From assembly GCA_000004985.1 (NCBI GenBank), contig GG738863.1: a stretch of 64,000 nt of DNA, one strand, 5' to 3'. Shown one piece after another: positions 1-64,000 of the stretch (positions are counted from its first letter, which is position 1; each line of letters begins with the position of its first letter). This stretch comes from Naegleria gruberi (taxonomy: Eukaryota). The notes beneath the pieces are model-generated. The model was not told the origin of the DNA. It worked only from the letters and a program-made list of their open reading frames with translations, and ran no database searches. Made by a program: the position numbers and the translations under genes.

Positions 1-27
1 AAACATTTCATATGAAAAATTACTTAC

Positions 28-998
28 TTTTGGAGGAAGGCATGTAATTCTGATGGAACTGTAACCATAGGAGCACTCAGAACCATTCCATTAATAAATG
101 CAGGTCTTTCAATGGACATGTACATGGCCACAGTAGCTCCAATTCCTTGTCCAAAGAGGAATATTGGTTTTCTTGGATTATGTTGACTTGTAGAGGTACT
201 ATTCTTTCCATGTTGAGCAAATCCATCATAACTTTCAACATCTGATTGTCTGGCAATATCCAGATTAGGTAAAAGTGGTTGAGCTGATGGAAAATGATCA
301 ACTTCCACCAAACCAGATATAATTTCCATTATAGATTTCATTTTAGAAGGTGAATATATCTGATCCACAACTGTTTCCATATTTCCACTTGATTTTGACT
401 TTCTTTTTAAACCAGAAGTCAAACTTTTTCTATTTTTGGAAATATTCAACTCTGTTTCTGAAGAAAATGATAAAGACAATATTTCTTTACCTTCCTTATC
501 ACAAGTATTCAAATGTAGAGTTCCATTTGCAATCAAATCCAAAAACTGAATTCCATTTTGTAACCACATTGTAAAGTCGTCAATAAATGCTGGTTTTCCA
601 TCTGATTTTCCATGACCTTCCATATCGAATGAAAACACAGCAAAATGCCTCGATAATAACTCATTAGTAAGTGTTGAATATCTGCCAGCTTTTTGTAAAC
701 TTGTTTGAAAAATTTACAATTTGTTTTTTAACTTACAATGCTCGTTGAGTCCGTGACAAATAATTACAACACCACGAATCTTTAAATCTGATGGACACCA
801 TACTTGATAATGGATTCTACTAGATGGTATTTTAGATTTGATGGATTTCGAACTGGTTGAACTGTCAGTTGTCGAAGAATTTGATGGATCATTAGATGAC
901 ACATCCCTGTTCACATTTTGATAGTTGCATTGGAAATAACCTGCTTGTTGGAAGGATGAAACGTTGAACGATCCGAATGATGAAAAGCTTCTTAACAT
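28..998 (-). CDS. alpha/beta-hydrolase, monoacylglycerol-lipase/Hydrolase_4-like; 3'-partial (continues beyond window start). Exons 737-998 and 28-688; 48-nt GT-AG intron 689-736
   Basis: Joining ORF 714-998 to ORF 24-638 across the intron gtaagt...aaaaag restores the family motif HGLNEH-SGRY (splice-spanning codon tct=Ser). This is followed by FDMEGHGKSDG and ...ERPAFINGMVLSAPMV, which aligns to MGLL after the nucleophile elbow. The apparent stop TAA at 24-26 overlaps a consensus donor (CAAAA|GTAAGT at 22-27), and the catalytic Asp/His region is missing, so more exons must lie outside the window. Nucleophile elbow reads GQGIG, not GHSMG. Confidence 0.7.
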
Positions 999-2123
999 TT
1001 TTTTTTAAAATGGTTTTGGCAGGTGACTTTGAAAGGTCAATAACAGTTCCGTCGTTTTTTTAAATATGATCAATCTATCTCTTCAGTTTTTGTAATTGTG
1101 GTCAGCATGCAACATTCTTATAATCAACATGTTTCGGTTAGAATACCTCTTATTTGATTATTAGAAACAAAACTAAACATTTATTTTGAACCATTTTTAC
1201 ACCTTTTGTAAAGGGTATTTCAGTCTGTTTAAATTCTCCTCACTTCTCAGTCCTATCTTCATCTCAGTTTATCCCGAAATATGAAACGATGAGTTTCACA
1301 AAGTTTCCAATATCTGCACGGGTGTGGACGAATCCTTTCCTCACCAAACCTCTTATAAACTCCTTCAGTTGACCATTGGTATGTTTCAATTTCAAATAAT
1401 ATTCGATATTCAGGAACCAAAAGTTAAAAATACGAAACAACTTAAACTTTACAATGCATCAATTCTTAGAATTAAATGTAGCAATCACACGGCAACTAAA
1501 AAAAGAATTGGAGAAGGCAAAACTGCAGTTAAGGATCATGAATGGTGATTGCTGGAAAAACGGCCTGAAGTGATCTCTGTAGTTTTTTATCAAACACACA
1601 TATTTACTGCTTCACAAATGATAGAATGTATTCTTAAGTTTAATGTCGTTCCATTCAATATTGAATCAGTTTTTGAAAAATAGTATATAGCTTGTCGATA
1701 GGAGTATGGGAACTATTCGAAATTATTAGTTTTGTAAAATGTTTGGAAAAAGTGCAAAGTTATCTCCTTTCAATTTCGAACTTTCAAGACCTCACAATCT
1801 CATTGACATCAATGTTTCACTGAATCTCTACTGACCTTTCGAATAAACATTAAATATATTATTTAATACAATACATTAAAATTCCACAATCCAACAAATA
1901 AACTGTAAATCGATTCCCACTCAATTCAAATGAGATACGCAATCTTAAAGTGAACCTTATCGTTGTATTCACTTTACAGTTTCCTTCTAGGTTGTGAAAA
2001 TTGAAAGCTGACGTTGAAGACTGACACGAAGAAAGACACAACAACAAAAACGAGAAAACCGCAAAACAACAAGCGCTTCATCCTTTTAAAAAAAATAATC
2101 TACATCCTATTATCAACTGCCAA

Positions 2124-4247
2124 ATGTCACCTAAAAATTTCATCTTGGCATGTTGCCTTCTCTTCATCCTTCTCACGAGCTCAACGCTCCTGATCTCCCC
2201 AACACAAAGCAAGGAATCTCCTTCATCTGATTTCGAACTATTGGTCAAACAATTAGTCATCCAAAAAAAACAACTTGGTGACAAGTGGAATCCTAAAAAA
2301 TTTATTCCAACTCGTGTTCGTAAAATAATGAAAAAGCTTGCAATTTCACTTCCAGAAAAATGTGCCAGAAGAGAAAATCAAGTTTCTGATATTTTGATTG
2401 AACAAATTCGTGATTTATCGAAATGTTTTTCTGAAAAGAAGAAATGTCCAAAATTGAATTATGAATTGACTTGTAAATGTGGACAAGAAAGAATTAGAAA
2501 GACTAAATTGGTAAATGGATTGAATTGTCCTTATTTTGAATGTAGAAAGAAGGATCAACCAACTGTTAAATGTCCATTAATTTTCACACAAGATCAGAAA
2601 TGTAAAGAAGGATATTATCAAGTTGTTAAAAAGGTTAAATTTGGAAAATTGGATTGTGATAGAAAGGTTTGTGTCAAGAAGGTTGAAAAATGTCCAGAAA
2701 TTTCAGTCAATTGTGCTGCTGGAGAAACTAGACAAGCTTCCAGAGATGAGAAAGGATGTCCAGTTGTTACTTGTACTAAATTGACTTGTCCACCTGAATT
2801 TACTGACAAGACTAAGGTTAAATGTAGAGATGGATGGACTTTATCTGAACAACAAGTTAATTATCAATCAATTACTTGTAATATGTTGAAATGTGTCAAG
2901 ACTCCATGTCCAAGAGAATTGAGAGAAACTCGTTCTATTAAATGTAAGGTTGGACAAAGAGTTGTCAGAAAGGTTGTCACTATTAATGGAAGAGAATGTG
3001 GTAAATATGAATGTGAAGACATTGTCTGTCCACAAGAATCCAAACCACAATGTGCAGATGGTCAAGTTGCAAGAGAAATTTCAGTTTGGTATCATGGAAA
3101 GAAGTGTAATGCTTTCAGATGTATGCATGATCAATGTCCAACTGTTGAAACAAAGGAATGTAATCCAGAAACTGAACAAGTTAAAGTTTTAACATTCAAG
3201 ACTGATTCTGGATTGACCTGTTATAGACAAGAATGTGAAAAGAAGAAGAAGACTTGTAAGAATGTCTGTGTTAATTATTCTCAAAGAGCTGGCAAATGTG
3301 TCAGATATGAAATGAAAGGAGAACAACAAAGATGTATCAAATGGTCATGGACTGGTTCAAATAACTGTATTGAAGAAAAGATTGTCAATCAATGTGTTAG
3401 ATATGTTCAAGGTGGTCAAACTTGTACCAATAAGAAGGTTGTTACTTCATGTGCTCGTGAAGGAAGCAGACAAGAATGTACCAAATACGGTGAAAAGGAA
3501 GTTTGTGCTGAGAGAGCTGATAAGGCAGTTTGTGAAAGATACAGCACCAGAGTTGTTGGGTGTAACAAGTACAATGAAGTCACTTCATGTGCTCAATGGA
3601 ATTCCATTCCAAAGACCAAATGTAAAGCTGTCAAGTATTGTGTTAAGGAACTTCCATCCAGAACTGAAAAGTACTGTACTGCCTACAAGAAGCAATGTCA
3701 AAAGGGTAAACGTGAAGTTTGTACCACAACTACTTGTCCTTGCAATAAGAAGCCAGTTACCAAGTGTAGAACTTACTACTTTGATGGATGTTGTGAAAGC
3801 AAGTGTCAATCTTGGGCAACTCGTACTGTTCCAGGAAAGTGTACTGCCTATGGATACAAACAAGAATGCACTCCAAATGGAAGTGAACGTGTCTGTGCCA
3901 AATATAAGAGCACAAAGGAATGTGTCTCTCCACGTACTGAAAAGATTTGTACCAGATGGACCAAGACTAGTTCTGAAGTCTGTTCAAAGAAGGAGAAGAT
4001 TAGTGTTTGTTTATCTTCCAAATATACCAAATATTGTGCTGAAACTACTCAAAAGGAAGTTTGTGAATCATGGGCTGTCACCAATGCCAGATGTGCTGAA
4101 TATAAGCAAAGCAAGGTCTGTATCAGAAAGAGTGAAGGTCAAAAGATTTGTCAACAATACCAAAGCTTTGGTGGTGAACAAGTTTGTGTTGAAAAATCAA
4201 AGGAAGATGTTTGTGCCGAATATAAGCAAATGTGTACCTACGAATAA
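2124..4247 (+). CDS. secreted cysteine/lysine-rich repeat protein (707 aa), unknown function
   Basis: Uninterrupted 707-codon ORF. Hydrophobic N-terminal signal-like segment MSPKNFILACCLLFILLTSSTLLISP. A Cys falls about every 8-12 residues throughout, with recurring C-x-E/K-Y-K-x-x-K-x-C units (e.g. CAEYKQSKVC, CAEYKQMC, CTAYKKQCQKGKREVC). AATAAA-like motif just after the stop. Confidence 0.7.
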   Translation: MSPKNFILACCLLFILLTSSTLLISPTQSKESPSSDFELLVKQLVIQKKQLGDKWNPKKFIPTRVRKIMKKLAISLPEKCARRENQVSDILIEQIRDLSKCFSEKKKCPKLNYELTCKCGQERIRKTKLVNGLNCPYFECRKKDQPTVKCPLIFTQDQKCKEGYYQVVKKVKFGKLDCDRKVCVKKVEKCPEISVNCAAGETRQASRDEKGCPVVTCTKLTCPPEFTDKTKVKCRDGWTLSEQQVNYQSITCNMLKCVKTPCPRELRETRSIKCKVGQRVVRKVVTINGRECGKYECEDIVCPQESKPQCADGQVAREISVWYHGKKCNAFRCMHDQCPTVETKECNPETEQVKVLTFKTDSGLTCYRQECEKKKKTCKNVCVNYSQRAGKCVRYEMKGEQQRCIKWSWTGSNNCIEEKIVNQCVRYVQGGQTCTNKKVVTSCAREGSRQECTKYGEKEVCAERADKAVCERYSTRVVGCNKYNEVTSCAQWNSIPKTKCKAVKYCVKELPSRTEKYCTAYKKQCQKGKREVCTTTTCPCNKKPVTKCRTYYFDGCCESKCQSWATRTVPGKCTAYGYKQECTPNGSERVCAKYKSTKECVSPRTEKICTRWTKTSSEVCSKKEKISVCLSSKYTKYCAETTQKEVCESWAVTNARCAEYKQSKVCIRKSEGQKICQQYQSFGGEQVCVEKSKEDVCAEYKQMCTYE

Positions 4248-4299
4248 TTTCCAAGTAATAATAATAAATTGGCAAAAAGTTATTTAAAAGAATTGAATG

Positions 4300-6084
4300 T
4301 TAATGTCTAATATTACAATGAGTCAATATTTTGAGAAACACTTCTTTTGGTACATTTTCAAAGGTCTGTAAATCCTTTTCCATTACTTTTAGAGCAATTT
4401 CAATATCAGTCAACAGTTCATGTGATAAATGAGATAACCTAGTCCCATCTTTAACATATTGTAAATATTGTAAAACCACTTGCTTATCCCTTTGCAATTC
4501 ATAAGAGGCATGTAAAAAACATTCTGTATGTTTTTGGATAGCTGTCATTACAAAATCTCTATCAGCCTTCAATGCAAAAGATGCACTTTTAAATGCATTT
4601 CCATTTTGCTCAATTGCTTGTAAAACAATTTCCTTATCATTTCTCAATTCCTCTGAGGCAAATTCAAGTGCCAATCCATCTTGGTTAACAGCAACTGTTA
4701 CAATTTCCTCATCATTTCTCAATCGCTCAGAAGCGTGTTTGAGTAGAGTTCCTGCTTGACCAACAGCTAGTAACATTAATTCCTTATCATTTTTCTTGTC
4801 CTTACTCGCTTTTCGAAGAGATCCTGTTTTTAATTTGAAAGCTGTCATTAGCAATTCCCTGTCATCTTGTAAATTGAGAGAAGCATAATCAATAGGTTGC
4901 TTACTCCATCGCACAGATCTCGTGTTAATGGCTTGTAAAACTATTTCACGATCATTTCTGAGTTTGGATGATGCGTATTTAAGCGAAATTCCATTTTGAT
5001 TTATGGCAGATAAAACTATCTCCTTATTGTTTTGCAATTCCTTCGAAGCATATTCAAGAGCTAATCCATTTTGACACACAGCTTGTAAGACAATTTTCTT
5101 ATTCTTTTGGAACTCATATGACAAATATTTGAGAGATAGTCCATATAGCTTACAAGCTTGCATTACAATCTCCATATCATTCAATGACCGAGGAGATAAA
5201 TAGAAAACATATCCCTCCCAATTAAGAGCTTTCAAAATTAATTGCTTATCATTCCTCAATTCTTCAGAAGCATATCTTAATGCACCTTCACTTTGATTAA
5301 CAGCTTTCCAAACAAGTTCCCTGTCATTTTTCAATGAATAATTTAAATATTCTGGTTTGTGTCCTTCCTGTAAAATGGCCATCGAAATAACATTATTAGA
5401 AGCAAATCTAATTGCCTCTCCATTTTGTGAAATAGCTCTCAAAACAATACTCTTATCTCTCCTCAACTCTTCACTTGCAAATTCAAGTGCCAATCCATTT
5501 TGTTCAATTGCAATGTCTACAATTGTCTTTTCATTTTGTAATTCTTTATCCGCAAACGCGAGCGCTAATCCATTTTGAGAAAGAGCTTGCCTTACAACTT
5601 CCATATCTTTTTGTAATTCTTTGGAGGTATGGTTGAGAGCTAGCCCATTTTGCTTACAGGCACATATTGCAATTTCCTTATCATTTTTCAAGTCTTCACT
5701 TGCAAGTTGGAGTAATAATCCATTTCGAATAACAGATTGGTTGACTATTTGTTTATCATTTGTAAAATCTTTGAATCTCTTCAAAACATTTATATCATAA
5801 TCCAAAACCCGCAACACAAACGACTTTACAGACCAAAAATTCAGCTTATCTGCAATATACATTCCATTTGATTTTTGTAAATATTCAACAATATATTTAG
5901 CATCTCTCCAATTTATGAATAATTGATCTTTAAGTAATAAATGGGAAAGGATTGGAAAGAAAATTGTTTTAAATTTTAGAGAAGTGGGAACATCTCGGAT
6001 TTGAGTGGTGAGGAGAAGTGATGAATAATTACAATCTAAAATGATTGTGGTGAGTTGACCTCTCATGTTCTCCAAGTTTTCCAT
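4300..6084 (-). CDS. DUF4116-like tandem-repeat protein (594 aa)
   Basis: Continuous ORF. About 15 tandem ~24-aa repeats of the form L(Q/R)NDKEIVLxAIxQNGLAL(E/K)(F/Y)AS with E/K-L-Q/R-N-D-(K/R)-E-I-V periodicity, matching the DUF4116 repeat as I recall it. The N-terminal ~100 aa are non-repetitive. Confidence 0.6.
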   Translation of the reverse strand: MENLENMRGQLTTIILDCNYSSLLLTTQIRDVPTSLKFKTIFFPILSHLLLKDQLFINWRDAKYIVEYLQKSNGMYIADKLNFWSVKSFVLRVLDYDINVLKRFKDFTNDKQIVNQSVIRNGLLLQLASEDLKNDKEIAICACKQNGLALNHTSKELQKDMEVVRQALSQNGLALAFADKELQNEKTIVDIAIEQNGLALEFASEELRRDKSIVLRAISQNGEAIRFASNNVISMAILQEGHKPEYLNYSLKNDRELVWKAVNQSEGALRYASEELRNDKQLILKALNWEGYVFYLSPRSLNDMEIVMQACKLYGLSLKYLSYEFQKNKKIVLQAVCQNGLALEYASKELQNNKEIVLSAINQNGISLKYASSKLRNDREIVLQAINTRSVRWSKQPIDYASLNLQDDRELLMTAFKLKTGSLRKASKDKKNDKELMLLAVGQAGTLLKHASERLRNDEEIVTVAVNQDGLALEFASEELRNDKEIVLQAIEQNGNAFKSASFALKADRDFVMTAIQKHTECFLHASYELQRDKQVVLQYLQYVKDGTRLSHLSHELLTDIEIALKVMEKDLQTFENVPKEVFLKILTHCNIRH

Positions 6085-6520
6085 TTTTTAATTATTTAGA
6101 AAATCAATCTCAAAATTCCACATCCTTTTTTCTGTAAAATAATATTATTAAATCCTATTCCGAAATTAACATTATTATTGAAGACAGAATATTGTAATCA
6201 TTTTGAACCTATTAATCGTTACATTTAAAGCAAGAGGGTGATGAGCACCAACCTCAGCCTTCATCAAACAGAGAGTGATATCCAACCACCATAATACAGC
6301 ATCAATCCCTCACTTCCAATCCTTCTCCATTTACCATCCAACTCACACATGATCATTTAAAATTATCCAACATATTAAATCGTACCTTTTTCATTCTTCC
6401 TTACTACTACAACTCAAAGCCTTTTCTCTTCTTTATGTTGGGAATCTTTTTTATGAGTAGAAAAATGAGCGCCCTTTTTTTTGACAAACAACTCTGGACC
6501 TCAATCACAAGAGAAAAAAA

Positions 6521-6838
6521 ATGAACGTTTGGATCACCATCGCCGCTCTTGCTGCTCTAGTATTGAATTTTGCTTGTGTTGTGGAAGCTAATTATCCAAT
6601 GGTGGAGGCCTCTGTTATTGCTCTTAATAGTACAGGGAATGGTACTACACCATTTGTTTATGACTTTTGGCGTATCAACAAGCCACCAATCATTGGTGGT
6701 ATAATAGTTTTAGTAGTTGGTGTAATCATTGCTATTATCGGAGGAGGTATTTATTATTGGAAGAAGAGAAGGGATGCTAGACAAACCCAACATGATGAAC
6801 ACGAAGATATGCATCGTCTTGAGGATGAAGATCATTAA
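6521..6838 (+). CDS. small single-pass membrane protein (105 aa), hypothetical
   Basis: ATG ORF with N-terminal hydrophobic signal-like segment, N-glycosylation-like NST/NGT sites, a strongly hydrophobic TM stretch IIGGIIVLVVGVIIAIIGGGIYYW followed by a basic stop-transfer KKRRD, and an acidic tail. No homology recognised. Confidence 0.35.
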   Translation: MNVWITIAALAALVLNFACVVEANYPMVEASVIALNSTGNGTTPFVYDFWRINKPPIIGGIIVLVVGVIIAIIGGGIYYWKKRRDARQTQHDEHEDMHRLEDEDH

Positions 6839-7171
6839 AATAAAATCACTTTGTTTCCGAAAATTGTCGATTTGTATTCCAACAATGGTTGATCCGAAAA
6901 ATGTCAATTTATTTATCTAATTCAAAAAATTGGTAATAACATATTTTATTATTAATATTAATAATGGTATGTATTAATCATTTAATCATTACTATTATTT
7001 AGATTGTATATTTGGAATAATAAATAGTATCATCAAATGGCCAATTTTTTGAGTTAATCCCGAAAAGTACCTCTTTACTGAAAAGTGCCACTTTCCAAAA
7101 TTGTTAATGCAAAGGATTTTCATATTTGAAAAATACAGAGACAATCAAATTTTAATTTAAAAATTATAAAT

Positions 7172-8395
7172 TTAATCATTAAAATTAAGTGCCTTGTGAC
7201 ACATTTTGTGCATGGTCACAACAAGTAATTTCAAATTATAAAGCAATGGTTTGCTAAATTCAGAACTGTACAAATCAAACAAGAACATGCATAATAAGGC
7301 ACATTCCAGAGTACTGGTACGATCCTTCTCTGTTTGTTTTCTGAGTAAATTAAAGATTGGTTCCTTTTGTTGATAGAGATGCACAACTTTGGATTGATCG
7401 AATTTAAGTCTATTAGGGAGATCCTTCTTGTTGCAGAGAGCTTTGAGAACATGCTTGGCTTGTTGCCAAGTACTATCCACAATAATGAGATTAATACTTT
7501 TCATTGGTCGCTTATTGGTGGTTGAGTAGTTCTCTTGGTCTTTCCACATTTCTTTTGATAGGTCCATTTGCTTTTGTTTAATTTGTTCCACAAGTGTTTG
7601 ATCCAAATCGAGAGCATCTTCACTTGGGAAGAGCAAGTAGGTCAACTCTTGTCCATAATATTTCTCCTTAAATTCAATTTCATGAGCTTCTACATCCACT
7701 AGATAAATTTCCACAAATCCCTTTGGTAATGTATCCATCAAAATCTTTCCAGTGTTTGATTTTCTGAAAAATTCCTTGGCATGCATTAGTAGAATAATCT
7801 TTAAACGTGGCTCGTCTGATTGTAATTCAGATGGCTTCTCACAATGTTCACGAACAGAGTTCAATTCCTCGGAAGGTTCTGAAACAAATGTGTCCAAATG
7901 CTTATTCTCTCTCCAAGGGAAAACCATTTGTTTACAAATGCAATAATCAATATTTAACCAACAATATGGACAACAACGAATTGGTGATTGTTTAAATATT
8001 TCATCAATTAAAAAGTAGGCCATTCTTCTCTGAACCGTATAGTATTGTTTCTCCTTGTGTTTTTCCTTTTCGGAGAGTCCAACTCCTTCCTTCTGTGCCT
8101 TCCTAATCATTTCATGATCTTGCTCTGATTTTGGTGTTGGCACTGGAGTCTTGTCTTTTAATTCCTTCAACTGTGGGAAATATTTTGACATGACTCTAAA
8201 CAAGTCATGCTCCCAAAAGTGACAATAATGTGGATTGTGTGGAATACTGAGATGGTGAGTATCATAGAGAGTTTCAAGTTTTGGTTTTTTAGCTTCGGAA
8301 TTTTCAACATGTTGTTGCTGTTCGGAATCATTTGTTGTTGGACTTGCTGAACAACTATGAGATGAAGATGTTTCCTCTGTTGCTTGTCTTTTCAT
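7172..8395 (-). CDS. DTW-domain protein (tRNA-uridine aminocarboxypropyltransferase, DTWD-like), 407 aa
   Basis: Continuous ORF from ATG at 8395. N-terminal Cys cluster CPYCWLNIDYCIC and the signature D-x-T-W motif (LIIVDSTWQQAKHV) typical of DTW/TDD-superfamily acp3U synthases. Confidence 0.65.
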   Translation of the reverse strand: MKRQATEETSSSHSCSASPTTNDSEQQQHVENSEAKKPKLETLYDTHHLSIPHNPHYCHFWEHDLFRVMSKYFPQLKELKDKTPVPTPKSEQDHEMIRKAQKEGVGLSEKEKHKEKQYYTVQRRMAYFLIDEIFKQSPIRCCPYCWLNIDYCICKQMVFPWRENKHLDTFVSEPSEELNSVREHCEKPSELQSDEPRLKIILLMHAKEFFRKSNTGKILMDTLPKGFVEIYLVDVEAHEIEFKEKYYGQELTYLLFPSEDALDLDQTLVEQIKQKQMDLSKEMWKDQENYSTTNKRPMKSINLIIVDSTWQQAKHVLKALCNKKDLPNRLKFDQSKVVHLYQQKEPIFNLLRKQTEKDRTSTLECALLCMFLFDLYSSEFSKPLLYNLKLLVVTMHKMCHKALNFND

Positions 8396-8685
8396 TTTTT
8401 AAATATTGAATAACAAACAGCAAGCAGTTGGATATTGCACCTTTACAGTCATTTTCAATAATTGAAGATTTTACAGAGATTGCGCATTCATTTAAATATA
8501 ATTTATTAGTTCTTTTTTGATAAAGAACTAATGGAATTGTGAAGTAATTGTCTACTATTATTGTAGTGTGAAGGAATAATAATAACAATACTACAGTGTT
8601 GCATTAGGTAGGTTTGTGTTTGTGGATTGAATTACATTGGAAGGGTGATGGTATTATTGGAATAGTGTGTTTCTGCTGATTGAAT

Positions 8686-9940
8686 TTAAAAGATGAGCAA
8701 GAGTTTTGGATTCTTCTTGACAGCTTCTTGAATTTCCTCAAGTGAAATTTCACCATCTCCATTAATATCAGCAAAGTCCATCAATTGCTTCACTCGTTGT
8801 GAGATAATGTGCTTGAATTTTTCACTATCAACATCATGTCCTAACAAACGGAATGTATCCTTCATACCTTGTTCCAATTCAACTGAAGTTAAACGACCAT
8901 CACCATCAGCATCGTACAACAAGAAGGTAACTTCAATGATTTTGCTTGGATCTTGTTCTGTTTGAGTTGGAGCAGTGATGGAGAGGTAGAGAATGAATTC
9001 TTCAAAACTAATACTACCATCTGTTGGAATATATTGTTAGTTTGTTGTGTTTTAGTTATATTGTTGTTAGGTTGATAATAATTGTTTTAGAATGTTCATC
9101 ATTGGATGAATAAGTAGTTTTTGTATCATTCACGTTGTTGTTATTGATCAAAAGTTAAACCGAAATTCATCATATTTTGTTAAAATATATTAATAGTAAC
9201 GGATCAAGTTATTATTATTGATACAAATATATTCGATAGTTAAATGTGTTACCAAGTAAAAACATCATATTAATTCCAAATTATTATGTTATAAACATTT
9301 AAATATATATAAATTTAAATTATTATCATTAACATACCTCTATTACGATCATAGGAACGGAACAAGTGATCTATTGGAGCATCCTTTGGAAGGTTAGGGA
9401 AAATACCAATAGCCTTTATCCACTTTTTAAAACCATCCTTGTCCATTTCCTTATCACCAAACATATCCAACCATATCTTTCTGTAACGTTTGATATCCTT
9501 CTTTGAGACTGTATTCAATAATAATTACAAAGTAGTACCATCATCATTATATTCATCCAACACAATGTTATTGTTATTATTGTTGAATTCAGCATTAAAC
9601 CATCAAAATATTACAAATTTCGCCCGTAGATCAACACAAATTATCATCATATGAATTTACAAGCATTCATTATTAGCACATATTCATCATCAATCATATG
9701 TTTGCAATTTTTGTTATTGTTGTTGTTCCACAAACAACACGGTGAGAAGAGAACGTTGAAAATTACAGTAAAATTTGGCGGGCAAACATTTTTGGTCGTC
9801 ATCACGGAATGAATATATTAAATATTATGATGAGATTTAATATATTATTAAATAATGTTATTACATACGTCTATTCTCAGCAATTTCTTGCCAGTCGTGA
9901 ATTTGCTTTGTAGAAATTCCCTTTTGATTTTCGTTACCCA
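8686..9940 (-). CDS. neuronal calcium sensor/recoverin-family EF-hand protein; 3 exons (9868-9940, 9338-9508, 8686-9020), introns 359 and 317 nt
   Basis: Exon 1 MGNENQKG...AENR ends AGAC|GTATGT. Exon 2 (acceptor ...gaatacag) encodes KIWLDMFGDK...FPNLPKD...HLFRSYDRNR and ends AGAG|GTATGT. Exon 3 (acceptor ccaacag) encodes DGSISFEEFILYLS...LYDADGDGRLT...DINGDGEISLEEI. Splice phases are consistent (73+171+335 nt = 193 codons including stop). The 192-aa product has three canonical EF-hand loops in NCS arrangement. Confidence 0.8.
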
Positions 9941-10711
9941 TGATTTCTCTTATATACAATTATTCTAAAGGTTTAGTTTCGATTATTGTTCTCTTCAAAC
10001 TTGTCTTTTATTAAGAATTTGTTGTTGGAAATTTTTGTATAAAGACAGCGTTGTCTGCGTTGTAATAACAATCTAACGTTTTTTTTTGATTTGTTGACAT
10101 TGACGTTTGGCATCATAGTTCCGTTATGAGGCTTTGTGTTGAACGATATAATTATTAAAATAAAGTTAATTGGCTTAGTACGTTGAAGAAAGTGGATCAG
10201 TGATAAGAACTGACCTTCAGTTACATGTTTCCACTGGTTTAGTTTCTTTCGACTACTTTCCTTTATGTTTAAAAGAGAATGATAAGGTGTTGATGAATGT
10301 CAATTGTTGGACTACTTGCGGGTTCAATAATGGAAATTTTCAATCACCATCAAAAATAATACAAATTAGTACAAAAACACTTTCATTTGAAAAAGAAAAT
10401 AAAAAAATTGAAATGCAAATTCTTGGTTCTTACAACCATCGTCAAATTTGAACTGAATGGACCCTGGAAATAATTTTCAAATTCAACAAATTTTGTACTC
10501 AAAAATCGTAAAATTAATAAAAATGTTAGTTTTAAATGAATTCAAACAGAAATTGTAAACCCTCATTGTAAAATGTTAAATTATAATCCACCAAATACAG
10601 AAAACAAATGTCTTAAATTGGCAGATCAAAACCAAACATTAAATCCCATTGGATTTCTTTTTTAACAAGATTACAACAGGTCACTTGTCGATTATTTTCA
10701 TCGATAAAAAA

Positions 10712-12001
10712 ATGTCTCAACACCTGTCATTAAAATATCTACTATTACTTGCATTTTTGCAATTTCTCACACTCCAACTCCTCACCACACATGCCTACAT
10801 TATCAATATTGAAAGTTTTAATCCGACTTATTTACAATTTTGCTTGTCGGATGCCAAAAACTCTTCACAAGTTTTCACAAATGTTCAAATCATGACTTAT
10901 GACTGGGAAACAAATATTGAAAATCCAGTTTTGACATATTATCCAATGCAGAATTATGCTAAAAATTGCTATTATTTGGGAGCTCCCACAAATGCTCATA
11001 TTTTCTTTCTTCCAGCTACTGTAAAGTTTTCCATAAATGGAAATGAACAGGTTGAGTTGAAGAATATAATTTCACAAATGAGTGTTATGAAAATAGATAC
11101 TTCAACTGTTAATCAAACTATTTCTCATGCAAACGAATTGAAAATTCCAATTGCAAATCAAACATTTGCCTATCAAACAGTTGTAACCTATTTCACACCA
11201 AATGCAGGAGCTTGTCAATTGAATCCAATTCCAACTGAATATGCCACCATGTATGCAGCCATTAGAGTTCAGGATTGGTCAACTTCCAGAGTTTGTGGTC
11301 AATGTTTACGTCTATGCAATGCCACTGGTCATTCTGTTGAAGTTTTAGTTACTGACATGTGTCCATTTCCTAATTTATGTACCAGATACAATTGGTTAGA
11401 TATAAGTGATACTGCCTTTAATTATCTGAGTGGAGGAAACTTGGGATGGGGAGTTCAACAATTAACTTGGAGATTTGTCCAATGCACAAAATTCAAATCT
11501 TCAACTCCATCACCAAATATGAGTTTTCTCTTTACTGATTACTCGAGAAATTATGGATTTGAATTACAAGTGAGAAATTTCAATATTGGATTGAAATCTG
11601 TCGATATTCAAAGTAAAGTTCAGGGAAATTGGATTTCATTGAATAGAACTGAGGGAAATACTTGGTTATACACAACTGGAAATGTTATTACATGTCCATG
11701 TAGAGTGAGATTGACATCCATTTCTGGACAGGTTGTTATTGATGAAAATGCAGTCAACCAAGACATTGGATCACTTCCTAAAAAACCAGAATATTTGAAT
11801 ACAACTGTTCAATTTGATAACATTCCAAGTGGATATGAAAGTTCCAATTCATGCATTCCTTCAGTATTCAATCCAATCACTCCAATCACTTCTACCAATC
11901 AACCAAGAGGTTCAAACAGTTCGAGAATGGTAAATGCTTCCTCAACACATTTCATTAATGGATTCATTGCTTTAAGCTGTTTATTATTATTCTTCTTTTA
12001 A
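10712..12001 (+). CDS. expansin-like protein (DPBB + CBM63-like) with signal peptide and C-terminal hydrophobic anchor
   Basis: First ATG gives MSQHLSLKYLLLLAFLQFLTLQLLTTHA (signal-like). Expansin motifs present: GAC, CGQCLRL, VLVTDMCP, GWGVQQLTWRFVQC. The HFD motif is WLD here. A second beta-sandwich-like domain follows. The C-terminal FIALSCLLLFFF is a TM/GPI-like anchor. Confidence 0.65.
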   Translation: MSQHLSLKYLLLLAFLQFLTLQLLTTHAYIINIESFNPTYLQFCLSDAKNSSQVFTNVQIMTYDWETNIENPVLTYYPMQNYAKNCYYLGAPTNAHIFFLPATVKFSINGNEQVELKNIISQMSVMKIDTSTVNQTISHANELKIPIANQTFAYQTVVTYFTPNAGACQLNPIPTEYATMYAAIRVQDWSTSRVCGQCLRLCNATGHSVEVLVTDMCPFPNLCTRYNWLDISDTAFNYLSGGNLGWGVQQLTWRFVQCTKFKSSTPSPNMSFLFTDYSRNYGFELQVRNFNIGLKSVDIQSKVQGNWISLNRTEGNTWLYTTGNVITCPCRVRLTSISGQVVIDENAVNQDIGSLPKKPEYLNTTVQFDNIPSGYESSNSCIPSVFNPITPITSTNQPRGSNSSRMVNASSTHFINGFIALSCLLLFFF

Positions 12002-12109
12002 TATTAACTTTTGAATATTAAACATCATCATTTTCATAATCAAGTAAAGTAAATATTAAATAAAATTAAATTTTTGAAAATAATAAAAAATTCCGTGATC
12101 CGAAAAAAA

Positions 12110-14250
12110 ATGGTTAAAATTCAAACTCTTATCAAGAATCGATTATCGCAATTTTTTAAGCAACTCGCAACGAGTAGTACCATCATTGTTGGTTATTTGA
12201 TCGGATTGAATAAGGTTGATCAACAAAATGATGAGCAAGTTATTCTCAACTTTATGAAGAGTCTTTCAAATTTTGATCAAGATGAATTGGATTTAATGCA
12301 GCAAGTGATTATTCCGAATGGAATGGACATGTTGGGAATTTATATTACTGCTAATAGTGTTGGAAAATTGTTGGGAGAGGCTGCGTTGAGTGATTTGGTT
12401 CAAAATTTGCCTCTATTGATAAGTAAACAATTCAACAAATTGATCGGAAGAGAATTATTAATAATGGTTGGTGGAGCATCATCAATTGATTTGTATAGAG
12501 TGAGTAAGGACAATAATTGTACAATGGAAAGTTTTGAAGAGTTTTCCGAATTGAATATTATTGGAGATAGAGGAGATTTGTCCAATTTAAAGGAAGATCA
12601 ATTATCTTGTGTGATTGCTCGTGTTCATTGCGATTTGAACATTGTCTATCAAGTAGATTCCAGTAACAAGTCAGAAAATGACTCTACAGTAGAGAGCTTT
12701 AAACGTCAAACTGACAGATTTATTCAAACTTTGAAAAAGCCAGAAAATGTAATATTGAAAACTCTTCCAGAACAATCAGAAACAGCCACCCCTTCTCGTA
12801 AGAATAAGAATGCTCAACAAGCATCCAATAATTTGGTAGCCAGTGTGGAGATTCATGACTCTGCAGAGACTCTCTCACAAAATGTGGAAACCATCTTGCC
12901 AGAAAAACTCTCCCTCATCGATCAATCTACACAACATCTCAAAGTTGATGCCAATTTTAACAAGAAGGAAACTACCAAGAATAAGAAGAAAAAGCTCCCA
13001 AAACAAACCCTTGGAGAATTCCTTAAAACTACAGAAAAATTGAACGATGCCTCACAAACCATGACAACCATTTCTAAAATTCTGCACTTGAATTGTTTTG
13101 TCAGCATGGCTCCAAATCAATATAGTACCGAGCAAGGAATTGTCATTTCAACAGACAAAAAACTCACAAATTGTACCATCAGCTTGGAATCTTCATCTTA
13201 TATTCCAGTAAGTGCTTTAAAGAAATCACTCTCCCTTGGAAGAATTCGTGAAATTGTCATTGAAGGATTAATCAAACAACTCGTCTATATTAGTAACAAT
13301 ATTGGAAAGGGATTCCTTGTTACAAGTGTTGGAGCTAACAAGTCTTTAAAGAATATTGGATTTTACCAATTCCTTCCAAAGGATTATCCTCACATTTTCA
13401 CATGTTGCTACCCATTCTACAGTGAAGATCTCGTTTTTGAACAACGAAATGAACAATATTGCATCAAATTGAGAGAGGAATATCACAAGAGACTCTACTT
13501 TTCACTCAAGCAACCATTCATTAGAACTAATCAGGCATTGGCTTTTGGACGCTCTTCCAAATCCAAAGTTAGTGATTTTAACAAGAAGATCTTGAATGTT
13601 CACAATTATGTTGGCTATCCTTCCACAATCAAATCATCAGGAGCCAATAATTTACATCTTGTTCGTGGCGACTATTTATATGCTCACTATTGCCAAGATA
13701 AATTCAATGATGAAGGATGGGGATGTGCCTACAGAAGTCTTCAAACACTTATTTCACATGCTCAATATCATTCTGGTTCTCTCGTTGTCAACTTGCCAAC
13801 CCATGATGAAATTCAAAAGTGTCTAGTAGATTGTGGAGATAAGCAAAGTCCTTCTTGGGCTCTTCTCAATGGATTGGCGCTTTTGAAAATACCATTGTTC
13901 TGGAAAAGTGGTGCGGTATTCAAAGTAAAGTTCTGTATGTAAATAGAGGTGATGAAATGAATTCACATGCAAGAGCCATCGCCAATCACTTTGATGTTAA
14001 TGGTAGTCCAATTATGATAGGAGGTGGTGTTCTTGCATACACCATGTTGGGAATTGAATTTGATGAAATGACTGGAGAGGTATCCTACCTCATTTTGGAT
14101 CCTCATTTCACTGGTAGTATTAGTGACCCAGAATATTTGGAAGATGTCATTTCAGGAGGATGGTGCGGATGGAAGACCAGAGAACAAGTATTCAAAGATA
14201 GTGTCTTTTACAATTTGTGTATGCCTCAATTAACAGCAGATTCTGTTTAA
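12110..14250 (+). CDS. UFSP2: Ufm1-specific protease 2-like (peptidase C78) with N-terminal extension; apparent -1 frameshift near 13855-13859 joins ORF 12074-13942 to ORF 13855-14250
   Basis: C78 catalytic motifs DEGWGCAYRSLQT and, in the next frame, SSQWIGAFENTIVLE...IMIGGGVLAYTMLG...LILDPHFTG...GGWCGWK, collinear with human UFSP2. The junction GDKQSPS/(x)GSSQWIGA aligns to human GDKPSSFVGSRQWIGS only if one base is added in tct-tggg-ctc. Confidence 0.75.
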
Positions 14251-14277
14251 ATAAATCAGTTTACAAAAAATAATTTA

Positions 14278-17038
14278 TTACAATTTCATAAAGTGTTTAC
14301 CTGTGACTGGACAAACGTTCATGTTTTTAGCACAAATATAATGTGTAACGACACCATTAGGATAACAAACAAAGGCACTCATACCTAATTTCTTATTGCA
14401 CACTGCACAAGTTCTATCTGGTTTAACCTTTACAACTCTCTTTCTTTCCTTAATGACTTCTTCGTGAACTTGGAGATTCTCAGATCGATTGATATTTTTC
14501 ATAATTTGAGCACGTCTCTTTTGTTCCGTATGGCACCTCAGAGTTGCTTCAAAGTACTTCATCAAATCAGATATTGGAACATTTTCTGGGAGCAATTTAA
14601 TTGCCTTGATCAAGTCAATCTTTGAAAAGTGACGTTCCAATAATCCAATAGCATCTTCAAAGAATAAATTGTTTTCTGTACTGGCACTTTGCTTTAAAAT
14701 CATATTGAGAAGAATGATAAATATTTCCCTACTTTCTTCACTTCCATCTGGATTATAGTGTTGCTCGCAATATTTCTCAGCCTTATCCATACTTTCCAAT
14801 TTGGTAACATAGATAGTCAGAGCTTGGGAGTGTCTATTAATCTTACTCAACAAAATAGCTCTCTCTTCGTACAGGGAATCGAATGGGAATCTCGAAAGCA
14901 TCTTTTCAGAGTGGTAAAAAGTAGAGTGGGTCAAAAAGTCGTTCATTCTACGCTTGACATCCTTAACTGGTTGAAGGAGTCCAGGAATACTATCTTCCTC
15001 ATAGTTGGATGCTGATGTTGAGTATTTGGTCACATATTCCAAATAGTACAATAAAAGTTGATTGTGAAGGTTTGGATCCACAGATTTTTCAACCTTAATC
15101 AAGTGTTCCAAATAGGCAATCTTCATGGCCAGAGCATGATCAAACAAATCCAAGTGAGATAAAATTTCATTTACACTAATTGGACAATTTGGTACTTGGA
15201 AAATCTTTAAACCACGAAGTGGCTCAGCACTGAGTACCCACTTTGAGAATTCTAAAATGTACTGTTGTCCTTCTCCAACCTGTTGTAATTCCTTCAAATA
15301 GTTAATAGTTGGCATGACACCAATCAAGTCGGTGTAAATAGATGTTGCTGATGACTTGTCTCCCAATAATTTCAACAATTCAAGAGCTCTATCGTGCAAC
15401 CCTTTGGTCTTGTAGAAGAGAACCAACTCTCTAAACTTTTGATGGGAGTGGAGGGTCTTTTGACTGTCCATAATGTTACAATGATTTGGTTGGGTGATAA
15501 AATCTTCAACGTGAGGGTCATTAGTGTATAAAAGTGCCTTCAATAATGCTGTATCAACTGCCTCAGCTTCATCTAGAGCTTGCTCATTCAAATCCTTTTC
15601 TGTTGTTCTTCTGTGAAGCAAGTATTGAATCAGGGCTTGAAGGGCCTTATTTCTTTGTTCAATATCCTTTAAAAAGTGATCAATCTTTCGTTGCTCTTCA
15701 GAAGTGTAAGGGAGGGAGAATTTAAATGAAGATTTTGGTGGTAACAAATCAGGGAAGAGTGAAATAATCATACGTGGATCATCTTTAGTCTTATCAAAAT
15801 GTTCCATTGCCTTGTCAAATTCACCTTTGGCAAACAAGTGAAAACCAAATTGTGTGTGAATGGAACTAACTCTCCAATCTTCAATCTTATATCTGGTATT
15901 CTCTACAGTATTACAGAGATGGAGAGCCAATTCAAATTGTTGATTGGATAAGAGTTCTCCAGCTTGCAAATCAAATTGTTTCATTACCATAACATAGATG
16001 GAACTCTTTGAAGCGAGGAAAATTCTATTTTCTGGATCAATGGTGTCATCTCTGTCGAGTTCATTTCTTACCTTGAATCCAACACCCATACCATGATCCA
16101 TATTTTCTGGATGATCCAAATCAATGAAATTCTGTTGACTTGTTGTAATGATATCCTTGAGTGGAAGACTCTGAATGAAAGTATCCTTTTTCACAGTGGT
16201 ACTCAAAATTCTAACCTCAACAAAAACAGAGAGTGGTGCAATGAGGTATGGTTTCAAATAGCCAATCATGTTTGGAGCTTCACTCCATCCAATACCATGT
16301 GATCGTGAAGGTTTACCAGAAAAGTTGATGGTCACACCAATTCCATTCAAAACCACAATAGTTTCATTGGGAAGTGATAATCCAAGAGTATTTTGTTGTG
16401 AAACACCTGTATCGAAAAGTTTTTGTGGCATGGCAGATGGCTTTAATACATCAATTAATGAATATTCCTTTTTGAAACCAACACAGAGCTTGTCGCCACT
16501 CCAATTCAAAGATTTGGCAGCATCTGGCAGAACCAATTCCTGTTGATATTTAAATTTAGATTCCTTACTACCATATTCAAAGATTGAAATCTTTTTCTTT
16601 GATGCAACTGCCATTGTAAATTCACCATTGTGCTTTTTCAGAGCAAAAAACATGCATCCCTTCAATTGATTTTGCTATCAATTTAATTACACTCAAAATA
16701 TTCCAAATTATTCTTACCTTTAAATTCTTGAGTGTATCAATTTCACTCAACATTCCGAGAGTATATACTTTAATAAATCCATCTGTCAAACAAATCAACA
16801 TTCCCAATTCTGGAACTGAGCACATTTGAGTGATTGGCTTTTTGCTAAATTGTTTCTTTTGACTGTCCAGAGCACAAGTAAACTTTTCCTTGTTTGCCTT
16901 TTTATCATATCGAATATTGTAAAGGGATAAGGTACCATCAGTGGTGGCCACAAAAAGAGTATTGCACCACACACACAATGATTCTACCTTTCCCAATCCA
17001 TCCAATAATTGGAAATATTCAAAGGCTGTATGTCCCAT
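14278..17038 (-). CDS. VPS39: Vps39/Vam6 (HOPS subunit; CNH domain + CHCR + C-terminal zinc-finger-like); exons 16718-17038 and 14278-16659, 58-nt intron 16660-16717
   Basis: Exon 1 encodes the citron-homology N-terminus and ends ...TLKNLK|GTAAGA. Acceptor ttgaag|GGATGC puts exon 2 in phase 0, about 900 aa total. The C-terminus CAVCNKKLGMSAFVCYPNGVVTHYICAKN matches the Vps39/TRAP1-type finger. Confidence 0.8.
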
Positions 17039-17929
17039 TGTTTTAATAAATTATTCTTCTTCCGAATATAAAATCCAACAAATTAATTTCCTATAACTAT
17101 TGTGTCTCTGATCTTGTTCAACAATTCCGTTCTTTCGATCTATCGTATTTGATGCTGATGATAATATTTTCAGAGTTTGATTATTATTATCGTGTGATGA
17201 CCAAGAAGAACGAGAAAAGATTTTTTTATAAAATTAAAATTGAATTTTATTGTTTTAAAAAAAACTAATAAAAGATTTTATTTGTTCCAGCCAACAGAAA
17301 GCTGTTTTTTACCTTCTTCTCATTACTGTTCGTGTCGATTTGATAGCGATTTGATGGATTGTATTTTAATTGATTGTGCCTCTCTTAAAGCGGAGGTAAC
17401 TACTTTCTTCTACAAACTTGTATGTGCGGAGAAGGAAATCCTCGTGCTTCCTCTCTTCATATCTTCATAATAAAAAGTTTATTCTTCAAAATATTTAATA
17501 GATAAGAGATTATCAAAAAATTTGCCAACCAACCACCAGATTCTGTTTGATTAGCAAAATCCGCTTTGCAATTGTTTATTCACTGCGTTTTAAATACGTT
17601 TTCTTCATCATCAGAGAGAGTGGTTTTTAAAAAGTTGTGTGTTTGGTTTAATCAATAGTACAATTCACTAGAACAATAACAACAAATCTTCATCATTAAC
17701 TTCTCTCTAGGTTTTACTTACAATATCAAGTAATATATTAAAGCGCACATCTTATATCTAATAAGGAGAACAACAAGTCTACTACTATTAGAATAATATT
17801 ATTTAAATTATTTACACACCACCATCATAATACAAATTGGTAACAATACGGAAGGATAACAATTTAATTATCATCAACTACCATCATTAATTTAAACAAC
17901 ATCACATCAAAATATAAAAGCGAATAACA

Positions 17930-19009
17930 ATGCTGTCAGATTCTAATTCCTTCATGATGGAAGATCAACAAATGCCTCCTTCTTCGTCATCTTCTTCTGC
18001 TTCTTCTTCCCCTGCTCCTTCCTCTCCACTTTCACCTCATCATACAGCAACTTTTGAAACAAACATGCTTGATGAATATGGAAGCAGTATCAATCACCCT
18101 TCTAAGCCACTTAACACAACAAATACAGCAACAACAACACTAAATAATGCATCCAACAATAATATAGAACACATGAGATCAGCTGGCAATGATGATTCTT
18201 TACCACCTATTGCTTCCATACCACCAAACAATTCAACTTCTCGTGTTGTTAATGTTGGGCCAATTATGAATGCAATTCAAGCTTATAGTGGTAATAATGG
18301 TAATAGTACACTTGTTGATAATGTAAATGTCAGAATATCCTCCGCCTCATCTTCATGTTCAACCATTTCAGATCATTCTATGAATAATACAATGATTAAT
18401 GGACAAGCACCAAAACCACTTAATGATTTTGAAAATGTATTTGCTAGTTTCAAGAAGAGAAATAGAGAACAATACGAAAATAATAATCAATCCTCGTCAT
18501 CATCTGATCCAGTTTCATATATTAGAGATTTGGAAGATAAAATTGATTTTATGGCACAATTAGTCACTATTCAATCTGCCAAAATGAGAAAGATGGAAAT
18601 GAGATTGAAAAAATTGGAAAACTTACTTCCTCAATCAGGGGATGAATTTGTAAATTCAGGCAATCTTCATCGTATGCCACATAGTGATGAGTTATCATCA
18701 ATTAGTGATGATATACCAACATTTTCAGCACCAAAGAAGGAAAAGGGTAATAGACAACCTAATGCCTATAATATTTTCATGAAGGGAGAAATTCAACGTA
18801 TTCGAACAACTCACACAGAATTAACACAAAAACAGGCATTTAAACTTGCTGCCAATAATTGGACTTTGAAGAAATCTGAAATCCTTGGAGCTTCAAATGG
18901 TTCACAGAAAAAACCAGACGACAGAACTAGCACAGTAAGCACACCTAGTGATACTACCATGGCAGATTCACTTTCTGAAACACCACTCAATCAACTTGAC
19001 GAAAAGTAA
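17930..19009 (+). CDS. nuclear protein with C-terminal YABBY-type (HMG-box-like) DNA-binding domain, 359 aa
   Basis: Continuous ATG ORF. S/N-rich low-complexity N-terminal half and a coiled-coil-like segment. C-terminal RQPNAYNIFMKGEIQRIRTTHTELTQKQAFKLAANNWTL closely follows the YABBY domain pattern P-SAYNRFIKEEIQRIK...H-EAF-AAKNW, within the HMG-box-like fold. Confidence 0.6.
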   Translation: MLSDSNSFMMEDQQMPPSSSSSSASSSPAPSSPLSPHHTATFETNMLDEYGSSINHPSKPLNTTNTATTTLNNASNNNIEHMRSAGNDDSLPPIASIPPNNSTSRVVNVGPIMNAIQAYSGNNGNSTLVDNVNVRISSASSSCSTISDHSMNNTMINGQAPKPLNDFENVFASFKKRNREQYENNNQSSSSSDPVSYIRDLEDKIDFMAQLVTIQSAKMRKMEMRLKKLENLLPQSGDEFVNSGNLHRMPHSDELSSISDDIPTFSAPKKEKGNRQPNAYNIFMKGEIQRIRTTHTELTQKQAFKLAANNWTLKKSEILGASNGSQKKPDDRTSTVSTPSDTTMADSLSETPLNQLDEK

Positions 19010-19280
19010 AGATTTAATTTTTCAAATATGATGACCCATTCATCAGATTTACTATTATCAAGAGTTGACCAACCTGGCCATTCAAAATTTCTATTTCTTC
19101 TAGGAAAGGATGTGGATTGCCTCTTGGATTTGATGAGAAAAAGGTCTTTTTAGATTTTTCAAAGAAAAAGAATCTTCACAACTCATGTTTCCTAATACCA
19201 ACAACATTCAATAATTTATTATCATTTTGCAAAACAGAAATATACTTTAACAGATAATAATATGGCATTCGGATCGTGCG

Positions 19281-20097
19281 NNNNNNNNNNNNNNNNNNNN
19301 NNNNNNNNNNNNNNNNNNNNNNNNNNNNNNNNNNNNNNNNNNNNNNNNNNNNNNNNNNNNNNNNNNNNNNNNNNNNNNNNNNNNNNNNNNNNNNNNNNNN
19401 NNNNNNNNNNNNNNNNNNNNNNNNNNNNNNNNNNNNNNNNNNNNNNNNNNNNNNNNNNNNNNNNNNNNNNNNNNNNNNNNNNNNNNNNNNNNNNNNNNNN
19501 NNNNNNNNNNNNNNNNNNNNNNNNNNNNNNNNNNNNNNNNNNNNNNNNNNNNNNNNNNNNNNNNNNNNNNNNNNNNNNNNNNNNNNNNNNNNNNNNNNNN
19601 NNNNNNNNNNNNNNNNNNNNNNNNNNNNNNNNNNNNNNNNNNNNNNNNNNNNNNNNNNNNNNNNNNNNNNNNNNNNNNNNNNNNNNNNNNNNNNNNNNNN
19701 NNNNNNNNNNNNNNNNNNNNNNNNNNNNNNNNNNNNNNNNNNNNNNNNNNNNNNNNNNNNNNNNNNNNNNNNNNNNNNNNNNNNNNNNNNNNNNNNNNNN
19801 NNNNNNNNNNNNNNNNNNNNNNNNNNNNNNNNNNNNNNNNNNNNNNNNNNNNNNNNNNNNNNNNNNNNNNNNNNNNNNNNNNNNNNNNNNNNNNNNNNNN
19901 NNNNNNNNNNNNNNNNNNNNNNNNNNNNNNNNNNNNNNNNNNNNNNNNNNNNNNNNNNNNNNNNNNNNNNNNNNNNNNNNNNNNNNNNNNNNNNNNNNNN
20001 NNNNNNNNNNNNNNNNNNNNNNNNNNNNNNNNNNNNNNNNNNNNNNNNNNNNNNNNNNNNNNNNNNNNNNNNNNNNNNNNNNNNNNNNNNNNNNNNN
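19281..20097. other. assembly gap (817 N)
   Basis: Run of n characters. ORFs reported inside it are artefacts. Confidence 0.99.
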
Positions 20098-20102
20098 ATT
20101 TA

Positions 20103-20783
20103 TTGTGGAATGATTATTTGAATTCTGTTCAACAATTTCAATTGGAACCCAATAATACTCATCATTATCATCCATTGAAAACATTCAAGGCGAGAGTGAA
20201 GAATTTCTCTGGAGTTTTACTTTCCTCTCCAACAATTTCAATGAGTTTCATATATAATCAGGTATTTTGGATTACACCTTATGGAAAGGGTGATTCGTCC
20301 AATAATTTTGAATATTATAGGGAGAGAATTGAGAGAGCTATTTCAAATTTCAATTTGCATGTGTTAAAGTTTTTGGTTGTGCCTGTTTTACGGATATTCC
20401 CTTCACTTCCATTGTATCCACCATTTGGAATACCGTGTGCTCAACCAAAATGCAGAGAACGTTTCCAAAATGATGCTCTACTTTACAAGGGCTACTGGAA
20501 GAGTTCAACATCTATTTCCATTTTGGAAGAGATGAGGAGTGTGAAAATTTTACTGGCCTCCTTTAATCCTGACCAATCTCAATCCACACAGAACGTACCC
20601 ACACTCATTGTATACGGAGAATCTGATAATTTCTTCTCGTGGGACGAAACTAAACATCTCTTCTCCAAACATTTTCAAAATATAACATGGAAATCATATC
20701 CCAATCTTAAACACGACGTTTTCCATGAGGATGTTAAAGAACCAGTGTGCAGAGATTTATACAACCTTGTTGTAAGAAACTGA
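20103..20783 (+). CDS. C-terminal part of a second MGLL-like alpha/beta hydrolase (5' part lies in the gap)
   Basis: The open frame emerges directly from the gap with no ATG. ...LLYKGYWK...VPTLIVYGESDNFFSWDETKHLFSKHF...YPNLKHDVFHE aligns to the MGLL C-terminal half, including the catalytic Asp (GESD) and His (KHDVFHE) positions. Confidence 0.6.
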   Translation: MWNDYLNSVQQFQLEPNNTHHYHPLKTFKARVKNFSGVLLSSPTISMSFIYNQVFWITPYGKGDSSNNFEYYRERIERAISNFNLHVLKFLVVPVLRIFPSLPLYPPFGIPCAQPKCRERFQNDALLYKGYWKSSTSISILEEMRSVKILLASFNPDQSQSTQNVPTLIVYGESDNFFSWDETKHLFSKHFQNITWKSYPNLKHDVFHEDVKEPVCRDLYNLVVRN

Positions 20784-21092
20784 AACTCATTATAATCCTC
20801 AGTAATGATAATGACTGACGACTGATTGGTTTTTATCACACAATTGAATATTAAACCTATTCAATATATTTATACTGTCCTCACTACAGCCACACCTCAA
20901 AATCTGCTTAATTGTTCTTATTTGTGACTCGAATCCACATTTTGAAACTGCAAACTTTGAAACATTTTTTAGATCTACTAGAATCTTTCAACGAACTCTT
21001 TCTGAACATTTAAATGTAACAAAACAGGAAGCTGATCATAATGTAACTTTCCAGTAGTAACGAAAATAATCTTTTTGTTCTTCTCTTCTAGT

Positions 21093-21100
21093 ATAAAAAA
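21093..21100 (+). promoter_or_regulatory. TATA-like element (TATAAAAAA) upstream of the FAD-oxidase gene
   Basis: gtataaaaaa lies 33 nt upstream of the first in-frame ATG (21133) of the downstream ORF. Positional inference only. Confidence 0.3.
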
Positions 21101-21132
21101 CGCGGTCGGTTCCATTGTGTGAAAAAACTTGT

Positions 21133-23046
21133 ATGCCATCAATTGTTAATCTCCAAAAGAAAATGAGAACTACACATTTCAAACATACCAGAAGAGTTGT
21201 TCAGTTATCGATGGTGATGAACAACAAGGAGAGTACAGTAGCTGCTTTGTTGAAGAGCAAGCATACGGGTTCATTGGTTTCGAATAGTGTGAGAAACAAG
21301 ATGGAAATCAGTCATGCCAATCTATCACCAATTAAACCATACATGCAAGAGGAAGATGTTGAATACCAACAACACGAACAACATCAAGTAGCAGTGTTAC
21401 ACGAAAATATGTACTTACATTTAGGTAACTTTCGAATGGAAAGAGCTTTAGAAGAATGGTCAAACATCTTTTCTCCAGATCAAATCTGTACTGATCCAAA
21501 CATGCTAAAGACATTACTACAAGATTGCTCTGCCATGGAACAAGTCAACCAAGTAAGAGCTGTCATTTATCCAACTGATAAAGAACAAATTGTGAAACTT
21601 GTCAAGATTTCCAACAAATTCAAAATTCCAATCTATCCAGTGAGTACAGGTAATAACTGGGGATATGGCAGTATGAATCCACCTCCTCAACATGACGTGT
21701 CAACCAACTCTGTTCGAGAAGGAATCATCTTGAACATGTCAAGAATGACAGAAATCAAATTTGACATCAAAAGTGGTGTAGTAACAGTTCAACCAGGAGT
21801 AACCCAACGTTTACTCAATCAATATCTTAAAGACAATAACCTCTCCTATCTCATACCTGTCACTGGTGGTGGACCTGACACAAGTCTACTGGGAAATGCC
21901 CTAGAGAGAGGTTATGGAATTACTCCACATGCTGATCACTTTTCTGCTTGTATGTCTCTAGAGGCAATTCTACCAAATGGAGAAGTTTACAATTCAATGC
22001 TTCATCAAATGGGAGCTCCACAAATAGATAAACTCTATAAATGGGGAACAGGTCCGTATGTTTGTGGAATTTTCACTCAGGGTAATTTTGGTATTGTAAC
22101 AGAGATGAGTATTGCGTTGGCTACTAGACCTGAAAGGGTGGAGGCATTCTTTTTTGCAGTGGATGAGTTGGATGTTGGAGTTCAGAAAGTTAAGGAGATT
22201 TTAACCAAAATTGGAAATGTTACTGGTTCCATTAATTTGATGAATAATAGAAGGATGATTTCAATGACACTTCCTTATCCGAAAGAAAAGATTGGGAAGG
22301 ATCAGGTAATTCCTGACGAAATGCTTTCGAATATGCAAAAAAGTATTGGAGTTTCGAACTGGAATGGTGCGGGAACCATTTATGGAAGTGAACAAGTTGT
22401 GAAAGCTGCCAAGAAGGAAATCAAAAAGATTTTGAAACAATCCACTAGAAAAATTATCTTTCTCAATCCAAAAGAAACCTCAACTTACTGTTCCATTCTA
22501 GATAAGGTTAGTTTCGTCCAGAATATTCCAATTGTCAAAGCTCTGTACGCTGTCAATGAAAGCTTAAAATTAATGAATGGAGAACCAAGTCAAGTTGCTC
22601 TTCCATTGGCTTATTGGAAAGCTGGGAAGAAACCAACAGAGAAACCAATGAATCCATCACAGGATGGTTGCGGACTTTTATGGTTTGCTCCATTGGTTCC
22701 ACTTCATCCAGAAAATGTTCAGGAATTTGTAGAGTTGGCTCAACGTGTCTGTATTAAGCATGGTATTGAACCACTCATCACTTTGACAAGTATGAACGAC
22801 AGGGCATGTGACAGCACTATTCCAATATTATTTGACAGGTCAGATCCAGAACAAGTCAAAAAAGCTCATCAATGTTTTGATGAATTATTTGAAGAAGGAT
22901 CCAAGTTGGGTTATGTACCTTATAGATTAAATGTAAATGCTATGCGAAAGGTTTCAGATAGAAAGGCAGTTCCATCCATTTTGAAATCTTTAAAAACTGC
23001 AATCGATCCAAATAATATCATTGCTCCAGGAAGATATGGTTTGTAA
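21133..23046 (+). CDS. FAD-linked oxidase (PCMH-type FAD-binding domain; vanillyl-alcohol-oxidase/D-lactate-dehydrogenase superfamily)
   Basis: Continuous ORF. FAD-binding region ...IPIYPVSTGNNWGYGSMNPPP...VTVQPGVTQRLLNQYL... and a C-terminal FAD-oxidase_C-like region. The start may instead be the ATG at 21163 (MRTTHF...). Confidence 0.65.
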   Translation: MPSIVNLQKKMRTTHFKHTRRVVQLSMVMNNKESTVAALLKSKHTGSLVSNSVRNKMEISHANLSPIKPYMQEEDVEYQQHEQHQVAVLHENMYLHLGNFRMERALEEWSNIFSPDQICTDPNMLKTLLQDCSAMEQVNQVRAVIYPTDKEQIVKLVKISNKFKIPIYPVSTGNNWGYGSMNPPPQHDVSTNSVREGIILNMSRMTEIKFDIKSGVVTVQPGVTQRLLNQYLKDNNLSYLIPVTGGGPDTSLLGNALERGYGITPHADHFSACMSLEAILPNGEVYNSMLHQMGAPQIDKLYKWGTGPYVCGIFTQGNFGIVTEMSIALATRPERVEAFFFAVDELDVGVQKVKEILTKIGNVTGSINLMNNRRMISMTLPYPKEKIGKDQVIPDEMLSNMQKSIGVSNWNGAGTIYGSEQVVKAAKKEIKKILKQSTRKIIFLNPKETSTYCSILDKVSFVQNIPIVKALYAVNESLKLMNGEPSQVALPLAYWKAGKKPTEKPMNPSQDGCGLLWFAPLVPLHPENVQEFVELAQRVCIKHGIEPLITLTSMNDRACDSTIPILFDRSDPEQVKKAHQCFDELFEEGSKLGYVPYRLNVNAMRKVSDRKAVPSILKSLKTAIDPNNIIAPGRYGL

Positions 23047-23140
23047 ATAGATTTAAATCTCATAAAACCAAAAAACTAATGGTTAACAAACCGTTCACTT
23101 GTATTCGAAAGTTGAAATAATATGAAATTATCATAAAAAG

Positions 23141-23212
23141 AGAGGTATCGGCGATTCGAACCCCGGACCTGAAGATGTGCTGTCTACCGCTCTCCCACTG
23201 AGCTAATACCCC
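23141..23212 (-). tRNA. tRNA-like gene, anticodon GCA (Cys-like) but atypical; possibly a pseudogene
   Basis: Reverse complement folds as acceptor GGGGTAT/ATACCTC (one G-U pair), D-arm GCTC-AGTGGGA-GAGC, anticodon arm GTAGA-CAGCACA-TCTTC, variable loop AGGTC, T-arm CGGGG-TTCGAAT-CGCCG. Sequence resembles eukaryotic tRNA-Cys. Deviations: A at the normally invariant U33, C37, a U-U mismatch in the anticodon stem and a G-G mismatch in the T-stem. Confidence 0.5.
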
Positions 23213-23291
23213 CTTGGTTGACTTTATTAAATATCCATATTAACATTTTACAAAATATTATTATTTTACAATTTAAAACAATACAAAAAAA

Positions 23292-25115
23292 ATGAAACCA
23301 CACAACAATAAGCGAACCATGAAACCAATTCGACCTCTTCGACCAGCCCGAGGTAACAAAAACACTAATTCCGAACACACTTCCGACCAACAACAACACA
23401 ACAAAACTAAACAAACCATTCGTCTCCCAACCAATCATCGAACTCTAATCAAGGCAGCAATCATTGGAAAGCAAGGAAGTCAAATTAAATTAATTTCCGA
23501 ACTGAGTCAGGGATGTAGAATTAAGGTCGAGGAGTCGAGAGTTGTAATTTATGCTGCAAATAATAATCAAAAAGTTGCTGGTAATGATTCTTTATCATCG
23601 AGTGGTAATAATTTGCAAATTGCAGTGAATTTGGTTCAATCAATTATTAATAATGTATTGTGTGTGTTTGAGCATCCGAATGTCATTTGTTCAATCTATG
23701 AATGTAATGGTGAAGAAGAGAGGATGAAATTAACAAGATTTGAAACTCCAATTGTTCTTGTTTCAAATAATCATAATGATGATGATAAAGAAGAAGGAGA
23801 ACAGAGAGAAAAAGTAAAACATCATCAGAATTATTATCGACTTGCTCTTGCTTCGGATGATAATGATGAACTGGCTGATGAGGAAGTGAAAGATCTTCAA
23901 TCAACAATACCTTCTTCTTCTTCTTCAATGGAATTCTCTAATAATGGTTCTTCTGCATCACATGAAGAGCAATTGCTATCTAATAGTAGTAGTAATGGTG
24001 GGGATAAAACTAGTGATACATCCTCATCCTCATCATCATCATTATTGGTGGAGAAGAGATTGGTCAAATCGGATCATCAATTATATTCACAGAGAAAGGA
24101 GAGACAATTAATTTCAGAGGGATTATCATCTGCTGTATCGAACTATTTGAAATTGGATCAATTTGAAGGAATGGAGAGAAAGCTTCTTATTAAGGTTGGA
24201 TTGGGAAGAAAGGTCTTTTATGATGCCAAGAGAAATGTGGAAATGACAAGTAGTATTTTGAATAGAGTTTATAATTTTGAATCGTTCTCCAAGTTGGATA
24301 TTGGTTATGGAAAGGATTTAAAATCTTCATTTAGATTGGAAATGGGAGGAGATTTTGCATTGAATTTGAAAGAATACTTGTTGAAGAATAATTGGAAACA
24401 CACAGAAACAATCAAGAGTGCCACATGTTATGTGGTGAAATTAATGCAAGGAATTATGGGAAGTGCTGGTGGTAAGAGAATGAGTTTCAAAGTAGTTCCC
24501 AATGGATCATTGGCTAAAATTGGAAAATTAAAGATTGCACTGGATAAGCTTTCCTATCTGGACTTTTGTAACTTGGAGGAGAATTGCCCAGATTTGAGAT
24601 TGAGATTTGAAACTGAACAGTATTCGAGAGAATCAACCGATGAAGAATTCAACAAATTCATTTCAGCGCTCAAGTTCAATGAGAAGGATCAAGTCGACAT
24701 GTCTGGAGTTCCTCAAGAATTGTTAGATATTTTCAGAATTGACAGTGTTAGAAATAAGGTTAAGGAAATATACTGCTTGAATGATTTAAAGATTACGATC
24801 AATAAGATTCTCTCTAACGGTAGAGGGTGGTATGAAATTTCCATGTCTTCATTACAACCTTACAATGAATTATCATCTTCTGAGGATGTTGTAAACGTAT
24901 TGAGTACAATGAGAAGTGTATTGAATGGTGTTTGTGGACCAAGAATACATTGTCCAATAATTTCGAATATAGAAAATGTTAACACCACAACCAAGAAGGA
25001 AACAAAAACATCTGCAAAACCTTCCAAAGATTCAACACCTTACTGGACTGTTTTAGGTGTAGCTGCTTTCTGCGCTGCTGTGGGATTTGGATTGAACAAG
25101 TTAATCCACAAGTAA
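23292..25115 (+). CDS. KH-domain protein with C-terminal tail-anchor TM segment (607 aa), function unknown
   Basis: Type-I KH-like LIKAAIIGKQGSQIKLISELSQGCRIKV near the N-terminus. Acidic/Ser-rich low-complexity middle. The C-terminal YWTVLGVAAFCAAVGFGLNKLIHK is a hydrophobic anchor followed directly by the stop. Confidence 0.5.
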   Translation: MKPHNNKRTMKPIRPLRPARGNKNTNSEHTSDQQQHNKTKQTIRLPTNHRTLIKAAIIGKQGSQIKLISELSQGCRIKVEESRVVIYAANNNQKVAGNDSLSSSGNNLQIAVNLVQSIINNVLCVFEHPNVICSIYECNGEEERMKLTRFETPIVLVSNNHNDDDKEEGEQREKVKHHQNYYRLALASDDNDELADEEVKDLQSTIPSSSSSMEFSNNGSSASHEEQLLSNSSSNGGDKTSDTSSSSSSSLLVEKRLVKSDHQLYSQRKERQLISEGLSSAVSNYLKLDQFEGMERKLLIKVGLGRKVFYDAKRNVEMTSSILNRVYNFESFSKLDIGYGKDLKSSFRLEMGGDFALNLKEYLLKNNWKHTETIKSATCYVVKLMQGIMGSAGGKRMSFKVVPNGSLAKIGKLKIALDKLSYLDFCNLEENCPDLRLRFETEQYSRESTDEEFNKFISALKFNEKDQVDMSGVPQELLDIFRIDSVRNKVKEIYCLNDLKITINKILSNGRGWYEISMSSLQPYNELSSSEDVVNVLSTMRSVLNGVCGPRIHCPIISNIENVNTTTKKETKTSAKPSKDSTPYWTVLGVAAFCAAVGFGLNKLIHK

Positions 25116-25450
25116 TTTGTTCAAAAACAAAAGGAATCATAGAATCATATTGGAATGCAACATAATCCTGACAAATTAAAGAAAATTATGGAACAAGATT
25201 CTCGATATCTCAATGAAATAAAAGAAACTAAACATGTCAAAATGTTCCTTACAATATCCATTGGAGAATCTTTGAATTAAAGAATGATTCATTAATGGTG
25301 CAACTCTTACCCTTTAAAATATGATAACAGCTTCTCATTTCAATTATTAAAGCCCGATACTCCTTCACGACCATCACTTGTCATTGTGTGAATGAAATAT
25401 TATAACTAAGCCACTGACAGATACCCTTTATAACATTTCAAAAAAACAAG

Positions 25451-27158
25451 ATGATTAAAACACTTTCATTCATACTACTAGTGTTATTATCACTCTATTC
25501 TATTATATCTTTCATTAGAGCTCAAGAAAGATTCATTAATGTCAAGTATTCAATTAAAACTTTGATTGGAACTGGTGCTGGAATATTTAACTTGGATGGG
25601 TTGACTGGATTGGCTACTAATATTAATTCACCTATTGGCGTGTTTTATGAAGAGAGTAGTGGTGATTTGAATTTCTCACATACATGTAAGTTTCATACTT
25701 TCGAATAATAATTTTCATGTTATTCGAAACAACAGTAAACAATACAGTAAGAGTTTTGAGAAACTCATCNNNNNNNNNNNNNNNNNNNNNNNNNNNNNNN
25801 NNNNNNNNNNNNNNNNNNNNNNNNNNNNNNNNNNNNNNNNNNNNNNNNNNNNNNNNNNNNNNNNNNNNNNNNNNNNNNNNNNNNNNNNNNNNNNNNNNNN
25901 NNNNNNNNNNNNNNNNNNNNNNNNNNNNNNNNNNNNNNNNNNNNNNNNNNNNNNNNNNNNNNNNNNNNNNNNNNNNNNNNNNNNNNNNNNNNNNNNNNNN
26001 NNNNNNNNNNNNNNNNNNNNNNNNNNNNNNNNNNNNNNNNNNNNNNNNNNNNNNNNNNNNNNNNNNNNNNNNNNNNNNNNNNNNNNNNNNNNNNNNNNNN
26101 NNNNNNNNNNNNNNNNNNNNNNNNNNNNNNNNNNNNNNNNNNNNNNNNNNNNNNNNNNNNNNNNNNNNNNNNNNNNNNNNNNNNNNNNNNNNNNNNNNNN
26201 NNNNNNNNNNNNNNNNNNNNNNNNNNNNNNNNNNNNNNNNNNNNNNNNNNNNNNNNNNNNNNNNNNNNNNNNNNNNNNNNNNNNNNNNNNNNNNNNNNNN
26301 NNNNNNNNNNNNNNNNNNNNNNNNNNNNNNNNNNNNNNNNNNNNNNNNNNNNNNNNNNNNNNNNATTCGAAAGTTTGTGGAACTAATGGAAAATGTCTGA
26401 CAATTGACAAGTGTGTTTGTAAAGATGGATTTTATGGTCTTGATTGTTCACTTCCTATTTGTTTGAAAGCAGAAAATGGAAAGTGTGCTAATGATACAAC
26501 AGGTGTAACTGTAGAAAATATTGAAACAAGTCAATTGTCAAACAAATCAATTTCTCTTAGTTCAGGAAATTTGACAGAAAGTTCAGTAGTTTCAGTTTCC
26601 TTTCCTTCTGATTTTTCTCATTATATTTCCAATCAAACAACCTTCTCATCAGTTTCTCTACTCACAGCGGTTTCTACAAGCGGAAACAATTTGACAAACT
26701 CAAATTCTGCTTTCTCCATAGTTTCGAATATAATCACAATTTCACTTGCCTTAACAAATGGAAAAAAGATTCCAGTTTCTAATTTGGAAAATCCTATACA
26801 AATCTCATTCCAAAAACCAACAAGTTATTCTGGAAATTTGACATGCATGTACTTGGACGAATTGACCAATGAATGGAAATCAGATGGTGTGAAAACTGTT
26901 ATTGAACCATTAACAGTCAATTGTCTGACTTCTCATTTAACTTCCTTCTCGGTAATTGATATTAATCTCAGGAAGGAAATTGGAAAACCAAAAGAATCAC
27001 CGAGTGTCAGTAATCAAACAATTTCACAAAGTCAACTCTCTCAAGAAGCTATCATTGCAATCTCAGTATCAATTGCTGGAAGCTTCATTGTTTGTTGTGT
27101 TGTTGCAATAATCCTGTCAGCTGTTATCTGCTTAATAAGAAGAAAATCGAAGAAGTAA
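25451..27158 (+). CDS. single-pass membrane protein: signal peptide + (gap) + EGF-like + Ser/Thr-rich stalk + GPS (GAIN-type) motif + TM; interrupted by an assembly gap. Exon 1 25451-25685, 50-nt intron 25686-25735, exon 2 25736->25769, resumes <26365-27158
   Basis: MIKTLSFILLVLLSLYSIISF is signal-like. Donor ACAT|GTAAGT and acceptor aacaacag keep the frame open into the gap. After the gap: ...CGTNGKCLTIDKCVCKDGFYGLDCSLPICL (EGF-like), then a NxS/T-rich region, NLTCMYLDELTNEWKSDGV...NCLTSHLTSFSVID (GPS-like), TM IIAISVSIAGSFIVCCVVAIILSAVICLI and an RRKSKK tail. Paralogous to the gene at 37256-40992. Confidence 0.6.
25770..26364. other. assembly gap (595 N)
   Basis: Run of n characters inside the gene above. 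Confidence 0.99.
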
Positions 27159-27210
27159 AATAAACAATGATAAAGACCTTAACTTTCTAATTAAACTTAT
27201 TGAATTTAAT

Positions 27211-28686
27211 TTAAAAGTATAAATTCAATAAGGAATATTCTGAAGAAACTCCAATACGTAATGGGAAACCATAATGACCTGTTCCTCTGTGAGCATACAA
27301 TCTCAGTGATCCTCTTCCATAGAGACCTTGATCTGGTGGATGGACTTTGAAAATCTTCTTACTTCCAAATAATCTCAATGCCTTGAAGAGTACCTTTACA
27401 AATGTTAAACGGCGGAATCTAGTTCCAATATGCCCACCATGTAAATGGCCTGCAAAAACAATGTCAGTATCATCCTTCATGCTCATAGAGGAGAGAATAG
27501 ATGGATTGTGAATGAGGAAGAGCTTTGGAATATCTTGAGAAAGCTTTGGGAATTTTTTAGAGAGCTCTTGAATGTGTCTGGTTGATGAATCATGTCCAGC
27601 GAATGAGAATTGAGATCCCACAACTTGAACAAGTGATTTTTCTCCTTTAATTTTTGAAAGTCTTTCCACTTCCACAATAGCTTGGTCATCTTCCAATAAA
27701 ATAATATCATTTTGTCGGTAAGCTTCTCTTACCCTTTCCAAAACTTCATAATCGTGACTATTTAAAAAGAATGATATTATAATTATAAATAGTTCATAAA
27801 CCTACTTTCCTAGACAAGCAATTGTTCTACCTTTCAATTGTTTGAGAGGTGATAATGCTTCACTGAGTGAATGATCATCGTCGTGTGTATCCATTGTTTC
27901 CATATCACCAGTAATCAAAACTAAATCAATATTATCTCTATTGTCGACAATATTTTGACAGAGAGACTTGAGTTTTTCCTTACTCATACAAGTTCCCAAG
28001 TGTGGATCAGTAATTTGGAAAATTCTCAAAACTCTGGATTCATCTGTGTGAAGAGGTTTATCATGATGGTCAATTTCAATAACTGTATCTTCTTGGGAAG
28101 ATTTATCAATAGTTTCCTTTCTCAAATCAATATGAACGAGTTCCTTTCCAAACTTTGGTCCCACCACTGAAATGTACAATGCATGAAGTGAAATAGCTAG
28201 TACGAGTCCATTAAATCCAGCATCTAACAATGGCAAATTTACATTATTTACAAAGAGTGGCAATACCCATCTCGTTGCAATCGAGTACGGTATTACTGAC
28301 ATACTACCAATGAAAGCAAGAGCCAAATACCAATAACCAGGGAATGCAACACTTGCCAAATACCACCAAGGTTTCAATTTCTTCCAATGAGTCAACACAA
28401 ACAAGTGCAAAAACAAGGCAGAATTGAAATACATGTGAATTGGCACTGAAAAGAATGGAAAATCTCCAAACAAATTGTAATATCCATTTGCCATCAGTGA
28501 ATGTATTCCTCCAAATATCAAATAAAAGAATGAAAATCTCTTTTGTTTCATCAAGTATCTGGAATACAAAAACAAGGCTGCTGTTCCCAAAACTGATTGA
28601 ATACCAAACACCCAAGAACCATGCTCAGCAATCCATCCCAAAATTGATGAGGATGAAGAAGTAGAAAGAAGGTTTGTTTCATCCAT
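27211..28686 (-). CDS. polytopic-membrane metallophosphoesterase (calcineurin-like phosphoesterase); exons 27806-28686 and 27211-27757, 48-nt intron 27758-27805
   Basis: N-terminal ~190 aa are multi-pass hydrophobic. Then MPP motifs in order: ITDPHLG (D-x-H), LVLITGDME (GD), IACLG-N-HD created exactly by splicing GGAAA|GTAGGT...aaatag|TCACGAT, and FAGHLHGGH (GH-x-H). The first ATG at 28686 gives MDETNLL... Confidence 0.75.
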
Positions 28687-29376
28687 TTTATTGTCCAGTT
28701 TCCGAATCAATTATTTTAATTATTATAAAATTAATGATCCTCTCGAGATAGGGAATAGATGATAAATAACAATAAGATGTTGTTGTAGATGTATTTTTTT
28801 GATTGTTTTTAAAAATTGATTCTTTCAATGATAATGAATTAATTGAAAGCTAAAAGGACAAATTGAAATGTACGCGTATAATTAATTGGCGCACCCATTC
28901 CAACATCATTTAGAATCTCATGCATTCAATTTAAATTGAAATTGTGCACTCAATCTATTTGAAATCATGAACAAGATTGAAGGAGTATTCTCCTCTCATA
29001 GACCCACATTCTATCATCACTCACATTGAATTATTATTTGGATCGTTCTCAACAATAAAAGATTCTGATGATCGGAATGAAAGAATAAAAGGTTGTTTTC
29101 TGAGGCGGGAGCATGTGACATCATTCTTACTGATGCACCTGCGAGAAGCCAAGTAAATTCCTATATTGTATTTCCTAAGCCAATCCTCTCTTCCGAGACG
29201 AGAAAACTGGTGGTTTTGGGAGAAATCAAATTTCAAACACTAGCAAATAGCAGTAAACTTATCACATCTCGTGGTTTTATTTTTTTTTAATTTGCAAAAA
29301 TTGTGGTAATTCAATTTTTATTATTTTAGACAGGTCCAACAAGAAGTGGACTTGGGAATAATTTAACAGAGTATTC

Positions 29377-31275
29377 TTAATGGCGTGAGGTTGGTTTTTG
29401 GATGGTGGAAAGGATTGGCTTGAGGGAGGGATCAATTTTGAGCATGGTGTTGAGGAGGTGTTTGGAGTGTTTGTTGGTGTTCATGGAACGAATGGAATCA
29501 GTATTAAGCTCCTCAATATTTTGAACATTTCCCAATAATTCATGATTCATAATGTCTCTAATGACTTGTGGACTCACTTGGTAGAGTTCTTGAAGTATTA
29601 TAGAGCTATTTCTCTCAGTGCTCATCTTGGCAAGCTTTCCTTCAAAAGATTTCACAAGAGCTGTATGATCGTTGAGAGAACCCTTCTTAATAAATAGGAG
29701 AGTAAGCTTGAATAAAGGTTCTGCAATGTCACCATTCAGTTCGCTGAATTTTGGTAATATACAATACTTTAAAACCTCATTTCTCTCAAAAGGATTACAT
29801 TCATTAATGAGATGGAAAATCACTTGCTGACAAGTGGTATAATGTCCTACAATGTCATACTTGAATGATTTGAGGATGGCCTTTCTACCTTCTGGATATT
29901 TGGCCATTTTAATGGAAAGGAATTGTGAATTTTTGTTGGAGGAAATACTCAAAAGGTTTGGCTTGACCATCTCAATAATAGTAAGGGCACATTCTCTATC
30001 ATCTGCCACCAATGAGGAGAAGAAGAAGGAGCTAGTAAAACCTTTTGCCAAGTCTACAATCTTTTCACTCAATTTGTTCAATACATTAGTTTTACAAGTT
30101 GTTCTAGAGAAGAGGTAAGAGAAGGCAACAATTCCATTCTTATCTTTGAGCAATTCTTCGATTTGATCTGTGCTGAGAGAATCTATCAGTGAATCGAGAG
30201 TATTCTTTTCGGAAAATCCAATAAATGCATTAATTACATCTTTGTGATCTCTCTTCATGGATAAATTGTAAAAATTCTTCATAATGAGAGTAGAGGTCTC
30301 CCCAAATTCCTTGCTATTGGTAGGTAATCTAGTATAAACTCGTGACAAGGCAAAAGCATGCCTTTCATCTAATTGGGTAATATTGTCCTCGGATAGAGAT
30401 TTGATCAATTCCAATTTGATATCTACAGAAGATTTCTCTATAGATTTAGACAATGGTTGTCTCAATCTTTGCTCACTAATTTGTTCGTCATCCAAATTGA
30501 GTAAAAATTGAACCATCGGTTGTTTTACAAAGCTCTCTAAAGTATTCAAATGTATTTCAATCATTTGAGTGAGTGAATTGGTTGAATTTTCATTTTCTAA
30601 CATGATAAGCACTAGCTCAGAGTTGAAATTCATCAATCCAAGTAATTTTTCAATGTGGCTAGAATTCAATTTGGGTAACAATTTAGAAATGACTCTCGAT
30701 GAATTTTCCTGTGTGAATAAGTTAATTATATCCTCTCTCGATTTCTTATCAGAAAATAAACTATTAAATATAATATCCAATTGATGAGGAAGAGCTCTCA
30801 ATATCACTCTCTCCATAACAATTGATCCATTACTATCTATACACAACTCATAAATATTTGGTTGAATTTCATTAAATACTTTTTCCAATTCATCAATTGT
30901 AGCATGTCGTAACAACTTGTTAAATGATGTACAATATTCACTCGATTTGGCAAATTCAATAACATTTCCCGAGAGGTGTTTCAAGAGTTGTGAAATTGTA
31001 ATTTCCTCCTCTTCATTAATTTTAATTGTTTTTACTCTTGTAGAATAAAACCTTCTTTGCATTGATGCAATCAAACTCGAACTATTTGTATTATTATTTA
31101 CATAATTATTATTATTAATATGTAATGATGATGATGTAATATTCCTCTTCAAAATTCTTCCTCCAAAATTCAAAGCTAGATTTGATGCAAGAAGAACATG
31201 TTCTTTTCCGTGCAAATTCGCAAGATGTAAAAGCTTCTTACCACCACAAGCAGAAGCACGTAAGCCAATCAACAT
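29377..31275 (-). CDS. hypothetical helical protein (632 aa), possible mitochondrial presequence
   Basis: Continuous ATG ORF. The N-terminus MLIGLRASACGG...RRFYSTRVK is Arg/hydroxyl-rich. The remainder is Leu/Ile/Asn/Ser-rich with no motif I recognise. Confidence 0.45.
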   Translation of the reverse strand: MLIGLRASACGGKKLLHLANLHGKEHVLLASNLALNFGGRILKRNITSSSLHINNNNYVNNNTNSSSLIASMQRRFYSTRVKTIKINEEEEITISQLLKHLSGNVIEFAKSSEYCTSFNKLLRHATIDELEKVFNEIQPNIYELCIDSNGSIVMERVILRALPHQLDIIFNSLFSDKKSREDIINLFTQENSSRVISKLLPKLNSSHIEKLLGLMNFNSELVLIMLENENSTNSLTQMIEIHLNTLESFVKQPMVQFLLNLDDEQISEQRLRQPLSKSIEKSSVDIKLELIKSLSEDNITQLDERHAFALSRVYTRLPTNSKEFGETSTLIMKNFYNLSMKRDHKDVINAFIGFSEKNTLDSLIDSLSTDQIEELLKDKNGIVAFSYLFSRTTCKTNVLNKLSEKIVDLAKGFTSSFFFSSLVADDRECALTIIEMVKPNLLSISSNKNSQFLSIKMAKYPEGRKAILKSFKYDIVGHYTTCQQVIFHLINECNPFERNEVLKYCILPKFSELNGDIAEPLFKLTLLFIKKGSLNDHTALVKSFEGKLAKMSTERNSSIILQELYQVSPQVIRDIMNHELLGNVQNIEELNTDSIRSMNTNKHSKHLLNTMLKIDPSLKPILSTIQKPTSRH

Positions 31276-31441
31276 GTTTTTTTGAAAAAATAAAAATTTT
31301 AAAAATCATATTAAAAAAATTCAAAACAACAAAAAGCGTTTTATTTTCTCTCACTTTAAATTCGGAGTTTTTGTATTTTAAATATCTAAGAAGAAGAAAT
31401 AACATCATCATCATCGACAATTAAGAGTAAATATTATTGTG

Positions 31442-33787
31442 ATGGAGAGTAGTGGAGAAAACGGATCATCAAAAACAAAACAAACAATAACTAGAAATGA
31501 CGATCATCAACATCAATATTTGGTGGACATTGAATCGAAAATTAAAAATCATATTAAAACGTTGAAAACACTTCGAGATGAGACACCACAACAGACAACA
31601 TCAAAGACTTGTTCGATAACACCTATGGATATTTTCTTCTTTAATCAGAGAGTCAAATCATTCCAAATAACAACATGGTTTAATAAGCCATTCATTGTGA
31701 ATCCTTTACAATGTGCTAGGTATGGATTTATAAATATTGACAATGATAAGATTGAATGTTGTCAATGTAAGACTAAAAAGTTGCTAAAATCATCCTTTGA
31801 TAATATCAAAATATCGAGTGATGTGTTGGAAAAGAGAGCTTTGGAATTTTGTGAGGAACTTAAAACCAGTCACACACCACAATGTGTCTTTTATAATCAA
31901 CCCTCACCTCTTCGATTTACGCTCTTCTCTCATCAGGATACATCATCGGGAAAGAATTCCAACATTACCAAAATTCACTGCTTTGAATTCCACGACTTGA
32001 TGAAGAAGTTTAGAAAAATCAATAAGAGCTTGCACATCAATTTACCTATGGATCCAACATTTGTAAATGAATATTTTACAAAACACTCTCTCCTTATTAA
32101 TAGAATTTTGGATCAGATGCATGTTGAGGATGCAGAAGAGAGAGAATTGTACACTACCTTTTGTTGGTTGAGTATTTTTAATTGGCAAATTTTGAATAAT
32201 GCTGACCTTCCAACACTCTCCTGTAGACATTGCCAAATGACTCACTATTTGAAAGTTAAGAATAATTGCCTGACGAGTACAGAAAGTCTTCATCCACACT
32301 CAATGCACAGATGGTGGTGCCCATGTGTTCATATAAATAAGCTCGTAGTCGATTATGAACAAATTGTAGAAAAGGAAGACCAAAGTTACATCAAATCACT
32401 AACCAAACGTCAATTGAATGAAGAAGCAGGATGGAAACAAATGCTCGATTCGATTTCTACAGGTCTGTCATCAGAGAGTGAACTGACTCATATTCATAAG
32501 GACTCTCTTGAAAATGAATTCAACGCTGCAACACTTGTGAAAAATATTCTTGCCAATTCAATCTCATCAGTTTTTGAAACTGAAAAGAAAAGAAAGGATC
32601 ATTTGAAAAGTGTATACGATAAGGTTTATTACAAAAACGAACAAGTTACCAATGAATCATCCACAGTGGAAAATATCATACTTATTGAAAATAATCAAAT
32701 TGTTAGTGAAAAGCCAGCTAGTGAAATTACAATTATTCATGATTTGCCACTCTTATCAAATAGCAATGGTGTTAGTATTACCCCTAAAGAAACCAATCAA
32801 ACACTACTAATGGATACTTCTGATGATGACATTGAAATTGACAATTCTGAAATAATTATTGAAACTAGTGAGAAAATTCAACCAGCCCACTCGCCACCTA
32901 AACATATTCTTCATCAGACAACTTTGGATAATTATTTTCATCCAAGTGAAACTTTACAACCCAATGATAATAATCAACCAACAGAGGAGGAGCTAGTCAC
33001 AGAGGCAGAGCAACCAATTAACGTGCCTTCCACTGATGCTGCAGAGAAACCTATTACTACAGAAATGGGAGATGATAACTTGATGATAGATACAGAAATT
33101 ATTCCAAATATTGACACTACTACTATCACAAGAAATGATTCACCTCCTGAGGAGAAGGTACTCTCTAACATTACACCTCCAACACCAGAAGTGGAATCAA
33201 CAACAGCAGATTTGAGTACACCACTATCAGCATCAGGTCTTTCAGAGTTTGAAGAAAAAACACCAAAAAAGATGGATTCAACCAATATTCATACATCTTC
33301 AAAGACTCCATTCGAATCGAGTATTACATCACCATTGTCTAGTACGAGTGATATTGTTTCTCCCTCTGTTTTTAAGGGTACAACACCTAGCTCAGAGTCC
33401 AAACAAGAGGCCAAATCTGAAACCAAGCCAAAACCACAACAACCAAAACCTCAAACACCTTCCAAATCCAATTCAGATGAAAAGCCTAAATCCAAGAATG
33501 TGGCACCTTCTCCATCAACAAACAAATCATCCTCCAAAGAAGAAACACAATCTACTCACAAACCATACAAATCCAGAGAGTCATCTTCAACACAAAACAG
33601 AAAGCCCTCTCAACCAAGAAAACCAAGAGAAGCTAGTAGCAGTAACAGTAACAGTACTGAGTCATCATCTTCCAAAAAACCTGCACAAACTAATGATAGA
33701 AGTACTCGTTCAAGCGAACAAAACAAGAGAAAGAAACCAAGTGGATATCAAACCTCAAATCCCAAGACAAAGAACAACAAACGTTGA
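31442..33787 (+). CDS. zf-C3HC/Rsm1-type zinc-finger protein (NIPA/ZC3HC1-like) with long S/T/P/K-rich disordered C-terminus
   Basis: Two C3HC-like modules, ...QCARYGFINIDNDKIECCQCKTKKL...HTPQCVFY and LSCRHCQMTHYLK...HPHSMHRWWCPCVH (H-x2-WCPW-like). The C-terminal ~300 aa are low-complexity and basic. Confidence 0.55.
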   Translation: MESSGENGSSKTKQTITRNDDHQHQYLVDIESKIKNHIKTLKTLRDETPQQTTSKTCSITPMDIFFFNQRVKSFQITTWFNKPFIVNPLQCARYGFINIDNDKIECCQCKTKKLLKSSFDNIKISSDVLEKRALEFCEELKTSHTPQCVFYNQPSPLRFTLFSHQDTSSGKNSNITKIHCFEFHDLMKKFRKINKSLHINLPMDPTFVNEYFTKHSLLINRILDQMHVEDAEERELYTTFCWLSIFNWQILNNADLPTLSCRHCQMTHYLKVKNNCLTSTESLHPHSMHRWWCPCVHINKLVVDYEQIVEKEDQSYIKSLTKRQLNEEAGWKQMLDSISTGLSSESELTHIHKDSLENEFNAATLVKNILANSISSVFETEKKRKDHLKSVYDKVYYKNEQVTNESSTVENIILIENNQIVSEKPASEITIIHDLPLLSNSNGVSITPKETNQTLLMDTSDDDIEIDNSEIIIETSEKIQPAHSPPKHILHQTTLDNYFHPSETLQPNDNNQPTEEELVTEAEQPINVPSTDAAEKPITTEMGDDNLMIDTEIIPNIDTTTITRNDSPPEEKVLSNITPPTPEVESTTADLSTPLSASGLSEFEEKTPKKMDSTNIHTSSKTPFESSITSPLSSTSDIVSPSVFKGTTPSSESKQEAKSETKPKPQQPKPQTPSKSNSDEKPKSKNVAPSPSTNKSSSKEETQSTHKPYKSRESSSTQNRKPSQPRKPREASSSNSNSTESSSSKKPAQTNDRSTRSSEQNKRKKPSGYQTSNPKTKNNKR

Positions 33788-34500
33788 ATGTCTTGAACAA
33801 AGTATTCCACTAATTCATTGTTATCATTTGTAATTGGGAACAAAAAAGTATTAGCGGAAGCATGGATTTTGATACAAAAGGCGCATTAATGAAAAGAATC
33901 GAGTTTTAATACAAAAAACGACAATATTATTTAACGCAAACATTAATAAATTTGCCTTTTATGAAGAAATGGTGAAGCGGAGTTGACAGATTCTTCAGTG
34001 CAATGTCCATATTTTCAATCTATTTGTCCAGATGATATTTTTGAAATATTTTCCCTCGCAACACGATCTATTATCCGAAATTCGAAAACAAACAGAAAAA
34101 ATTATCATCAAGCGCCATTTGATATTCAAACAACCAATTTTACAATAGTATTGGTAGTATTGGAAATTCTTCATTACCGTTCGCTACACTTTTTAAACTG
34201 CCTTTCTTTATTACTGTACAAAACATTCATATTAGAAAGAATTAAAAAAAACGTCGTTATTTGTTAAATCGCCCGCAGCGAGTTCTTCCGAAAACCAAAT
34301 TTACGTTTTTATTATCTTCATCATTGTACGCCGCTGTTGTGCATAAGAATATTATTCTCATCAAACTATTATTGAAAAACAACAGCAACTTTGAAACGCT
34401 CTCTAATATTACACCAACATCATCATTACACTATCATTTATTAATATTTATTGTGAAATTATTGAAATACTATAACTACTACACCTTCAACAATTACAGA

Positions 34501-36438
34501 ATGAATCTACCAACAAATACTGCTTCTCCTATGGAAGTTAGTAACGGAAAGGCCCTCGATCTTTTATTTGGTCCTAATACCAATCATTATCAAAAGCAAA
34601 ATGTCTTACCATCAGTTCATCAATTTGAAAACTTTAGAAGTCCACCTCCACCACCTTATCACTTTCATACTCATGCTTCTTCATCATCTCAACAAGGAAC
34701 TCATCAATTGGGTTGGAAAGGTGGAAGTGGCCAAGCATGTGGTCATATGATGAAAGCTCCGAAGAGTAATAATGGGGAGAGTGCGACCACAACAGATGTC
34801 TTGACTGGATTGTACAAGACTTCTGATGCTATCTTGTACAACCATCAATACCATGACAATAATCAATACGTTGCTACTAATTACACTTCCATGGTTATGG
34901 GTACATCAAACACTACTTTTGATCAAAAACCAAATTGTACCACTACATCTCCATTTATCAATTATTCTGGTGCTGCAACTTGTGCTTCCTCATGGAATGT
35001 ATACCATTCAGCAAATAATGCGGAACAACACACTTTGCCTCCTTCTACTATCATTAACAATCACTTTGCTCATTCCTCCGTTTTCAAACAAGATCATTAT
35101 CAAGAGCAATATAATACCAATAAGCAACCAGTTATTGATAGAGTAGTAGCAGCGCCAATGTATTGTCATGACTCTGTTGTGGTCGCACGCCCTCAAAACG
35201 TTAGCGTCTCCAATGCTTTTGCATTGCCACAAACCAACAATAATATCCATATGAATCAATACCATTATCAGCTTACTAATTTTGCTGATGCTGCCCAACA
35301 ACAACAACCAACCCTTGATGTTTGTTATCATGATGAGAGTACCAACCTTGATAATTGCAAATGCCATTTGCGTATTATTCGTCCAACTCACATGCTTGCA
35401 AATATTGATGATCAACAACACAGCTATCCACTTGAACCTCACTCTAAAAAGATGAAACTTGCTGATTCTGTTGTTGAAACTCACTCATCCTCTTCAAGCA
35501 ATGCTAGTAACAGCGTTAGTGAAAGCACTGCTTCTAGAAAGAATTCCTTAGATGGTGTTAAACAAAATATTACTTCTAGTGAAACCACCAGCCCAGTAGC
35601 AGCTATTGCTCGTAAACCTATTGTTTCCAAGAAGAGTAATACTAAGAAACCAAAATCTGATGATAACTCTCAAACCAAGAAGAAGGTCACAACCACCAAG
35701 AAGACCTCTCCATCTCCAAAAGCTCCTGTAAAGTTCAATGTTGATTTGTCCAAGGAAAATTTGCAAGATACCGCTACTATTCCAATTCGTATCTTGGCCT
35801 ACAATCTTGGACTCACTAAGGATATTCAAAAGTCCTGGAGATATAGAGATATCAGAAGAGCTCTCTTTGAAAGAATGATTGATGAACATATCGAATTTGT
35901 TGATAATCAATTAGAACATTCTTTATTGAGAGAGAGACTTCCACACAAGTTGACTTATAGCAACTTTTGTAAGAGAGTAATGCTCCTTGTATTCCACTTT
36001 GTGGTCAGAGATGGTAAGGAACCAAAGTTCTTCAGAAGACCACTCGTTCAAAGAGATTACATTGAAAAGTTACTCAAGGATAATGATCCACACTTTTATT
36101 CACTTGTTGAAACTTGTCATGCTCATCAACTCCACAATCTCATGAATAGAGATGGCAAGACTTTCCAAGAAGCCATTACAATTGTCTTTAAGGATTTGAT
36201 CGATCCTACCAGTTTGCAAAGTTTGCATGGATCTTCCAATGCTGAAGCTTGTAGAAAGATTAGAAAGCCAAGATCTCAAAAGAAGTCATGCAGTGATGAT
36301 GAAGATGACGATGAAGTCAGTGAAGATGAAGACTTGGAAGATAAGCCATCTGCCAGATCAAGACGTAGAGCTAGTACTGACTTGAAACGTAAACTCAAAC
36401 CTGTCAGTGAAGATTCTGATGATGACGATGACTACTAA
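34501..36438 (+). CDS. hypothetical nuclear-like protein with acidic C-terminus (646 aa from first ATG)
   Basis: The ORF track starts at a non-ATG codon; the first ATG is at 34501 (MNLPTNTASPMEV...). Q/N/H-rich N-terminal half, a conserved-looking globular region (IPIRILAYNLGLTKDIQKSWRYRDIRRALFERMIDEH...), then a KKPK/SDDEDDDE acidic tail. Confidence 0.45.
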   Translation: MNLPTNTASPMEVSNGKALDLLFGPNTNHYQKQNVLPSVHQFENFRSPPPPPYHFHTHASSSSQQGTHQLGWKGGSGQACGHMMKAPKSNNGESATTTDVLTGLYKTSDAILYNHQYHDNNQYVATNYTSMVMGTSNTTFDQKPNCTTTSPFINYSGAATCASSWNVYHSANNAEQHTLPPSTIINNHFAHSSVFKQDHYQEQYNTNKQPVIDRVVAAPMYCHDSVVVARPQNVSVSNAFALPQTNNNIHMNQYHYQLTNFADAAQQQQPTLDVCYHDESTNLDNCKCHLRIIRPTHMLANIDDQQHSYPLEPHSKKMKLADSVVETHSSSSSNASNSVSESTASRKNSLDGVKQNITSSETTSPVAAIARKPIVSKKSNTKKPKSDDNSQTKKKVTTTKKTSPSPKAPVKFNVDLSKENLQDTATIPIRILAYNLGLTKDIQKSWRYRDIRRALFERMIDEHIEFVDNQLEHSLLRERLPHKLTYSNFCKRVMLLVFHFVVRDGKEPKFFRRPLVQRDYIEKLLKDNDPHFYSLVETCHAHQLHNLMNRDGKTFQEAITIVFKDLIDPTSLQSLHGSSNAEACRKIRKPRSQKKSCSDDEDDDEVSEDEDLEDKPSARSRRRASTDLKRKLKPVSEDSDDDDDY

Positions 36439-36628
36439 GATTACAACAACTATTGTATACTTGAATAGTACTATTATATATTGATAAATATTAAACTGAT
36501 ATTTTATTTATTATTTATTACCATTAAACCTCTTTTGTAAAGACGACTCGTCAGTGAACCGTTTAGAATAGAAACTAGTTGAGGAAATAAACTGTCACCC
36601 ATCACAATCCAGATCAAACATAAAAAAA

Positions 36629-36979
36629 ATGCAATCACAACGTAGTCTATCAACATCCAGTGCCGACCTTGTCACTGAAACATTCTTTGGCCAATTATCA
36701 GAGGAAAAACAACAAGTTATCAAGGAATTATTCGAAAGAATTGACAAGAACCACAACGGAGTTTTAGAAAAGGAAGAACTCAGAGGAATTCTCGAAGTTA
36801 TGATAAAACAAGATCCAAATTTAATTGAAAATTTGGGACTAAAGAATAACACACAATGTAATACAGATGAAGATATTTTGAATGCAATCTTTGATCAATT
36901 AGATTTGAACGGAGATGAAGTTTTGAGTTTTAGAGAATTTGCTGAACCATTTGCAAGAATGTTGACCAATCAAATGTAA
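36629..36979 (+). CDS. small EF-hand calcium-binding protein (116 aa)
   Basis: Two canonical EF loops, DKNHNGVLEKEEL and DLNGDEVLSFREF. AATAAA-like motif overlaps/follows the stop. Confidence 0.6.
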   Translation: MQSQRSLSTSSADLVTETFFGQLSEEKQQVIKELFERIDKNHNGVLEKEELRGILEVMIKQDPNLIENLGLKNNTQCNTDEDILNAIFDQLDLNGDEVLSFREFAEPFARMLTNQM

Positions 36980-37255
36980 ATAAATTAATTGAATATTTTT
37001 TTAAAAAAACAGTAAATATTTACAAGAAGCCTTATCTATTGTGAAAAATCTTTTCATCTCCATTTAGTAGTCCAAACGCACAATTGAGATTCCAATGTCA
37101 AACCTTAAACAACCCAAATTCATACTTTCATTGCAAAGATTAGAAAAATTTGTGCGACGTAGAAAGTTTCGATTTTCACAAATTAATGACGTGATGGTTA
37201 TGATTGTTTGCTAAGAGAGCAGACTCGCTCAGTCCATCCACTCATAAAAAAATAG

Positions 37256-40200
37256 ATGAACAACAAGATAGTTTCGGTTACTTTATTGTTCTTTCTAATA
37301 ATTGCATGTACTATAGAGTTGTCAAGCTCAGAACCAGCCCAATACACAATCAACAAATTGATTGGTCCCATTGCGGGGGATGGTAAGCCAAAAGAACAAG
37401 TTGGTTTCTACACCATTTACACCTTTACAATTGCACCTTTAAATGGTCAAATGATTGTAAACGAAAATGGAGCTGTAAAACAATTTTCACTTGATTCTGG
37501 CGCGCAAGGTTTAGTTTCTGTTATTCCTGGACTCAAAATATATTCTTCTTCTTCTTCAGTTAATGGTCAATCAACAGTGGTTTCGAATAGTGATGGAAGT
37601 GAATTGTATTACCTTGAAGAAAATTTGATAAAGAGATGGAAAAGCGGTGTGGTCAGTGTTATTGCTGGAAATGGTGTTATAGAAAATATTTACTATTTGA
37701 ACGAAACAGTTGCCACTCAAACTTTCTTAAATTCTCCAACGAGTTTAGTTTATCAAGACGATTGTTTATACATTGCTGGATATGGTATTGCCAAGTTGAA
37801 TTTAACCACTGGAATGATCAGTACTACATTTAGAATTGGTTTTATTACAGACATGTCCATTTCCACATTTGATGGATACATGTACTATTTACAAAATGAT
37901 CAATTGAAGAGATGTTCATTTTCTTCTGGTTGTTTAAATCAAGAGAATGTAATATCCAATTTGTTTATGAACACTTTTACTCTATCTTCAAATAGAAATG
38001 AATTATTCTATTTCTTTGGTAATCAAATTTACAGATTTAACATTACAACCAGAATTTCCACATCCATTTATCAAATTTCCTCATCAAATACTTATAAATT
38101 GGCTTACAGAAATGATATGATCTACTTTGCAGAAGGTTTTAAAATCAAGAAGAAATCAGTGGTGGATGGTTCACTTAGTGTTGAAGCTGGAAATGGATAT
38201 TATGGATATGTGGCTGAGAATGTGCCATCTCTACAAGCTGGTACTGCTGGTTATACTGTTTCAAGTATTGCATTGAGAAATGGAGAATTGTATTATGCTG
38301 ATATGAATATCATAAAAAGATGAANNNNNNNNNNNNNNNNNNNNNNNNNNNNNNNNNNNNNNNNNNNNNNNNNNATATTTTCAGTGGTTCGAATGTGAAA
38401 GGAGATTCAATTGCATTACAAACTGAAATTAGTCCTGGATCAATTTCATTCTCTAAAAATGGAGAATTACATTTTGTTGATTATTCAAATATTGTTAGAA
38501 AACTTTCAGATAATGGAAATTTGTCATATGTTGGAGGAAATCCCTCTTCATTTGTTAGTAGTGATGGTACCGATGCATCAAAAGCTATCATTTCACCTTC
38601 TAAAGTTATTGAAATAGGTAATGAACTGATTATTTTAGAGTATCAAAAAATTAGAAAGGTTTCGTCTGAAGGAACAATCTCCACAATTATTGGTGGAGGT
38701 ATCTATCCATTTGTTGAAGGTGCATTGGCTACAAATACCTCCTTTACATCACTTCAGGATGTTGCAGTCAGTCCAATTGACAATTCTATTTATTTTATTG
38801 ACGCTAATTTCAATGCTATTCGAAAGTTGACTTCTACTGGAACAGTAATTACTTTATTCAGTACTTCTACGTATATTAACGCAATTGGAATAGATCAGAC
38901 TGGAATTATTTATTATAGTACTTCCAATTCGATTGGAAAATTGAATCCAGAAACTTTACAACAACAATTACTTTATTACAATACTGAAACATCCAGTTAT
39001 TTTTCAGTTTCTAATAGTGGTAATATTTATTATTTCGTAAATTGTAAAATTGTAATGATTGGAAATGGAACACTAAATGCACTTGCTGGAACAGGCACAT
39101 GCTTAACAGGATCATTATTTGATGGAATGAATGCAACACAAGATATTCCAAATGTGTATTCAGTTCATTATTCGAATCATGATAATCAATTATACTTTTC
39201 AACTGTGAATGGTATTTGGAAGATTGTTGATGGATTCATTCACAAGGTTGTCCAATCAATTCCAATGGCCAATGTAACTTCAACTGACTCTTCTAAATTT
39301 TTAAGTTTGCCAAGTTCATTGCTAGTTAAATCTAATGGAGATATTTTATTCATTGATGGAACAATTATTAGAAAGTACGATGTGCAACAAGATAGAATTG
39401 ACAATCTCTATATTGGAGATGGATCTATTGGTCCATTTTCGAATACATTTTCTTATTATTATTTCACAACATTCTGTGAAAATGAATTGGTCATTGTAAC
39501 TTCCAAAGGAATCAGACGAATTAATAGTGAAACATCAATAATGACACCTGTAACCTTTCCCTACCAATTTACGACTGTTAGGTCGTTTATTTCATGTTTG
39601 AATAATAATTTGTATTTCCTTGCTACTAATTTACAATCAATCAAGAAAGTTTCACTTTTAGATGGAAGTATTGATCATATTGCAGGTATTGCAGGTTCTT
39701 CTAGTCCATCACCTGATGGCAGTATTGCCAAATATTCAAAAATAGTTTCACTCATTAATTCAAGAGCGTTCGTTCTTCCAAACCAGGAAGTATTATATTT
39801 TGAAGGTCTAAAATTGAGAAAGATTGGTTTGGATGGAAAATGGCAAACCATTGCAGGAAATGGAAATTCTGGAACAACCCCAGATTTTTCTGAAAATGCA
39901 AAGAATGTACCTTTGACTATAGCTTTTTCATATGCTTATTCAGAGTTGAGTGGAACAATTTATTTAAGTTCAAATGGAATTTATTCACTGACACCTTATT
40001 GTAGAGATGGATACCAATTTGAAAACTCATTCAAAACATCATGTATTCCAATACCAGTTATTACTTGTTTTGGTAAGCTGGCCAATGATTCAAGTGTTTG
40101 TTCATCACGTGGTACTTGTACTGGAATGGATAACTGTCAATGCTCAAATTTGTACATTTCCTCTGATTGTTCTGTTTCATTGTGTCAAACTGAAAATGGA

Positions 40201-40992
40201 AAGCAAAATACAATTCTTTGTCCACCTGCACCAATTCCTTCACAAACTGGAACTACAAATCAACAAGTCGCATTGAACGTGACAGAGAGCAGAACTGAAA
40301 TTGTGAAAGACTTGACAAGTATTGACTCTAAGAATATCACATTTACATCTTCAAGTTCAGTTCAAATCACATTACCTTCAACCATTTCATCTTATGTTTC
40401 GAATCAAATTTCAACTAATGAAACAATTCAAATCATTTCAGCTATTTCAGAAAAGACTCAAATCAAACCTCAATCAAGTAACACCAATACTGGAAGTGAT
40501 GATGAAAAGTCAACAATTTCAACAGTTGAAGTTGTAAGCAAAGTTGTGAGTTTACTTTTATTGAAACAAGATGGTGAAAAGATTCAAGTGACAAATCTCA
40601 TCAATCCAATCACATTCACATTTTCCAATTTGATAATTCAATCATTTGAAAAATCAAATTTGACCTGCTCATACCTTGATGAAACATCAAAGGAATGGAA
40701 ATCTGATGGATTGAATACTTTCTTTATTGACATTCAATCTATTGGAAATGAGAAACAATTATCTATTAATTGTCAAACAAATCACTTGACTTCATTTGCA
40801 GTTATTGACATGAATTTAAAGAAAGGAAGTGTAAAAACAGACACTCTTCCTACAACACAAGATAACACTGTCGTGATTGCAGCAGTTGTTTCATCCGTTG
40901 TTGGTGTACTCATCTTGGTGGGTGTCATTTCCATTATTATTATTGCTTCTGTCTGTTTAATTAGGAGAAGAAAGCTCAATAGTAAGGAATAA
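37256..40992 (+). CDS. large single-pass membrane protein: signal peptide + beta-propeller-type (NHL/YWTD-like) repeats + EGF-like + Ser/Thr-rich stalk + GPS motif + TM; contains a 50-N gap
   Basis: MNNKIVSVTLLFFLIIACTIELSS is signal-like. Many ~40-aa repeats ending in aromatic-rich beta-strand motifs (ELYYAD, LHFVDYSN, IYFIDAN, IIYYSTSN, LYFSTVNG, ILFIDGT). Cys-rich EGF-like CSSRGTCTGMDNCQCSNLYISSDCSVSLC. GPS-like NLTCSYLDETSKEWKSDGL...NCQTNHLTSFAVID. TM VVIAAVVSSVVGVLILVGVISIIIIASVCLI plus RRRKLNSKE tail. Frames on either side of the gap differ, and a TGA sits immediately before the gap. Confidence 0.65.
38325..38374. other. assembly gap (50 N)
   Basis: Run of n characters inside the gene above. 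Confidence 0.99.
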
Positions 40993-41091
40993 ACATTCAA
41001 TTTCAAAAAACTAAACTCTGGTAAATGATCTATTCACCAACCCTTAATACTTCCAATTTCGTTTCTAATTTCACGAAACTTTACAAAAAAA

Positions 41092-42036
41092 ATGCAACAT
41101 TCAAATAGAGGATGGACACTCGCCAATTTGCCACCCGAAATTCATCACAACATTTTTAATTTCTTGGATTATGTGCGTGATATTTGCTGTGATGAATATT
41201 TATTTGTTCCACTAATTGAAATGCCATCAACATTGGACGAATTTGAACGAAATGGTTATTGCAATGTTGATGAATTTGTTGATTTTGAACATCCGAACAG
41301 AGTACCATTCTTTCTTGCTTGTCAATCTTTGACAAATTCTGTGAAAACCTTCAGGCCAACTATTGTCAATTTGACCTTTACAACATCGAGGTATATTAAG
41401 AGATATTCCTTGGATGAATCGTACAAAAATTTGTTAAATCGTTTTTGGTTTAATCAACAGTGTGAGAATAGACTTACCTATGATGAATGGCCGAATATAG
41501 TGCAAGAACTAATTCGAAAGATGAAACGATTCTGTAAGGGAAATCCTTGGTCCAGAGTTGAGTTTATTTCAATTTCTGCCATTGTAGGAAAAAACTATTC
41601 TAACACTGGAGTTGTCTTTTTTAATTGGAACGACATTGTGTTCAATTTCTTCCCAACTGTTAAATATATGTTATTCGACTTTCCATCAATTAGAATCTTT
41701 AACTTGAACGAGTACAAAAACTCTGGCACTATTATATTTTCATATCCAGAAGATTATTACATTACAACTTTGAAACATGTTGATAATATTTATTATTCAT
41801 GTAAGAAGGATATTGTTCAAACTGAATCACAACTTCACGAATTAGCACATGCATTTCCAAGTCATTATCCGAGGAATGTTGAACTGTTCCTCTTTAACTC
41901 TATACTTTCTTATTCAGTTCAAGAATCGAATTATTTAATTGATAACTTTGAGTTGAATATTAATTTATTTTCTTATATTTGGAATGTTCGAGGATATAAT
42001 GCTGTTGTTAATAAGACATATACATTGAGAATTTAA
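41092..42036 (+). CDS. F-box-like protein (314 aa)
   Basis: N-terminal LANLPPEIHHNIFNFLDYVRDICCDEYLF fits the F-box pattern LP-E(I/L)...I(F/L).(Y/F)L. The rest is unrecognised. Confidence 0.5.
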   Translation: MQHSNRGWTLANLPPEIHHNIFNFLDYVRDICCDEYLFVPLIEMPSTLDEFERNGYCNVDEFVDFEHPNRVPFFLACQSLTNSVKTFRPTIVNLTFTTSRYIKRYSLDESYKNLLNRFWFNQQCENRLTYDEWPNIVQELIRKMKRFCKGNPWSRVEFISISAIVGKNYSNTGVVFFNWNDIVFNFFPTVKYMLFDFPSIRIFNLNEYKNSGTIIFSYPEDYYITTLKHVDNIYYSCKKDIVQTESQLHELAHAFPSHYPRNVELFLFNSILSYSVQESNYLIDNFELNINLFSYIWNVRGYNAVVNKTYTLRI

Positions 42037-42044
42037 AACAAATA

Positions 42045-43589
42045 TTGGATACACTAGAAAGAGTTTACAACAAGTATCCATCCTTTAAAGTATTTAGAAT
42101 TCATATAGGATCTGTGGAATGTTTGAAACTTATTCTGAGCTATCCATTTGTAGACATTAATGTAGGCAAAAATATTACTAAAAAATTTCTAGAATCCATC
42201 AATCAAACTGATATTGAAAATTTATCAAAAGATTACAATATTGATTTTTGTAAACTTGGAGAGTACAAATTCACTGCAGCTTGTTTTAGCGCATGTCATG
42301 CATTACAAATCGATAGCAACACTTGTGATATTTATGGTGTTAGTCCAGCCATGTTAATTTGCGAAAAAATTCAAAAGGAAAATCTTAAGGGAAGAGACAA
42401 ATTTGGAAATAACATTCTCCACTATTTGTTCTCTGTTAAAGGTAAAAACCTTGAGTTATTGAGCAATATTCCAGAAGAAGATATTAAATTAATGAGACAG
42501 GAGCCAAACATTTACGATATCACACCAAATGAAATTGCAATTGTAAATGGTTACAATATACAAGGAACTTTTACAAAGAAATTCAGTTATGAAGGATTAG
42601 TTAAAACTATTGGAAATTCTTGGAACCTATTTCCCATTGATGGATTAATTGTTAATGATAGAATTTTATATGCATGTATGAATAATCTGAAAAACACCTC
42701 AAGCTCTGAATTTTCTGAATATTTGGATATTAATTTTAGAGATGTGAATGGAAAGCATTTGGTACATTATTCCCCATATTGTTTTACTGAAACATTTACA
42801 AAGAATTTGAATTTATCATTGAAGGATATTTTATTTTGCAAAGATGGCAATCAAACAATGCCTTTTCAAACTTCTAGATCTTTCACAATTGACATTTTAG
42901 CAAAGATTGAGGAATTGCCAAAATTTAATTACATTTCGCATACTGATGACTTGGGAATGTTCAGATATTTATATAGATTTGCATTCGATTCATTTCACTC
43001 CCTTATACTGATGAAAGAAACCAATTTTATAGGTTTTGATTATTCTTCAGGTCAACCAGAGCTTGTTTCATTATGCACTCATCGTTCAGATGGTATTTAT
43101 TACTTTTCAATTGAAAAAAGTCCATTGAAACAATTGAGAAATGTACATTTCTTTGGAACTGTGGATGGTGATGATATTTCACATTATGTTGTGAGATATT
43201 ATTTACACTTTATAAGAAACCACCCACATCATTATGTAATGAAGGGAAAACCCATCCTCCAAGCACTAATAGCAAGAGGATTAAGAATGGATTTTGTTAA
43301 AAACTCAAAGGGACAAACAGCTTTTGATTTAATTAATGAATTAGCATGTAATACTCCTGTAATGCTTGCAAATTCTAAATATTTGAAGAAAGATGTTAAG
43401 AGAGGTCTAGGAAACAATTCGAAAGCACTTGCAAAGTTTATTATTGAACACAAAGGTCCAAAAGAGTTGATTGTGGAAGAAAGTGAAACAACGCTAGCTC
43501 TAAAATGTGAAAAGGTAGCTCACTTTAGTATCAAAATGAAACGAAAGCTTTATTTTGAATACAAGCCAAAACCGACTGAAAAGATTTGA
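42045..43589 (+). CDS. hypothetical protein (possible ankyrin-like repeats); start uncertain
   Basis: Open frame begins right after the upstream gene's stop with no ATG until codon ~101 (SPAMLICEK). Contains ...GRDKFGNNILHYLFSVKGKNLELL... (ankyrin-like). I found no frame-compatible GT-AG intron joining it to 41092-42036. Confidence 0.4.
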   Translation: MDTLERVYNKYPSFKVFRIHIGSVECLKLILSYPFVDINVGKNITKKFLESINQTDIENLSKDYNIDFCKLGEYKFTAACFSACHALQIDSNTCDIYGVSPAMLICEKIQKENLKGRDKFGNNILHYLFSVKGKNLELLSNIPEEDIKLMRQEPNIYDITPNEIAIVNGYNIQGTFTKKFSYEGLVKTIGNSWNLFPIDGLIVNDRILYACMNNLKNTSSSEFSEYLDINFRDVNGKHLVHYSPYCFTETFTKNLNLSLKDILFCKDGNQTMPFQTSRSFTIDILAKIEELPKFNYISHTDDLGMFRYLYRFAFDSFHSLILMKETNFIGFDYSSGQPELVSLCTHRSDGIYYFSIEKSPLKQLRNVHFFGTVDGDDISHYVVRYYLHFIRNHPHHYVMKGKPILQALIARGLRMDFVKNSKGQTAFDLINELACNTPVMLANSKYLKKDVKRGLGNNSKALAKFIIEHKGPKELIVEESETTLALKCEKVAHFSIKMKRKLYFEYKPKPTEKI

Positions 43590-44488
43590 TAAAATTAAAC
43601 TATCAGAAACTATTGCGTAATCAAACATTTGAGAGATCACATGAATAAATAACTCATACTGTTCATCAACTAGACAAGCAAGACTCAGATGAAATTCCAA
43701 GTAGTCCATCTTCATTCCCTGGAACCAAGAACTCATTTTGAACAAGTTTACGTCACCAAATTGATGGGCATCAAAACAATTTACATGTAGATGTGTGGCA
43801 TGTGTTCATGTGGTGGCATGTTGATTGATTCCACACCGTACCTTAATACATGCGATGTGAAATACACATGAGTGAGGGATTTTACATCTATCGTTTGAAC
43901 ACAACATGTTGCTTTTTACTAATGAATGTCTGCAGATGTTGTGTTGTTGATTGTTGAAGTCGACACATGTGTGTTAAGCTACAGTATACAGTAGTGTTGT
44001 AAATTGGTTTTTTTGATTAATGCTTAAACATCCCAAGCTAGCACAACAACTCCAAACTCATCAACAAATGAAAACGTTGCGTCAATGTTGTGTGGTTATT
44101 AAGAATCTACAGTCCACTGAACCAGTGTGAGAGCTGTTGATTTTCAACAATGTTCAAATTTGGATGATGCAAAAGTTACAACTTGTTACCTTTGGTTTGA
44201 AGAGAACACAACAAGTCAAAACATTCAAAATAATACATGGTTCCAAACTATCCAAATAAGAACAATAATGGAAGTTTATCAAAATAGTGCAGAATCTGCA
44301 CCGTAACAAAATTTCAAAACCCAACATATGAGTGTAGGCATATCCTTATTATGCTATGTGGAAATGTGTTCTTGAGATGTGTGTGGTTGTTCAACTAGCA
44401 GGTGAGGAACAGCTTTGCCGCCAAATTTCCAAATTTACAAACAGCCATTTTTGGAAAATTAAATCTTGATCAAAAATTTAAAAAAAAA

Positions 44489-45811
44489 ATGCAACAAACA
44501 AATGGAAGGGAAAATCTACTTAAATTTCTCAAATTGAAAACTCCCATTAAAAAGCCACTACACAAATTGCTCACCCATATTTCTGGTTATTTTCATGATG
44601 AATATATTGATGGTGAATGTTTGAGTGAGGAAGATAATGATGATCCGAATCGATGTAACGATTGTCCAACAATTAAAGACATTGTTCCGATATTTAGATC
44701 ATTGCCATTACCTGTTCAAGTTCATATGTTTACTAATTTTGTTGTTAATTTATTGTGTTTAGATGAAGCATCAGTGACTGGAAGAGAATTTGTCGACAGA
44801 CGTGATTTGAATAATAATAATAATGTTAGACTCGATTATGAAGATATGTTCAGTGGATTGCCAGAAGAGAAAGTTAAGGAAAAGGAGATTTTGAGTTGTT
44901 TTATTGTCTACTTGTTTTTTAAAAGATATGCCATGACGAGGTTAGGTTTGGAATTAGAATTTTTCTTTGATTCGGAAAATGTCATGTCTTGGAATGATAG
45001 AGAAATGTTTTCTGAGGTGTTTAAAGAATTGAATCTTGATTATAAGGAATTGAGAAAAGTTTCCAAAGAAGAGTTGAATTTGAACCAATTAAAAAAGTCG
45101 AAAGATGGAGACATGTGGTATAAATTAGTATTAATGATCCACGAGGAATTCTTTGAGGATTTGTCAGATGAGGCCAAACAATTCAGAGAAAAGATTTCAA
45201 ATATTGTTTTTAATGAAATGGATAGAGCTAAATCTAATTGTGAAGAGTATACTTTATTGCAAAATTGGCATACTGATATTGTTTCTAATTATGCAAAGAT
45301 TTATAGAAAGAATCAACCACATAAGGATTTATTGAAACTTGGAATTGTTTGTCAAACTTCATCTCTTCACAATTCTGCAAGCCAAGATAAACATGTCAAT
45401 TACTTTTGGGATAATATCAAGAATGTGGATAATTTAGGAAATGTTCAAATGGGTTTATTCTCTCCCTCACCAAGAGCATACTTTACATTCTGTTGTTATG
45501 GAGCTAAGATGAAGCAACATAATTATGACTTTGGCGATCCAAAACAGAAATTGAGAGGATTCTTTGCCATGTGTGACTATCATAGAAAACATTCACTCTT
45601 TATCAACAGCTTTTGTGTGGGTCCATACGTTGTCGAGTTCAAAAGATTTCCTATTCTATCTCATTTCAACCACGAAAAGTGTAAGATGTGCAATACAAAG
45701 GGAAAACTCTGTCAGGCCTGTAAATCTGTAAGGTATTGTAGTTTGGCATGCCAGAAATCTGACTGGAACTCTCACAAGCAAAATTGTAAAATATATCAAT
45801 TATTTTTGTAA
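44489..45811 (+). CDS. MYND-type zinc-finger protein (441 aa from first ATG)
   Basis: C-terminal CKMCNTKGKLCQACKSVRYCSLACQKSDWNSHKQNC has the MYND pattern C-x2-C...C-x2-C...C...C...H...C. The ORF-track start is non-ATG; the first ATG at 44489 follows an A-run. Confidence 0.6.
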   Translation: MQQTNGRENLLKFLKLKTPIKKPLHKLLTHISGYFHDEYIDGECLSEEDNDDPNRCNDCPTIKDIVPIFRSLPLPVQVHMFTNFVVNLLCLDEASVTGREFVDRRDLNNNNNVRLDYEDMFSGLPEEKVKEKEILSCFIVYLFFKRYAMTRLGLELEFFFDSENVMSWNDREMFSEVFKELNLDYKELRKVSKEELNLNQLKKSKDGDMWYKLVLMIHEEFFEDLSDEAKQFREKISNIVFNEMDRAKSNCEEYTLLQNWHTDIVSNYAKIYRKNQPHKDLLKLGIVCQTSSLHNSASQDKHVNYFWDNIKNVDNLGNVQMGLFSPSPRAYFTFCCYGAKMKQHNYDFGDPKQKLRGFFAMCDYHRKHSLFINSFCVGPYVVEFKRFPILSHFNHEKCKMCNTKGKLCQACKSVRYCSLACQKSDWNSHKQNCKIYQLFL

Positions 45812-45934
45812 TAATTAAACAACTGTAATGAATCTATTAGAAAACAGCTCTTTCCCCATTTTCATTATCACTCTTCAATCAGATTGGTCAGCTTAAGTAT
45901 GTCAGAAAGCCTTAATAATCACAACTAAATGTAA

Positions 45935-46006
45935 GGGACCATGGTCTAGTGGTATGATTCTCGCTTTGGGTGCGAGAGGCCGTGGGTTCGATTCCCACTG
46001 GTCCCC
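45935..46006 (+). tRNA. trnP(UGG): tRNA-Pro (anticodon TGG)
   Basis: GGGACCA-TG-GTCT-AGTGGTATGATT-CTCGC-TTTGGGT-GCGAG-AGGCC-GTGGG-TTCGATT-CCCAC-TGGTCCC forms a perfect cloverleaf with a 7-bp acceptor stem, U33, anticodon UGG, TTCGATT T-loop and discriminator C. Near-identical to canonical eukaryotic tRNA-Pro. Confidence 0.9.
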
Positions 46007-46049
46007 TTTCTTTAAATTTATCAATTCTTTTTCAAAGTCTATATTTCAT

Positions 46050-47424
46050 TTATTTCCACTCTACTGGGATAGCCTTTGTTTTAAACTCCCTTTCGAACGG
46101 AACCACATTTCCTTCAGCATTCTTTGCATTATTATCATTATAAATTGCAAACACAACCTGTTCGAAATGTCCATCAAATTCCTGAATTACTTGATTGAAG
46201 AGAGCCGCCATGTGTTGAGGAGGATTTTTGTAAGCTCCACATCCCAAAGAGGATAAAACAAGTGTTGTTACATTGTGTTCGATAGCCATTGCAAATATGA
46301 GACGAAGTTTCTTCTTGACATTTTCTACAAGTGAGGAGTGGAATCTGTTTGCATTCTTTGGATCCAAATCAGGATTTGAGTAAGCAGCCACACAAACAAC
46401 ATCTGTTTTGTAGATTTTATCCAAGAATGGATATCCTTTGAGTTCACTTCCTCTAATCACGGTGACATTTGGCACATAAACACCTCCAAATTCATCGAGT
46501 GGGTATTTTCCAGTTCGTTTCTTATCCCATTTCTCAATATCTTCGAGGGAGAAGGCTAGACTTGTTCTACGGAAAAGATTTTCTTCTTGGGCTCCAGCTC
46601 CTATATCAGTCAAAATCAATTTGGTCAACCAAGCAATAAATTGATTAGATTTCAAATTGACTGAAAAACTCACCTGTTTTGTAGCCTCCACCTGGTCTTT
46701 TTGCACTTGCCATATTTAATACAGCAACCTTCCTCACAATATTTTCCTCAATTTTTGCATTCTTTTGCAACAACAATGCAGCTTCCAAACAATCTCCTTC
46801 CATCACCAATACTTGAGTGTTTTTAAATAATTTTGGTGTTTTCAAAGTCTCCAAAATTGATTGGGCAGCACTATGATTTGAATAAAACTTGGTATTCACA
46901 CAACTCTCCATCAAATCATCTCTATTAATTGAAATAATGTTATCCTCCAATAATTCCTCTCCGACTGCTTGTGTACTGATTACTTCTCTATCAGGTTTAA
47001 AATACAAATTTCTAAATGCATGGAATGTTCCTTCTTGAACCACTTGTCTCATCATCTTTAAATTTTCCTTTCCAGATTTCTGATAATTTTCAAACCACTT
47101 CTTCCACTGTTTTCCACTAAATTCATACTTATCCATATACGAATATAAACTAGCCATATTCATGTTTTGATAATACTTGTCCGGAATTGAATATTTCATC
47201 ATTGAATTATCAGATAATTCCTCAGAAGCAGCACCAGCAGCAGTAGAACTATTCACGTTAGTAGAATAAAATTGTTTCGATTGTTTCGAATTTGAATTTT
47301 TAAATCCTCCCGATCGATTATTATTATTCTTTGAATGATTATTATTCAACATTTTCAAAATGGTATGATTTGTGGTGTTGAGATTTTTTTTAAAATTAAA
47401 TTTAGCAAACGATGAACTTTTCAT
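46050..47424 (-). CDS. bacterial-type poly(ADP-ribose) glycohydrolase (DUF2263/TIGR02452 macrodomain); exons 46674-47424 and 46050-46600, 73-nt intron 46601-46673
   Basis: Splicing ...AAAACAG|GTGAGT to gatatag|GAGCTGG yields LNMASAKRPGGGYKTGAGAQEENLFRRTSLAFSLE. This reconstitutes the diagnostic PGGG-x-x-G-A-x-A-QEE-x-L-x-R-x-S-x-L signature of microbial PARG. Downstream are LGCGAYKNP-like elements. N/S-rich N-terminal extension. Confidence 0.75.
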
Positions 47425-47528
47425 TTTTTTTCAAGGGGTTTTGCAACTCGATTTTGAAATTGAAAATTGTGAATAGTTTACAATGAATCAATTTTTGATG
47501 AGTTTTAAAATAGAAATTTGAAAAAAAA

Positions 47529-48914
47529 ATGAGCAAATTCATTGGCACTCTCAGCCATGATGTTTTCTATTATCAAATCCTTCCCTATCTACCCTATTTT
47601 TACTTGTCCATATTTCGGAGGGTGAGCAAAAGTTTTCGTAAATTTGTCGAAGGCTATCAAAAGTATTTGTTATTTAAGAGGTTTTTAACTCCCTCGGATA
47701 AGAAGAAACAAAAGACTTATTCGTATTGGAAAATGATGGAAACATCATCAACGCATCCAATTTGCAAAATGAATGATTTGAAATTGGTTGAGAAGATTGA
47801 TTTTGATAGATTTAATCTGATTAGGACACAGAATAATTATTCCCTGATGGCGAACATGATGAAGAGATTGTATTATTATAAGGAATTGAAATGGTTCTTG
47901 TACTATTTGGATAATTATGAAAATACGAAAGTGGAATGGACAGATAGATTGTTTATTAATGGATGTGATTTTGATCAATTGATAAATCATGGAGAAGATA
48001 ATATTTATGAAATGAATGATTATGAAATGGTGGAAGGAGATTATAATATTAGTTTATCATTGGTTGGTGTTACCATTGATGATGAAAATTATTTTAAATA
48101 TTTGCAGAATGAATTTGGAAATATTAGAATTAGTAATTTTGAATTGGTATTTGCACATACTGAGGAGTTTTCCTTTTGGATTAGGGAAGCAATTTACTAT
48201 ACTGATTGCTCTGAAATTAGCAATAAGATTTCATCATTCAAGACATCAAAAGTGGAAGCTTTAGGATATGTGAAAAGGTGTGCTCGTGCCTGTGGAGTGG
48301 TTCCATCACTTGTGCCAAGAGGAGATTTATTTTTCAAATTAATTTACAGGAATAATTCACTTGATTGGAAATTATGCAAGTGGATGTATAGGAATTCTGT
48401 CATTCCAATATTTGAAGTACTGAACTTTATGTATCGTTCTGATATCATGTGCTATTGTTTCGATCAGATTATTTCATTGGCAAAGTTTTACTATTTGGAA
48501 GAAAAGACATTTAATACTTTTCAATCTCAATATGCGACATTTAGAAAGCAACCCAAAGTGGTGGAATGTGTAGATCGGCTCATTGAACTCTTCTCCATTG
48601 TTGTAGAAAAGGGAAAGGAAGAAGAATTGTTCAATTCAACACAACCACCTAATGTTCTTAAAATGGCTCAACTCCTCGATAAGAAAACAATCACTCGATA
48701 TAACTACCTTAGATCCTCCTCATTAATTAATGAAGATGCTAGTATGAACTTTTCCTTTTATAGTTGGGAAAATGATTTCATCTATGCTTATTTTCAAAGA
48801 AAACCAAAGAATATTGTTTCACTTCAATTACCAACTACTTTACAAAATAACTCCAAGCAACAACTAGTGGATATTAATACCTTTGATTTGGAAGAACTTG
48901 ATTCTTACAAATAG
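47529..48914 (+). CDS. F-box protein (461 aa)
   Basis: N-terminal LSHDVFYYQILPYLPYFYLSIFRRVSKSFRKFV is F-box-like. No other domain recognised. Confidence 0.5.
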   Translation: MSKFIGTLSHDVFYYQILPYLPYFYLSIFRRVSKSFRKFVEGYQKYLLFKRFLTPSDKKKQKTYSYWKMMETSSTHPICKMNDLKLVEKIDFDRFNLIRTQNNYSLMANMMKRLYYYKELKWFLYYLDNYENTKVEWTDRLFINGCDFDQLINHGEDNIYEMNDYEMVEGDYNISLSLVGVTIDDENYFKYLQNEFGNIRISNFELVFAHTEEFSFWIREAIYYTDCSEISNKISSFKTSKVEALGYVKRCARACGVVPSLVPRGDLFFKLIYRNNSLDWKLCKWMYRNSVIPIFEVLNFMYRSDIMCYCFDQIISLAKFYYLEEKTFNTFQSQYATFRKQPKVVECVDRLIELFSIVVEKGKEEELFNSTQPPNVLKMAQLLDKKTITRYNYLRSSSLINEDASMNFSFYSWENDFIYAYFQRKPKNIVSLQLPTTLQNNSKQQLVDINTFDLEELDSYK

Positions 48915-49344
48915 ATTCTCAAAGTTTAATTATATCAATCAATCAACTTGAAAAACTAGCTGCAAATACATCATTTAAATTATTCGAATCTTCTTTTATT
49001 GATGGTGCCTTAATATCATTCCACTTTTTTAAAGTGAGCAAGCATCAATAATTCATTCCTATATTCATTTATTTAAGAAGAAGTTCCACTCAGTCTTTCC
49101 TCTTCAAACATCCTTTTGATGGTAGCTGCTGAATGTTCTTCTCTCCATTCGACTTCCATCTTCCACTCGAACCGTAAAATCAAAATCTTTTGGTTATTTG
49201 TAAATCAATTTAAAAACTTCAATTATAAAAAAAATTGAAAAAACATCAAACTCTTAATTGTTCATTCATCATAGTCAACGAATTTATTAAATATATTACT
49301 AATATTAATATACTAAATATTAATAGTTAAATAGAAAAATTACA

Positions 49345-49986
49345 ATGTGGGTTGAATATCATAAAAGTGTAGGCGATAATTGTCTTGTTTGTGGACAGGA
49401 AATTGATCAGGATGAATTATGTATTGGATTACAAGCCTTGCCCCGAGGTTTGATAGAACAAGTTTTTCCTTTTCATCCCGATAAGACAAATTCGAGAATT
49501 ATTAATTTGGGATCAATTCGTTTGGGAAAACACGTCGATTGGAATAGTTTAGACCCTATCAAGAATGATGATTTGGAGAACTCAGAGTTACCTCCAATAG
49601 GGAAGAATTACATTCATCTGCTGAAGAATTGTTTTTCACCTGCCATTCATAGACCTTTTCAATGTATGTTTGAGTATAAGAGTATTGAGAGTGAGGATGT
49701 GGCGATGGTGGAGAGAATGATTGTGGATTGGCAGAAATTGAGAAAGATATTGTCAAGTCCACAAAAGAAGAGAAAGGCAGTTAAGGAGGAGGATGAGGAT
49801 GAAGAAGATTCTCCATCTCCAAAGAGAGTTACAAGAAGCAGAAGTAGAAAGAAGGTAGTTGTAAAGGAAAGCAGTAGTGAAGAAGAAGAGAGCGAAAGTG
49901 ATAGTGAAGAGGAAAAAAAACCAAGAAGGTCTCGCCGGTTGAGTCGTCTTAGTGTGAAAAAGGAAAGTGTAAAGAAAGGAAATTGA
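49345..49986 (+). CDS. hypothetical protein with Cys pair and acidic/basic tail; probably the 5' half of the F-box gene that follows
   Basis: ATG ORF MWVEYHKSVGDNCLVCGQEIDQDELC... ends in a KK/EE/S-rich linker. The downstream F-box frame is open back to 49973, overlapping this ORF's last 14 nt, and has no ATG of its own. Confidence 0.45.
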   Translation: MWVEYHKSVGDNCLVCGQEIDQDELCIGLQALPRGLIEQVFPFHPDKTNSRIINLGSIRLGKHVDWNSLDPIKNDDLENSELPPIGKNYIHLLKNCFSPAIHRPFQCMFEYKSIESEDVAMVERMIVDWQKLRKILSSPQKKRKAVKEEDEDEEDSPSPKRVTRSRSRKKVVVKESSSEEEESESDSEEEKKPRRSRRLSRLSVKKESVKKGN

Positions 49987-50065
49987 GTCAAGCTCGATTG
50001 CAGAGGTCAAGAAGGAAGATGATGTACAAGATTTACTGGTAAAGGTTGAGGAAGATGACGGACCA

Positions 50066-50866
50066 GTGGATGAGAAACCATTATTCGAAACCTCATGCTA
50101 TTTACTTGGACTTTCAGATGAGATTTGGTGTGAAATTTTGGAATATTTAAATTTTGATGAATATTTCAATATTGCTCAAGTTTCCAAAGGAATGCACTTT
50201 TATTCGAATCTCAAAGTAGTTTGGAAGAATTTTATTTGTAGATATATTTGTCCAAATGCTCAGCAAGTGCAAACTACTCACTTTCCACAATTGGAGGACA
50301 ATTATAAGGAACTTTTCATGAAATTATACAATAATTGTTGTATTGTGTGTGGAGAATATTTGAGAGGAGATATTAAACTGGATAATCCAGTCTCTTTAGC
50401 TCAATCCAAGGGAGAAATAAGATTGGCTGCTCATCCTGCTTATTATAATTTTCTGGTAGATAATTGTGTTTGCACTTCCTGTCAATCCAATTCACTTGTG
50501 GAGACAATAAGTAAGACTGAATTGAAAAGATTCTACAATGTGAGCGATACTGAATTGTCTGATATGAGATGTATGAAATCACCTAATCCATTCCACAGAT
50601 CAACCCCAATGTTCAAATATTTAATTAGTCAAGCAAAAGTAGTCCACCAAAAGAAGCAAGAGAAAGCTCTATTACTTCTTCATAGCAAATTTAAGAAATT
50701 GAAAATTTCTAAGGGAGCCTATTTTGCTTTGATACAGAGAGGTAAACGAGGTCATTTTGGAAATGATTGTTTGGTTTACTTGGCCTTAACTGGAGACAAA
50801 TCCAATTACAAACAAAAGAAATTGGAGGAATATATTAGAAATTTGATTTTGACTAATCAAGATTAA
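50066..50866 (+). CDS. F-box protein C-terminal portion (frame +1 relative to 49345-49986)
   Basis: LLGLSDEIWCEILEYLNFDEYFNIAQVSKGMHFY is an F-box. The frame is open from 49973 (RKEIESSSIAEVKKEDD...) with no ATG upstream of the F-box. Confidence 0.5.
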   Translation: MDEKPLFETSCYLLGLSDEIWCEILEYLNFDEYFNIAQVSKGMHFYSNLKVVWKNFICRYICPNAQQVQTTHFPQLEDNYKELFMKLYNNCCIVCGEYLRGDIKLDNPVSLAQSKGEIRLAAHPAYYNFLVDNCVCTSCQSNSLVETISKTELKRFYNVSDTELSDMRCMKSPNPFHRSTPMFKYLISQAKVVHQKKQEKALLLLHSKFKKLKISKGAYFALIQRGKRGHFGNDCLVYLALTGDKSNYKQKKLEEYIRNLILTNQD

Positions 50867-50887
50867 ATTTGCAGTACACAAATTGTT

Positions 50888-52349
50888 TTATTTTGGCAAG
50901 TTGCTTCTCAAAACTCTCAACACATTTCCACCCATAATCTTGTTAATCTCTTCTTGATTAAAACCTTCTGAAATAAGGGCATCTGTCAGATAAACCAAAT
51001 GGTCAGCAGCTCCAAATGCATTGATAGCTCTATTTTGATTAAGCCAAATACTTAAATATTAATACTTACCCATCCCAATCAGATCCTAAAGCAATATGAT
51101 CCACACCAACCATATTAGCAATATGTTTCATTGTCTTGGCAACTGATTTAAAGCCAAAACCACAAGTAGTAAATTCAAAGAAAGCAATACCCATAACACC
51201 ATTTCTCTTGGCAATTCTTCTTGCCACTTCTTCTGAAATATTTCTTGTATGGTTACAATCACTTTTAACTCCTGTATGTGAGACGATAACTGTTGTATTC
51301 CAAGGTTCAGTCAAATCCAGAACATCCTTCATGTGACTTTCAGAAGCATGAGCCATGTCAATAATCATATTCAAATCAACAACCTTCTTGATTACTTGTT
51401 TACCAAATTCTGAGAGACCATACTTTTCTGATCCATGCAATGATCCACCAACTTGATTATCTGTGAAATGGTTCAATCCAAACATTCTAACTCCCCAATC
51501 ATATAACTTTTGAACATTGTCTAAATTATATTCTAAAACTTGAGCTCCTTCAACGGACAATAATCCAGAGACTAGATTCTTATTGGTCTTTCTTCTCTCC
51601 AAGAAATTTTCAAGATTTCTTTGATTCTTAATAAAGGTAACAAGTCCATTTCCTTCATCTTCATAGGATTGGAGTAATCTACTCATAGCTCTAGCTCTAT
51701 AGAGAGGAGAAAACCAAGCATCCCTTTCATAGAGTTGAGCAAACATCAAGAATGGGAATATGTCAGTATAATTGACATTGTTTTGCATGTTCAATGTGTG
51801 TGGAATTGAATTTACTACAGCAAATGTTTGAAGAGCCATGTTGGACTTTTGCATCTTGGAAAGTGTCACATGTCCCCTAAAATATTATCATCATTCATTC
51901 AGCAACAATCGAATAGTATGTACATCACAACAATACCAGAATTAATTTTCATCAACAATTAAACTGATATAACACAACACCTACATTTCAGATTTCAAGA
52001 AACTACCTCTATGTTTCCACATTAATGTATCCGCATGCAAATCAGCAATAAATGGAATATTCTCATGTACTTGTTGTGCATTCTTATTTTCCAAAACTAA
52101 TAAATCCAAATACTTTTTATCAACTCTATTTGAAATCTTGTCAAATCCATACGGAAAGACAACAAATAGAAAAACCATCGACAAGACACTTCTCAATACA
52201 AAAGATCTGATCAGGGAGGAAACGGATTTCTTACCAATTTTAAATAAAAGGGACATCGGAAAGATTACCACACCAAAGATTACAAGGAACATCATTGATG
52301 TTATCAGTGTTCCTGCCAAACTTTCAAAAAACATTCGATCAGCAGACAT
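50888..52349 (-). CDS. membrane dipeptidase (peptidase M19, renal-dipeptidase-like) with N-terminal TM anchor; exons 51985-52349, 51070-51876, 50888-51029; introns 108 nt (51877-51984) and 40 nt (51030-51069)
   Basis: Exon 1 gives a TM segment and IPFIADLHADTLMW (cf. the DGHNDLPW region) and ends AAAT|GTAGGT. Exon 2 (acceptor ttttag) contains GVRMFGLNHFTDNQ, IIDMAHASE and ends GSDWDG-G|GTAAGT (cf. GGDFDG). Exon 3 (acceptor aaaatag) adds 47 aa aligning with the dipeptidase C-terminus. Phases are consistent (365+807+142 nt = 438 codons). Confidence 0.75.
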
Positions 52350-52576
52350 TGTGTTTGTTATTTTTTTTTAAATTTTTCCTGTTTTTACCGCCAAAATTTA
52401 TTATTAGATTTTAATACTACTTTACAAAATATTAATAAAATTTGGCTTATTCCCCAAGATGGACTAACAGACAATGTATGAATCCTAGAGGTCAATATCC
52501 TTAGCTGAAGGTCCACTGGTGGTGTATTAGGTTAGTATACTATGAATGCTATCGAGATTCATTTATAATGATATTC

Positions 52577-54337
52577 CTAAATACTGAAAATATGATTGCT
52601 TGCTCTACACTTTTCAATACATGATTGATAGCGAGATTCATCCTTATTTGATTCCTTCTTGTTTGTAATATCAACATTGTTCAATTCATTGGACATTTCA
52701 TCTGTGATACAAGCAGAGAGACAGGTCATTTGCAAGTCAAACTTCCACTTGACGATTGAGTTCAGCTCTCTAACCAGCCTTGGAAATAATCTGTGTATCA
52801 TACGATATCTAGCTGCGAATGAATTCACCAACTTGATGTGCTGTAAAACTTTTTCAAAATACTTTTTTTCTTCCTCATCTTCAAATATGGATCTTATATT
52901 TCTTCCTTGTCCTATTTTTTCAATTATTCGAATTCTAATAGAATTAAATTGGTTAATTCTGTGACGGACAAAAACTGCCAAATTATGAAATGAATAAAGA
53001 GGAAGTATCAATGAAAAATTAAAGAGTAACAATTCAACCTTTTCGACCAATTCATTCAAACCATCTGCATTAAAATTTAAGAGCTTCAAAGTGGAATAAA
53101 GTCCGTAATTGTGCATCAGCTCAATAGTGGCATGCTTGATTTGTTTTTGAGGATCGGAGAGCTTCTTATTTGCAATCTTGTTATAGAGGAAATCTCTCAC
53201 TGAATATATTAGAGATAATGTAGAAGCTGCATTTTCTAAAGTAATACCATTATTAATAGATTCTGAATCATACTTGTTATCATTGACGTAATGATCATAA
53301 AATTTGGTAAATGATTTCCCAACAAACTTTGAATTTTCTAAATCATCATCCCCAATTGATATATGAGCCTCTCCTTTTGAAGCAATCATTTTGAATTTAA
53401 GTTTGTTTACATCATCCAAATATGGATCGTTTTCAAGGTCCTTGATATAGTTCAAATAATTCCAAGCCATTTCAGTTTGGCCATCGCCAATAGTAAACAT
53501 GGTAAGGAGAACCTTGGAAACCTTTGTACAAAAGTCAACTGGATGAGCCAATGAAGAGTAGTGCACTGACTCTCTAAAGGAATTAAGAGAACGCTCAGTT
53601 TGACTCATCGACTGTTCACACAAACTCTGCACAGCAGAAAGCAGTGTTCTTACAGAGTATTCTTTCTCATATAAATCAACATTCGCCACAATTTCCTCCA
53701 TCTGTTCTCTACTCAAAAAGTCAAAGTTAACATCCACAAAGTCAAAAAAGTAATTAACAATAGCATGATGAATGTTTCCTTTCACCAAGTTTCTCTCCCT
53801 TGTCAAGTATGTTTGTTGTTGTTTTGAGAGATAGGGATGGAATCCGTTAGTTGTTGCTCTCTTTGCTTCCTTGTTTGTTGTTGCTGATGGAGCAATTATT
53901 GCCAATTTCTTCTTCTTTGAATTGTTGTTGTTAGACATATTTACAGTTGTTATTATTGTAGAGGTATTTGTTGGTGATGTTGAAGAAGATGGAGACGATG
54001 ATGAAGAAGAGGAGTTATTACAGTCATTCTTCTTATTTCCTTTAACTCTTCCTCTCTTCTTTGGAGGTATGTATTGACAAGGTCGTTTTCTCATGATACA
54101 TTCAGAACACGATGGTTTGATACGATCACAAGCAAGGTGAGACTTTCTACAGCCTGAGCAAGCAATTTTAGCAAACTGACTCTCCAATTCATCCTTGCCA
54201 CTACTACTATTATCACTATTACTACTACTATTAATCACTTCAACAACAACACCTTGTTCTTCTTCTATTGGTTGGTTACCATTGTCCTCTCCGATATTTT
54301 CCAATTCTGCAATAAATTCATCAAAGATTTGATCCAT
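52577..54337 (-). CDS. Zn(2)-Cys(6) binuclear-cluster (GAL4-like) transcription factor
   Basis: C-SG-C-RKSHLA-C-DRIKPS-C-SE-C-IMRKRP-C has the exact C-x2-C-x6-C-x6-C-x2-C-x6-C spacing, followed by basic residues and S/N-rich tracts. First ATG at 54337 (MDQIFDEF...). Confidence 0.7.
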   Translation of the reverse strand: MDQIFDEFIAELENIGEDNGNQPIEEEQGVVVEVINSSSNSDNSSSGKDELESQFAKIACSGCRKSHLACDRIKPSCSECIMRKRPCQYIPPKKRGRVKGNKKNDCNNSSSSSSSPSSSTSPTNTSTIITTVNMSNNNNSKKKKLAIIAPSATTNKEAKRATTNGFHPYLSKQQQTYLTRERNLVKGNIHHAIVNYFFDFVDVNFDFLSREQMEEIVANVDLYEKEYSVRTLLSAVQSLCEQSMSQTERSLNSFRESVHYSSLAHPVDFCTKVSKVLLTMFTIGDGQTEMAWNYLNYIKDLENDPYLDDVNKLKFKMIASKGEAHISIGDDDLENSKFVGKSFTKFYDHYVNDNKYDSESINNGITLENAASTLSLIYSVRDFLYNKIANKKLSDPQKQIKHATIELMHNYGLYSTLKLLNFNADGLNELVEKVELLLFNFSLILPLYSFHNLAVFVRHRINQFNSIRIRIIEKIGQGRNIRSIFEDEEEKKYFEKVLQHIKLVNSFAARYRMIHRLFPRLVRELNSIVKWKFDLQMTCLSACITDEMSNELNNVDITNKKESNKDESRYQSCIEKCRASNHIFSI

Positions 54338-54597
54338 TCTATCTAATATCAATGACCAATCTTTTTTTACTTTTATCTCATGAATGTTGTCTCTTTACTC
54401 GCACTACATGCTTGAGGAAGGTGAAGTACAGATGTGGATTAATTTTTGCGCACGAGGAATTATTTCATCCAACAATTTTTTATTGTTTGATTTGGCGCCA
54501 CAAAAACGACCCAGCACAACGTCTTTTAGAAATTTGGATAAAAAAACAAATTATTTATTAACAAGCAAAGGAAGATGATAGGAGAGAAAGGAATTTA

Positions 54598-57500
54598 TTA
54601 ATTAATGGATAAAGGTTTGCATTGTTGGATAAATTCATAGAGTGGATAATATCTAACAATGGAATTACTAGCAGTCAAGGTATGAGCAACAACCTTAATA
54701 CAATATCCTCTATAGTACAATTCTGGATCACACAACAAGTAGAATTTGGCTTTACAATAGTCTCCGTTACCTTCCCACAAGAGAGTTTCTTCCATATTGG
54801 AGTGTTCAAATCTAAATCTCAATTGACCCAAATCATATGTCTTTTTAGCTTCACCTTCTTTGATTCCACTGTTGAAGAGAACAATTCCTTCATTGCCAGA
54901 ATCTAATTTAACTCCAACAAATGATTGCTCTCTATTAATAATATCACTACATTCATCAAAGAAGTCATTATCTCTCAAGTATGATTTGGTTTTAAATTCT
55001 TGAGGAGTAACAATTCCACTCAATTCTGGAGTCATGTAAACAATTTCCATTGATTTGGATTGATTAAGTGAGTCAGTAAAGCTGAATCTAAAAGTGCATG
55101 GATATGGTAAATCATATGGTGTCATATGAAGGGCTCTATAAGACTTTGGACAAATTCCTTGATAATCAACAGCAGCCTTGATGAGATACTCCTTGCTTGT
55201 TGATCCTGAACTGAGATTGATAGTTTTACCCCAAACATATTGACCTTGGGTTTCACTCTTTCTAACTACAAATTCAACATCTCTACCAAAGTTTGTAGAG
55301 GTAGCAGTGGCAACAGTTGCAGCTTCCCAATAGGCAGCTTCAACACCACCAAATGCTTTCCAAGTTGTTCCATCATGATCCAAATATTCAAGTTTCATGG
55401 AGGTAATTGAAATTGGTGAGTTCAATTTGTTTGTGAAACGGAGATTGATCAATTCCAAAATTATTTCTTTTCTAGAACCGACAATGGCAATAGATGTATA
55501 GGAGCTTCTTTCACTTAAGTTTTTAGAGGTAGCACAATCTGGCAAGACAATGGAGATTGAACTTGAACCAACAGCAACAGGATCGACCAAGAGAGAACGA
55601 TCATTTACGAGTTGCTTAAGTGGTCCCATTCCTTCAGTGACAGGGGTGAATTTTTCTTGAATAACTTTGGAATAATACTTCTCCAAACCTTGTAAGTCTT
55701 TGATATTGGTTGGCTTGGCATTATGAGAAGCACAGCCATGGTGAGTTTCTTCCTCTTCTGGTTCATCAGCAAGTGGTTGTAAAGCAACTCTTTCAGAAAT
55801 TTCGTGAGTTGGATTCTTCTTCTTGTGAACTTTGGCGTCACGTTCACACAAACCAACACCGCAAGTCTTACAATCCATGAGTGAATCAACATTTTCTTCT
55901 AAATCTTCTAAACAAACTTTACAATATTTAGTTTGTTCATGCAATTCAATCAACTTGTTGTGAGCTTCAATATTTTTCAACTTTTCTTGTAATTTGTACT
56001 TTTTGATATCACCATTAACTGGAAGAAGAGCTCCAGTTCTTGTTTCAGCAGGAACAAATTCACCAAATCCATAAACTCTAAAAGTACCCAATAATAAGAG
56101 ATTAGAAGTTTCGAATTTCCAGTATCTAGCCTTGAAGCCAGTTGAACTTTCATCAATTTCAAATCTATTCAAATATGGATATGGTTTGGATTCTTCAATA
56201 GTCTTATCGAAACTAATCCAAGGTTCAGTTTCTCTAATTCTGTAATACACTCTAATATCTGAGCAGAAATTGGTTTGGGTTTTTTCATTGTACAATGCAT
56301 GAGTATAATATTCAATATATTTGAAGAAGTGAATATTAGTATAACTTAAAATCAAAGTACCAAATGGTGAACAGATACCATATTCAGCAGAATCATCCAA
56401 AATACCTTTTTGATTATTTTCAGCTCTATCATAGGTATTAAATTTGGTTGCTTGTTTAGGTGTTTTGGTTTCATCATCTTCTCTTCCAATCATCATATCA
56501 TTTGGAACTAAACAATTGATTTCACTACCTCTGTATGGAGTCATGTGAATTGCTTCTTGTTGATCTCTAGAGAGGAGTAAACCCTTTGTAGTATTATATG
56601 GAACAAATGGAGCAACAGCAAAGAATTGAAGCATACCAAATGAAAAGTCACCACAAATTCTTTCAAATTTCCAGAATCTAGCAGTAATACCTTCATCACC
56701 ATTAAACTTCCAAATATTGAGTTTTGGCCAGTGGTAATACTTTTGATCAAAAGTATCAACTTTAGTCCAGGCATCACCTTCTTGAACCTTATAGTACAAA
56801 TTCAAACGGTGACGAAGCTCATCATCAAACTTGATAGTCTTTTGCTTCTTGAATTCCAAATATTTGAAAAGATGAACAGCTTCAAATTCAAGAACCATAT
56901 AGTTATGAACAGATTGACCTATAGCACATCCAGCCACTCCTGAATCATCAATAATACCTTCAATAGTGTTATTGGCTCTATTATTATTCTTTGATGAATA
57001 GAGTTTGATTGGAGCAACTACGTTAACATCTGGACATGTACTTTCAGTATAGATTGGATCAACAAGATTTGCTGGAGCAAGTTTTGGAATATCTGAGTGG
57101 TCATTTCTAATTGTTTCAATCTTGACTTCACCACTGTAGTCAGCATTACCAATCTTAAAGTTTTGAACTGGAGCCATAGCATAAAATTTGAGCATACCAA
57201 CTGCTAAAGTACCAGTCAATCCAGAGTGTGGAGTTTGTACAAAACGGAAATATCTAGCTCTATGTCCACATTCTCCAAAATCTACCATTAAAACACCTTG
57301 GACACTTGTCTTGATTTCTGTAATATGCTGCAAAGTAACCCATGGATCTCTACTTCTCATCTTGTATTCAAGTGAAACACCAACAATTGAAGAGGTTTGA
57401 GTTCTACCCCAACCATCTACTTTTTCAAATTGTTTACCATTAGGATGTTCTCTAAATGCCAAAACTCTGAAATTGTAAACACGTTCAAATGCAACTTCAA

Positions 57501-60468
57501 TAAATGATGAAGTACCATCATTTGTGGCAAAACCTGGTTTTCCATCTGATCTTAATAAATCATCAATAACTTTTGGATCAGTCTTGGTACGTCTATTAGT
57601 ACTGTGATACATAGCATGAGGTTTGATCAAGTTAATTTGATCACAACCTGGGAATGGATCCTTCAATTGTTCTTCAATTAATTCTGGTGGGAGAATTGGA
57701 CCACTCTTTGTTTCAATTGGAACAAATGGAGAATAACCAAAAGCTCTAAACATACCAATTTCAATACAACTGCTATAAGCAACCAATCTCAAATACTTGG
57801 CCTTGATTGGTTGTGGTAAAGTGATAGTATTTACGAGAGGAGTAATTTGAATTTGATTTTCTTCAATAGTAGTCAACAAGGTCCAAGTTTCAGAATCCTT
57901 CAACTTGTACTCAATTTTAGTATCTTTGAGATAATAAACTGGGTTGCTGACAGTTGTCAAAGTCATGTACTCAAAGTGGGTAAATAAGTAAACATGCTCA
58001 TATTCAAATTCAATTTCCTTATGATTAGAAGTAGTGACATAGCCAAAATCACCAGTATCATCTAATAAACCTTCCAATGTATTTTCACGTCTGGATTCTC
58101 CCTTGGAATTAAGTTTCTTGATTGGAATAAGATTAATTTCTGGACCAGTATATTTTGGTTCCCATTGAGCAAGAGCTTCCTTCACTGATAAAATAATACC
58201 ACTCTTAGTTTGAATTGGTACATAATCACAATAACCAAATAATCTAATCATACCAAAGAAGAGATAATCACGATCTTCCTTGAAGAATCTCCAATATCTT
58301 GCTTTGATTGGTGTATTGAATTGAATAGTATTGACTTGAGGATTGGTTTTGATTTCACTTCTCTTTAATTGAACAGCAAGTGTCCATGAATCTGATTCCT
58401 TAACTTTGTATTCAATTTTAACATTATCTAAACTACTTAATTGCATAGATTCTCCCAATTTACTTGTCTTAAATTCCATATAAGTGAATAAATAGACGGC
58501 ACCATATTTGATTTCAATAAATTGGTTAGAATTATTACCTGTACAAACACCCAATTTACCAGAATCATCAAATAATCCTTCTAAAGTATTATCACCCCAA
58601 CTGTCCTTTGAAGATTGCTTCATTTCAAGAGGAGGGATACAGTTGATATCACCTGAAGTAAATTTAGGTTCATCAGAAACTGTTGGTACAACAACTTGTT
58701 GAGCTACTACTGGTTGTTGAACAACTTGTGGTTGAGGAGTGGAAACAACAGGTGTTTGTGTTACTACTGGAGTAGATGTTACCGGTTGAGAAACTACTGG
58801 AGTGGTTGTTGTTTGTTGAACAACTGGAGTAGATGTAACAACAGGTTGTGAAGATCCAGGAACATAAGGTTGAACTGTACCTGACTTGGTCTTGTGAGCA
58901 ATATATGGAGCATAACCATACATTCTCAACATACCGTAGAACAAGTGGGTCCATTGCTTGAAAAATCTCCAATATTTAGCCTTGATAGGTGTTGTAAAAT
59001 TGATGGTATTGAGCTCTGGATTGAACTTGATATCTGACTTTTCAAGAGTCTTTAACTTGGTCCATTCATCACTTTCCTTAACCTTGTATTCAATTGTTGA
59101 ATCTTGAAGATAGTAGGTTTGATTTCCTTCACCCAATTTGCAAGCTTTAAACTCCAAGAATGTGAACAAGTAAACTTGATCGAAAATCAATCTAATTTCA
59201 GAGCTACCATTTGTTGTACAAGCACCAAATTTACCAGAATCATCCAATAATCCTTCAATGGTGTTATCTCCCCAACTATCTTTGCCAGACATTTTCAATT
59301 CAACTGGAGCAATGACACTAACTTCACCAGATGTATATTTTGGTTCATCTTGAGAAACAGCAACAGGAGGTGTCTGTGTAACTACTGGAGTTACAGTTTG
59401 TTGTTGAGAAACTACAGGAGTGGTTGTAGCTGGTTGAGTGACAACAGGTTCAGATACAACAGAAGATGGTGAAACATATCTAGAAACAACTCCTGAAAGT
59501 GTCTTGATTTCAGTATATGGATGATAAGCAAATAATTTCAACATTCCAAAGAATAATTGGACGAAACCATTTCCCAATTTTGTAAATCTGAAAGTTCTTG
59601 CTTTGACTGGTGTATCAAAATGGATAAATGTACTTTCTGGATTGAGCTTAATATCAGATTTACTGATTTCTCTCAATGGAATCCATTCTTGACTTTCGAA
59701 TTGTTTATATTCGATTAAAGTATCTTGTAATAAACCATATTGATTAATTTCTCCCAATCTATTTGTCTTGAATTCGAGTAATGTGAAAAGGTAAACTCTA
59801 TCAAAAGTGAGAACAATATTCTGCTTCAATCCATTTGAAGTACAAGCACCATGCTTTCCAGTTTCGTCTAATAATCCTTCAATGGTGTTATTTCCCCAAC
59901 TATCCTTAGTGGATAATACCAATTTTGATGGAGCAATTACACTGATTTCACCTTCTGTATATGGTGGTTCATCTAAATTCTCAGCAACAGTAACTTCTTG
60001 TACATTGGAAACTTGAACAATCTCACCAGTCTTTGTCTTTATATTCACAGCAGGAGCATCACTAGCTCTCAACCACAATCTACCAAAAGCCACATGATGA
60101 GTTCCAAATTTATCAAATTTGAAATAACGAGCTGCACATCCCAATTGCACTTTTTGAATGCCGTGTCCTTCTCTGAATGAATAAATTTCCTTCCACGGAT
60201 CACTTTCATTGGAACGACAATAAATATCAACACCCTTTAATCTCTGTTGATCATCGTAATACTTCTTGTTGGAGGTACATTCGAGAGTGGTAAATTGATA
60301 AACTCTATCAAATTTCAACTCTACACAAGGTTTGTTGATAAAATCTGTGGAACAACCATAATCACCAGATTCGTCCAATAAACCTTCAATGGTATTATCT
60401 GACTTTTTACATAAATTATGCACTATCAATTCTGTTGGTGCAACAATAAAACCCTCGCTACTGGACAT
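54598..60468 (-). CDS. giant cytosolic multi-module protein (1956 aa): 8 tandem ~165-aa beta-sandwich-like modules separated by T/P/V/Q-rich linkers, then B-box zinc finger + coiled coil + ~500-aa C-terminal region
   Basis: Single uninterrupted ORF from ATG at 60468, with no signal peptide. Each module carries ...NTIEGLLD(D/E)SGK-GACT... then FD-VYLFT-LEFK and ends with a (Y/F)WRF...GML motif, resembling galactose-binding/discoidin/DOC-like folds. B-box-like CKVCLEDLEENVDSLMDCKTCGVGLCERDAKVH. Confidence 0.7.
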   Translation of the reverse strand: MSSSEGFIVAPTELIVHNLCKKSDNTIEGLLDESGDYGCSTDFINKPCVELKFDRVYQFTTLECTSNKKYYDDQQRLKGVDIYCRSNESDPWKEIYSFREGHGIQKVQLGCAARYFKFDKFGTHHVAFGRLWLRASDAPAVNIKTKTGEIVQVSNVQEVTVAENLDEPPYTEGEISVIAPSKLVLSTKDSWGNNTIEGLLDETGKHGACTSNGLKQNIVLTFDRVYLFTLLEFKTNRLGEINQYGLLQDTLIEYKQFESQEWIPLREISKSDIKLNPESTFIHFDTPVKARTFRFTKLGNGFVQLFFGMLKLFAYHPYTEIKTLSGVVSRYVSPSSVVSEPVVTQPATTTPVVSQQQTVTPVVTQTPPVAVSQDEPKYTSGEVSVIAPVELKMSGKDSWGDNTIEGLLDDSGKFGACTTNGSSEIRLIFDQVYLFTFLEFKACKLGEGNQTYYLQDSTIEYKVKESDEWTKLKTLEKSDIKFNPELNTINFTTPIKAKYWRFFKQWTHLFYGMLRMYGYAPYIAHKTKSGTVQPYVPGSSQPVVTSTPVVQQTTTTPVVSQPVTSTPVVTQTPVVSTPQPQVVQQPVVAQQVVVPTVSDEPKFTSGDINCIPPLEMKQSSKDSWGDNTLEGLFDDSGKLGVCTGNNSNQFIEIKYGAVYLFTYMEFKTSKLGESMQLSSLDNVKIEYKVKESDSWTLAVQLKRSEIKTNPQVNTIQFNTPIKARYWRFFKEDRDYLFFGMIRLFGYCDYVPIQTKSGIILSVKEALAQWEPKYTGPEINLIPIKKLNSKGESRRENTLEGLLDDTGDFGYVTTSNHKEIEFEYEHVYLFTHFEYMTLTTVSNPVYYLKDTKIEYKLKDSETWTLLTTIEENQIQITPLVNTITLPQPIKAKYLRLVAYSSCIEIGMFRAFGYSPFVPIETKSGPILPPELIEEQLKDPFPGCDQINLIKPHAMYHSTNRRTKTDPKVIDDLLRSDGKPGFATNDGTSSFIEVAFERVYNFRVLAFREHPNGKQFEKVDGWGRTQTSSIVGVSLEYKMRSRDPWVTLQHITEIKTSVQGVLMVDFGECGHRARYFRFVQTPHSGLTGTLAVGMLKFYAMAPVQNFKIGNADYSGEVKIETIRNDHSDIPKLAPANLVDPIYTESTCPDVNVVAPIKLYSSKNNNRANNTIEGIIDDSGVAGCAIGQSVHNYMVLEFEAVHLFKYLEFKKQKTIKFDDELRHRLNLYYKVQEGDAWTKVDTFDQKYYHWPKLNIWKFNGDEGITARFWKFERICGDFSFGMLQFFAVAPFVPYNTTKGLLLSRDQQEAIHMTPYRGSEINCLVPNDMMIGREDDETKTPKQATKFNTYDRAENNQKGILDDSAEYGICSPFGTLILSYTNIHFFKYIEYYTHALYNEKTQTNFCSDIRVYYRIRETEPWISFDKTIEESKPYPYLNRFEIDESSTGFKARYWKFETSNLLLLGTFRVYGFGEFVPAETRTGALLPVNGDIKKYKLQEKLKNIEAHNKLIELHEQTKYCKVCLEDLEENVDSLMDCKTCGVGLCERDAKVHKKKNPTHEISERVALQPLADEPEEEETHHGCASHNAKPTNIKDLQGLEKYYSKVIQEKFTPVTEGMGPLKQLVNDRSLLVDPVAVGSSSISIVLPDCATSKNLSERSSYTSIAIVGSRKEIILELINLRFTNKLNSPISITSMKLEYLDHDGTTWKAFGGVEAAYWEAATVATATSTNFGRDVEFVVRKSETQGQYVWGKTINLSSGSTSKEYLIKAAVDYQGICPKSYRALHMTPYDLPYPCTFRFSFTDSLNQSKSMEIVYMTPELSGIVTPQEFKTKSYLRDNDFFDECSDIINREQSFVGVKLDSGNEGIVLFNSGIKEGEAKKTYDLGQLRFRFEHSNMEETLLWEGNGDYCKAKFYLLCDPELYYRGYCIKVVAHTLTASNSIVRYYPLYEFIQQCKPLSIN
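56270..60468 (-). repeat. intragenic tandem coding repeats (8 copies of a ~500-nt unit) within the 1956-aa gene
   Basis: The protein motif (N/D)NT(I/L)EGL(L/F)DD(S/T)G-(F/H/L)G(A/V)CT recurs 8 times. Corresponding nucleotide stretches (e.g. aataacaccattgaaggattattgga...) are visibly similar between copies. The interval is estimated from the protein positions of modules 1-8. Confidence 0.55.
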
Positions 60469-61507
60469 GATGACAATTAGAAGTGTTTAGGTTGGTTTAT
60501 TTTTTTAAAGTTGTTGAAAATGTTGTGTGGTCAATGGATGTGATCTTTTTAACAGATGATGAAAGAGAGATTTGGTAAGTGGTCGGATTTCGGGTTTTTA
60601 TGAACATGATAGGACTTGGATTTTCGATGAAACACAATATGTGTCCAATGCCCTAGATTCTTCAATTTGGTAGAATACCAGAACACATAGGAACACTATT
60701 TGATTTTCTTTTGTAAATCTACGGCATGATACATGTCAACAAAGATCATATTGGTCTAAAATTGGTAAATTAATTTTTTGCAAGAGTTTACAATGAGAAC
60801 GAACACAAATTGAAATGTTTAACAATAGTCATAATTTTAATAAGTTGATTTAATGATAATTCTAACGGAGGAATTACTCTTGACCCAATCATGAAATTGC
60901 TTTGCAGCTTCTAAATGAATGCAACCTGCAGAACACATGAATGGATACTGATTTGATTTTGCAAATATTATAATATAATCTCTTAAAAACATATTAGAAA
61001 CTATACCTGATGAATATAGACACCTGTTCTCCACTCAACTGGTCCAACAGCGTACGGCATGTCCACATTGAATTCTGTCGATTTTTTAGATTCATAACAA
61101 TCGGATGGTCGTACAGTTACATCGATATTGTAACTTCTATTTCCTGAAGCATTGCAAGGAACTGAAATTCCATTGTAAGTCAAAGTACCAAATGATGTAT
61201 TTCCCCAGCAGCCGTTATGTGGTGATTTTGGGCAATTTTCTACTCTGTTCAAGGTTATGGTTGCTTTGGACATTTTTTTTTGATTTTATTAGCGAATTCA
61301 CGTTTCGATCACGTTTTTTTCCAATTATTTAATATTTTTGTAAACCTTACTGTATAATATGCGCACTCGGAACATGTAATATATTAAAGAGTTGGTTAAA
61401 GACAGTTAGTGAAGGATGAACCTTGCAAGATATACCCCGAGAGAATACTACCAGATATTAAGGAAAAAATAAAGTAAAAAAAAGATCCTCTTTTATTATC
61501 AATCATC

Positions 61508-62915
61508 ATGCCATCAACAACCACTTCATCATCAAAAGCAAGTTCCTCCACTTCATCAAACACTTCATCAAATACTTCGGGAAAGAAGATTTCACCTGCT
61601 TCTTCATCGTCATCTGGGACAACAAGAGAGAAAACTGCTTCATCAAGAAAGGGAGAATCAACAAGTACTGATTTTTCTACCCTTATAAAAACCAATCCAA
61701 AACTTTCTGCCAAACCAATTACCAATAAGGATGGAGATGATATAACAGAATATTTTGATGAAACTAATGTTTTGAATGCCAAGATTGAACATTTAGTCAA
61801 TCTCATAAATCAATCCAAACATATTGTATTATATACAGGTGCTGGTATCAGTAGAGCAGCAGGTATTAGAGATTACAGATCTCCTAATGGTATGTTTACA
61901 ATAATTCTTTTCATGGAAATTAATTAAATTTCTGATAGGTGTTTGGACTATGAAAGAAAAGGGAGTAAAAACTGTAGCAAAGAAGGATGAATCAAAGATA
62001 ATCTTCCCAACTCGTACTCACATGGCTATTTCTACATTATACAATGCTGGAAAGATTCAATATGTAACTTCTCAAAATGTTGACGGATTGCATGTTAAAT
62101 CAGGAATTCCAAGAAAGAATATGAGTGAATTGCATGGTAATACCAATGTTGAGATTTGTCACAAATGTAACATAGAATATGTCCGTAATTTTAGATGTAG
62201 AAATAACAAGAATGTTCACGACCACAGGACTGGAAGATTCTGTGAAAAGTGTAAAAGTGAATTGGAAGATACAATTATTAATTTCAATGAAAATTTACCA
62301 ACTGATCAATTGGAAAGAGCAGAGGAGAATGCTTCCAAGGCTGACCTGGCTATTGTCGTAGGAACAAGTATGAGAGTTAATCCTGCATGTTCCCTTCCAC
62401 AGATGTGTAAAGAAAATGGAGGAAAATTAGTCATTATCAATCTCCAATTAACTCCAAAAGACAAGAAGGCAGATTTGAGAATTTTTGCAGAAGCTGACAA
62501 GGTTATTGATACGGTAATGAAAAAGCTGGCTTTGGAAATACCTCCATTCATTCTAGAAACTGAATATTCATTAGAAAGCTTTGAAAGTGTCAATCCAACA
62601 AGTGAGAAAAAGTTAATTGGATTCAAAATTACTAGTCCATCTCCTTTAGGACCAATGGGTTCAAAGGTATTGAGATCAATCAGCCTAAAGGTTCACGGCT
62701 CAAAAGTAGTGAGCTTTAAGGATACTATGATGCTCGATCCAATTCCATCCGATTGTACAAAGATATCAGCAGTACTGAAGTATAATCTGAATTCAATTGA
62801 TGAGAAGGAAGCCAAATGCACTATTGAACTGGAAAATCCACTGAACATTACTTCGAAATCCTTTGCTTTAAAGGTGAACACATCAACCAATGAAATTACA
62901 GTTACAGAAAAGTAA
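61508..62915 (+). CDS. class-IV sirtuin (SIRT6/SIRT7-like NAD-dependent deacylase/ADP-ribosyltransferase); exons 61508-61889 and 61939-62915, 49-nt intron 61890-61938
   Basis: Exon 1 has an S/T-rich N-terminus and GAGISRAAGIRDYRSPN-G|GTATGT. Acceptor tctgatag|GTGTTTGG gives GVWTMKEKG...PTRTHMAISTLYNAGKIQYVTSQNVDGLHVKSGIPRKNMSELHGN...CHKCNIEY...CEKC (Zn-Cys4)...VVGTSMRV...LVIINLQLTPKDKKADLRI, collinear with SIRT6. Confidence 0.8.
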
Positions 62916-63128
62916 ATAAAATTCGCCACTCTTAATCACTTCAATAAGTGTCATTTAAAAAATTGTAAAATTCACTCAGCAGCGTAATGTCAAGCACGGA
63001 GGAACAGAGCTATGCGCCACCCGACTCTGCGACATGCCGCAATTAATTTCCATTCAAATTTGATGCGAAACACTCGAGTTTGGTCAAAAAAATTCAACTA
63101 AAAAAACAAACAGTAAACACATTGAAAA

Positions 63129-64000
63129 ATGATTTGGGTGTGGTTGTTAACAGCATGCATTGGATACCTTTCATTTGTTGCTCTGAAAATTTATTTAAAT
63201 TACAGAAAGGTGGCACACATTCCTGGACATTGGCAAATTGTTTCGCTTTTTTGGAGAGTGCCAATTATTTCTCCCTATTTACACATGAATAATCAACGTT
63301 CAGTGACTGAGTTGATGGAAAAGTATGGTGATAAGGAGAGTGGTATTACTAGAATGTCACTAATGGATAGAAATATGGTCATTATTAATGATAAGGATCT
63401 GTTAAAGGAAGTTATCATTACAAAGGGATCAATCTTTACAAAATTCACAGAAGTTTATGAAGTTTTCAAAGTGTTTGGAGAGAATATCTTGACAGTTTTG
63501 GATGCTTCTTCAGATTCATGGAAAAATCATCACAAGATATGTTCGCCTGCATTCACAACTCAGAATTTGCAATATTTGTGTGAATATGCTGCCAAGTCTG
63601 TAGAAAAATTATTCGAATCTAGATGGGAGAAACAAAAGGGAGATCATACTCTCAAGAATGGAGAAAATTATCAAGATGCTTATTTGACAAGTGACATTAA
63701 GGGTGATTTCAGTGATGTCACATTGGATATATTGGGTCAAGTTGGTTTCGGTTTGGATTTTGAAATTTTCAAGGAAAAAACAGGAACTTTATCCGAAGGT
63801 CAACAATTCAGAAAGAGTTTGGAAGTTTTATTCACTACAGGAATCTTTGTAAAATTATTTATTGGAATGAGTAAGGTGTGGAAGTTTTTATATCCATTTG
63901 CTCAAAAATTATTCAAGGTTGATGTTGCTTATAACATTGTCAGTTCTAAATTGGACGAAATCCTCAAGGAAAGAACCAAAGAAATTGAATTAGCTTATGC
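63129..64000 (+). CDS. cytochrome P450 (CYP3/CYP4-clan-like), 5' partial; runs off the window end; not in the supplied ORF track
   Basis: ATG at 63129 opens a stop-free frame to position 64000. N-terminal membrane anchor MIWVWLLTACIGYLSFVALKIYL, then ...LMEKYGDKESGITRMSLMDRNMVIINDKDLLKEVI..., ...WKNHHKICSPAFTTQNLQ... and ...DVTLDILGQVGFGLDF, each resembling conserved N-terminal-half P450 segments. The heme-binding Cys motif would lie beyond the window. Confidence 0.55.
   Translation, partial: MIWVWLLTACIGYLSFVALKIYLNYRKVAHIPGHWQIVSLFWRVPIISPYLHMNNQRSVTELMEKYGDKESGITRMSLMDRNMVIINDKDLLKEVIITKGSIFTKFTEVYEVFKVFGENILTVLDASSDSWKNHHKICSPAFTTQNLQYLCEYAAKSVEKLFESRWEKQKGDHTLKNGENYQDAYLTSDIKGDFSDVTLDILGQVGFGLDFEIFKEKTGTLSEGQQFRKSLEVLFTTGIFVKLFIGMSKVWKFLYPFAQKLFKVDVAYNIVSSKLDEILKERTKEIELAY

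What the first reader, a model, noticed from the sequence alone, without database searches (positions are those of the whole stretch)
24..998. MGLL-like hydrolase whose nucleophile elbow reads G-Q-G-I-G (Ser replaced by Gly): predicted pseudo-enzyme
The GXSXG nucleophile motif of alpha/beta hydrolases (GHSMG in monoacylglycerol lipases) is encoded here as ggacaaggaattgga = GQGIG. I confirmed this on the DNA at about positions 135-165, minus strand. Both the Ser and the preceding His are replaced. A ~100-aa low-complexity insertion also separates the HGxxEHSGRY/oxyanion region from the elbow. A second MGLL-like paralog at 20103-20783 keeps catalytic Asp/His-like positions, so this copy may be a regulatory or scaffolding dead enzyme.
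Basis: partly seen in the sequence, partly recalled or inferred. Interest (0 to 1): 0.5.

Follow-up and report, generated by a model that had tools for sequence, protein, structure and literature searches.

The report
Serine-less monoglyceride-lipase-like protein of Naegleria
A gene of the amoeba Naegleria gruberi encodes a protein built like a monoglyceride lipase whose catalytic serine is replaced by glycine; a small group of related protists shares this change, so it is a real, conserved, probably non-catalytic "dead enzyme" and not a sequencing error or a decaying gene.

Summary
Window 998..28 (minus strand) holds exons 1-2 of a eukaryotic gene, Naegleria gruberi NAEGRDRAFT_66550 / XP_002678154.1 / UniProt D2VCF2. 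It matches Pfam Hydrolase_4 (E=9e-29) and human MGL. G-Q-G-I-G (DNA 152..138) aligns on MGL's GHSMG, so Ser122 is replaced by Gly. A 114-aa insertion precedes the elbow.

The Gly is not an error. An independent contig about 97% identical has the same codons. The two alleles differ by 7 synonymous and 1 non-synonymous codon changes and no exon indels.

The missing 3' exon, recovered from that contig and the annotated protein, keeps the catalytic Asp and His.

An exhaustive search found a small protist clade (Willaertia magna plus unnamed contigs) that all lack the Ser. Members have Gly (GGA/GGT/GGC) or Ala. Some also lost the oxyanion HG (HE, HH, HD), and one lost the His (Asn). The lid and C-terminal motifs stay conserved.

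Best reading: a conserved, non-catalytic MGL-fold protein, analogous to ABHD5. Ser-independent catalysis is not excluded.

The "paralog" at 20103-20783 is a distant Hydrolase_4 fragment whose elbow lies in an assembly gap. The reference gene model mis-splices intron 1. This is a new member of a known kind, of modest interest.

The parts
737..998 (-). Exon 1 (ATG at 998). Encodes a Ser-rich N-terminal extension, the first beta-strands and HGLNEH. It ends in phase 1, with codon S88 split across the intron.
   Evidence: The spliced product gives HGLNEHSGRY and a continuous Pfam Hydrolase_4 match over residues 74-142.
689..736 (-). Intron 1, 48 nt, GTAAGT..AAAAAG. The RefSeq/JGI model uses a downstream acceptor and so deletes 24 conserved residues.
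   Evidence: The same phase-1 intron position occurs in Willaertia and in L004.
28..688 (-). Exon 2. Encodes SGRY..FDMEGHGKSDG, the insertion, the GQGIG elbow and the start of the lid (..LHAFLQ).
1..27 (-). First 27 nt of intron 2 (GTAAGT...). The rest of the intron and exon 3 (Asp, His, stop) lie beyond the window edge.
   Evidence: L001 continues with a 48-nt intron and exon 3 (L001 1740..2160). The same C-terminus is present in P0157.
750..755 (-). Codons for H82-G83, the oxyanion-hole HG motif, retained in N. gruberi.
177..530 (-). Insertion of about 118 aa (residues about 141-258) between the helix after GHGKSDG and the elbow strand. It is Ser/Lys/Leu-rich and its length varies between lineages.
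   Evidence: The shorter Willaertia insertion is modelled as lower-confidence helices (pLDDT 61-73).
138..152 (-). Nucleophile elbow G267-Q268-G269-I270-G271 (GGA CAA GGA ATT GGA). The Gly269 codon at 146..144 replaces the catalytic Ser.
20098..20783 (+). C-terminal fragment of a second, distantly related Hydrolase_4 gene that keeps Asp and His. It is NOT part of the focal gene. Its N-terminal half, including the elbow, lies in the gap 19281..20097. A possible ATG sits at 19262.

Best explanation
This is a real, selectively maintained gene of Naegleria gruberi (NAEGRDRAFT_66550). It encodes a 447-aa protein with the fold of a monoglyceride lipase / Hydrolase_4 alpha/beta-hydrolase.

The common ancestor of a small protist clade replaced the elbow H-S-M with Q-G-I. 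The clade includes Naegleria, Willaertia and several unnamed eukaryotes known only from environmental or read-archive assemblies. Without a side chain at the nucleophile position, the protein cannot form the acyl-enzyme intermediate that defines the family's chemistry.

The gene has nevertheless been kept, with a well-conserved lid and C-terminal half. Some sister lineages went on to lose the oxyanion-hole Gly, and one lost the catalytic His. So the conserved function most likely does not depend on catalysis. The likely role is binding a lipid-like ligand and/or a protein partner in the retained pocket-and-lid architecture. That would make it a regulatory or scaffolding pseudoenzyme, comparable to ABHD5/CGI-58, which lost only its Ser yet keeps Asp and His and co-activates lipases.

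Shown: the sequence, the homology, the fold of the ortholog, the Ser loss, its conservation, and purifying selection. Inferred: absence of hydrolase activity, and a ligand- or partner-binding role.
For: Family and fold:
- Pfam Hydrolase_4 at E=9.4e-29. The best PDB sequence matches are human MGL, with GQGIG aligned on GHSMG.
- The full-length alignment with hMGLL places Gly on Ser122, Asp on Asp239 and His on His269.
- The AF2 model of the Willaertia ortholog has pLDDT 84.8 and pTM 0.85, with GQGIG at the strand(177-182)-turn-helix(184-195) elbow. Its best solved fold is human MGL 3jw8_A, E=1.2e-27, TM 0.88, 2.4 A.

Not an error or a decaying gene:
- Independent contig L001 is 96.8% identical and has identical elbow codons.
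- Exons show 9 substitutions in 923 nt, no indels, and 7 synonymous against 1 non-synonymous codon changes. Non-coding sequence shows 30 substitutions plus 27 indel positions in 795 nt. P(at most 1 non-synonymous of 8) is about 4e-4 under neutrality.

Conserved clade:
- An exhaustive phmmer search of 1.84 billion representatives gave nearest relatives that all carry GQG[IM]G or GDAIG.
- In an NJ tree with the elbow masked, the clade has 73/100 bootstrap support and Naegleria+Willaertia has 91/100. Bacterial GQGxG proteins never join it, 0/100.
- The nucleophile-position Gly uses GGA, GGT and GGC in different members, and Ala uses GCT.

Erosion of other catalytic elements:
- L003/P0010 has HE in place of HG and Asn in place of His. 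L005/P0034 has HH. P0115 has HD.
- HG is lost in 3 of 8 clade members against 4 of 236 Ser-bearing homologs, Fisher P=7.7e-4.

Retained constraint elsewhere:
- The C-terminal half has 52% mean column identity, with clade-specific invariants W129, Q307-K308, C389 and D418.

Precedent:
- ABHD5 has Ser replaced by Asn153, retains Asp301 and His327, and is a lipase co-activator (PMC9694394). Non-catalytic alpha/beta-hydrolase-fold proteins are a recognised class (PMC5943944).
Against: - No biochemical data exist for any clade member.
- N. gruberi, Willaertia, L004, P0011 and P0053 still keep HG, Asp and His. Asp is invariant in all seven members where it can be read. This could reflect a catalytic role that does not need Ser.
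- The HG and His losses sit in a minority of members (P0010 and P0034 group together; P0115 is a 94-aa fragment). They may represent only two events, and each rests on a single contig.
- The Fisher tests are not corrected for phylogeny.
- The allele comparison rests on only 8 codon differences.
- Expression is not demonstrated. The two Logan contigs could not be shown to be transcripts.
- The structure was modelled for the Willaertia ortholog, not the N. gruberi protein, and the coordinates could not be inspected.
Confidence: 0.6

Rival explanations
1. The protein is still an enzyme but uses Ser-independent chemistry. One option is that the retained His-Asp dyad and oxyanion hole activate a water molecule sitting in the cavity left by Ser-to-Gly. 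Another is that the invariant Cys389 acts as a surrogate nucleophile; this residue is equivalent to Cys242 of human MGL, which from my own knowledge lies next to the active site. A third is that the scaffold has been recruited to a different reaction.
For: HG, Asp and His are retained in 5 of 8, 7 of 7 and 6 of 7 readable clade members. Gly or Ala is strictly kept at the nucleophile position through synonymous codon change, suggesting a small residue is required and not merely tolerated. Cys389 is invariant in the clade and present in only 11% of background homologs. Independent bacterial Ser-less Hydrolase_4 proteins also mostly keep Asp and His. Variants with Cys (P0003) or Asp (P0144) at the nucleophile position show the family explores other nucleophiles.
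Against: P0010 lacks both the His (Asn) and the HG Gly, and P0034 and P0115 lack the HG Gly, yet each keeps an intact, conserved gene. Asp/His retention without activity has a precedent in ABHD5. A small residue at the elbow is needed sterically for the strand-turn-helix whatever the catalytic state, so conservation of Gly/Ala is expected in either case. No geometric analysis of Cys389 was possible.
Confidence: 0.25
2. The Gly is a sequencing or assembly error, or the locus is a decaying pseudogene of an active MGL.
For: The window comes from a draft assembly with N gaps. Only one reference genome sequence underlies the window.
Against: An independent assembly has identical elbow codons. GGA to any Ser codon needs at least 2 changes. 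The reading frame is intact in both alleles, with 7 synonymous against 1 non-synonymous change and no exon indels, while flanking DNA has many. Gly or Ala sits at the same position in at least seven independent orthologous DNA sequences.
Confidence: 0.01
3. The true nucleophile elbow is elsewhere in the protein (in the insertion or the off-window exon), and GQGIG is only a look-alike turn.
For: The window lacks the last exon. The 118-aa insertion is unaligned to any known structure.
Against: The full-length protein was rebuilt from L001 and P0157. No G-x-S-x-G occurs in exon 3 or in the insertion. HMMER, MAFFT and the AF2 model of the ortholog all place GQGIG at the canonical strand-turn-helix. 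The insertion is absent from basal clade members that also lack the Ser (P0053, P0115).
Confidence: 0.02

Closest known systems
Human monoglyceride lipase MGLL (PDB 3jw8, 3hju) and the Pfam PF12146 Hydrolase_4 / lysophospholipase family
   Same: Same fold and domain order. HG..EHSGRY, GHG.S.G, the elbow flanks (P.F..G...G, G..L.SP), DPL in the lid, the catalytic Asp (G[ST].D..C) and the catalytic His (G.YH) all align. The ortholog model superposes at TM 0.88. The Cys equivalent to MGLL C242 is conserved.
   Different: The elbow H-S-M is Q-G-I, so there is no nucleophile. Naegleria has a +114-aa insertion before the elbow strand, an N-terminal extension of about 60 aa, and clade-specific lid residues (LQK). 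It should not be filed as EC 3.1.1.23.
ABHD5 / CGI-58
   Same: An alpha/beta-hydrolase of lipid metabolism in which only the nucleophile Ser is replaced, while the Asp and His of the triad are kept. It functions non-catalytically as a co-activator of patatin-like lipases (PMC9694394). This is the best functional analogy.
   Different: It belongs to a different alpha/beta-hydrolase subfamily and is not a close homolog. Its replacement is Asn, not Gly. Its partners (ATGL, PNPLA1) and its Trp-rich lipid-droplet anchor are known, whereas nothing comparable is known here. The patatin gene 7.4 kb from the Willaertia ortholog is probably coincidental.
Neuroligins, gliotactin, neurotactin, glutactin and the thyroglobulin ChEL domain (non-catalytic cholinesterase-like proteins)
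   Same: A recognised class of alpha/beta-hydrolase-fold proteins without a functional triad, used for protein-protein interaction (PMC5943944). From my own knowledge, the neuroligin nucleophile position is also Gly.
   Different: They are from the cholinesterase/carboxylesterase subfamily, are extracellular adhesion domains, and are restricted to metazoans.
Bacterial-type Hydrolase_4 proteins with GQG[LMT]G / GHGLG elbows (e.g. P0049 'acylglycerol lipase', P0059 Polyangiaceae, P0101)
   Same: Same family and the same Ser-to-Gly replacement, often with the same preceding Gln. Asp and His are mostly kept.
   Different: They are scattered among canonical GHSMG sequences in the tree and never group with the protist clade, 0/100 bootstraps. 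These are independent losses that surfaced because the query carries the motif. They lack the insertion and the clade motifs.

Membership tests
Pfam PF12146 Hydrolase_4 (MGL / lysophospholipase-type alpha/beta-hydrolase fold) | Profile match above the curated gathering score | tested here: met
   100.8 bits against a cutoff of 27, E=9.4e-29, for the window-encoded 307 aa.
Pfam PF12146 Hydrolase_4 (MGL / lysophospholipase-type alpha/beta-hydrolase fold) | Alpha/beta-hydrolase fold with a strand-turn-helix elbow and a helical lid | tested here: met
   Tested on the Willaertia ortholog only. AF2 gave pLDDT 84.8 and pTM 0.85. The top 24 Foldseek hits are human MGL or M. tuberculosis MGL (Rv0183) chains, best TM 0.88.
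Monoacylglycerol lipase enzymes (EC 3.1.1.23) | Nucleophile Ser in G-x-S-x-G | tested here: not met
   GQGIG, with Gly269 on hMGLL Ser122. It is also absent in all clade members.
Monoacylglycerol lipase enzymes (EC 3.1.1.23) | Catalytic Asp and His | tested here: met
   GSEDEYC and GLYHDL align on Asp239 and His269. They lie in exon 3 outside the window, read from L001 and P0157.
Monoacylglycerol lipase enzymes (EC 3.1.1.23) | Oxyanion-hole HG motif | tested here: met
   HGLNEHSGRY at residues 82-91. It is lost in 3 of 8 clade relatives.
Monoacylglycerol lipase enzymes (EC 3.1.1.23) | Hydrolysis of monoacylglycerols | not testable with these tools
   Needs a recombinant protein assay.
Non-catalytic alpha/beta-hydrolase-fold pseudoenzymes (ABHD5-like, neuroligin-like) | Hydrolase fold retained but the nucleophile replaced by a non-nucleophilic residue | tested here: met
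Non-catalytic alpha/beta-hydrolase-fold pseudoenzymes (ABHD5-like, neuroligin-like) | The replacement is conserved among orthologs and the gene is under purifying selection, so it is not a pseudogene | tested here: met
   A clade of about 9 clusters at 50% identity all has Gly or Ala. Synonymous Gly codons vary. The alleles differ by 7 synonymous against 1 non-synonymous change and no exon indels.
Non-catalytic alpha/beta-hydrolase-fold pseudoenzymes (ABHD5-like, neuroligin-like) | Demonstrated lack of hydrolase activity and a defined non-catalytic role (a partner or a ligand) | not testable with these tools
   The only indirect support is erosion of HG and His in some lineages.
Decaying pseudogene | Frameshifts, stop codons or neutral substitution pattern | tested here: not met
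   The ORF is intact across three exons in two alleles, and dN is far below dS.

The most novel reading that the evidence does not exclude
The heterolobosean GQGxG clade is a working protein with a new mode of action for the MGL scaffold. One possibility is an ABHD5-like co-activator of patatin-type lipases that arose independently in a protist. The other is a Ser-independent catalyst using the retained His-Asp dyad with water, or with the invariant Cys389 (equivalent to C242 of human MGL). Either would make it a natural example of how a serine-hydrolase active site is repurposed after losing its nucleophile.
Probability: 0.2. Interest if true: 0.6.

Novelty: new member of a known kind. Interest (0 to 1): 0.3.

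Why it matters
Dead enzymes that keep their fold are often regulators; ABHD5 controls lipolysis in animals. A conserved Ser-less MGL-like protein in Naegleria and Willaertia points to an uncharacterised regulatory or lipid-binding component of lipid metabolism in free-living amoebae, a genus that includes the pathogen N. fowleri (from my own knowledge).

There are also practical consequences. Automatic annotation of clade relatives as 'lysophospholipase' or 'acylglycerol lipase' would over-predict enzyme activity for this clade. The N. gruberi gene itself is listed only as 'predicted protein'. Its reference gene model needs correcting, because it lacks 24 conserved residues.

The repeated, independent Ser-to-Gly replacements seen in bacterial Hydrolase_4 proteins suggest that loss of the nucleophile is a recurrent evolutionary route in this family.

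Tried and rejected
I used the exon-2 product for the exhaustive search and the Willaertia ortholog for the model.
- The first word-indexed homolog search found only 7 hits and no orthologs except the second allele. The third, using a C-terminal profile, added no named members and even missed Willaertia. So presence or absence in N. fowleri could not be established.
- Both JGI metagenome scans returned nothing, one with the paralog fragment and one with the clade profile. A wider profile was too divergent to make search patterns.
- The AlphaFold DB library was unavailable.
- tblastn of hMGLL and of the focal protein against the window does not detect the 20103-20783 fragment. Only Pfam and hhalign do. 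I therefore rejected it as a close paralog and as evidence for an 'active copy'.
- I considered that bacterial GQGxG proteins and the protist clade form one family, possibly through horizontal transfer. I rejected this because the bacterial proteins are polyphyletic and never join the clade.
- I considered whether Logan contigs L006 and L007 are transcripts, which would be expression evidence. The result is inconclusive: L006 carries the end of an upstream ORF and L007 starts in an adapter.
- Literature searches for the gene identifiers, for the metagenome project, and for Naegleria plus monoacylglycerol lipase found nothing relevant.
- No synteny was seen between the N. gruberi and Willaertia loci.

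Full report
WHAT IS IN THE WINDOW

The window is eukaryotic. It has about 33% GC, is gene-dense, and has few and short introns. On the minus strand an ATG at 998 opens exon 1 (998..737). A 48-nt GTAAGT..AAAAAG intron (736..689) follows, then exon 2 (688..28). A second GTAAGT donor at 27 carries the gene off the window edge.

The spliced 307-aa partial product matches Pfam Hydrolase_4 (E=9.4e-29, 100.8 bits). Its best solved relatives are human monoglyceride lipase chains. HMMER aligns ..KPIFLFGQGIGATVAM..ERPAFINGMVLSAP.. on ..LPVFLLGHSMGGAIAI..ERPGHFAGMVLISP...

The pentapeptide G-Q-G-I-G is encoded at 152..138 as GGA CAA GGA ATT GGA. Gly269 occupies the place of the catalytic Ser122 of MGL, and Gln268 that of His121. 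So is the long insertion: the spacing from GHG to the elbow is 148 residues against 34 in human MGL.

ORGANISM AND REST OF THE GENE

A first homolog search returned a 99%-identical fragment, P0001. It comes from a 3-kb ENA metagenome contig, L001. L001 is 96.8% identical to window 1..1706, so it is an independent allele or strain. It extends through a second 48-nt intron into the missing exon 3.

The cluster containing P0001 also holds Naegleria gruberi XP_002678154.1 / EFC45410.1 / NAEGRDRAFT_66550 / UniProt D2VCF2, named 'predicted protein'. Its sequence equals the window's translation, including Gly248 where L001 has Glu. The window is therefore most likely the N. gruberi NEG-M reference.

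The full protein is 447 aa. Aligned with human MGL it keeps the catalytic Asp (GSEDEYC on Asp239) and His (GLYHDL on His269), the HG..EHSGRY oxyanion motif and the DPL lid motif. Only the elbow triplet H-S-M has become Q-G-I.

The annotated 423-aa model uses the same donor but a downstream acceptor. It reads ..HGLNEH-C-HGKSDG.. and so deletes 24 residues (SGRYSTLTNELLSRHFAVFSFDME). These residues are conserved in MGL and in every relative. The phase-1 intron position I propose is shared by the Willaertia and L004 orthologs.

ERROR OR DECAYING GENE?

Neither.
- The elbow codons are identical in L001, and GGA is at least two substitutions away from any Ser codon.
- Between the two alleles the exons carry 9 substitutions in 923 nt and no indels. 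These amount to 7 synonymous and 1 non-synonymous codon change.
- The 795 nt of flanking and intronic DNA carry 30 substitutions and 27 indel positions.
- The probability of at most 1 non-synonymous change among 8 under neutrality is about 4e-4.

The sample is small, but the direction is clear: the reading frame is under purifying selection.

IS THE Ser LOSS CONSERVED?

I ran an exhaustive phmmer search of 1.84 billion representative proteins with the exon-2 product. The closest relatives all lack the Ser:
- P0008 (GQGIG, with an even longer insertion)
- P0009 = Willaertia magna KAL9648178.1 (GQGIG)
- P0010 (GQGMG)
- P0011 (GQGIG)
- P0053 (GQGIG)
- P0034 (G-D-A-I-G)
- fragments P0052 and P0115 (GQGIG)

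Among all 270 homologs fetched, 244 have Ser.

About ten compact bacterial-type proteins also have GQG[LMT]G or GHGLG. The query contains the motif, which biases the hit list toward such proteins. I therefore built a neighbour-joining tree with the five elbow columns masked.
- The eukaryote-like Ser-less proteins form one clade (73/100 bootstraps), and Naegleria+Willaertia has 91/100.
- The bacterial Ser-less proteins are scattered among GHSMG sequences and never join the clade (0/100).

So there was one ancient loss in this protist lineage, plus several unrelated losses in bacteria.

Contigs carrying P0010, P0034 and P0008/P0180 are eukaryotic: they have spliced genes and neighbours such as Ski2, RhoGEF/myosin-TH1, CENP-T and G6PD. 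At the DNA level the nucleophile-position Gly is GGA (N. gruberi, Willaertia, L004), GGT (L003, L006) or GGC (L007). In L005 it is Ala, GCT. A small residue has therefore been maintained through synonymous turnover.

WHAT THE CLADE SAYS ABOUT FUNCTION

I rebuilt the truncated gene calls from DNA and tabulated the catalytic elements.

| Member | Oxyanion motif | Elbow | Asp | His |
|---|---|---|---|---|
| N. gruberi | HG | GQGIG | D | H |
| L004 | HG | GQGIG | D | H |
| Willaertia | HG | GQGIG | D | H |
| P0011 | HG | GQGIG | D | H |
| P0053 | HG | GQGIG | D | H |
| L003/P0010 | HE | GQGMG | D | N |
| L005/P0034 | HH | GDAIG | D | H |
| P0115 | HD | GQGIG | not readable | not readable |

The oxyanion-hole Gly is lost in 3 of 8 clade members against 4 of 236 Ser-bearing homologs (Fisher P=7.7e-4, not corrected for phylogeny). 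Yet all these genes remain intact.

The elbow-to-C-terminus half has 52% mean column identity. Its clade-specific invariants are W129, Q268-G269-I270, Q307-K308 at the start of the lid, C389 (equivalent to C242 of human MGL) and D418.

Continued selection on the fold, lid and pocket region, together with piecemeal erosion of catalytic elements, is what a protein looks like when its conserved role no longer requires hydrolysis.

The insertion is not linked to the Ser loss. It is about 0 in P0053 and P0115, +30 to +44 in Willaertia, P0011, P0010 and P0034, and +114 to +122 only in N. gruberi and L004. In the Willaertia model it forms lower-confidence helices on the core.

STRUCTURE

The Willaertia ortholog, modelled with a 75-sequence alignment, gives pLDDT 84.8 and pTM 0.85. 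GQGIG lies between strand 177-182 and helix 184-195, the classical nucleophile elbow. Foldseek against the PDB puts human MGL first (3jw8_A, E=1.2e-27, TM 0.88 on the target, 2.4 A), followed by mycobacterial, archaeal and yeast MGLs.

MOST LIKELY MECHANISM

The protein most likely acts as a non-catalytic MGL-fold pseudoenzyme. It would bind a lipid-like ligand and/or a partner protein through the retained lid-and-pocket architecture.

The nearest documented analogy is ABHD5/CGI-58. In that protein only the Ser is replaced (Asn153), Asp301 and His327 persist, and the protein co-activates patatin-like lipases (PMC9694394). Non-catalytic alpha/beta-hydrolase-fold proteins such as neuroligins are a recognised class (PMC5943944).

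I put about 0.6 on this reading. About 0.25 goes to Ser-independent catalysis by the His-Asp dyad with water, or by Cys389. That rival is kept alive by the invariant Asp, the near-invariant His and the invariant Cys. Error, pseudogene and 'elbow elsewhere' are effectively excluded.

THE 'PARALOG'

Window 20103-20783 (+) is a Hydrolase_4 C-terminal fragment (E=8.6e-7). It aligns to the clade profile only distantly (hhalign 87% probability, 23% identity), with Asp and His in register. tblastn with MGL or with the focal protein does not find it.

It starts immediately after an 817-N assembly gap (19281-20097). A possible start codon lies at 19262, just before the gap. Its elbow is therefore unreadable, and it cannot be used to argue that an active copy exists alongside the dead one.

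NOVELTY AND SCORE

No paper in the searchable library mentions the gene or a Naegleria MGL. The gene is annotated only as 'predicted protein', and some relatives as 'lysophospholipase'.

The phenomenon, an alpha/beta-hydrolase that lost its nucleophile and is retained, is well known. What is new is this particular MGL-family clade in heterolobosean-type protists, the evidence that it is conserved, and the corrected gene model. I rate it a new member of a known kind, with interest 0.3. It is a sound and tidy pseudoenzyme case with a testable ABHD5-like hypothesis, but a specialist would not find it surprising.

Noticed in passing
window 689-736 and 616-688 (minus strand): The RefSeq/JGI model XP_002678154.1 (423 aa) uses the same donor but a downstream acceptor. 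This deletes 24 conserved residues (SGRYSTLTNELLSRHFAVFSFDME) and turns Gly into Cys. The 48-nt intron proposed here restores the HG..EHSGRY..GHG block, and its position is shared by the Willaertia and L004 orthologs.
   Followed up: yes
window 177-530 (minus strand) versus L001: Seven of the 8 codon differences between the two N. gruberi alleles (6 synonymous, 1 non-synonymous) fall inside the 118-aa insertion, which is 38% of the compared codons (binomial P about 0.007). Synonymous change seems depleted in the conserved core. No explanation was tested.
   Followed up: partly
proteins P0019, P0049, P0058, P0059, P0088, P0101, P0155, P0263, P0003, P0144, P0120, P0143, P0237: Bacterial-type Hydrolase_4 proteins have repeatedly replaced the nucleophile Ser: with Gly (GQG[LMT]G, GHGLG), Cys (GQCIG), Asp (GQDLG) or Asn (GHN[LM]G, GKNIG). 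Most keep Asp and His, and several have also lost the HG Gly. They are polyphyletic in the tree. Their genomic contexts were not examined.
   Followed up: partly
window 19262-20783 (+), gap 19281-20097: A second Hydrolase_4-type gene is interrupted by an 817-N assembly gap. A possible ATG lies at 19262 (MAFGSC..), and the C-terminal 226 aa lie after the gap. The span suggests a protein of about 500 aa that may also carry an insertion. Its nucleophile is unknown.
   Followed up: partly
L002 18739-20498 (Willaertia magna JBEGDK010000109.1): A patatin-domain gene lies 7.4 kb downstream of the Willaertia ortholog. This recalls the ABHD5/ATGL partnership but is probably coincidental. The equivalent N. 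gruberi flank is outside the window.
   Followed up: no
window 935-952 (minus strand; residues 17-22), Willaertia P0009 residues 21-25, L004 exon 1: A short N-terminal motif, Q-[QS]-[AS]-G-[FY]-F, is shared by the N. gruberi, Willaertia and L004 proteins. It lies upstream of the hydrolase core, in a region modelled as disordered. The first 31 residues of the N. gruberi protein contain no acidic residue, which is presequence-like. Targeting was not tested.
   Followed up: no
window 2124-4247 (+): An intronless 707-aa ORF has a hydrophobic N-terminus and very many Cys in repeated K-C/C-x-x-C contexts. It has no Pfam match. It is transcribed divergently from the focal gene across a spacer of about 1.1 kb, which is where most indels between the two alleles lie.
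   Followed up: no
window 4300-6084 (-), 54598-60468 (-), 10649-12001 (+), 17930-19009 (+): Neighbouring genes include a protein with 10 DUF4116 repeats (E=6e-151), a 1956-aa protein with an F5/8 type C (discoidin) domain, an expansin-C-like protein, and a protein with a YABBY-C/HMG-like domain. These helped to recognise a protist genome.
   Followed up: partly
window 23140-23212 (-), 45935-46006 (+), 25770-26364, 38325-38374: tRNA-Cys(GCA) and tRNA-Pro(TGG) genes, and two further assembly gaps.
   Followed up: no

Follow-up and report, generated by a model that had tools for sequence, protein, structure and literature searches.

The apicomplexan OWPs contain regularly spaced Cys residues that are assumed to form wall-stabilising disulfides, and their repeats, whether of type I or of type II, have six Cys each (PMC4514997). 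Among amoebae, Acanthamoeba Leo (8-Cys) and Entamoeba Jacob (6-Cys) are secreted proteins with tandem, lineage-specific Cys domains that act as abundant structural cyst-wall lectins, some of them with Thr/Lys-rich basic spacers (PMC6541295). The protein described here, encoded on Naegleria gruberi contig GG738863.1 (assembly GCA_000004985.1), recalls both groups. With COWP, TgOWP, and EnOWP it shares probable secretion, a Cys content of about 10%, tandem repeats, and Cys regularly spaced at conserved positions, and COWP1 is similar to it in size and in having two repeat types. However, the COWP/OWP repeats have six Cys, whereas here there are four Cys per 32 to 42 residues in a central zone A and one Cys per 9 to 12 residues in a C-terminal zone B, which places the protein outside that repeat family; moreover, the type II repeats of COWP are interleaved with His-rich stretches, whereas this protein is strongly Lys-rich. 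A putative signal peptide, the lack of a TM or GPI anchor, and tandem lineage-specific Cys-rich domains are held in common with Leo and Jacob, although these have two to few domains of 6 to 8 Cys within 19 to 59 kDa, as opposed to about 46 units within 78 kDa. When 1.84 billion representative proteins were searched with a profile, 16 matched, and no homology to Leo or Jacob was detected; the 10 matches whose source was checked were Naegleria proteins or environmental sequences, none of them identified as apicomplexan, and by this indirect route no homology to COWP or TgOWP was seen.

The window, by which we mean the whole stretch of DNA analysed (64,000 nucleotides), holds the gene and its parts as follows.

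2124..4247, plus strand: coding sequence, single exon, 707 codons plus stop (ORF list and translation)
2124..2207, plus strand: putative signal peptide, residues ~1-28, core 6-24 (hydropathy scan)
2226..2444, plus strand: N-terminal head domain, residues ~35-107, predicted helical, two conserved Cys (C80, C101)
2445..3254, plus strand: zone A, tandem array of seven 4-Cys modules, CP-x(5-10)-C-x2-G-x(~13)-G-x2-C-x4-C-x4
2445-2570, 2571-2690, 2691-2786, 2787-2906, plus strand: zone A modules 1-4
2907-3026, 3027-3134, 3135-3254, plus strand: zone A modules 5-7
3255..4244, plus strand: zone B, Lys/Tyr-rich array of 330 residues with 39 Cys, C-x(8-11)-C, often C-[VAT]-[RKE]-[YW]-x4-[V]

The 707-residue ORF proposed in the initial annotation was borne out, with an ATG start and an intact reading frame, and its product is identical (P0001, 100% over 707 aa) to NAEGRDRAFT_57793 of N. 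gruberi, which is annotated as "hypothetical protein." The same annotation had counted about 80 Cys; there are 72, of which 70 belong to the mature chain, an even number, and 2 are nonconserved residues within the signal peptide. The many Lys that it had noted are indeed present (99 of 707 residues, 14%), alongside only two His, a pI of about 9.2, a net charge of about +59, and a mass of about 78 kDa. Within the 679 aa of the mature chain, aromatic residues number 48, CC occurs once, and C-x-C occurs twice. All relatives are likewise basic (pI 9.2 to 11.6). Hydropathy and the N-termini of orthologues also agree with a signal-peptide-like start, with cleavage being putative. The charged MSPKN is followed by a hydrophobic core at residues 6 to 24 and by SPTQS and then KE, the putative cleavage site lying near this last junction. 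The core gives the sole strongly hydrophobic 19-residue segments in the protein (Kyte-Doolittle 2.6); it is long, at about 19 residues, and the n/h/c layout fits a signal peptide. Equivalent N-termini occur in three orthologues and in the zone B paralogues, and the 25% identity of this segment to the orthologue P0002 is as expected for a signal peptide. Over the whole protein, which ends in CTYE, hydropathy analysis revealed neither a further hydrophobic stretch nor a tail of the GPI type. Secretion is probable, and a membrane anchor is lacking.

Judged by sequence comparison, the window protein is a three-part mosaic in which each module evolves separately and is found alone in other proteins. 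The single loose repeat first envisaged gives way to a head, seven 4-Cys modules, and a C-x(8-11)-C array, with a total of about 46 repeat units. The C-x(8-12)-C periodicity claimed for the whole protein holds for the C-terminal half (residues 378 to 707), where 71% of the 38 Cys-Cys gaps span 9 to 12 residues (mean of 14.6% and maximum of 39% in 10,000 shuffles), but does not hold for residues 108 to 377. There, the 4-Cys modules of 32 to 42 aa yield 11 occurrences of C-x4-C (shuffle mean, 1.9; maximum, 8) and 9 of CP (shuffle mean, 1.5; maximum, 6). The recurring C-A/T-E/A-Y-K..C unit proved real, with Tyr or Trp at Cys+3 in 15 units of 9 to 12 residues; when Phe is included, 18 of the 39 zone B units carry an aromatic residue at this position.

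The view that the protein belongs to no recognisable family stood up, and a clear match to a known Cys-rich family was looked for and did not arise. Searching the 707-aa protein against Pfam-A with hmmscan gave 0 families at an E value of ≤1, including EGF, TIL, Kazal, VWC, and TNFR as well as antistasin, granulin, CBM14, and DUF4215. Nothing under an E value of 1 was obtained in Pfam, NCBIfam, or PDB sequences with the protein, zone A, zone B, or single-module profiles, and neither Pfam nor NCBIfam revealed a domain for carbohydrate binding or for any other function. The relatives P0005 to P0008 and P0013 were also without Pfam matches, save for a subthreshold cEGF fragment in P0007. The analysis defines three sequence modules that neither Pfam nor NCBIfam contains; they are new module families inside a familiar class of protein.

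The head, of about 70 residues, carries the motif QLGDKWNP...P.R.RK..KKL.I.LP.KC.RR....I..L..C, and 17 columns are invariant over six head-domain proteins (alignment A6). A profile of the head alone matched P0009 (E value, 2e-12), P0010 (1e-11), and P0011 (2e-9). In P0009 the head precedes a Pro/Thr-rich tail, and in P0010 and P0011 it precedes a Pro-rich linker and a C-terminal part with RGDPHY. The C-terminal part of P0011, alone among the head-domain relatives, has a weak Pfam VWD match (E value, 5e-4; 20.9 bits, under the cutoff of 22.9); the window protein has neither a Pfam VWD match nor a GDPH motif. The head is also used by other Naegleria-type secreted proteins with a Pro-rich or VWD-like part.

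The Cys, Pro, Cys, Cys, and Cys of the zone A module are invariant (alignment A7), and each of the seven modules contains four Cys. An HMM based on 18 modules from outside Naegleria scored 41.9 bits against zone A (E value, 9e-12), compared with at most 7.4 bits in 2,000 shuffles and 13.9 bits in 2,000 shuffles with Cys held fixed. The reciprocal profile search of 1.84 billion proteins recovered P0006 (E value, 1.4e-16) and P0007 (2.3e-13), and relatives of the module are found in P0016, P0018, P0006, P0007, and P0013. P0016 and P0018 lie on prokaryote-type contigs in prokaryotic gene contexts, P0018 in Myxococcota MAGs. Zone A thus falls within an undescribed family of 4-Cys CP hairpin modules that includes a Myxococcota protein, and the module is, on the strength of these matches, common to a eukaryote and Myxococcota. 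The small 4-Cys repeat proteins share the tandem module of about 36 aa (CP-x6-C-x2-G-x13-G-x2-C-x4-C), N-terminal hydrophobic segments, and a basic character but are Arg-rich rather than Lys-rich, have 3 to 9 modules, and are without the head or zone B. Those of the Myxococcota type have a pI of 11.2 to 11.6 and nearly lack acidic residues. Among the neighbours of the Myxococcota homologue, RNase R alone has a Pfam domain, and the neighbourhood is uninformative on function.

Zone B is collinear with N. lovaniensis P0005, N. fowleri P0008, and P0017/P0012 (alignment A5), and the profile search of 1.84 billion proteins matched P0005 (E value, 1.2e-16) and P0008 (4e-13); phmmer gave 64 to 65 bits, compared with ≤16.9 bits in Cys-fixed shuffles. 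Zone B accordingly belongs to an undescribed Naegleria family of C-x9-C Lys/Tyr arrays, collinear over about 330 aa. Its most widely conserved core is the last ~100 residues, ending in ..C..[KR]S.G..[IV]C..[YF]...GG...C, and its Cys are densest at residues 500 to 561 (CPC, CC). The uncharacterised homologues FDP41_004030 (N. fowleri) and C9374_009239 (N. lovaniensis) have signal peptides and share, over about 330 collinear residues, the start motif C...C..Y....GKC..Y...G....C and the core S.G..[IV]C..[YF]...GG...C; unlike the window protein, they lack the head and zone A and have additional Tyr-Lys-Pro repeats. Repeats of DSYKP and PDPYAPP are present in P0005, P0008, and P0017, whereas the window protein has no Y-K-P repeats; wall and adhesive proteins that are cross-linked have short repeats of this type. 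The full three-part protein appears to be absent from N. fowleri and N. lovaniensis, where only zone-B-only and head-only relatives were found, so that in this form it is no wall component common to all Naegleria. Two apparent fusions of zone B were set aside. The one to a cytosolic SAM-PB1 protein (P0015) was judged to be a chimeric gene model because P0022 has the same N-terminal part followed by PAS domains, and the one to RCC1 (P0014) is presumed to be a similar chimera.

An AF2 model built on a 15-sequence alignment was of moderate quality (mean pLDDT, 62; pTM, 0.26); a run on 2 sequences was unusable (pLDDT, 44.6). Helices were predicted in the head at residues 36 to 54, 57 to 60, 63 to 71, and 86 to 102 (10-residue block mean pLDDT, 50 to 74), followed by one beta-hairpin per zone A module (block means mostly 67 to 91, the first and last modules being lower). 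Zone B was modelled as long strands at residues 468 to 614 (block means, 53 to 71), and residues 374 to 468 fell below 50. Foldseek with the whole model, the check proposed at the outset, found no credible known fold in the PDB: the best E value was 0.15, and the matches were beta-hairpin stems of pore-forming toxins. This likeness was rejected as one of generic long hairpins with a TM score of about 0.05, and a search of BFVD gave fibre- or collagen-like matches only (TM, <0.1). The absence of a known fold is provisional, since an elongated 707-residue query is insensitive to 40-aa modules. Coincidences of Cys positions mirrored about the predicted hairpin turns, which would favour cross-strand disulfide ladders, were as frequent as in gap-order shuffles (6 observed; mean of 5.8 in shuffles), and the comparison is uninformative on such ladders.

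Taken together, the window protein is best explained as an extracellular structural or binding protein, a reading to which we assign a probability of roughly 55%; the original suggestion of an extracellular structural or adhesive role thereby remains the best one, as an interpretation. The chain would run from the helical head through seven 4-Cys hairpin modules to a long, Lys/Tyr-rich beta-ribbon array of C-x9-C type, and its small beta-hairpin modules may give it an elongated, rod-like shape. Disulfides within the chain, and probably between chains as well, are likely to be formed by the 70 mature Cys. Such a soluble, strongly cationic protein would most likely serve as a structural or cross-linking part of the extracellular matrix of the amoeba, with its Lys/Arg- and Tyr-rich surfaces binding anionic or polysaccharide wall material and disulfides locking it in place. 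The main extracellular structure of Naegleria is the cyst wall, which is the leading candidate for the location of the protein, although this placement, by analogy, is tentative. Searches of the literature (locus tags, Naegleria encystment, and cyst-wall omics) returned no expression, proteomic, or localisation data on the gene or its relatives, no Naegleria cyst-wall proteome, and no paper naming a cyst-wall or extracellular matrix protein of the genus. A bolder proposal, which we consider improbable, is that zone B adopts a novel fibrous fold of very long, disulfide-laddered antiparallel beta-ribbons and together with the 4-Cys hairpins forms the protein scaffold of the Naegleria cyst wall, the 4-Cys module having been exchanged between Myxococcota and amoebae. 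The data hint at such an unusual disulfide-laddered beta-ribbon architecture; the proposed ladder would have one disulfide every 9 to 10 residues.

In Naegleria, a genus that includes the pathogen N. fowleri, the cyst is the environmentally resistant stage, and cyst-wall proteins have become diagnostic targets in Acanthamoeba, Giardia, and Entamoeba. The window gene and its relatives in N. fowleri and N. lovaniensis offer concrete cyst-wall candidates and, if they are wall components, could become diagnostic targets. Should the scaffold proposal be true, no heterolobosean cyst-wall protein would, to our knowledge, have been defined at the molecular level before this one, and the 4-Cys module would exemplify the exchange of a disulfide-rich extracellular module between amoebae and Myxococcota, which are predatory. 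Should the protein be just another secreted Cys-rich one that is specific to its lineage and of minor abundance, the finding would be an ordinary one.

Alternatively, rather than a wall component, the protein may be a secreted cationic effector on microbial surfaces, acting for a bacterivorous amoeba in prey agglutination or capture or as an antimicrobial, with disulfide-stapled basic hairpins that would bind anionic bacterial envelopes. Its net charge and pI, the basic character of all its relatives, and the near absence of acidic residues from the highly basic Myxococcota-type zone A proteins fit this role, disulfide-stabilised cationic beta-hairpins are a common design of host-defence peptides, and Myxococcota are themselves predators. 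We nevertheless regard it as improbable, given that 78 kDa and about 46 repeat units are far above the typical size of antimicrobial peptides and that the sharing of the head with Pro-rich-linker and VWD-like proteins indicates a matrix context. Less probable again is a substrate or cell adhesive, such as a glue-like coat on the trophozoite surface that would attach to surfaces through Lys/Tyr/Cys chemistry resembling that of mussel foot proteins. Zone B is abundant in Lys, Tyr/Trp, and Cys, and the DSYKP and PDPYAPP repeats of the paralogues P0005, P0008, and P0017 recall Tyr-Lys-Pro adhesive decapeptides, yet these repeats are missing from the window protein itself, as is a cell-surface anchor, and neither Pfam nor the profile search showed homology to adhesive families.

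A metal-binding function of metallothionein or zinc-ribbon type with Cys as ligands, which the initial annotation had offered as an alternative, is very unlikely despite the 10% Cys. The signal peptide would route the protein to the oxidising secretory pathway, and Cys occur singly every 9 to 10 residues or as C-x4-C on one strand, with CC and C-x-C being as rare as counted above. His partners are absent (two His overall), and no Pfam metallothionein or zinc-finger match was found. Metallothioneins, small cytosolic proteins that are poor in aromatics and have their C-x-C, C-C, or C-x-x-C motifs in clusters, have only high Cys in common with a 78-kDa protein containing 48 aromatics, and the apparent cytosolic context of P0015 looks like the chimeric gene model already described.

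The chance that the ORF is spurious or untranscribed, a prediction artefact of low-complexity DNA, is close to nil: the hypothetical-protein annotation, the lack of transcript evidence in the searchable literature, and long overlapping ORFs in other frames (e.g., 3370-4287, 305 aa) would favour it, but conservation of the sequence, together with independent homologues for each module and strong shuffle controls, effectively refutes it. At least two other genomes or metagenomes encode full-length orthologues of 713 to 742 aa that keep the three parts in the same order, align collinearly with the window protein, and are free of frameshifts, with identities of 51 to 53% for P0002 and 44% for P0003/P0019. 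No paralogue of the gene was found within the 64-kb window, and apart from the gene itself there was no synteny between the window and the orthologue contig L001. The window gene and P0002 share 65% DNA identity and have a dN/dS of 0.38 to 0.54. Against an overall protein identity of about 50%, P0002 keeps 69 of the 70 mature Cys, which together with a dN/dS of about 0.4 to 0.5 speaks against a spurious ORF; the gene is genuine and under purifying selection, with a conserved Cys pattern. Pro and Gly are also conserved between the two proteins, at 80 to 84%.

Sequence comparison indicates that the ORF at 2124-4247 (+) of this Naegleria gruberi window, which matches NAEGRDRAFT_57793 ("hypothetical protein") at 100% over its 707 codons and is read in one frame without interruption, is a real gene and that purifying selection acts on its cysteine framework. 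Three full-length orthologs (P0002, 740 aa, 51-53% identity; P0003/P0019, 713 and 742 aa, 44% identity) are collinear with the focal protein from the signal peptide to a common C-terminal "...C[TA]YE". Both conclusions follow from the comparison with P0002, in which DNA identity is 65%, dN/dS is 0.38-0.54, and 69 of the 70 mature cysteines are identical at an overall identity of only ~50%; the next most conserved abundant residues are Pro (84%) and Gly (80%). Long ORFs in other frames over the gene are by-products.

In keeping with the initial annotation, the N-terminus is laid out like a signal peptide. It forms the sole strongly hydrophobic segment of the protein, and there is no C-terminal hydrophobic tail. 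Cysteines number 72, rather than the ~80 first estimated, with 2 in the signal peptide (not conserved) and 70 in the mature protein (679 aa, 77.9 kDa, pI 9.2), which also contains 98 Lys, 39 Arg, and 78 Asp plus Glu. Where a single loose repeat had been described, two different repeat systems and a head domain were found, and the protein, judged from its sequence relationships, is a mosaic of three parts:

Parts of the focal protein
Residues ~35-107: part 1, head domain; helical (AF2 model), two conserved Cys, "KWNP" motif
Residues 108-377: part 2, zone A; seven tandem 4-Cys modules, CP-x(5-10)-C-x2-G-x(~13)-G-x2-C-x4-C
Residues 378-707: part 3, zone B; 39 Cys, typically C-[VAT]-[RKE]-[YW]-x4-V-C

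A profile search with the two closest sequences against 1.84 billion representative proteins returned 16 hits in total, most of which span just one third of the query. Among these hits, the parts seem to sit on separate genes in N. fowleri and N. lovaniensis, in which the three-part protein was not seen; the fusion therefore seems specific to the N. gruberi-like lineage.

The head domain aligns across six proteins with 17 invariant columns. One relative, P0009, opens with it and continues into a Pro/Thr-rich tail, while P0010 and N. fowleri FDP41_011818 (P0011) follow it with a Pro-rich linker and an "RGDPHY" region, which in P0011 is a sub-threshold Pfam VWD match. In both proteins the linkers are long and rich in Pro and Arg, and the "RGDPHY" region is C-terminal. 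In VWD- and RGM-type domains, autocatalytic cleavage takes place at a GDPH motif, so P0010 and P0011 may be self-cleaving matrix proteins of Naegleria.

AF2, run with a 15-sequence alignment, predicts the zone-A module as one beta-hairpin of two ~10-residue strands (block mean pLDDT mostly 67-91). Five further proteins (P0006, P0007, P0013, P0016, and P0018) are built of this module in an Arg-rich, very regular 36-residue form. Dense prokaryote-type contigs carry P0016 and P0018, and P0018 is encoded with 100% identity in a Myxococcota MAG; a Myxococcales MAG encodes a relative at 52%.

Loci coding for bacterial zone-A module proteins
L002, 4797-5315, and L008, 5001-5516: module protein; L008 is in Myxococcota MAG JAKLKB010000104.1
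L009: module protein; Myxococcales MAG JACKEL010000004.1

The proteins of these three loci are small, with an N-terminal hydrophobic segment and three 36-aa copies of the 4-Cys module; their Arg content is extreme (pI 11-11.6) and acidic residues are almost absent. Apart from a nearby RNase R gene, the neighboring genes carry no Pfam domains.

The C-x(8-12)-C periodicity noted earlier is real and far above chance in zone B, to which it is confined: 71% of Cys-Cys gaps in residues 378-707 are of 9-12 residues, compared with 14.6% on average and never more than 39% across 10,000 shuffles. Cysteines are denser at the zone's center (residues 500-561; CPC, CC). N. lovaniensis C9374_009239 (P0005) and N. 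fowleri FDP41_004030 (P0008) are collinear with zone B over its whole length and combine a signal peptide with short DSYKP and PDPYAPP repeats, without head domain or zone A. They score 64-65 bits on zone B, versus ≤16.9 for Cys-fixed shuffles, and zone A scores 41.9 bits against an HMM from non-Naegleria modules only, with maxima of 7.4 (2000 shuffles) and 13.9 (2000 Cys-fixed shuffles). Scores so far above these maxima mark the zone-A and zone-B matches as homology and not an artefact of composition or spacing. Outside the window, N. gruberi NAEGRDRAFT_76199 (P0015), annotated as SAM-PB1, has at its end a zone-B-like Lys/Cys tail of 130 aa. A near-identical environmental protein, P0022, departs from it immediately past "...NDKLIKYV", where PAS domains follow instead; the NAEGRDRAFT_76199 gene model is thus probably a chimera hiding a separate small zone-B-type gene of N. 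gruberi.

No recognizable family had been seen by eye, and database searches bear this out. No Pfam model matches the focal protein at E≤1, NCBIfam yields no match, and PDB sequence and profile searches with the whole protein, each zone, and a single module give nothing below E=1. Sub-threshold matches such as the VWD region of P0011 aside, the only Pfam matches in the relatives are to unrelated domains of two gene models that are likely chimeric. A Foldseek comparison, one of the checks proposed at the outset, likewise recognized no known fold: the better AF2 model gave insignificant PDB matches only (E≥0.15), to long hairpin stems of pore-forming toxins, and a BFVD search gave fibre-like noise. 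Because model quality is moderate (mean pLDDT 62, pTM 0.26, pLDDT under 50 at residues 374-468), "no known fold" holds provisionally. An indirect symmetry test on cysteine positions gave no pointer to disulfide connectivity.

The three modules are thus undescribed until now, inside a familiar protein class. Apicomplexan oocyst wall proteins have regularly spaced cysteines whose disulfides are assumed to stabilize the wall (PMC4514997), and the amoebal cyst-wall lectins Leo of Acanthamoeba and Jacob of Entamoeba consist of tandem lineage-specific Cys domains (PMC6541295). The focal protein resembles both in design only; it belongs to neither, since its repeat units hold 4 or 1 cysteines rather than 6 or 8 and no homology to either is detectable.

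We propose an extracellular structural or cross-linking protein; the general reading as an extracellular structural or binding protein has a probability of roughly 0.55. Its N-terminus suggests entry into the secretory pathway, where the even set of 70 cysteines would be oxidized to disulfides, as predicted from the conserved framework, the lack of metal-binding motifs, and the very low His content. About seven stapled hairpins and an extended array of beta-ribbon would make up an elongated chain, whose surface would be strongly cationic and rich in Lys, Arg, and Tyr. The matrix-type context of the parts, namely the head domain shared with Pro-rich/VWD-like secreted proteins and the Tyr-Lys-Pro repeats of the zone-B paralogs, makes this the best-supported reading. 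The cyst wall, as the main extracellular structure built by Naegleria, is tentatively the most plausible site. Searchable literature yielded no expression, proteomic, or localization data, either on the gene and its relatives or on Naegleria cyst walls generally; a demonstrated cyst-wall location or a disulfide-laddered ribbon fold would raise the protein's significance. That so cationic a protein is an effector, binding prey or acting as an antimicrobial, is unlikely, and a substrate adhesive somewhat more so. The initial annotation's reading as a secreted, disulfide-rich, family-less structural protein stands, but its metal-binding alternative is highly improbable, contradicted by the protein's motifs, aromatic residues, size, and probable secretion; conservation rules out a spurious ORF, the least probable reading of all.

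Other features in the window
4300-6084 (-): 594-aa protein, convergent downstream neighbor of the focal gene, 14 DUF4116 repeats
7172-8395 (-): 407-aa protein, DTW domain PF03942 (E 1.7e-23)
17930-19009 (+): 359-aa ORF, Pfam YABBY C-terminal domain PF04690
~19280-20100: run of N (assembly gap)

The 594-aa neighbor consists almost wholly of DUF4116 repeats (Pfam E 6e-151) and has no apparent connection with the Cys-rich gene; the DTW domain is that of the tRNA-modifying DTW family. The clear YABBY match (E 9.4e-13; 48.8 bits versus a cutoff of 28.6; residues 269-312, "NAYNIFMKGEIQRIRTTH...AANNW") may merit attention in a heterolobosean amoeba, since YABBY is generally taken as a plant-lineage transcription-factor domain. 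On each strand, the run of N gives rise to artefactual "ORFs" of X that are 280-320 aa long, and it also accounts for the seeming drop in GC to 0.217 at 18-20 kb, one bin of the GC scan.

Follow-up and report, generated by a model that had tools for sequence, protein, structure and literature searches.

The whole stretch of Naegleria gruberi DNA analysed here (64,000 nucleotides of GG738863.1, henceforth the window) carries two related genes on the + strand, gene 1 extending from an ATG at 25451 to a stop at 27156–27158 and gene 2 from an ATG at 37256 to a stop at 40990–40992 (Table 1). The database entries P0001 and P0103, both named 'predicted protein [Naegleria gruberi]', are 99% identical to the window proteins. 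The paralogy and shared architecture claimed in the initial annotation are upheld by tblastn, in which the C-terminal parts of genes 1 and 2 display 33.7% identity over 261–303 amino acids (E values of 5e-31 and 2.6e-32), and by the same Pfam domain layout. A family HMM run against the six-frame translation of the window matches these two loci only. The genes between them include those of a two-exon membrane protein, a PUF-repeat protein and a zf-C3HC protein; as these are unrelated, genes 1 and 2 do not form a tandem array.

Table 1. Features of genes 1 and 2 and positions of N-runs, counted from the first nucleotide of the window.
Feature	Position	Strand	Description and evidence
Gene 1 exon 1	25451–25685	+	Predicted signal peptide ~25451–25522 MIKTLSFILLVLLSLYSIISFIRA, then start of first NHL blade; translation
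Gene 1 intron	25686–25735	+	GTAAGT...AACAG, 50 nt, phase 1
Gene 1 exon 2 start	25736–25769	+	NHL repeat LNNTVRVLRNS, enters gap; L001 comparison and translation
N-run in gene 1	25770–26364	.	595 N; takes the place of most of the NHL-repeat region
Gene 1 EGF-like Cys module	26376–26486	+	C-x5-C-x5-C-x-C-x8-C, then C-x7-C
Gene 1 GAIN subdomain B-like beta-sandwich	26499–26966	+	GPS motif 26841–26957; Pfam GPS and family HMM, E 8e-48
Gene 1 H-L-T triad	26934–26942	+	Predicted scissile L|T between nt 26939 and 26940
Gene 1 single TM	27048–27137	+	AIIAISVSIAGSFIVCCVVAIILSAVICLI; best 21-mer mean Kyte-Doolittle 2.89 (hydropathy)
Gene 1 tail	27138–27155	+	RRKSKK; stop 27156–27158
Gene 2 5′ part	37256–38323	+	Predicted signal peptide ~37256–37330, NHL repeats; ends at TGA 38321–38323
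N-run in gene 2	38325–38374	.	50 N; within NHL-repeat region
Gene 2 NHL beta-propeller repeats past gap	38377–39999	+	~540 aa; Pfam TEN_NHL
Gene 2 Cys-rich/EGF-like module	40000–40221	+	10 Cys; aligns with gene 1 EGF module
Gene 2 GAIN subdomain B-like beta-sandwich	40276–40818	+	GPS motif 40663–40806
Gene 2 H-L-T triad	40783–40791	+	Predicted scissile L|T between nt 40788 and 40789
Gene 2 single TM	40870–40962	+	VVIAAVVSSVVGVLILVGVISIIIIASVCLI; best 21-mer mean Kyte-Doolittle 3.13 (hydropathy)
Gene 2 tail	40963–40989	+	RRRKLNSKE; stop 40990–40992
Third N-run	19281–20097		Falls in unrelated gene

Both genes are broken by N-gaps, as had been claimed. The JGI models cross both gaps by invented splices, that of gene 2 (P0001) through the artificial junction RNGE|FPGSISF, and in gene 2 an in-frame TGA adjoins the 50-N gap, on the two sides of which the reading frame differs. 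These features would fit an assembly or annotation artefact in which the gap-flanking ORFs come from different genes, or in which gene 2 is a pseudogene, but we regard such an artefact as extremely improbable. Because scaffolding gaps are given arbitrary lengths, the frame change in gene 2 is uninformative. NHL repeats on the same strand flank the gap on either side, and the paralogue NAEGRDRAFT_47033 (P0254, 1170 amino acids), which aligns over 827 amino acids to the post-gap part, has a similarly long NHL array. In gene 1, removal of the intron brings the frame back (...NFSHT|LNNTVRVLRNS), and L001, a gap-free metagenomic orthologue, contains exon 1, the intron position, NHL repeats, EGF module, GAIN-B domain and transmembrane (TM) segment in a single reading frame. 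Exon 1 of gene 1 shares 72% identity with that of L001, and the intron occupies the same position in both, after which VNHRVRVLRNNSG comes in L001. In L001 about 975 bp of NHL repeats, in one frame, separate the equivalent flanks. The two sides of the gap in gene 1 therefore belong to a single gene, and the refuting outcome named in the initial annotation, flanking ORFs from different genes, did not arise for gene 1.

The ectodomain is predicted to begin with a signal peptide. The beta-propeller repeats described earlier are of the NHL type: in gene 2 the Pfam model TEN_NHL reaches 34.5 bits (cut-off 27.1), which places the gene among NHL-repeat beta-propeller proteins, PorZ_N_b_propeller scores 27.2 bits (cut-off 27) in the 5′ part, which is internally similar to 39172–39687, and about 100 NHL-repeat homologues carry precomputed PF01436/PF25021 matches. 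Outside Naegleria, the gene 2 NHL region has its closest relatives among bacterial NHL-repeat proteins, with E values as low as 3e-34. The propellers are likely to be the ligand- or substrate-binding part. The EGF-like module that follows is recognizable by its Cys pattern, but Pfam EGF models remain slightly below threshold, with EGF_Teneurin at 22.3 bits, EGF_TEN at 22.0 and EGF_2 at 20.1 in gene 1 and a weak EGF_TEN match (E 0.014) in gene 2. An orthologue of gene 1, P0104, has a precomputed PF23106 match.

Between this module and the membrane, the initial annotation had placed a Ser/Thr-rich stalk followed by a GPS motif. The GPS stands, but the stalk is the body of a folded beta-sandwich and not a mucin-like linker; as judged from sequence and a structural model, the two together are one folded GAIN subdomain B. 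The motif itself is present, in the form C-x-YLDE-x3-EWKSDG...C-x-T-x-HLTSF[AS]VID, followed by about 30 hydrophobic residues and the basic C-terminus. HLT is intact in both genes, although a GPS is cut between Leu and Thr (HL|TSF) and not, as had been proposed, after the Thr (HLT|SF). The GPS is recognizable by profile, gene 1 passing the Pfam PF01825 cut-off (25.4 bits vs 22.5) and gene 2 lying slightly under it (20.7 bits, E 6e-4), a shortfall that weighs against reading these proteins as self-cleaving adhesins.

For GAIN-B, homology and fold were assessed on the copy in gene 2 and on the alignment of the family. When PDB sequences were compared with a 22-sequence family profile, the GAIN domains of adhesion GPCRs (aGPCRs) were the sole matches (best ADGRG6, E 8.9e-6), and the alignments covered profile positions 16 or 46 to 181, well past the 45-residue GPS. 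The AF2 model (pLDDT 82.6) consists of beta structure only, from the first ordered residue onwards, and displays the twisted beta-sandwich of subdomain B (12–14 strands in the definition) with the GPS as its last strands. The GAIN definition also includes a subdomain A (PMC3321182, PMC11697300), and these 2–6 alpha-helices before subdomain B are absent: the sandwich comes straight after the EGF module, only 120 or 149 residues separate the last EGF Cys from the first GPS Cys (C1), and no helix appears in the model ahead of the first strand.

The putative catalytic apparatus is conserved across the 22 aligned family members, which are only about 30% identical. H203, L204 and F207 never vary; for T205, conservation is at least 90%, with Thr or Ser kept in 22/22. 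Y166, two positions past C1 and at least 90% conserved (Phe in two members), aligns with the latrophilin-1 Phe that forms a pi-stack with the catalytic His, and G178, also at least 90% conserved, is the Gly of the Gly-Cys motif; the aromatic residue that orients the catalytic His and this Gly are both cleavage determinants (PMC13062082). C1, C3 and the second Trp are the same in all members. The disulfides of latrophilin-1 (CL1) are C801–C832 (C1–C3) and C820–C834 (C2–C4) (PMC3321182), of which the former has its counterpart here and the latter is absent from the family alignment, C2 being V/L/I and C4 an invariant Thr. L/F/Y stands in place of the first GPS Trp, so that the complete four-Cys/two-Trp signature is not present. 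Furthermore, a strand motif NL-x-x-PI-x-I-x-F matches NL-x-x-PV-x-h-x-h of aGPCRs.

Each protein has one hydrophobic segment of about 30 residues, after which 6–9 residues, forming a basic tail, precede the stop, in agreement with the single-pass, non-7TM topology claimed. The proteins are therefore not 7TM receptors, and the N-terminal signal peptide together with the C-terminal TM makes them type I. The tail is too short for signalling. The same single TM and short tail recur in at least 20 family members, and the suspicion of a larger family proved well founded: N. gruberi has at least 10 loci on at least 9 scaffolds, and many more members occur in N. fowleri and N. lovaniensis. The pair first noticed in this DNA is real, and its two genes are unexceptional within a large Naegleria family. 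The family profile also retrieves bona fide aGPCRs and P0150, a GPS-7TM-RGS protein; a Naegleria 7TM-RGS protein was not found among the profile matches listed.

Homology, fold, topology and family-wide conservation of the catalytic residues are demonstrated by these comparisons, and the sequences suggest that genes 1 and 2 probably encode adhesion proteins that cut themselves at HL|T, leaving an ectodomain bound non-covalently to a membrane stub. From the outside inwards, each protein consists of a putative signal peptide, at least one NHL beta-propeller, the EGF-like module and a juxtamembrane GAIN-B whose last five strands are the GPS motif, and then a linker of 20–40 residues, the TM helix and the basic tail. 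Cleavage between L and T of HL|TSF would take place in the ER, with His as the base and Thr as the nucleophile of an N-to-O acyl shift followed by ester hydrolysis, the mechanism of adhesion GPCRs and polycystin-1. TSF[AS]VID, the strand that then forms the new N-terminus, would remain clamped inside the sandwich, so that the large ectodomain (NTF) would be held non-covalently on a small membrane stub (CTF). Since there is no 7TM or cytoplasmic domain, use as an adhesion or recognition molecule would be the most likely one; pulling force or ligand engagement could release the ectodomain, providing a crawling, phagocytic amoeba with a mechanical fuse or shedding device.

GAIN-B might instead have been kept as a rigid, glycosylated, non-cleaving juxtamembrane spacer, as in uncleaved aGPCRs, an alternative that we consider somewhat unlikely; the proteins would then be covalent single-pass adhesins or receptors of the usual kind. 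Such a spacer would fit an all-beta domain without subdomain A, its spacing from the EGF module, and the loss of the C2–C4 disulfide and first Trp. Furthermore, H-x-S/T is insufficient for cleavage, since BAI2, despite its HLS, undergoes essentially no cleavage (PMC13062082), and deletion data on CL1 are reported to demand the GAIN domain as a whole, with its helical subdomain A (PMC3321182). However, the His, Leu, Thr/Ser, aromatic His partner and Gly have been kept across paralogues that have diverged elsewhere, even though the triad can decay: the family member P0123 has lost HLT and has 'YSLERS' instead, and therefore the fold alone does not fix the triad. Moreover, C2 and C4 were lost as a pair, which argues for an orderly structural variant and not for decay.

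Another proposal would turn the TSFAVID strand, bared after cleavage and NTF release, into a tethered or shed agonist of some other membrane protein, with the Naegleria GPS-bearing 7TM-RGS receptors as the candidate target and the single-pass proteins as signalling partners in trans or cis, not pure adhesins. TSF[AS]VID is the most conserved stretch of the family and resembles TxFAVLM, the aGPCR tethered-agonist consensus (PMC12716839); GPS motifs and EGF repeats occur in 7TM-RGS proteins of N. fowleri (PMC9283941), and P0150, retrieved with the family profile, is a GPS-7TM-RGS protein. A structural role inside the sandwich, however, explains the conservation of the strand, and the profile matches listed include no Naegleria receptor of this type. 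We therefore hold this proposal to be highly unlikely.

It is conceivable, although improbable, that genes 1 and 2 keep an ancestral, receptor-independent use of GAIN: a minimal, subdomain B-only, one-disulfide, autoproteolytic module that would couple an adhesive ectodomain to a bare membrane anchor in a force-releasable way and would predate fusion to 7TM, kinase or RGS modules, and whose freed TSFAVID may signal in trans or cis to GPS-7TM-RGS receptors on the same cell. GAIN autoproteolysis could then dispense with subdomain A and the second disulfide, and the view that GAIN occurs only in aGPCRs and PKD1-like proteins would need revision. The novelty is modest, as UniProt automatically names congeners 'GAIN-B domain-containing protein' or 'GAIN-B/GPS domain-containing protein' and GPS motifs have been published for N. 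fowleri 7TM-RGS proteins (PMC9283941). Genes 1 and 2 place the GPS/GAIN module of animal adhesion receptors on a single membrane anchor and not on a seven-helix receptor.

Among known systems, teneurins share the top Pfam models of the NHL and EGF parts, which are teneurin-derived (TEN_NHL, EGF_Teneurin, EGF_TEN). These matches reflect general NHL/EGF clan similarity only, the nearest NHL relatives being bacterial, and a teneurin is ruled out by the type I topology and the absence of RHS/YD or toxin matches in Pfam; teneurins are type II, and their YD shell, FN-plug and toxin-like C-terminus are all missing from genes 1 and 2. The ZU5/FIIND/Nup98 superfamily of autoproteolytic beta-sandwiches is cytoplasmic or nuclear and lacks the Cys/Trp GPS signature; GAIN domains outscore it and are the only sequence-level matches. 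In SEA domains of membrane mucins, juxtamembrane autoproteolysis of single-pass proteins leaves the ectodomain non-covalently bound and releasable by force. The likeness to SEA, listed among self-cleaving domains (PMC13062082), is a functional analogy only, as the fold is unrelated and the cleavage motif (G|SVVV) is another.

The sea-urchin protein suREJ1 is single-pass. Polycystin-1, PKD1-like proteins and sea-urchin REJ share with genes 1 and 2 a GAIN/GPS module on non-GPCR membrane proteins, and cleavage turns them into a non-covalent NTF–CTF pair (PMC11697300; PMC4810088). A polycystin-1 or PKD1-like identity is ruled out, as genes 1 and 2 have no REJ, PKD or PLAT matches in Pfam and end 6–9 residues past their sole TM, in place of a multi-pass, channel-like C-terminus; the roughly four subdomain A helices and extra beta-sandwich insert of PKD1 GAIN (PMC11697300) are not seen either. 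The N. fowleri 7TM-RGS proteins (Bosch et al. 2022, PMC9283941), compared by description, share the genus, EGF-like repeats outside and a GPS beside the membrane, but have seven TM helices, a cytoplasmic RGS box and lectin domains where genes 1 and 2 are single-pass and have NHL repeats. Adhesion GPCRs of class B2 are likewise ruled out by the single TM and short tail in place of a 7TM domain after GAIN, an arrangement that leaves a tethered agonist without a target in cis, and their GAIN domains (latrophilin/CL1, BAI3, ADGRG1, ADGRG6, ADGRE5, CELSR1) have the 2–6 helices of subdomain A (PMC11697300), the C2–C4 disulfide and the first Trp that the Naegleria family is missing. Shared with them, nevertheless, are the HL|T GPS, the aromatic His partner, the Gly of Gly-Cys, the C1–C3 pair, the NL-x-x-P[IV] strand motif, the TxFAV-type last strand and the place directly before the first TM.

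Run over the six-frame translation of the window, the family HMM matched only genes 1 and 2. The initial annotation had described these as paralogues carrying a GPS module on proteins without seven transmembrane (7TM) helices, and both points hold. Over their C-terminal 260-300 residues they share 33.7% identity (tblastn E 5e-31 and 2.6e-32), all the sequence features quoted for them were found in both genes, and each product has one hydrophobic segment and a short tail. The Pfam GPS profile recognizes gene 1 (25.4 bits against a cut-off of 22.5), and gene 2, at 20.7 bits, lies below this cut-off. The ectodomain matches TEN_NHL (34.5 bits, cut-off 27.1) and, in the N-terminal part of gene 2, PorZ_N_b_propeller (27.2 bits, cut-off 27), while EGF_Teneurin, EGF_TEN and EGF_2 score slightly under their Pfam cut-offs. 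Membership in the teneurins was ruled out by topology and by absent domains. Almost all of the nearest non-Naegleria relatives of the NHL part of gene 2 are NHL/YvrE-like surface proteins of bacteria, with E as low as 3e-34, a relationship that raises the possibility that this part of the ectodomain is of bacterial origin. The GPS is followed by 20-40 residues, a hydrophobic stretch some 30 residues long and the sequence RRKSKK (gene 1) or RRRKLNSKE (gene 2). With signal peptides and TM helices called from sequence and hydropathy, both genes encode proteins of type I topology that consist of NHL repeats, EGF and GAIN-B and carry no cytoplasmic domain.

Coordinates of the two GAIN-B genes, their gaps and associated features in the window
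Feature	Position	Strand	Remarks
Gene 1	ATG 25451, stop 27156-27158	+	translation
Gene 1 intron, 50 nt	25686-25735	+	spliced product ...NFSHT/LNNTVRVLRNS, then gap
N-run, 595 N	25770-26364		inside gene 1
Span of JGI splice, gene 1	25736-26400		LNNT/CVCKDG
Post-GPS motif, gene 1	26943-26981		
Gene 2	ATG 37256, stop 40990-40992	+	translation
Span of JGI splice, gene 2	38290-38440		RNGE/FPGSISF
In-frame TGA	38321-38323		adjoins gap of gene 2
N-run, 50 N	38325-38374		inside gene 2
NHL part	38377-39999		
Post-GPS motif, gene 2	40792-40821		
N-run, third in window	19281-20097		inside unrelated hydrolase-like gene
KH-domain gene	23292-25115	+	just upstream of gene 1

The window is AT-rich eukaryotic DNA (~33% GC), and the products of the two genes are 99% identical to the entries 'predicted protein [Naegleria gruberi]' P0103 (gene 1, 330 aa) and P0001 (gene 2, 1197 aa), which lie on one common scaffold of 467,654 bp. 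The JGI models span both gaps by invented splices, so that the deposited proteins are too short, being either truncated or chimeric; about 320 residues of NHL repeats are missing from the gene 1 model. A gap-free orthologue of gene 1, P0104, is encoded by the 6.9-kb metagenomic contig L001 (33.5% GC). It is 64% identical to gene 1 in the C-terminal part and 72% identical in the signal-peptide exon, the intron position is common to both, and the intron is followed in a single frame by about 975 bp of NHL repeats, EGF, the GPS domain, TM and a short tail. The ORFs that flank the gap of gene 1, whose common origin had been in question, thus belong to one gene and, as read from this orthologue, its 595 N replace roughly 1 kb of NHL repeats.

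The gap of gene 2 has NHL repeats of the same strand on either flank, with an in-frame TGA next to it and different frames to its left and right. The frame change is hardly informative, since 50 N in a scaffolding gap do not stand for a measured length. The TGA probably reflects poor-quality sequence at a contig end, and a real disruption of gene 2 at this codon is possible. That an artefact or pseudogenization explains the two genes altogether is unlikely, however, given the gap-free L001 orthologue and the N. gruberi paralogue NAEGRDRAFT_47033 (P0254, 1170 aa), which aligns with the post-gap part of gene 2 over 827 aa and whose NHL array is of equal length. Two of the three gaps in the window sit in these two genes, which together make up ~8.5% of it (5.4 kb); this concentration is suggestive at most as to what caused the gaps.

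The larger family suspected in the initial annotation was found by combining an exhaustive HMMER search, in which a three-sequence profile was compared with 1.84 billion representative proteins, with cluster look-ups. At E <= 1e-3 the search returned 458 matches, 34 of which also reach E <= 1e-10. Some two dozen of the top matches align over the full length of the profile and are built alike, with NHL repeats, a variable number of EGF modules (from one to many), GAIN-B, a single TM and a short, basic tail. N. gruberi has at least 10 members on at least nine scaffolds, comprising the two window genes, NAEGRDRAFT_47033, 75910, 72113, 46674, 74488, 72290, 53244 and XP_002678376, and the look-ups yielded many more in N. 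lovaniensis and N. fowleri. A homologue search that used the C-terminal 263 aa of gene 1 returned two proteins and missed even gene 2, owing to a word-index limit, and one with the 22-sequence family alignment (A2) gave no matches at E <= 1e-5. One HMMER match, P0113 (2552 aa, E 8e-22), was rejected as an ankyrin-repeat protein whose score sums 17 weak repeat matches, and the match list therefore needs inspection.

The module also occurs in other contexts. GAIN-B precedes a TM and a protein kinase in Naegleria P0134, P0147 (N. fowleri) and P0185 (N. lovaniensis) and in the amoebozoan P0146 (Protostelium) and P0173 (Planoprotostelium); P0132 and P0245 were likewise grouped with proteins that have GAIN-B/GPS, a single TM and a cytoplasmic kinase. 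No description of such 'GAIN receptor kinases' was found in the literature searched, in which an article on transmembrane kinases of protists makes no mention of Naegleria, GPS, GAIN, NHL or EGF. The further profile matches are mostly GC-rich protist multi-pass proteins, with one aGPCR and one kinase, and no Naegleria 7TM-RGS protein was found among them. The GC-rich set of unnamed protist proteins is large (P0138, P0141, P0160, P0174, P0183, P0184, P0190, P0202, P0210, P0217, P0220, P0223 and P0232) and combines a GAIN-B-like domain at the N-terminus (…C-x-[YW]-[WFY]-[DN]-E…W…G…C-x-T-x-HL[ST]-x-F[AG]) with a conserved, unannotated multi-pass C-terminal domain. In a metazoan-type adhesion GPCR, P0105 (2020 aa), the 7TM domain is preceded by six GAIN-B-like units in tandem. 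The JGI metagenome protein P0150 (2174 aa), misannotated at source as 'tellurite resistance protein', combines a propeller-like ectodomain, EGF modules and a GPS (CHCNHTTSF) with seven TM helices plus an RGS box, and matches the GPS-bearing 7TM-RGS class described from N. fowleri.

The proximity of genes 1 and 2, 10 kb apart, reflects at most an old duplication, since the closest GAIN-B to that of gene 2 lies on another scaffold, in NAEGRDRAFT_47033 (46.5% identity, against 37.9% with gene 1). These identities, together with the unrelated intervening genes (among others a two-exon membrane protein, a PUF-repeat protein and a zf-C3HC protein), rule out a recent local tandem duplication. Unlike these anciently diverged neighbours, the N. 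fowleri proteins P0108 (FDP41_006543) and P0110 (FDP41_006569), encoded 26 locus tags apart on one 579,155-bp contig, are nearly identical in GAIN-B, TM and tail, a similarity that indicates a recent local duplication or gene conversion. The KH-domain protein encoded just upstream of gene 1 (Pfam KH_1, 25.5 bits) has a hydrophobic C-terminal end (…YWTVLGVAAFCAAVGFGLNKLIHK) and is possibly a tail-anchored RNA-binding protein.

Compared with the sequences of all PDB chains, the A2 profile matched adhesion GPCR GAIN domains in 12 of 12 cases, led by ADGRG6 (E 8.9e-6), ADGRG1 (1.3e-5) and ADGRL3 (8.1e-5). The alignments run from profile position 16 or 46 to 181 of 190, and thus cover ~130-165 residues, beyond the 45-residue GPS. 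The region that the initial annotation had taken for an N-glycosylated, Ser/Thr-rich stalk serving as a linker is, according to these matches, part of GAIN-B. A chance motif match is ruled out by the Pfam, PDB and family-HMM matches. An AlphaFold2 model of gene 2 built from the 22 sequences (mean pLDDT 82.6, 125 residues at or above 90) contains 12-13 β-strands and two short helices after ~33 disordered N-terminal residues; it supersedes a mediocre model from three sequences (pLDDT 66.3), for which Foldseek gave a marginal match to CELSR1 (E 5.8e-3).

The catalytic constellation is conserved among paralogues with an overall identity of about 30%. Invariant in all 22 members of A2 are P67, L141, I145, C164, W174, C199, T201, H203, L204 and F207, and F149, Y166, G178, T205, V209 and D211 are nearly so. 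HMMER alignments to aGPCR GAIN domains place C164 on C1, C199 on C3 and the invariant T201 on C4, and the C2 position, following G178, is V, L or I, so that one disulfide is kept and both partners of the other have been lost together. The first GPS Trp is replaced by L, F or Y. A 2026 structural study reports that H-x-S/T is insufficient for cleavage, that a Phe two residues after C1 π-stacks on the catalytic His and that the Gly of a Gly-Cys motif is conserved (PMC13062082); in the Naegleria family the position of this Phe holds Tyr or Phe and the Gly is kept. In NAEGRDRAFT_72290 (P0123) the HLT triad is lost and the site has degenerated to 'YSLERS' (residues ~440-467, …CNTYSLERSIVVID…) within an otherwise preserved domain, so that this paralogue could serve as a naturally occurring non-cleaving control. 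Also kept in the family is a post-GPS motif, TSF[AS]VID-x-N-[FYL]-KK (A2 columns ~245-258), whose near-invariant Asp and dibasic pair could mark a further protease site, a contact near the membrane or a sorting signal.

By the mechanism of aGPCRs and polycystins, GAIN-B would cleave itself between the L and T of HLTSF, the strand TSF[AS]VID would remain within the sandwich, and the NHL-EGF-GAIN ectodomain would stay non-covalently on the TM stub. From the conserved residues we consider such cleavage moderately probable. The main rival, a structural GAIN-B that does not cleave, appears less probable to us; it gains plausibility from the lack of subdomain A and of the second disulfide (PMC3321182) and from the precedent of BAI2 (PMC13062082). 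As there is no 7TM domain to take a tethered agonist, the simplest role would be surface adhesion or recognition with an ectodomain detachable by force or ligand binding. We hold this adhesive-fuse role with less confidence than cleavage itself. Signalling by the exposed strand to the GPS-bearing 7TM-RGS receptors of Naegleria (PMC9283941) is possible but unsupported.

GAIN domains have been reported in Dictyostelium and Tetrahymena (PMC3321182), GPS motifs in N. fowleri 7TM-RGS proteins have been published (PMC9283941), and it is accepted that GAIN predates its fusion to 7TM in holozoans (PMC12716839). Still, a 2025 specialist paper names aGPCRs and PKD1-like proteins as the only families known to have GAIN domains (PMC11697300), and literature searches on Naegleria with GPS, GAIN and NHL found no paper describing a single-pass NHL-EGF-GAIN-B family. 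The GAIN/GPS module, so far examined almost exclusively in adhesion GPCRs and polycystins of animals, is thereby extended to a large single-pass family in the very distant Heterolobosea. The practical weight of this extension is limited: Naegleria GPS motifs are already in print, cleavage and function are predictions from sequence, and automatic annotation has already tagged members from Naegleria congeners as GAIN-B/GPS (in UniProt, 'GAIN-B domain-containing protein' is the name given to several members from N. lovaniensis, and 'GPS domain-containing protein' that of a relative from N. fowleri).

As defined by Araç et al. in 2012, GAIN consists of subdomain A (six helices) and subdomain B (13 strands and two small helices), with the GPS forming the last five strands and with two disulfides, C801-C832 and C820-C834 in CL1, corresponding to C1-C3 and C2-C4 (PMC3321182). 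In the published GAIN domains of aGPCRs subdomain A has 2-6 helices, which is stated to be always so (PMC11697300), whereas the Naegleria family has no helical subdomain A: the last EGF Cys is separated from C1 by 120 residues in gene 1 and 149 in gene 2, and the gene 2 model is β from its first ordered residue. Lacking subdomain A, restricted to one disulfide and borne on single-pass proteins, the family offers a useful, natural minimal GAIN in which to examine the parts needed for self-cleavage and the use of the module without 7TM. Where canonical GAIN domains have both C1-C3 and C2-C4, it retains C1-C3 only; the HLT residues, an aromatic partner of the His and the Gly are kept, and the first Trp is replaced.

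Follow-up and report, generated by a model that had tools for sequence, protein, structure and literature searches.

Positions 46050 to 47424 of the window, the term used here for the whole stretch of 64,000 nucleotides analysed from Naegleria gruberi contig GG738863.1, hold a minus-strand gene of two exons separated by one short intron. The features of this gene and the two neighbouring genes of interest, a tRNA-Pro gene and a sirtuin gene, are listed in Table 1. The locus has already been annotated in N. gruberi NEG-M as NAEGRDRAFT_66573 (EFC45417.1, XP_002678161.1, UniProt D2VCH5), where its product is named only as a predicted or uncharacterized protein. The reference model (P0130) has 409 amino acids that are identical to residues 25-433 of the spliced product described here, and it contains the same 73-nt intron. 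It differs in its start, which is placed at the second in-frame ATG (47352-47350) rather than at the first (47424). The idea that the gene was unannotated was rejected, as this N. gruberi model was found inside a 90% cluster represented by another sequence, P0001. The latter is the top homology match and is a prokaryote-style call of exon 1, 259 amino acids long, on an environmental contig.

Table 1. Features of the PARG locus and of its neighbours in the window
Feature	Position	Strand	Description and evidence
tRNA-Pro(UGG)	45935-46006	+	ARAGORN; Rfam RF00005, 62.4 bits
PARG exon 2	46050..46600	-	Remainder of codon 251 to codon 433 and TAA stop (46052-46050); holds QEE, the remaining macrodomain and the diphosphate-binding loop
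GCGAY, codons 370-374	46230..46244	-	Macrodomain diphosphate-binding loop (G-x-G-x-aromatic); aligned to DrPARG GCGVF
Gln255-Glu256-Glu257 (QEE)	46581..46589	-	Columns invariant in 52 homologues
Spliceosomal intron	46601..46673	-	73 nt, GTGAGT...ATATAG, phase 1 in the Gly251 codon, 29% GC
PARG exon 1	46674..47424	-	Codons 1-250 and first base of codon 251 (ORF list, splicing, translation); holds the low-complexity basic N-terminal extension (aa 1-74), the N-terminal helical region and the GGG loop
Gly245-Gly246-Gly247, GGG of the PARG signature	46684..46692	-	Positions G171-G173 of alignment A1
First ATG of exon 1	47424-47422	-	
Sirtuin, SIRT6/7 class	61950-62915 and upstream exon (~61.5-62.9 kb)	+	PF02146, 82 bits

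Without splicing, the minus-strand open reading frame that begins at the ATG at 47424 runs to a stop codon at 46647-46645, eight codons inside the intron, and its product ends in ...PGGGYKTGEFFSQFEI (written also as ...AKRPGGGYKTGEFFSQFEI) before the stop. A second frame of the same strand, which includes ...GAGAQEENLFRRTSL..., extends without interruption from 46715 to its stop codon at 46052-46050. Excision of 46673-46601 yields a single coding sequence of 1302 nt (433 amino acids) that is collinear with the homologues and reads ...AKRPGGGYKTGAGAQEENLFRRTSL... in the junction region. The peptide spanning the junction of the spliced protein is ...GGGYKTGAGAQEE....

A GT-AG pair is by itself weak evidence for an intron here, because 60 in-frame, stop-free GT-AG combinations can be enumerated near the junction. 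The family consensus PGGGYxxGAGAQEENLFRR is reproduced without an indel by only one of the 60, that of the 73-nt intron, and the alignment to the Deinococcus radiodurans PARG crosses the splice junction free of gaps. On this comparative support and on the existing annotation the intron is classed as a spliceosomal U2-type GT-AG intron. The coordinates, the length and type of the intron and the position of the splice between GGG and QEE had all been given correctly in the initial annotation. Retention of the intron introduces an in-frame stop and a frame shift, leaving a product of 259 amino acids without QEE and the greater part of the macrodomain; splicing would therefore be obligatory for activity. 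Two minor variants of this arrangement could be envisaged. With its tandem TAG|GAG acceptor, the catalytic-loop intron could be spliced to give isoforms with either an X7 or an X6 spacer in the signature, or its retention could turn the enzyme off.

The candidate start codons are M1 (47424), M25 (47352, the annotated start) and M75/76, which is equivalent to the start in Naegleria lovaniensis. The N-terminal extension, put at 67 amino acids or at residues 1-74, is basic, acid-free and of low complexity.

The spliced protein was scored by HMMER at 96.5 bits against PF10021 (PARG_cat_microb, formerly DUF2263; cut-off 23.5) and at 115.6 bits against NCBIfam TIGR02452 (cut-off 50), which agrees with the initial assignment to the DUF2263 microbial-type PARGs. 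Neither canonical PARG nor MacroD gave the best profile match. The canonical PARG profile (PF05028) returned no match to the spliced protein at E<=1, Macro (PF01661) remained below its threshold (13.5 bits, cut-off 22), and the MacroD-type equivalogs of NCBIfam reached about 13-15 bits against cut-offs of at least 200. PF10021 is the only domain present apart from this sub-threshold Macro match, and the accessory domain of canonical PARG is absent. A sequence search of solved structures gave the PARGs of D. radiodurans (DrPARG, 2.4e-15) and Thermomonospora curvata (TcPARG, 4.7e-13) as best matches. An AlphaFold2 model built from 52 homologues (pLDDT 91.2, pTM 0.91) was compared with known structures using Foldseek, and the best match was TcPARG 3sih (E 5.8e-19, TM 0.83 to target), with DrPARG at a TM of about 0.80. 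Overall, the 3sih, 3sig and 5zd* matches range from E 1e-13 to 6e-19 and from TM 0.78 to 0.83 to target, whereas other macrodomains score 1e-6 or weaker and the canonical PARG of mouse scores 2e-5.

The residues associated with catalysis are intact in the spliced protein. The PARG signature consists of GGG (245-247), a spacer of seven residues (YKTGAGA) and QEE (255-257). Across the 52 homologues G246, G247, Q255, E256, E257, N258, R261, R262, G370 and G372 are invariant, and G245 is conserved in at least 90%. In the diphosphate loop, numbered as in alignment A1, G296 and G298 are invariant and C297 and A299 are conserved in at least 90% of the homologues. Glu257 aligns with the catalytic glutamates of DrPARG (Glu112) and TcPARG (Glu115), and the E112A variant of DrPARG is known to be inactive (PMC6445106). 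As regards the ribose cap, which in obligate exo-glycohydrolases of the TcPARG type pairs Arg268 with Asp261, the equivalent of Asp261 is present (D408 of YNDNN), and the HMMER alignment, which is unreliable at this point, puts Asn415 at the cap position beside an insertion of two residues. In sequence and in fold the Naegleria protein is a bacterial-type PARG, and we infer from its family, fold and intact residues that it is catalytically competent.

The Naegleria PARG shares with TcPARG (PDB 3SIG/3SIH) and DrPARG (PDB 5ZDA-5ZDG) the Pfam and TIGRFAM family, the macrodomain fold (TM 0.80-0.83 to target), the GGG-X7-QEE signature and the G-x-G-x-aromatic diphosphate loop. Sequence identity to these two bacterial enzymes is nevertheless only 21-25% in structural alignments. 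It differs from both in possessing a longer N-terminal helical region and a low-complexity basic extension, and in being encoded by a spliced eukaryotic gene. The aromatic residue of the diphosphate loop is Tyr, as against Phe in TcPARG and DrPARG, and the ribose-cap position, where the alignment is uncertain, holds Asn as against Arg268 of TcPARG and Thr267 of DrPARG. The N. lovaniensis homologue C9374_004914 has the same architecture and a collinear catalytic loop but does not possess the N-terminal low-complexity extension. Canonical PARG (PF05028; mouse PARG, PDB 4NA0) is distantly related in its macrodomain core and is known to share the GGG-X6-8-QEE catalytic signature and the mechanism (PMC6445106). 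The structural match of the Naegleria protein to the mouse enzyme is weak (E 2e-5, TM 0.29 to target), and the accessory domain of the latter is missing.

C9374_004914 (P0002) is also the closest named homologue, with 59% identity over 360 columns and collinearity at the junction. Its gene contains two introns, located within PELG|GVYVP and GC|GAY, and is uninterrupted at the GGG/QEE site. Next in identity come two intronless open reading frames (48% and 44%) from environmental contigs with a GC content of 37-43%; on one of these contigs a eukaryote-type protein kinase gene adjoins. Since the introns of N. lovaniensis lie elsewhere and the environmental relatives have none, intron positions within this small clade of Naegleria and environmental sequences are lineage-specific. 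A second PARG copy was sought in the window with tblastn and none was found.

Relatives are found in a variety of other eukaryotes. Those with names include Heterolobosea sp. BB2, Ancoracysta, Lapot, Anaeramoeba, two cnidarians and, amongst the Amoebozoa, Balamuthia, Copromyxa, Stenamoeba, Ceratiomyxa, Cavostelium, Flabellula, Pyxidicula and Pelomyxa; Pandoraviruses possess them as well. Prokaryotic relatives number at least 575 in species-representative genomes and belong, among the matches listed, mostly to Bacteroidales, Spirochaetales, Lentisphaeria and similar groups. Phylogenetic analysis of 120 sequences, including bacterial homologues, was performed by neighbour joining with 100 bootstraps, comparing monophyly of the eukaryotes with nesting in bacteria. 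Shallow nodes of this tree are supported. The window gene groups with that of N. lovaniensis (bootstrap 92) and then with the two environmental sequences (bootstrap 75), and this group falls in a loose assemblage in which eukaryotes and Pandoraviruses predominate, the exception being a cluster of 55 Bacteroidaceae-like members (bootstrap 100). Bootstrap values at the deep nodes are 0-3%. An ancient horizontal acquisition of the Naegleria PARG is possible.

The occurrence of this family in N. gruberi has been reported before. According to Perina et al. (2014, PMC4245714), N. gruberi has up to seven bacterial-type PARGs (bactPARGs), of which three retain an intact signature, and such proteins occur in every eukaryotic supergroup but Plantae. 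A bacterial-type PARG is also ascribed to "some protozoan species" by Cho et al. (2019), in their list of eukaryotes with an enzyme of this type. The initial description of microbial-type PARGs in eukaryotes as sporadic is thus to be taken in a relative sense, given their range over the supergroups and the many amoeboid protists encountered here. The present locus is presumably one of the three with the full motif. In a literature search no paper was found that names this locus or reports an assay of it, and none that treats Naegleria together with DUF2263. Because the gene model, its exact intron and the presence of the family in N. gruberi were already public, most of the interest claimed for the locus is removed.

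The two neighbouring genes were also considered. The tRNA-Pro gene and the PARG gene are convergent, and the 44 bp stated in the initial annotation to separate them is the difference in coordinates, with 43 nt intervening between the tRNA and the PARG stop codon. The tRNA is real; its adjacency to PARG is not conserved. No tRNA and no synteny were found beside the homologues in N. lovaniensis and on the environmental contigs (loci L001, L003 and L006 were examined for tRNA), and in a compact genome such as this the adjacency is therefore apparently incidental. The sirtuin is likewise real and SIRT6-like, its best matches among solved structures being SIRT6 (5e-44) and SIRT7 (2e-39). No evidence of linkage to PARG was seen: the two genes lie 14.5 kb apart, and the interval holds about eight predicted, unrelated genes, including those of an F-box protein, an M19 dipeptidase, a Zn2Cys6 protein and a 1956-aa F5/8C protein. 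There is no support for a functional cluster of PARG, sirtuin and tRNA.

Two readings of the locus dispute that it is a working eukaryotic gene. The PARG could be an unspliced or decaying pseudogene, or give only the truncated product of 259 amino acids, with the supposed intron a fortuitous GT...AG spanning a break in the frame. The 60 GT-AG combinations near the site lend this some plausibility, since any such pair alone is weak evidence, but it is highly improbable in view of the single combination among them that restores the family consensus without an indel. The donor GTGAGT is also strong, and both exons are open and conserved as far as the C-terminus of the family, with all invariant family residues intact. 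The sirtuin gene of the window contains a similar short AT-rich GT-AG intron (49 nt, GTATGT...TGATAG). Comparison between strains points the same way. An environmental strain contig (L002), 98.8% identical to the window, spans exon 1 and the whole intron and keeps both GT and AG. Its differences amount to 5/104 in the intergenic spacer, 2/73 in the intron and 4/223 in codons 1-74, as against 1/528 in codons 75-251, where the one change is silent and no amino acid is altered. The other reading, contamination of the assembly by bacterial DNA or a very recent transfer from a bacterium to Naegleria, could appeal to the predominantly bacterial distribution of the family, with its 575 or more confirmed relatives in bacterial and archaeal species genomes, and yet its probability is close to nil. 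Five other open reading frames of the window match N. gruberi NEG-M proteins exactly, all on one scaffold of 467,654 bp, and the PARG gene sits in this scaffold amid eukaryotic genes (MYND, F-box, Vps39, SIRT6-like). It has a spliceosomal intron, and its GC (34.6%) and GC3 (29.8%) fall inside the range of five neighbouring genes. Its nearest relatives are those of N. lovaniensis (59%), the two environmental sequences (48% and 44%) and Heterolobosea sp. BB2 (42%), whereas segment identity to bacteria is at best 46% among the matches listed. Contamination and recent transfer are excluded because the closest relatives are eukaryotic, bacterial identity is no higher than this among the matches listed, and composition is native; it is a eukaryotic gene of long residence. 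The initial claim of a spliced eukaryotic gene, as opposed to contamination, is accordingly upheld by the same intron in NAEGRDRAFT_66573, by the native GC and GC3 and by the introns of the N. lovaniensis homologue.

NAEGRDRAFT_66573 is thus very probably a two-exon nuclear gene for a single-domain bacterial-type PARG macrodomain hydrolase. This level of confidence applies to gene identity and hydrolase function together and is lower for the exact substrate. In the mechanism proposed, the single 73-nt intron, which lies where the catalytic loop is encoded, would have to be excised first. By analogy with TcPARG and DrPARG, the GGG and GCGAY loops would then hold the ADP-ribose diphosphate of the terminal PAR unit, and Glu257 would provide acid/base catalysis. 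Cleavage of the terminal ribose-ribose O-glycosidic bond of the PAR chain would free ADP-ribose, so that the predicted PARG would reverse the activity of the amoeba's PARPs, which N. gruberi is known to possess (Perina et al. 2014, PMC4245714). Bacterial-type PARGs are, however, also known to hydrolyse ADP-ribosylated RNA and DNA (PMC11833690), and PAR may be neither the sole nor the main substrate of the Naegleria enzyme. With gene and fold unchanged, the physiological substrate might be a nucleic acid that carries ADP-ribose, either at the 2'-OH of RNA or at 5'-phosphate ends, or another mono-ADP-ribosyl adduct, instead of protein-bound PAR, for example in the repair of damage caused by ADP-ribosylating toxins of bacterial prey. 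SCO0909 and DRB0099 provide a precedent, as they undo the RNA ADP-ribosylation catalysed by RhsP2 and act on ADP-ribosylated phosphate ends, for which the catalytic Glu is needed (PMC11833690). Moreover, up to seven bactPARGs in N. gruberi seemingly exceed what simple PAR turnover needs, and the named eukaryotic homologues cluster in bacterivorous amoeboid protists and Pandoraviruses. Such a substrate is nonetheless unlikely to be the principal one, as the protein retains the complete PARG signature of enzymes known to degrade PAR, N. gruberi carries PARPs, and no linked toxin, ART or RNA-repair gene lies within the window; activities on PAR and on nucleic acids are in any case not mutually exclusive. 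Less probable again by a wide step is the suggestion that the multiple bactPARGs of N. gruberi, the present one among them, are antidotes that remove ADP-ribose from toxin-modified RNA, DNA or proteins, and not housekeeping erasers of PAR.

If the antidote reading were to hold, with the toxins coming from ingested or competing bacteria, it would fit the concentration of the family in amoeboid protists and in the giant viruses that infect amoebae. The intron positions, which are not common to N. gruberi and N. lovaniensis, are a modest addition to what is known of intron turnover in the genus. The present PARG is a clean textbook case of a "bacterial" enzyme family that can be shown to reside in a eukaryotic genome, on the basis of its intron, its native composition, a congeneric homologue with introns of its own, and the lack of a close bacterial donor among the matches listed.

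The bacterial-type PARG gene shares the window with several other genes, which are listed below together with two features of the PARG gene itself.

Features of the PARG gene and other genes of the window
Feature	Window position	Strand	Details
DUF4116 repeat protein, 594 aa	4300-6084	-	13 repeats, 490 bits
ORF with YABBY C-terminal domain match	17930-19009	+	PF04690, 48.8 bits (cut-off 28.6)
PARG tandem acceptor, NAGNAG type	46598-46602	-	ATATAG/GAG/CTGG
PARG N-terminal extension, 67 residues	47224-47424	-	codons 1-67 of the long ORF
ORF with fungal-type Zn(2)-Cys(6) binuclear cluster domain	52577-54352	-	PF00172, 23.8 bits
SIRT6/SIRT7-class sirtuin gene	61500-62915	+	49-nt GT-AG intron

The sirtuin intron (GTATGT...TGATAG) separates ...GIRDYRSPNG from VWTMKEKG..., and exon 1 of this gene begins with a Ser/Thr-rich low-complexity stretch. 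The YABBY family is usually taken as plant-specific, and the PF04690 match may come from no more than the HMG-like helix-loop-helix in the C-terminal YABBY domain.

Among the best 120 matches of the PARG homology search (all E 8e-44 or better), which are cluster representatives only and can therefore hide cluster members, N. lovaniensis is represented, and neither an N. fowleri protein nor another N. gruberi paralogue is found. Possibly no orthologue is annotated in N. fowleri. Unless they are hidden within a cluster, the remaining N. gruberi bacterial-type PARGs known from the literature must be farther from the window PARG than many bacterial sequences. The metagenomes of project PRJEB11402 are the source both of a contig 98.8% identical to the N. 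gruberi PARG region (L002, ENA ERZ929261) and of a more distant, intronless PARG homologue with 44% identity (L006, ERZ929215); Naegleria-like amoebae are therefore present in those samples. Exon 1 of PARG was called there by prokaryotic gene callers as a separate 259-aa 'protein'.

The N-terminal extension contains 10 Lys/Arg and no Asp/Glu, along with 15 Asn and 12 Ser, and may be a targeting peptide or merely a disordered tail. A basic extension without acidic residues is likewise found in the Heterolobosea sp. BB2 homologue, whereas the N. lovaniensis homologue has none. This part of the protein diverges more quickly between strains, with 3 amino-acid changes as against none in the following 177 codons. 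Candidate start codons are M1, M25 and M75/76.

Use of the second AG of the tandem acceptor would give a 76-nt intron, keeping the frame with the loss of Gly251 and shortening the spacer of the signature from X7 to X6, which is within the GGG-X6-8-QEE definition. The position of this single intron, at GGGYKTG/AGAQEE, is not conserved: N. gruberi PARG (window 46050-47424) has no intron position in common with the N. lovaniensis homologue (L001:6001-7210), whose two introns lie at PELG/GVYVP and GC/GAY. The two nearest environmental homologues (L003 and L006) possess no introns. These differences between the two Naegleria species, together with the intronless environmental genes, suggest that the PARG gene has recently gained or lost introns within Heterolobosea.
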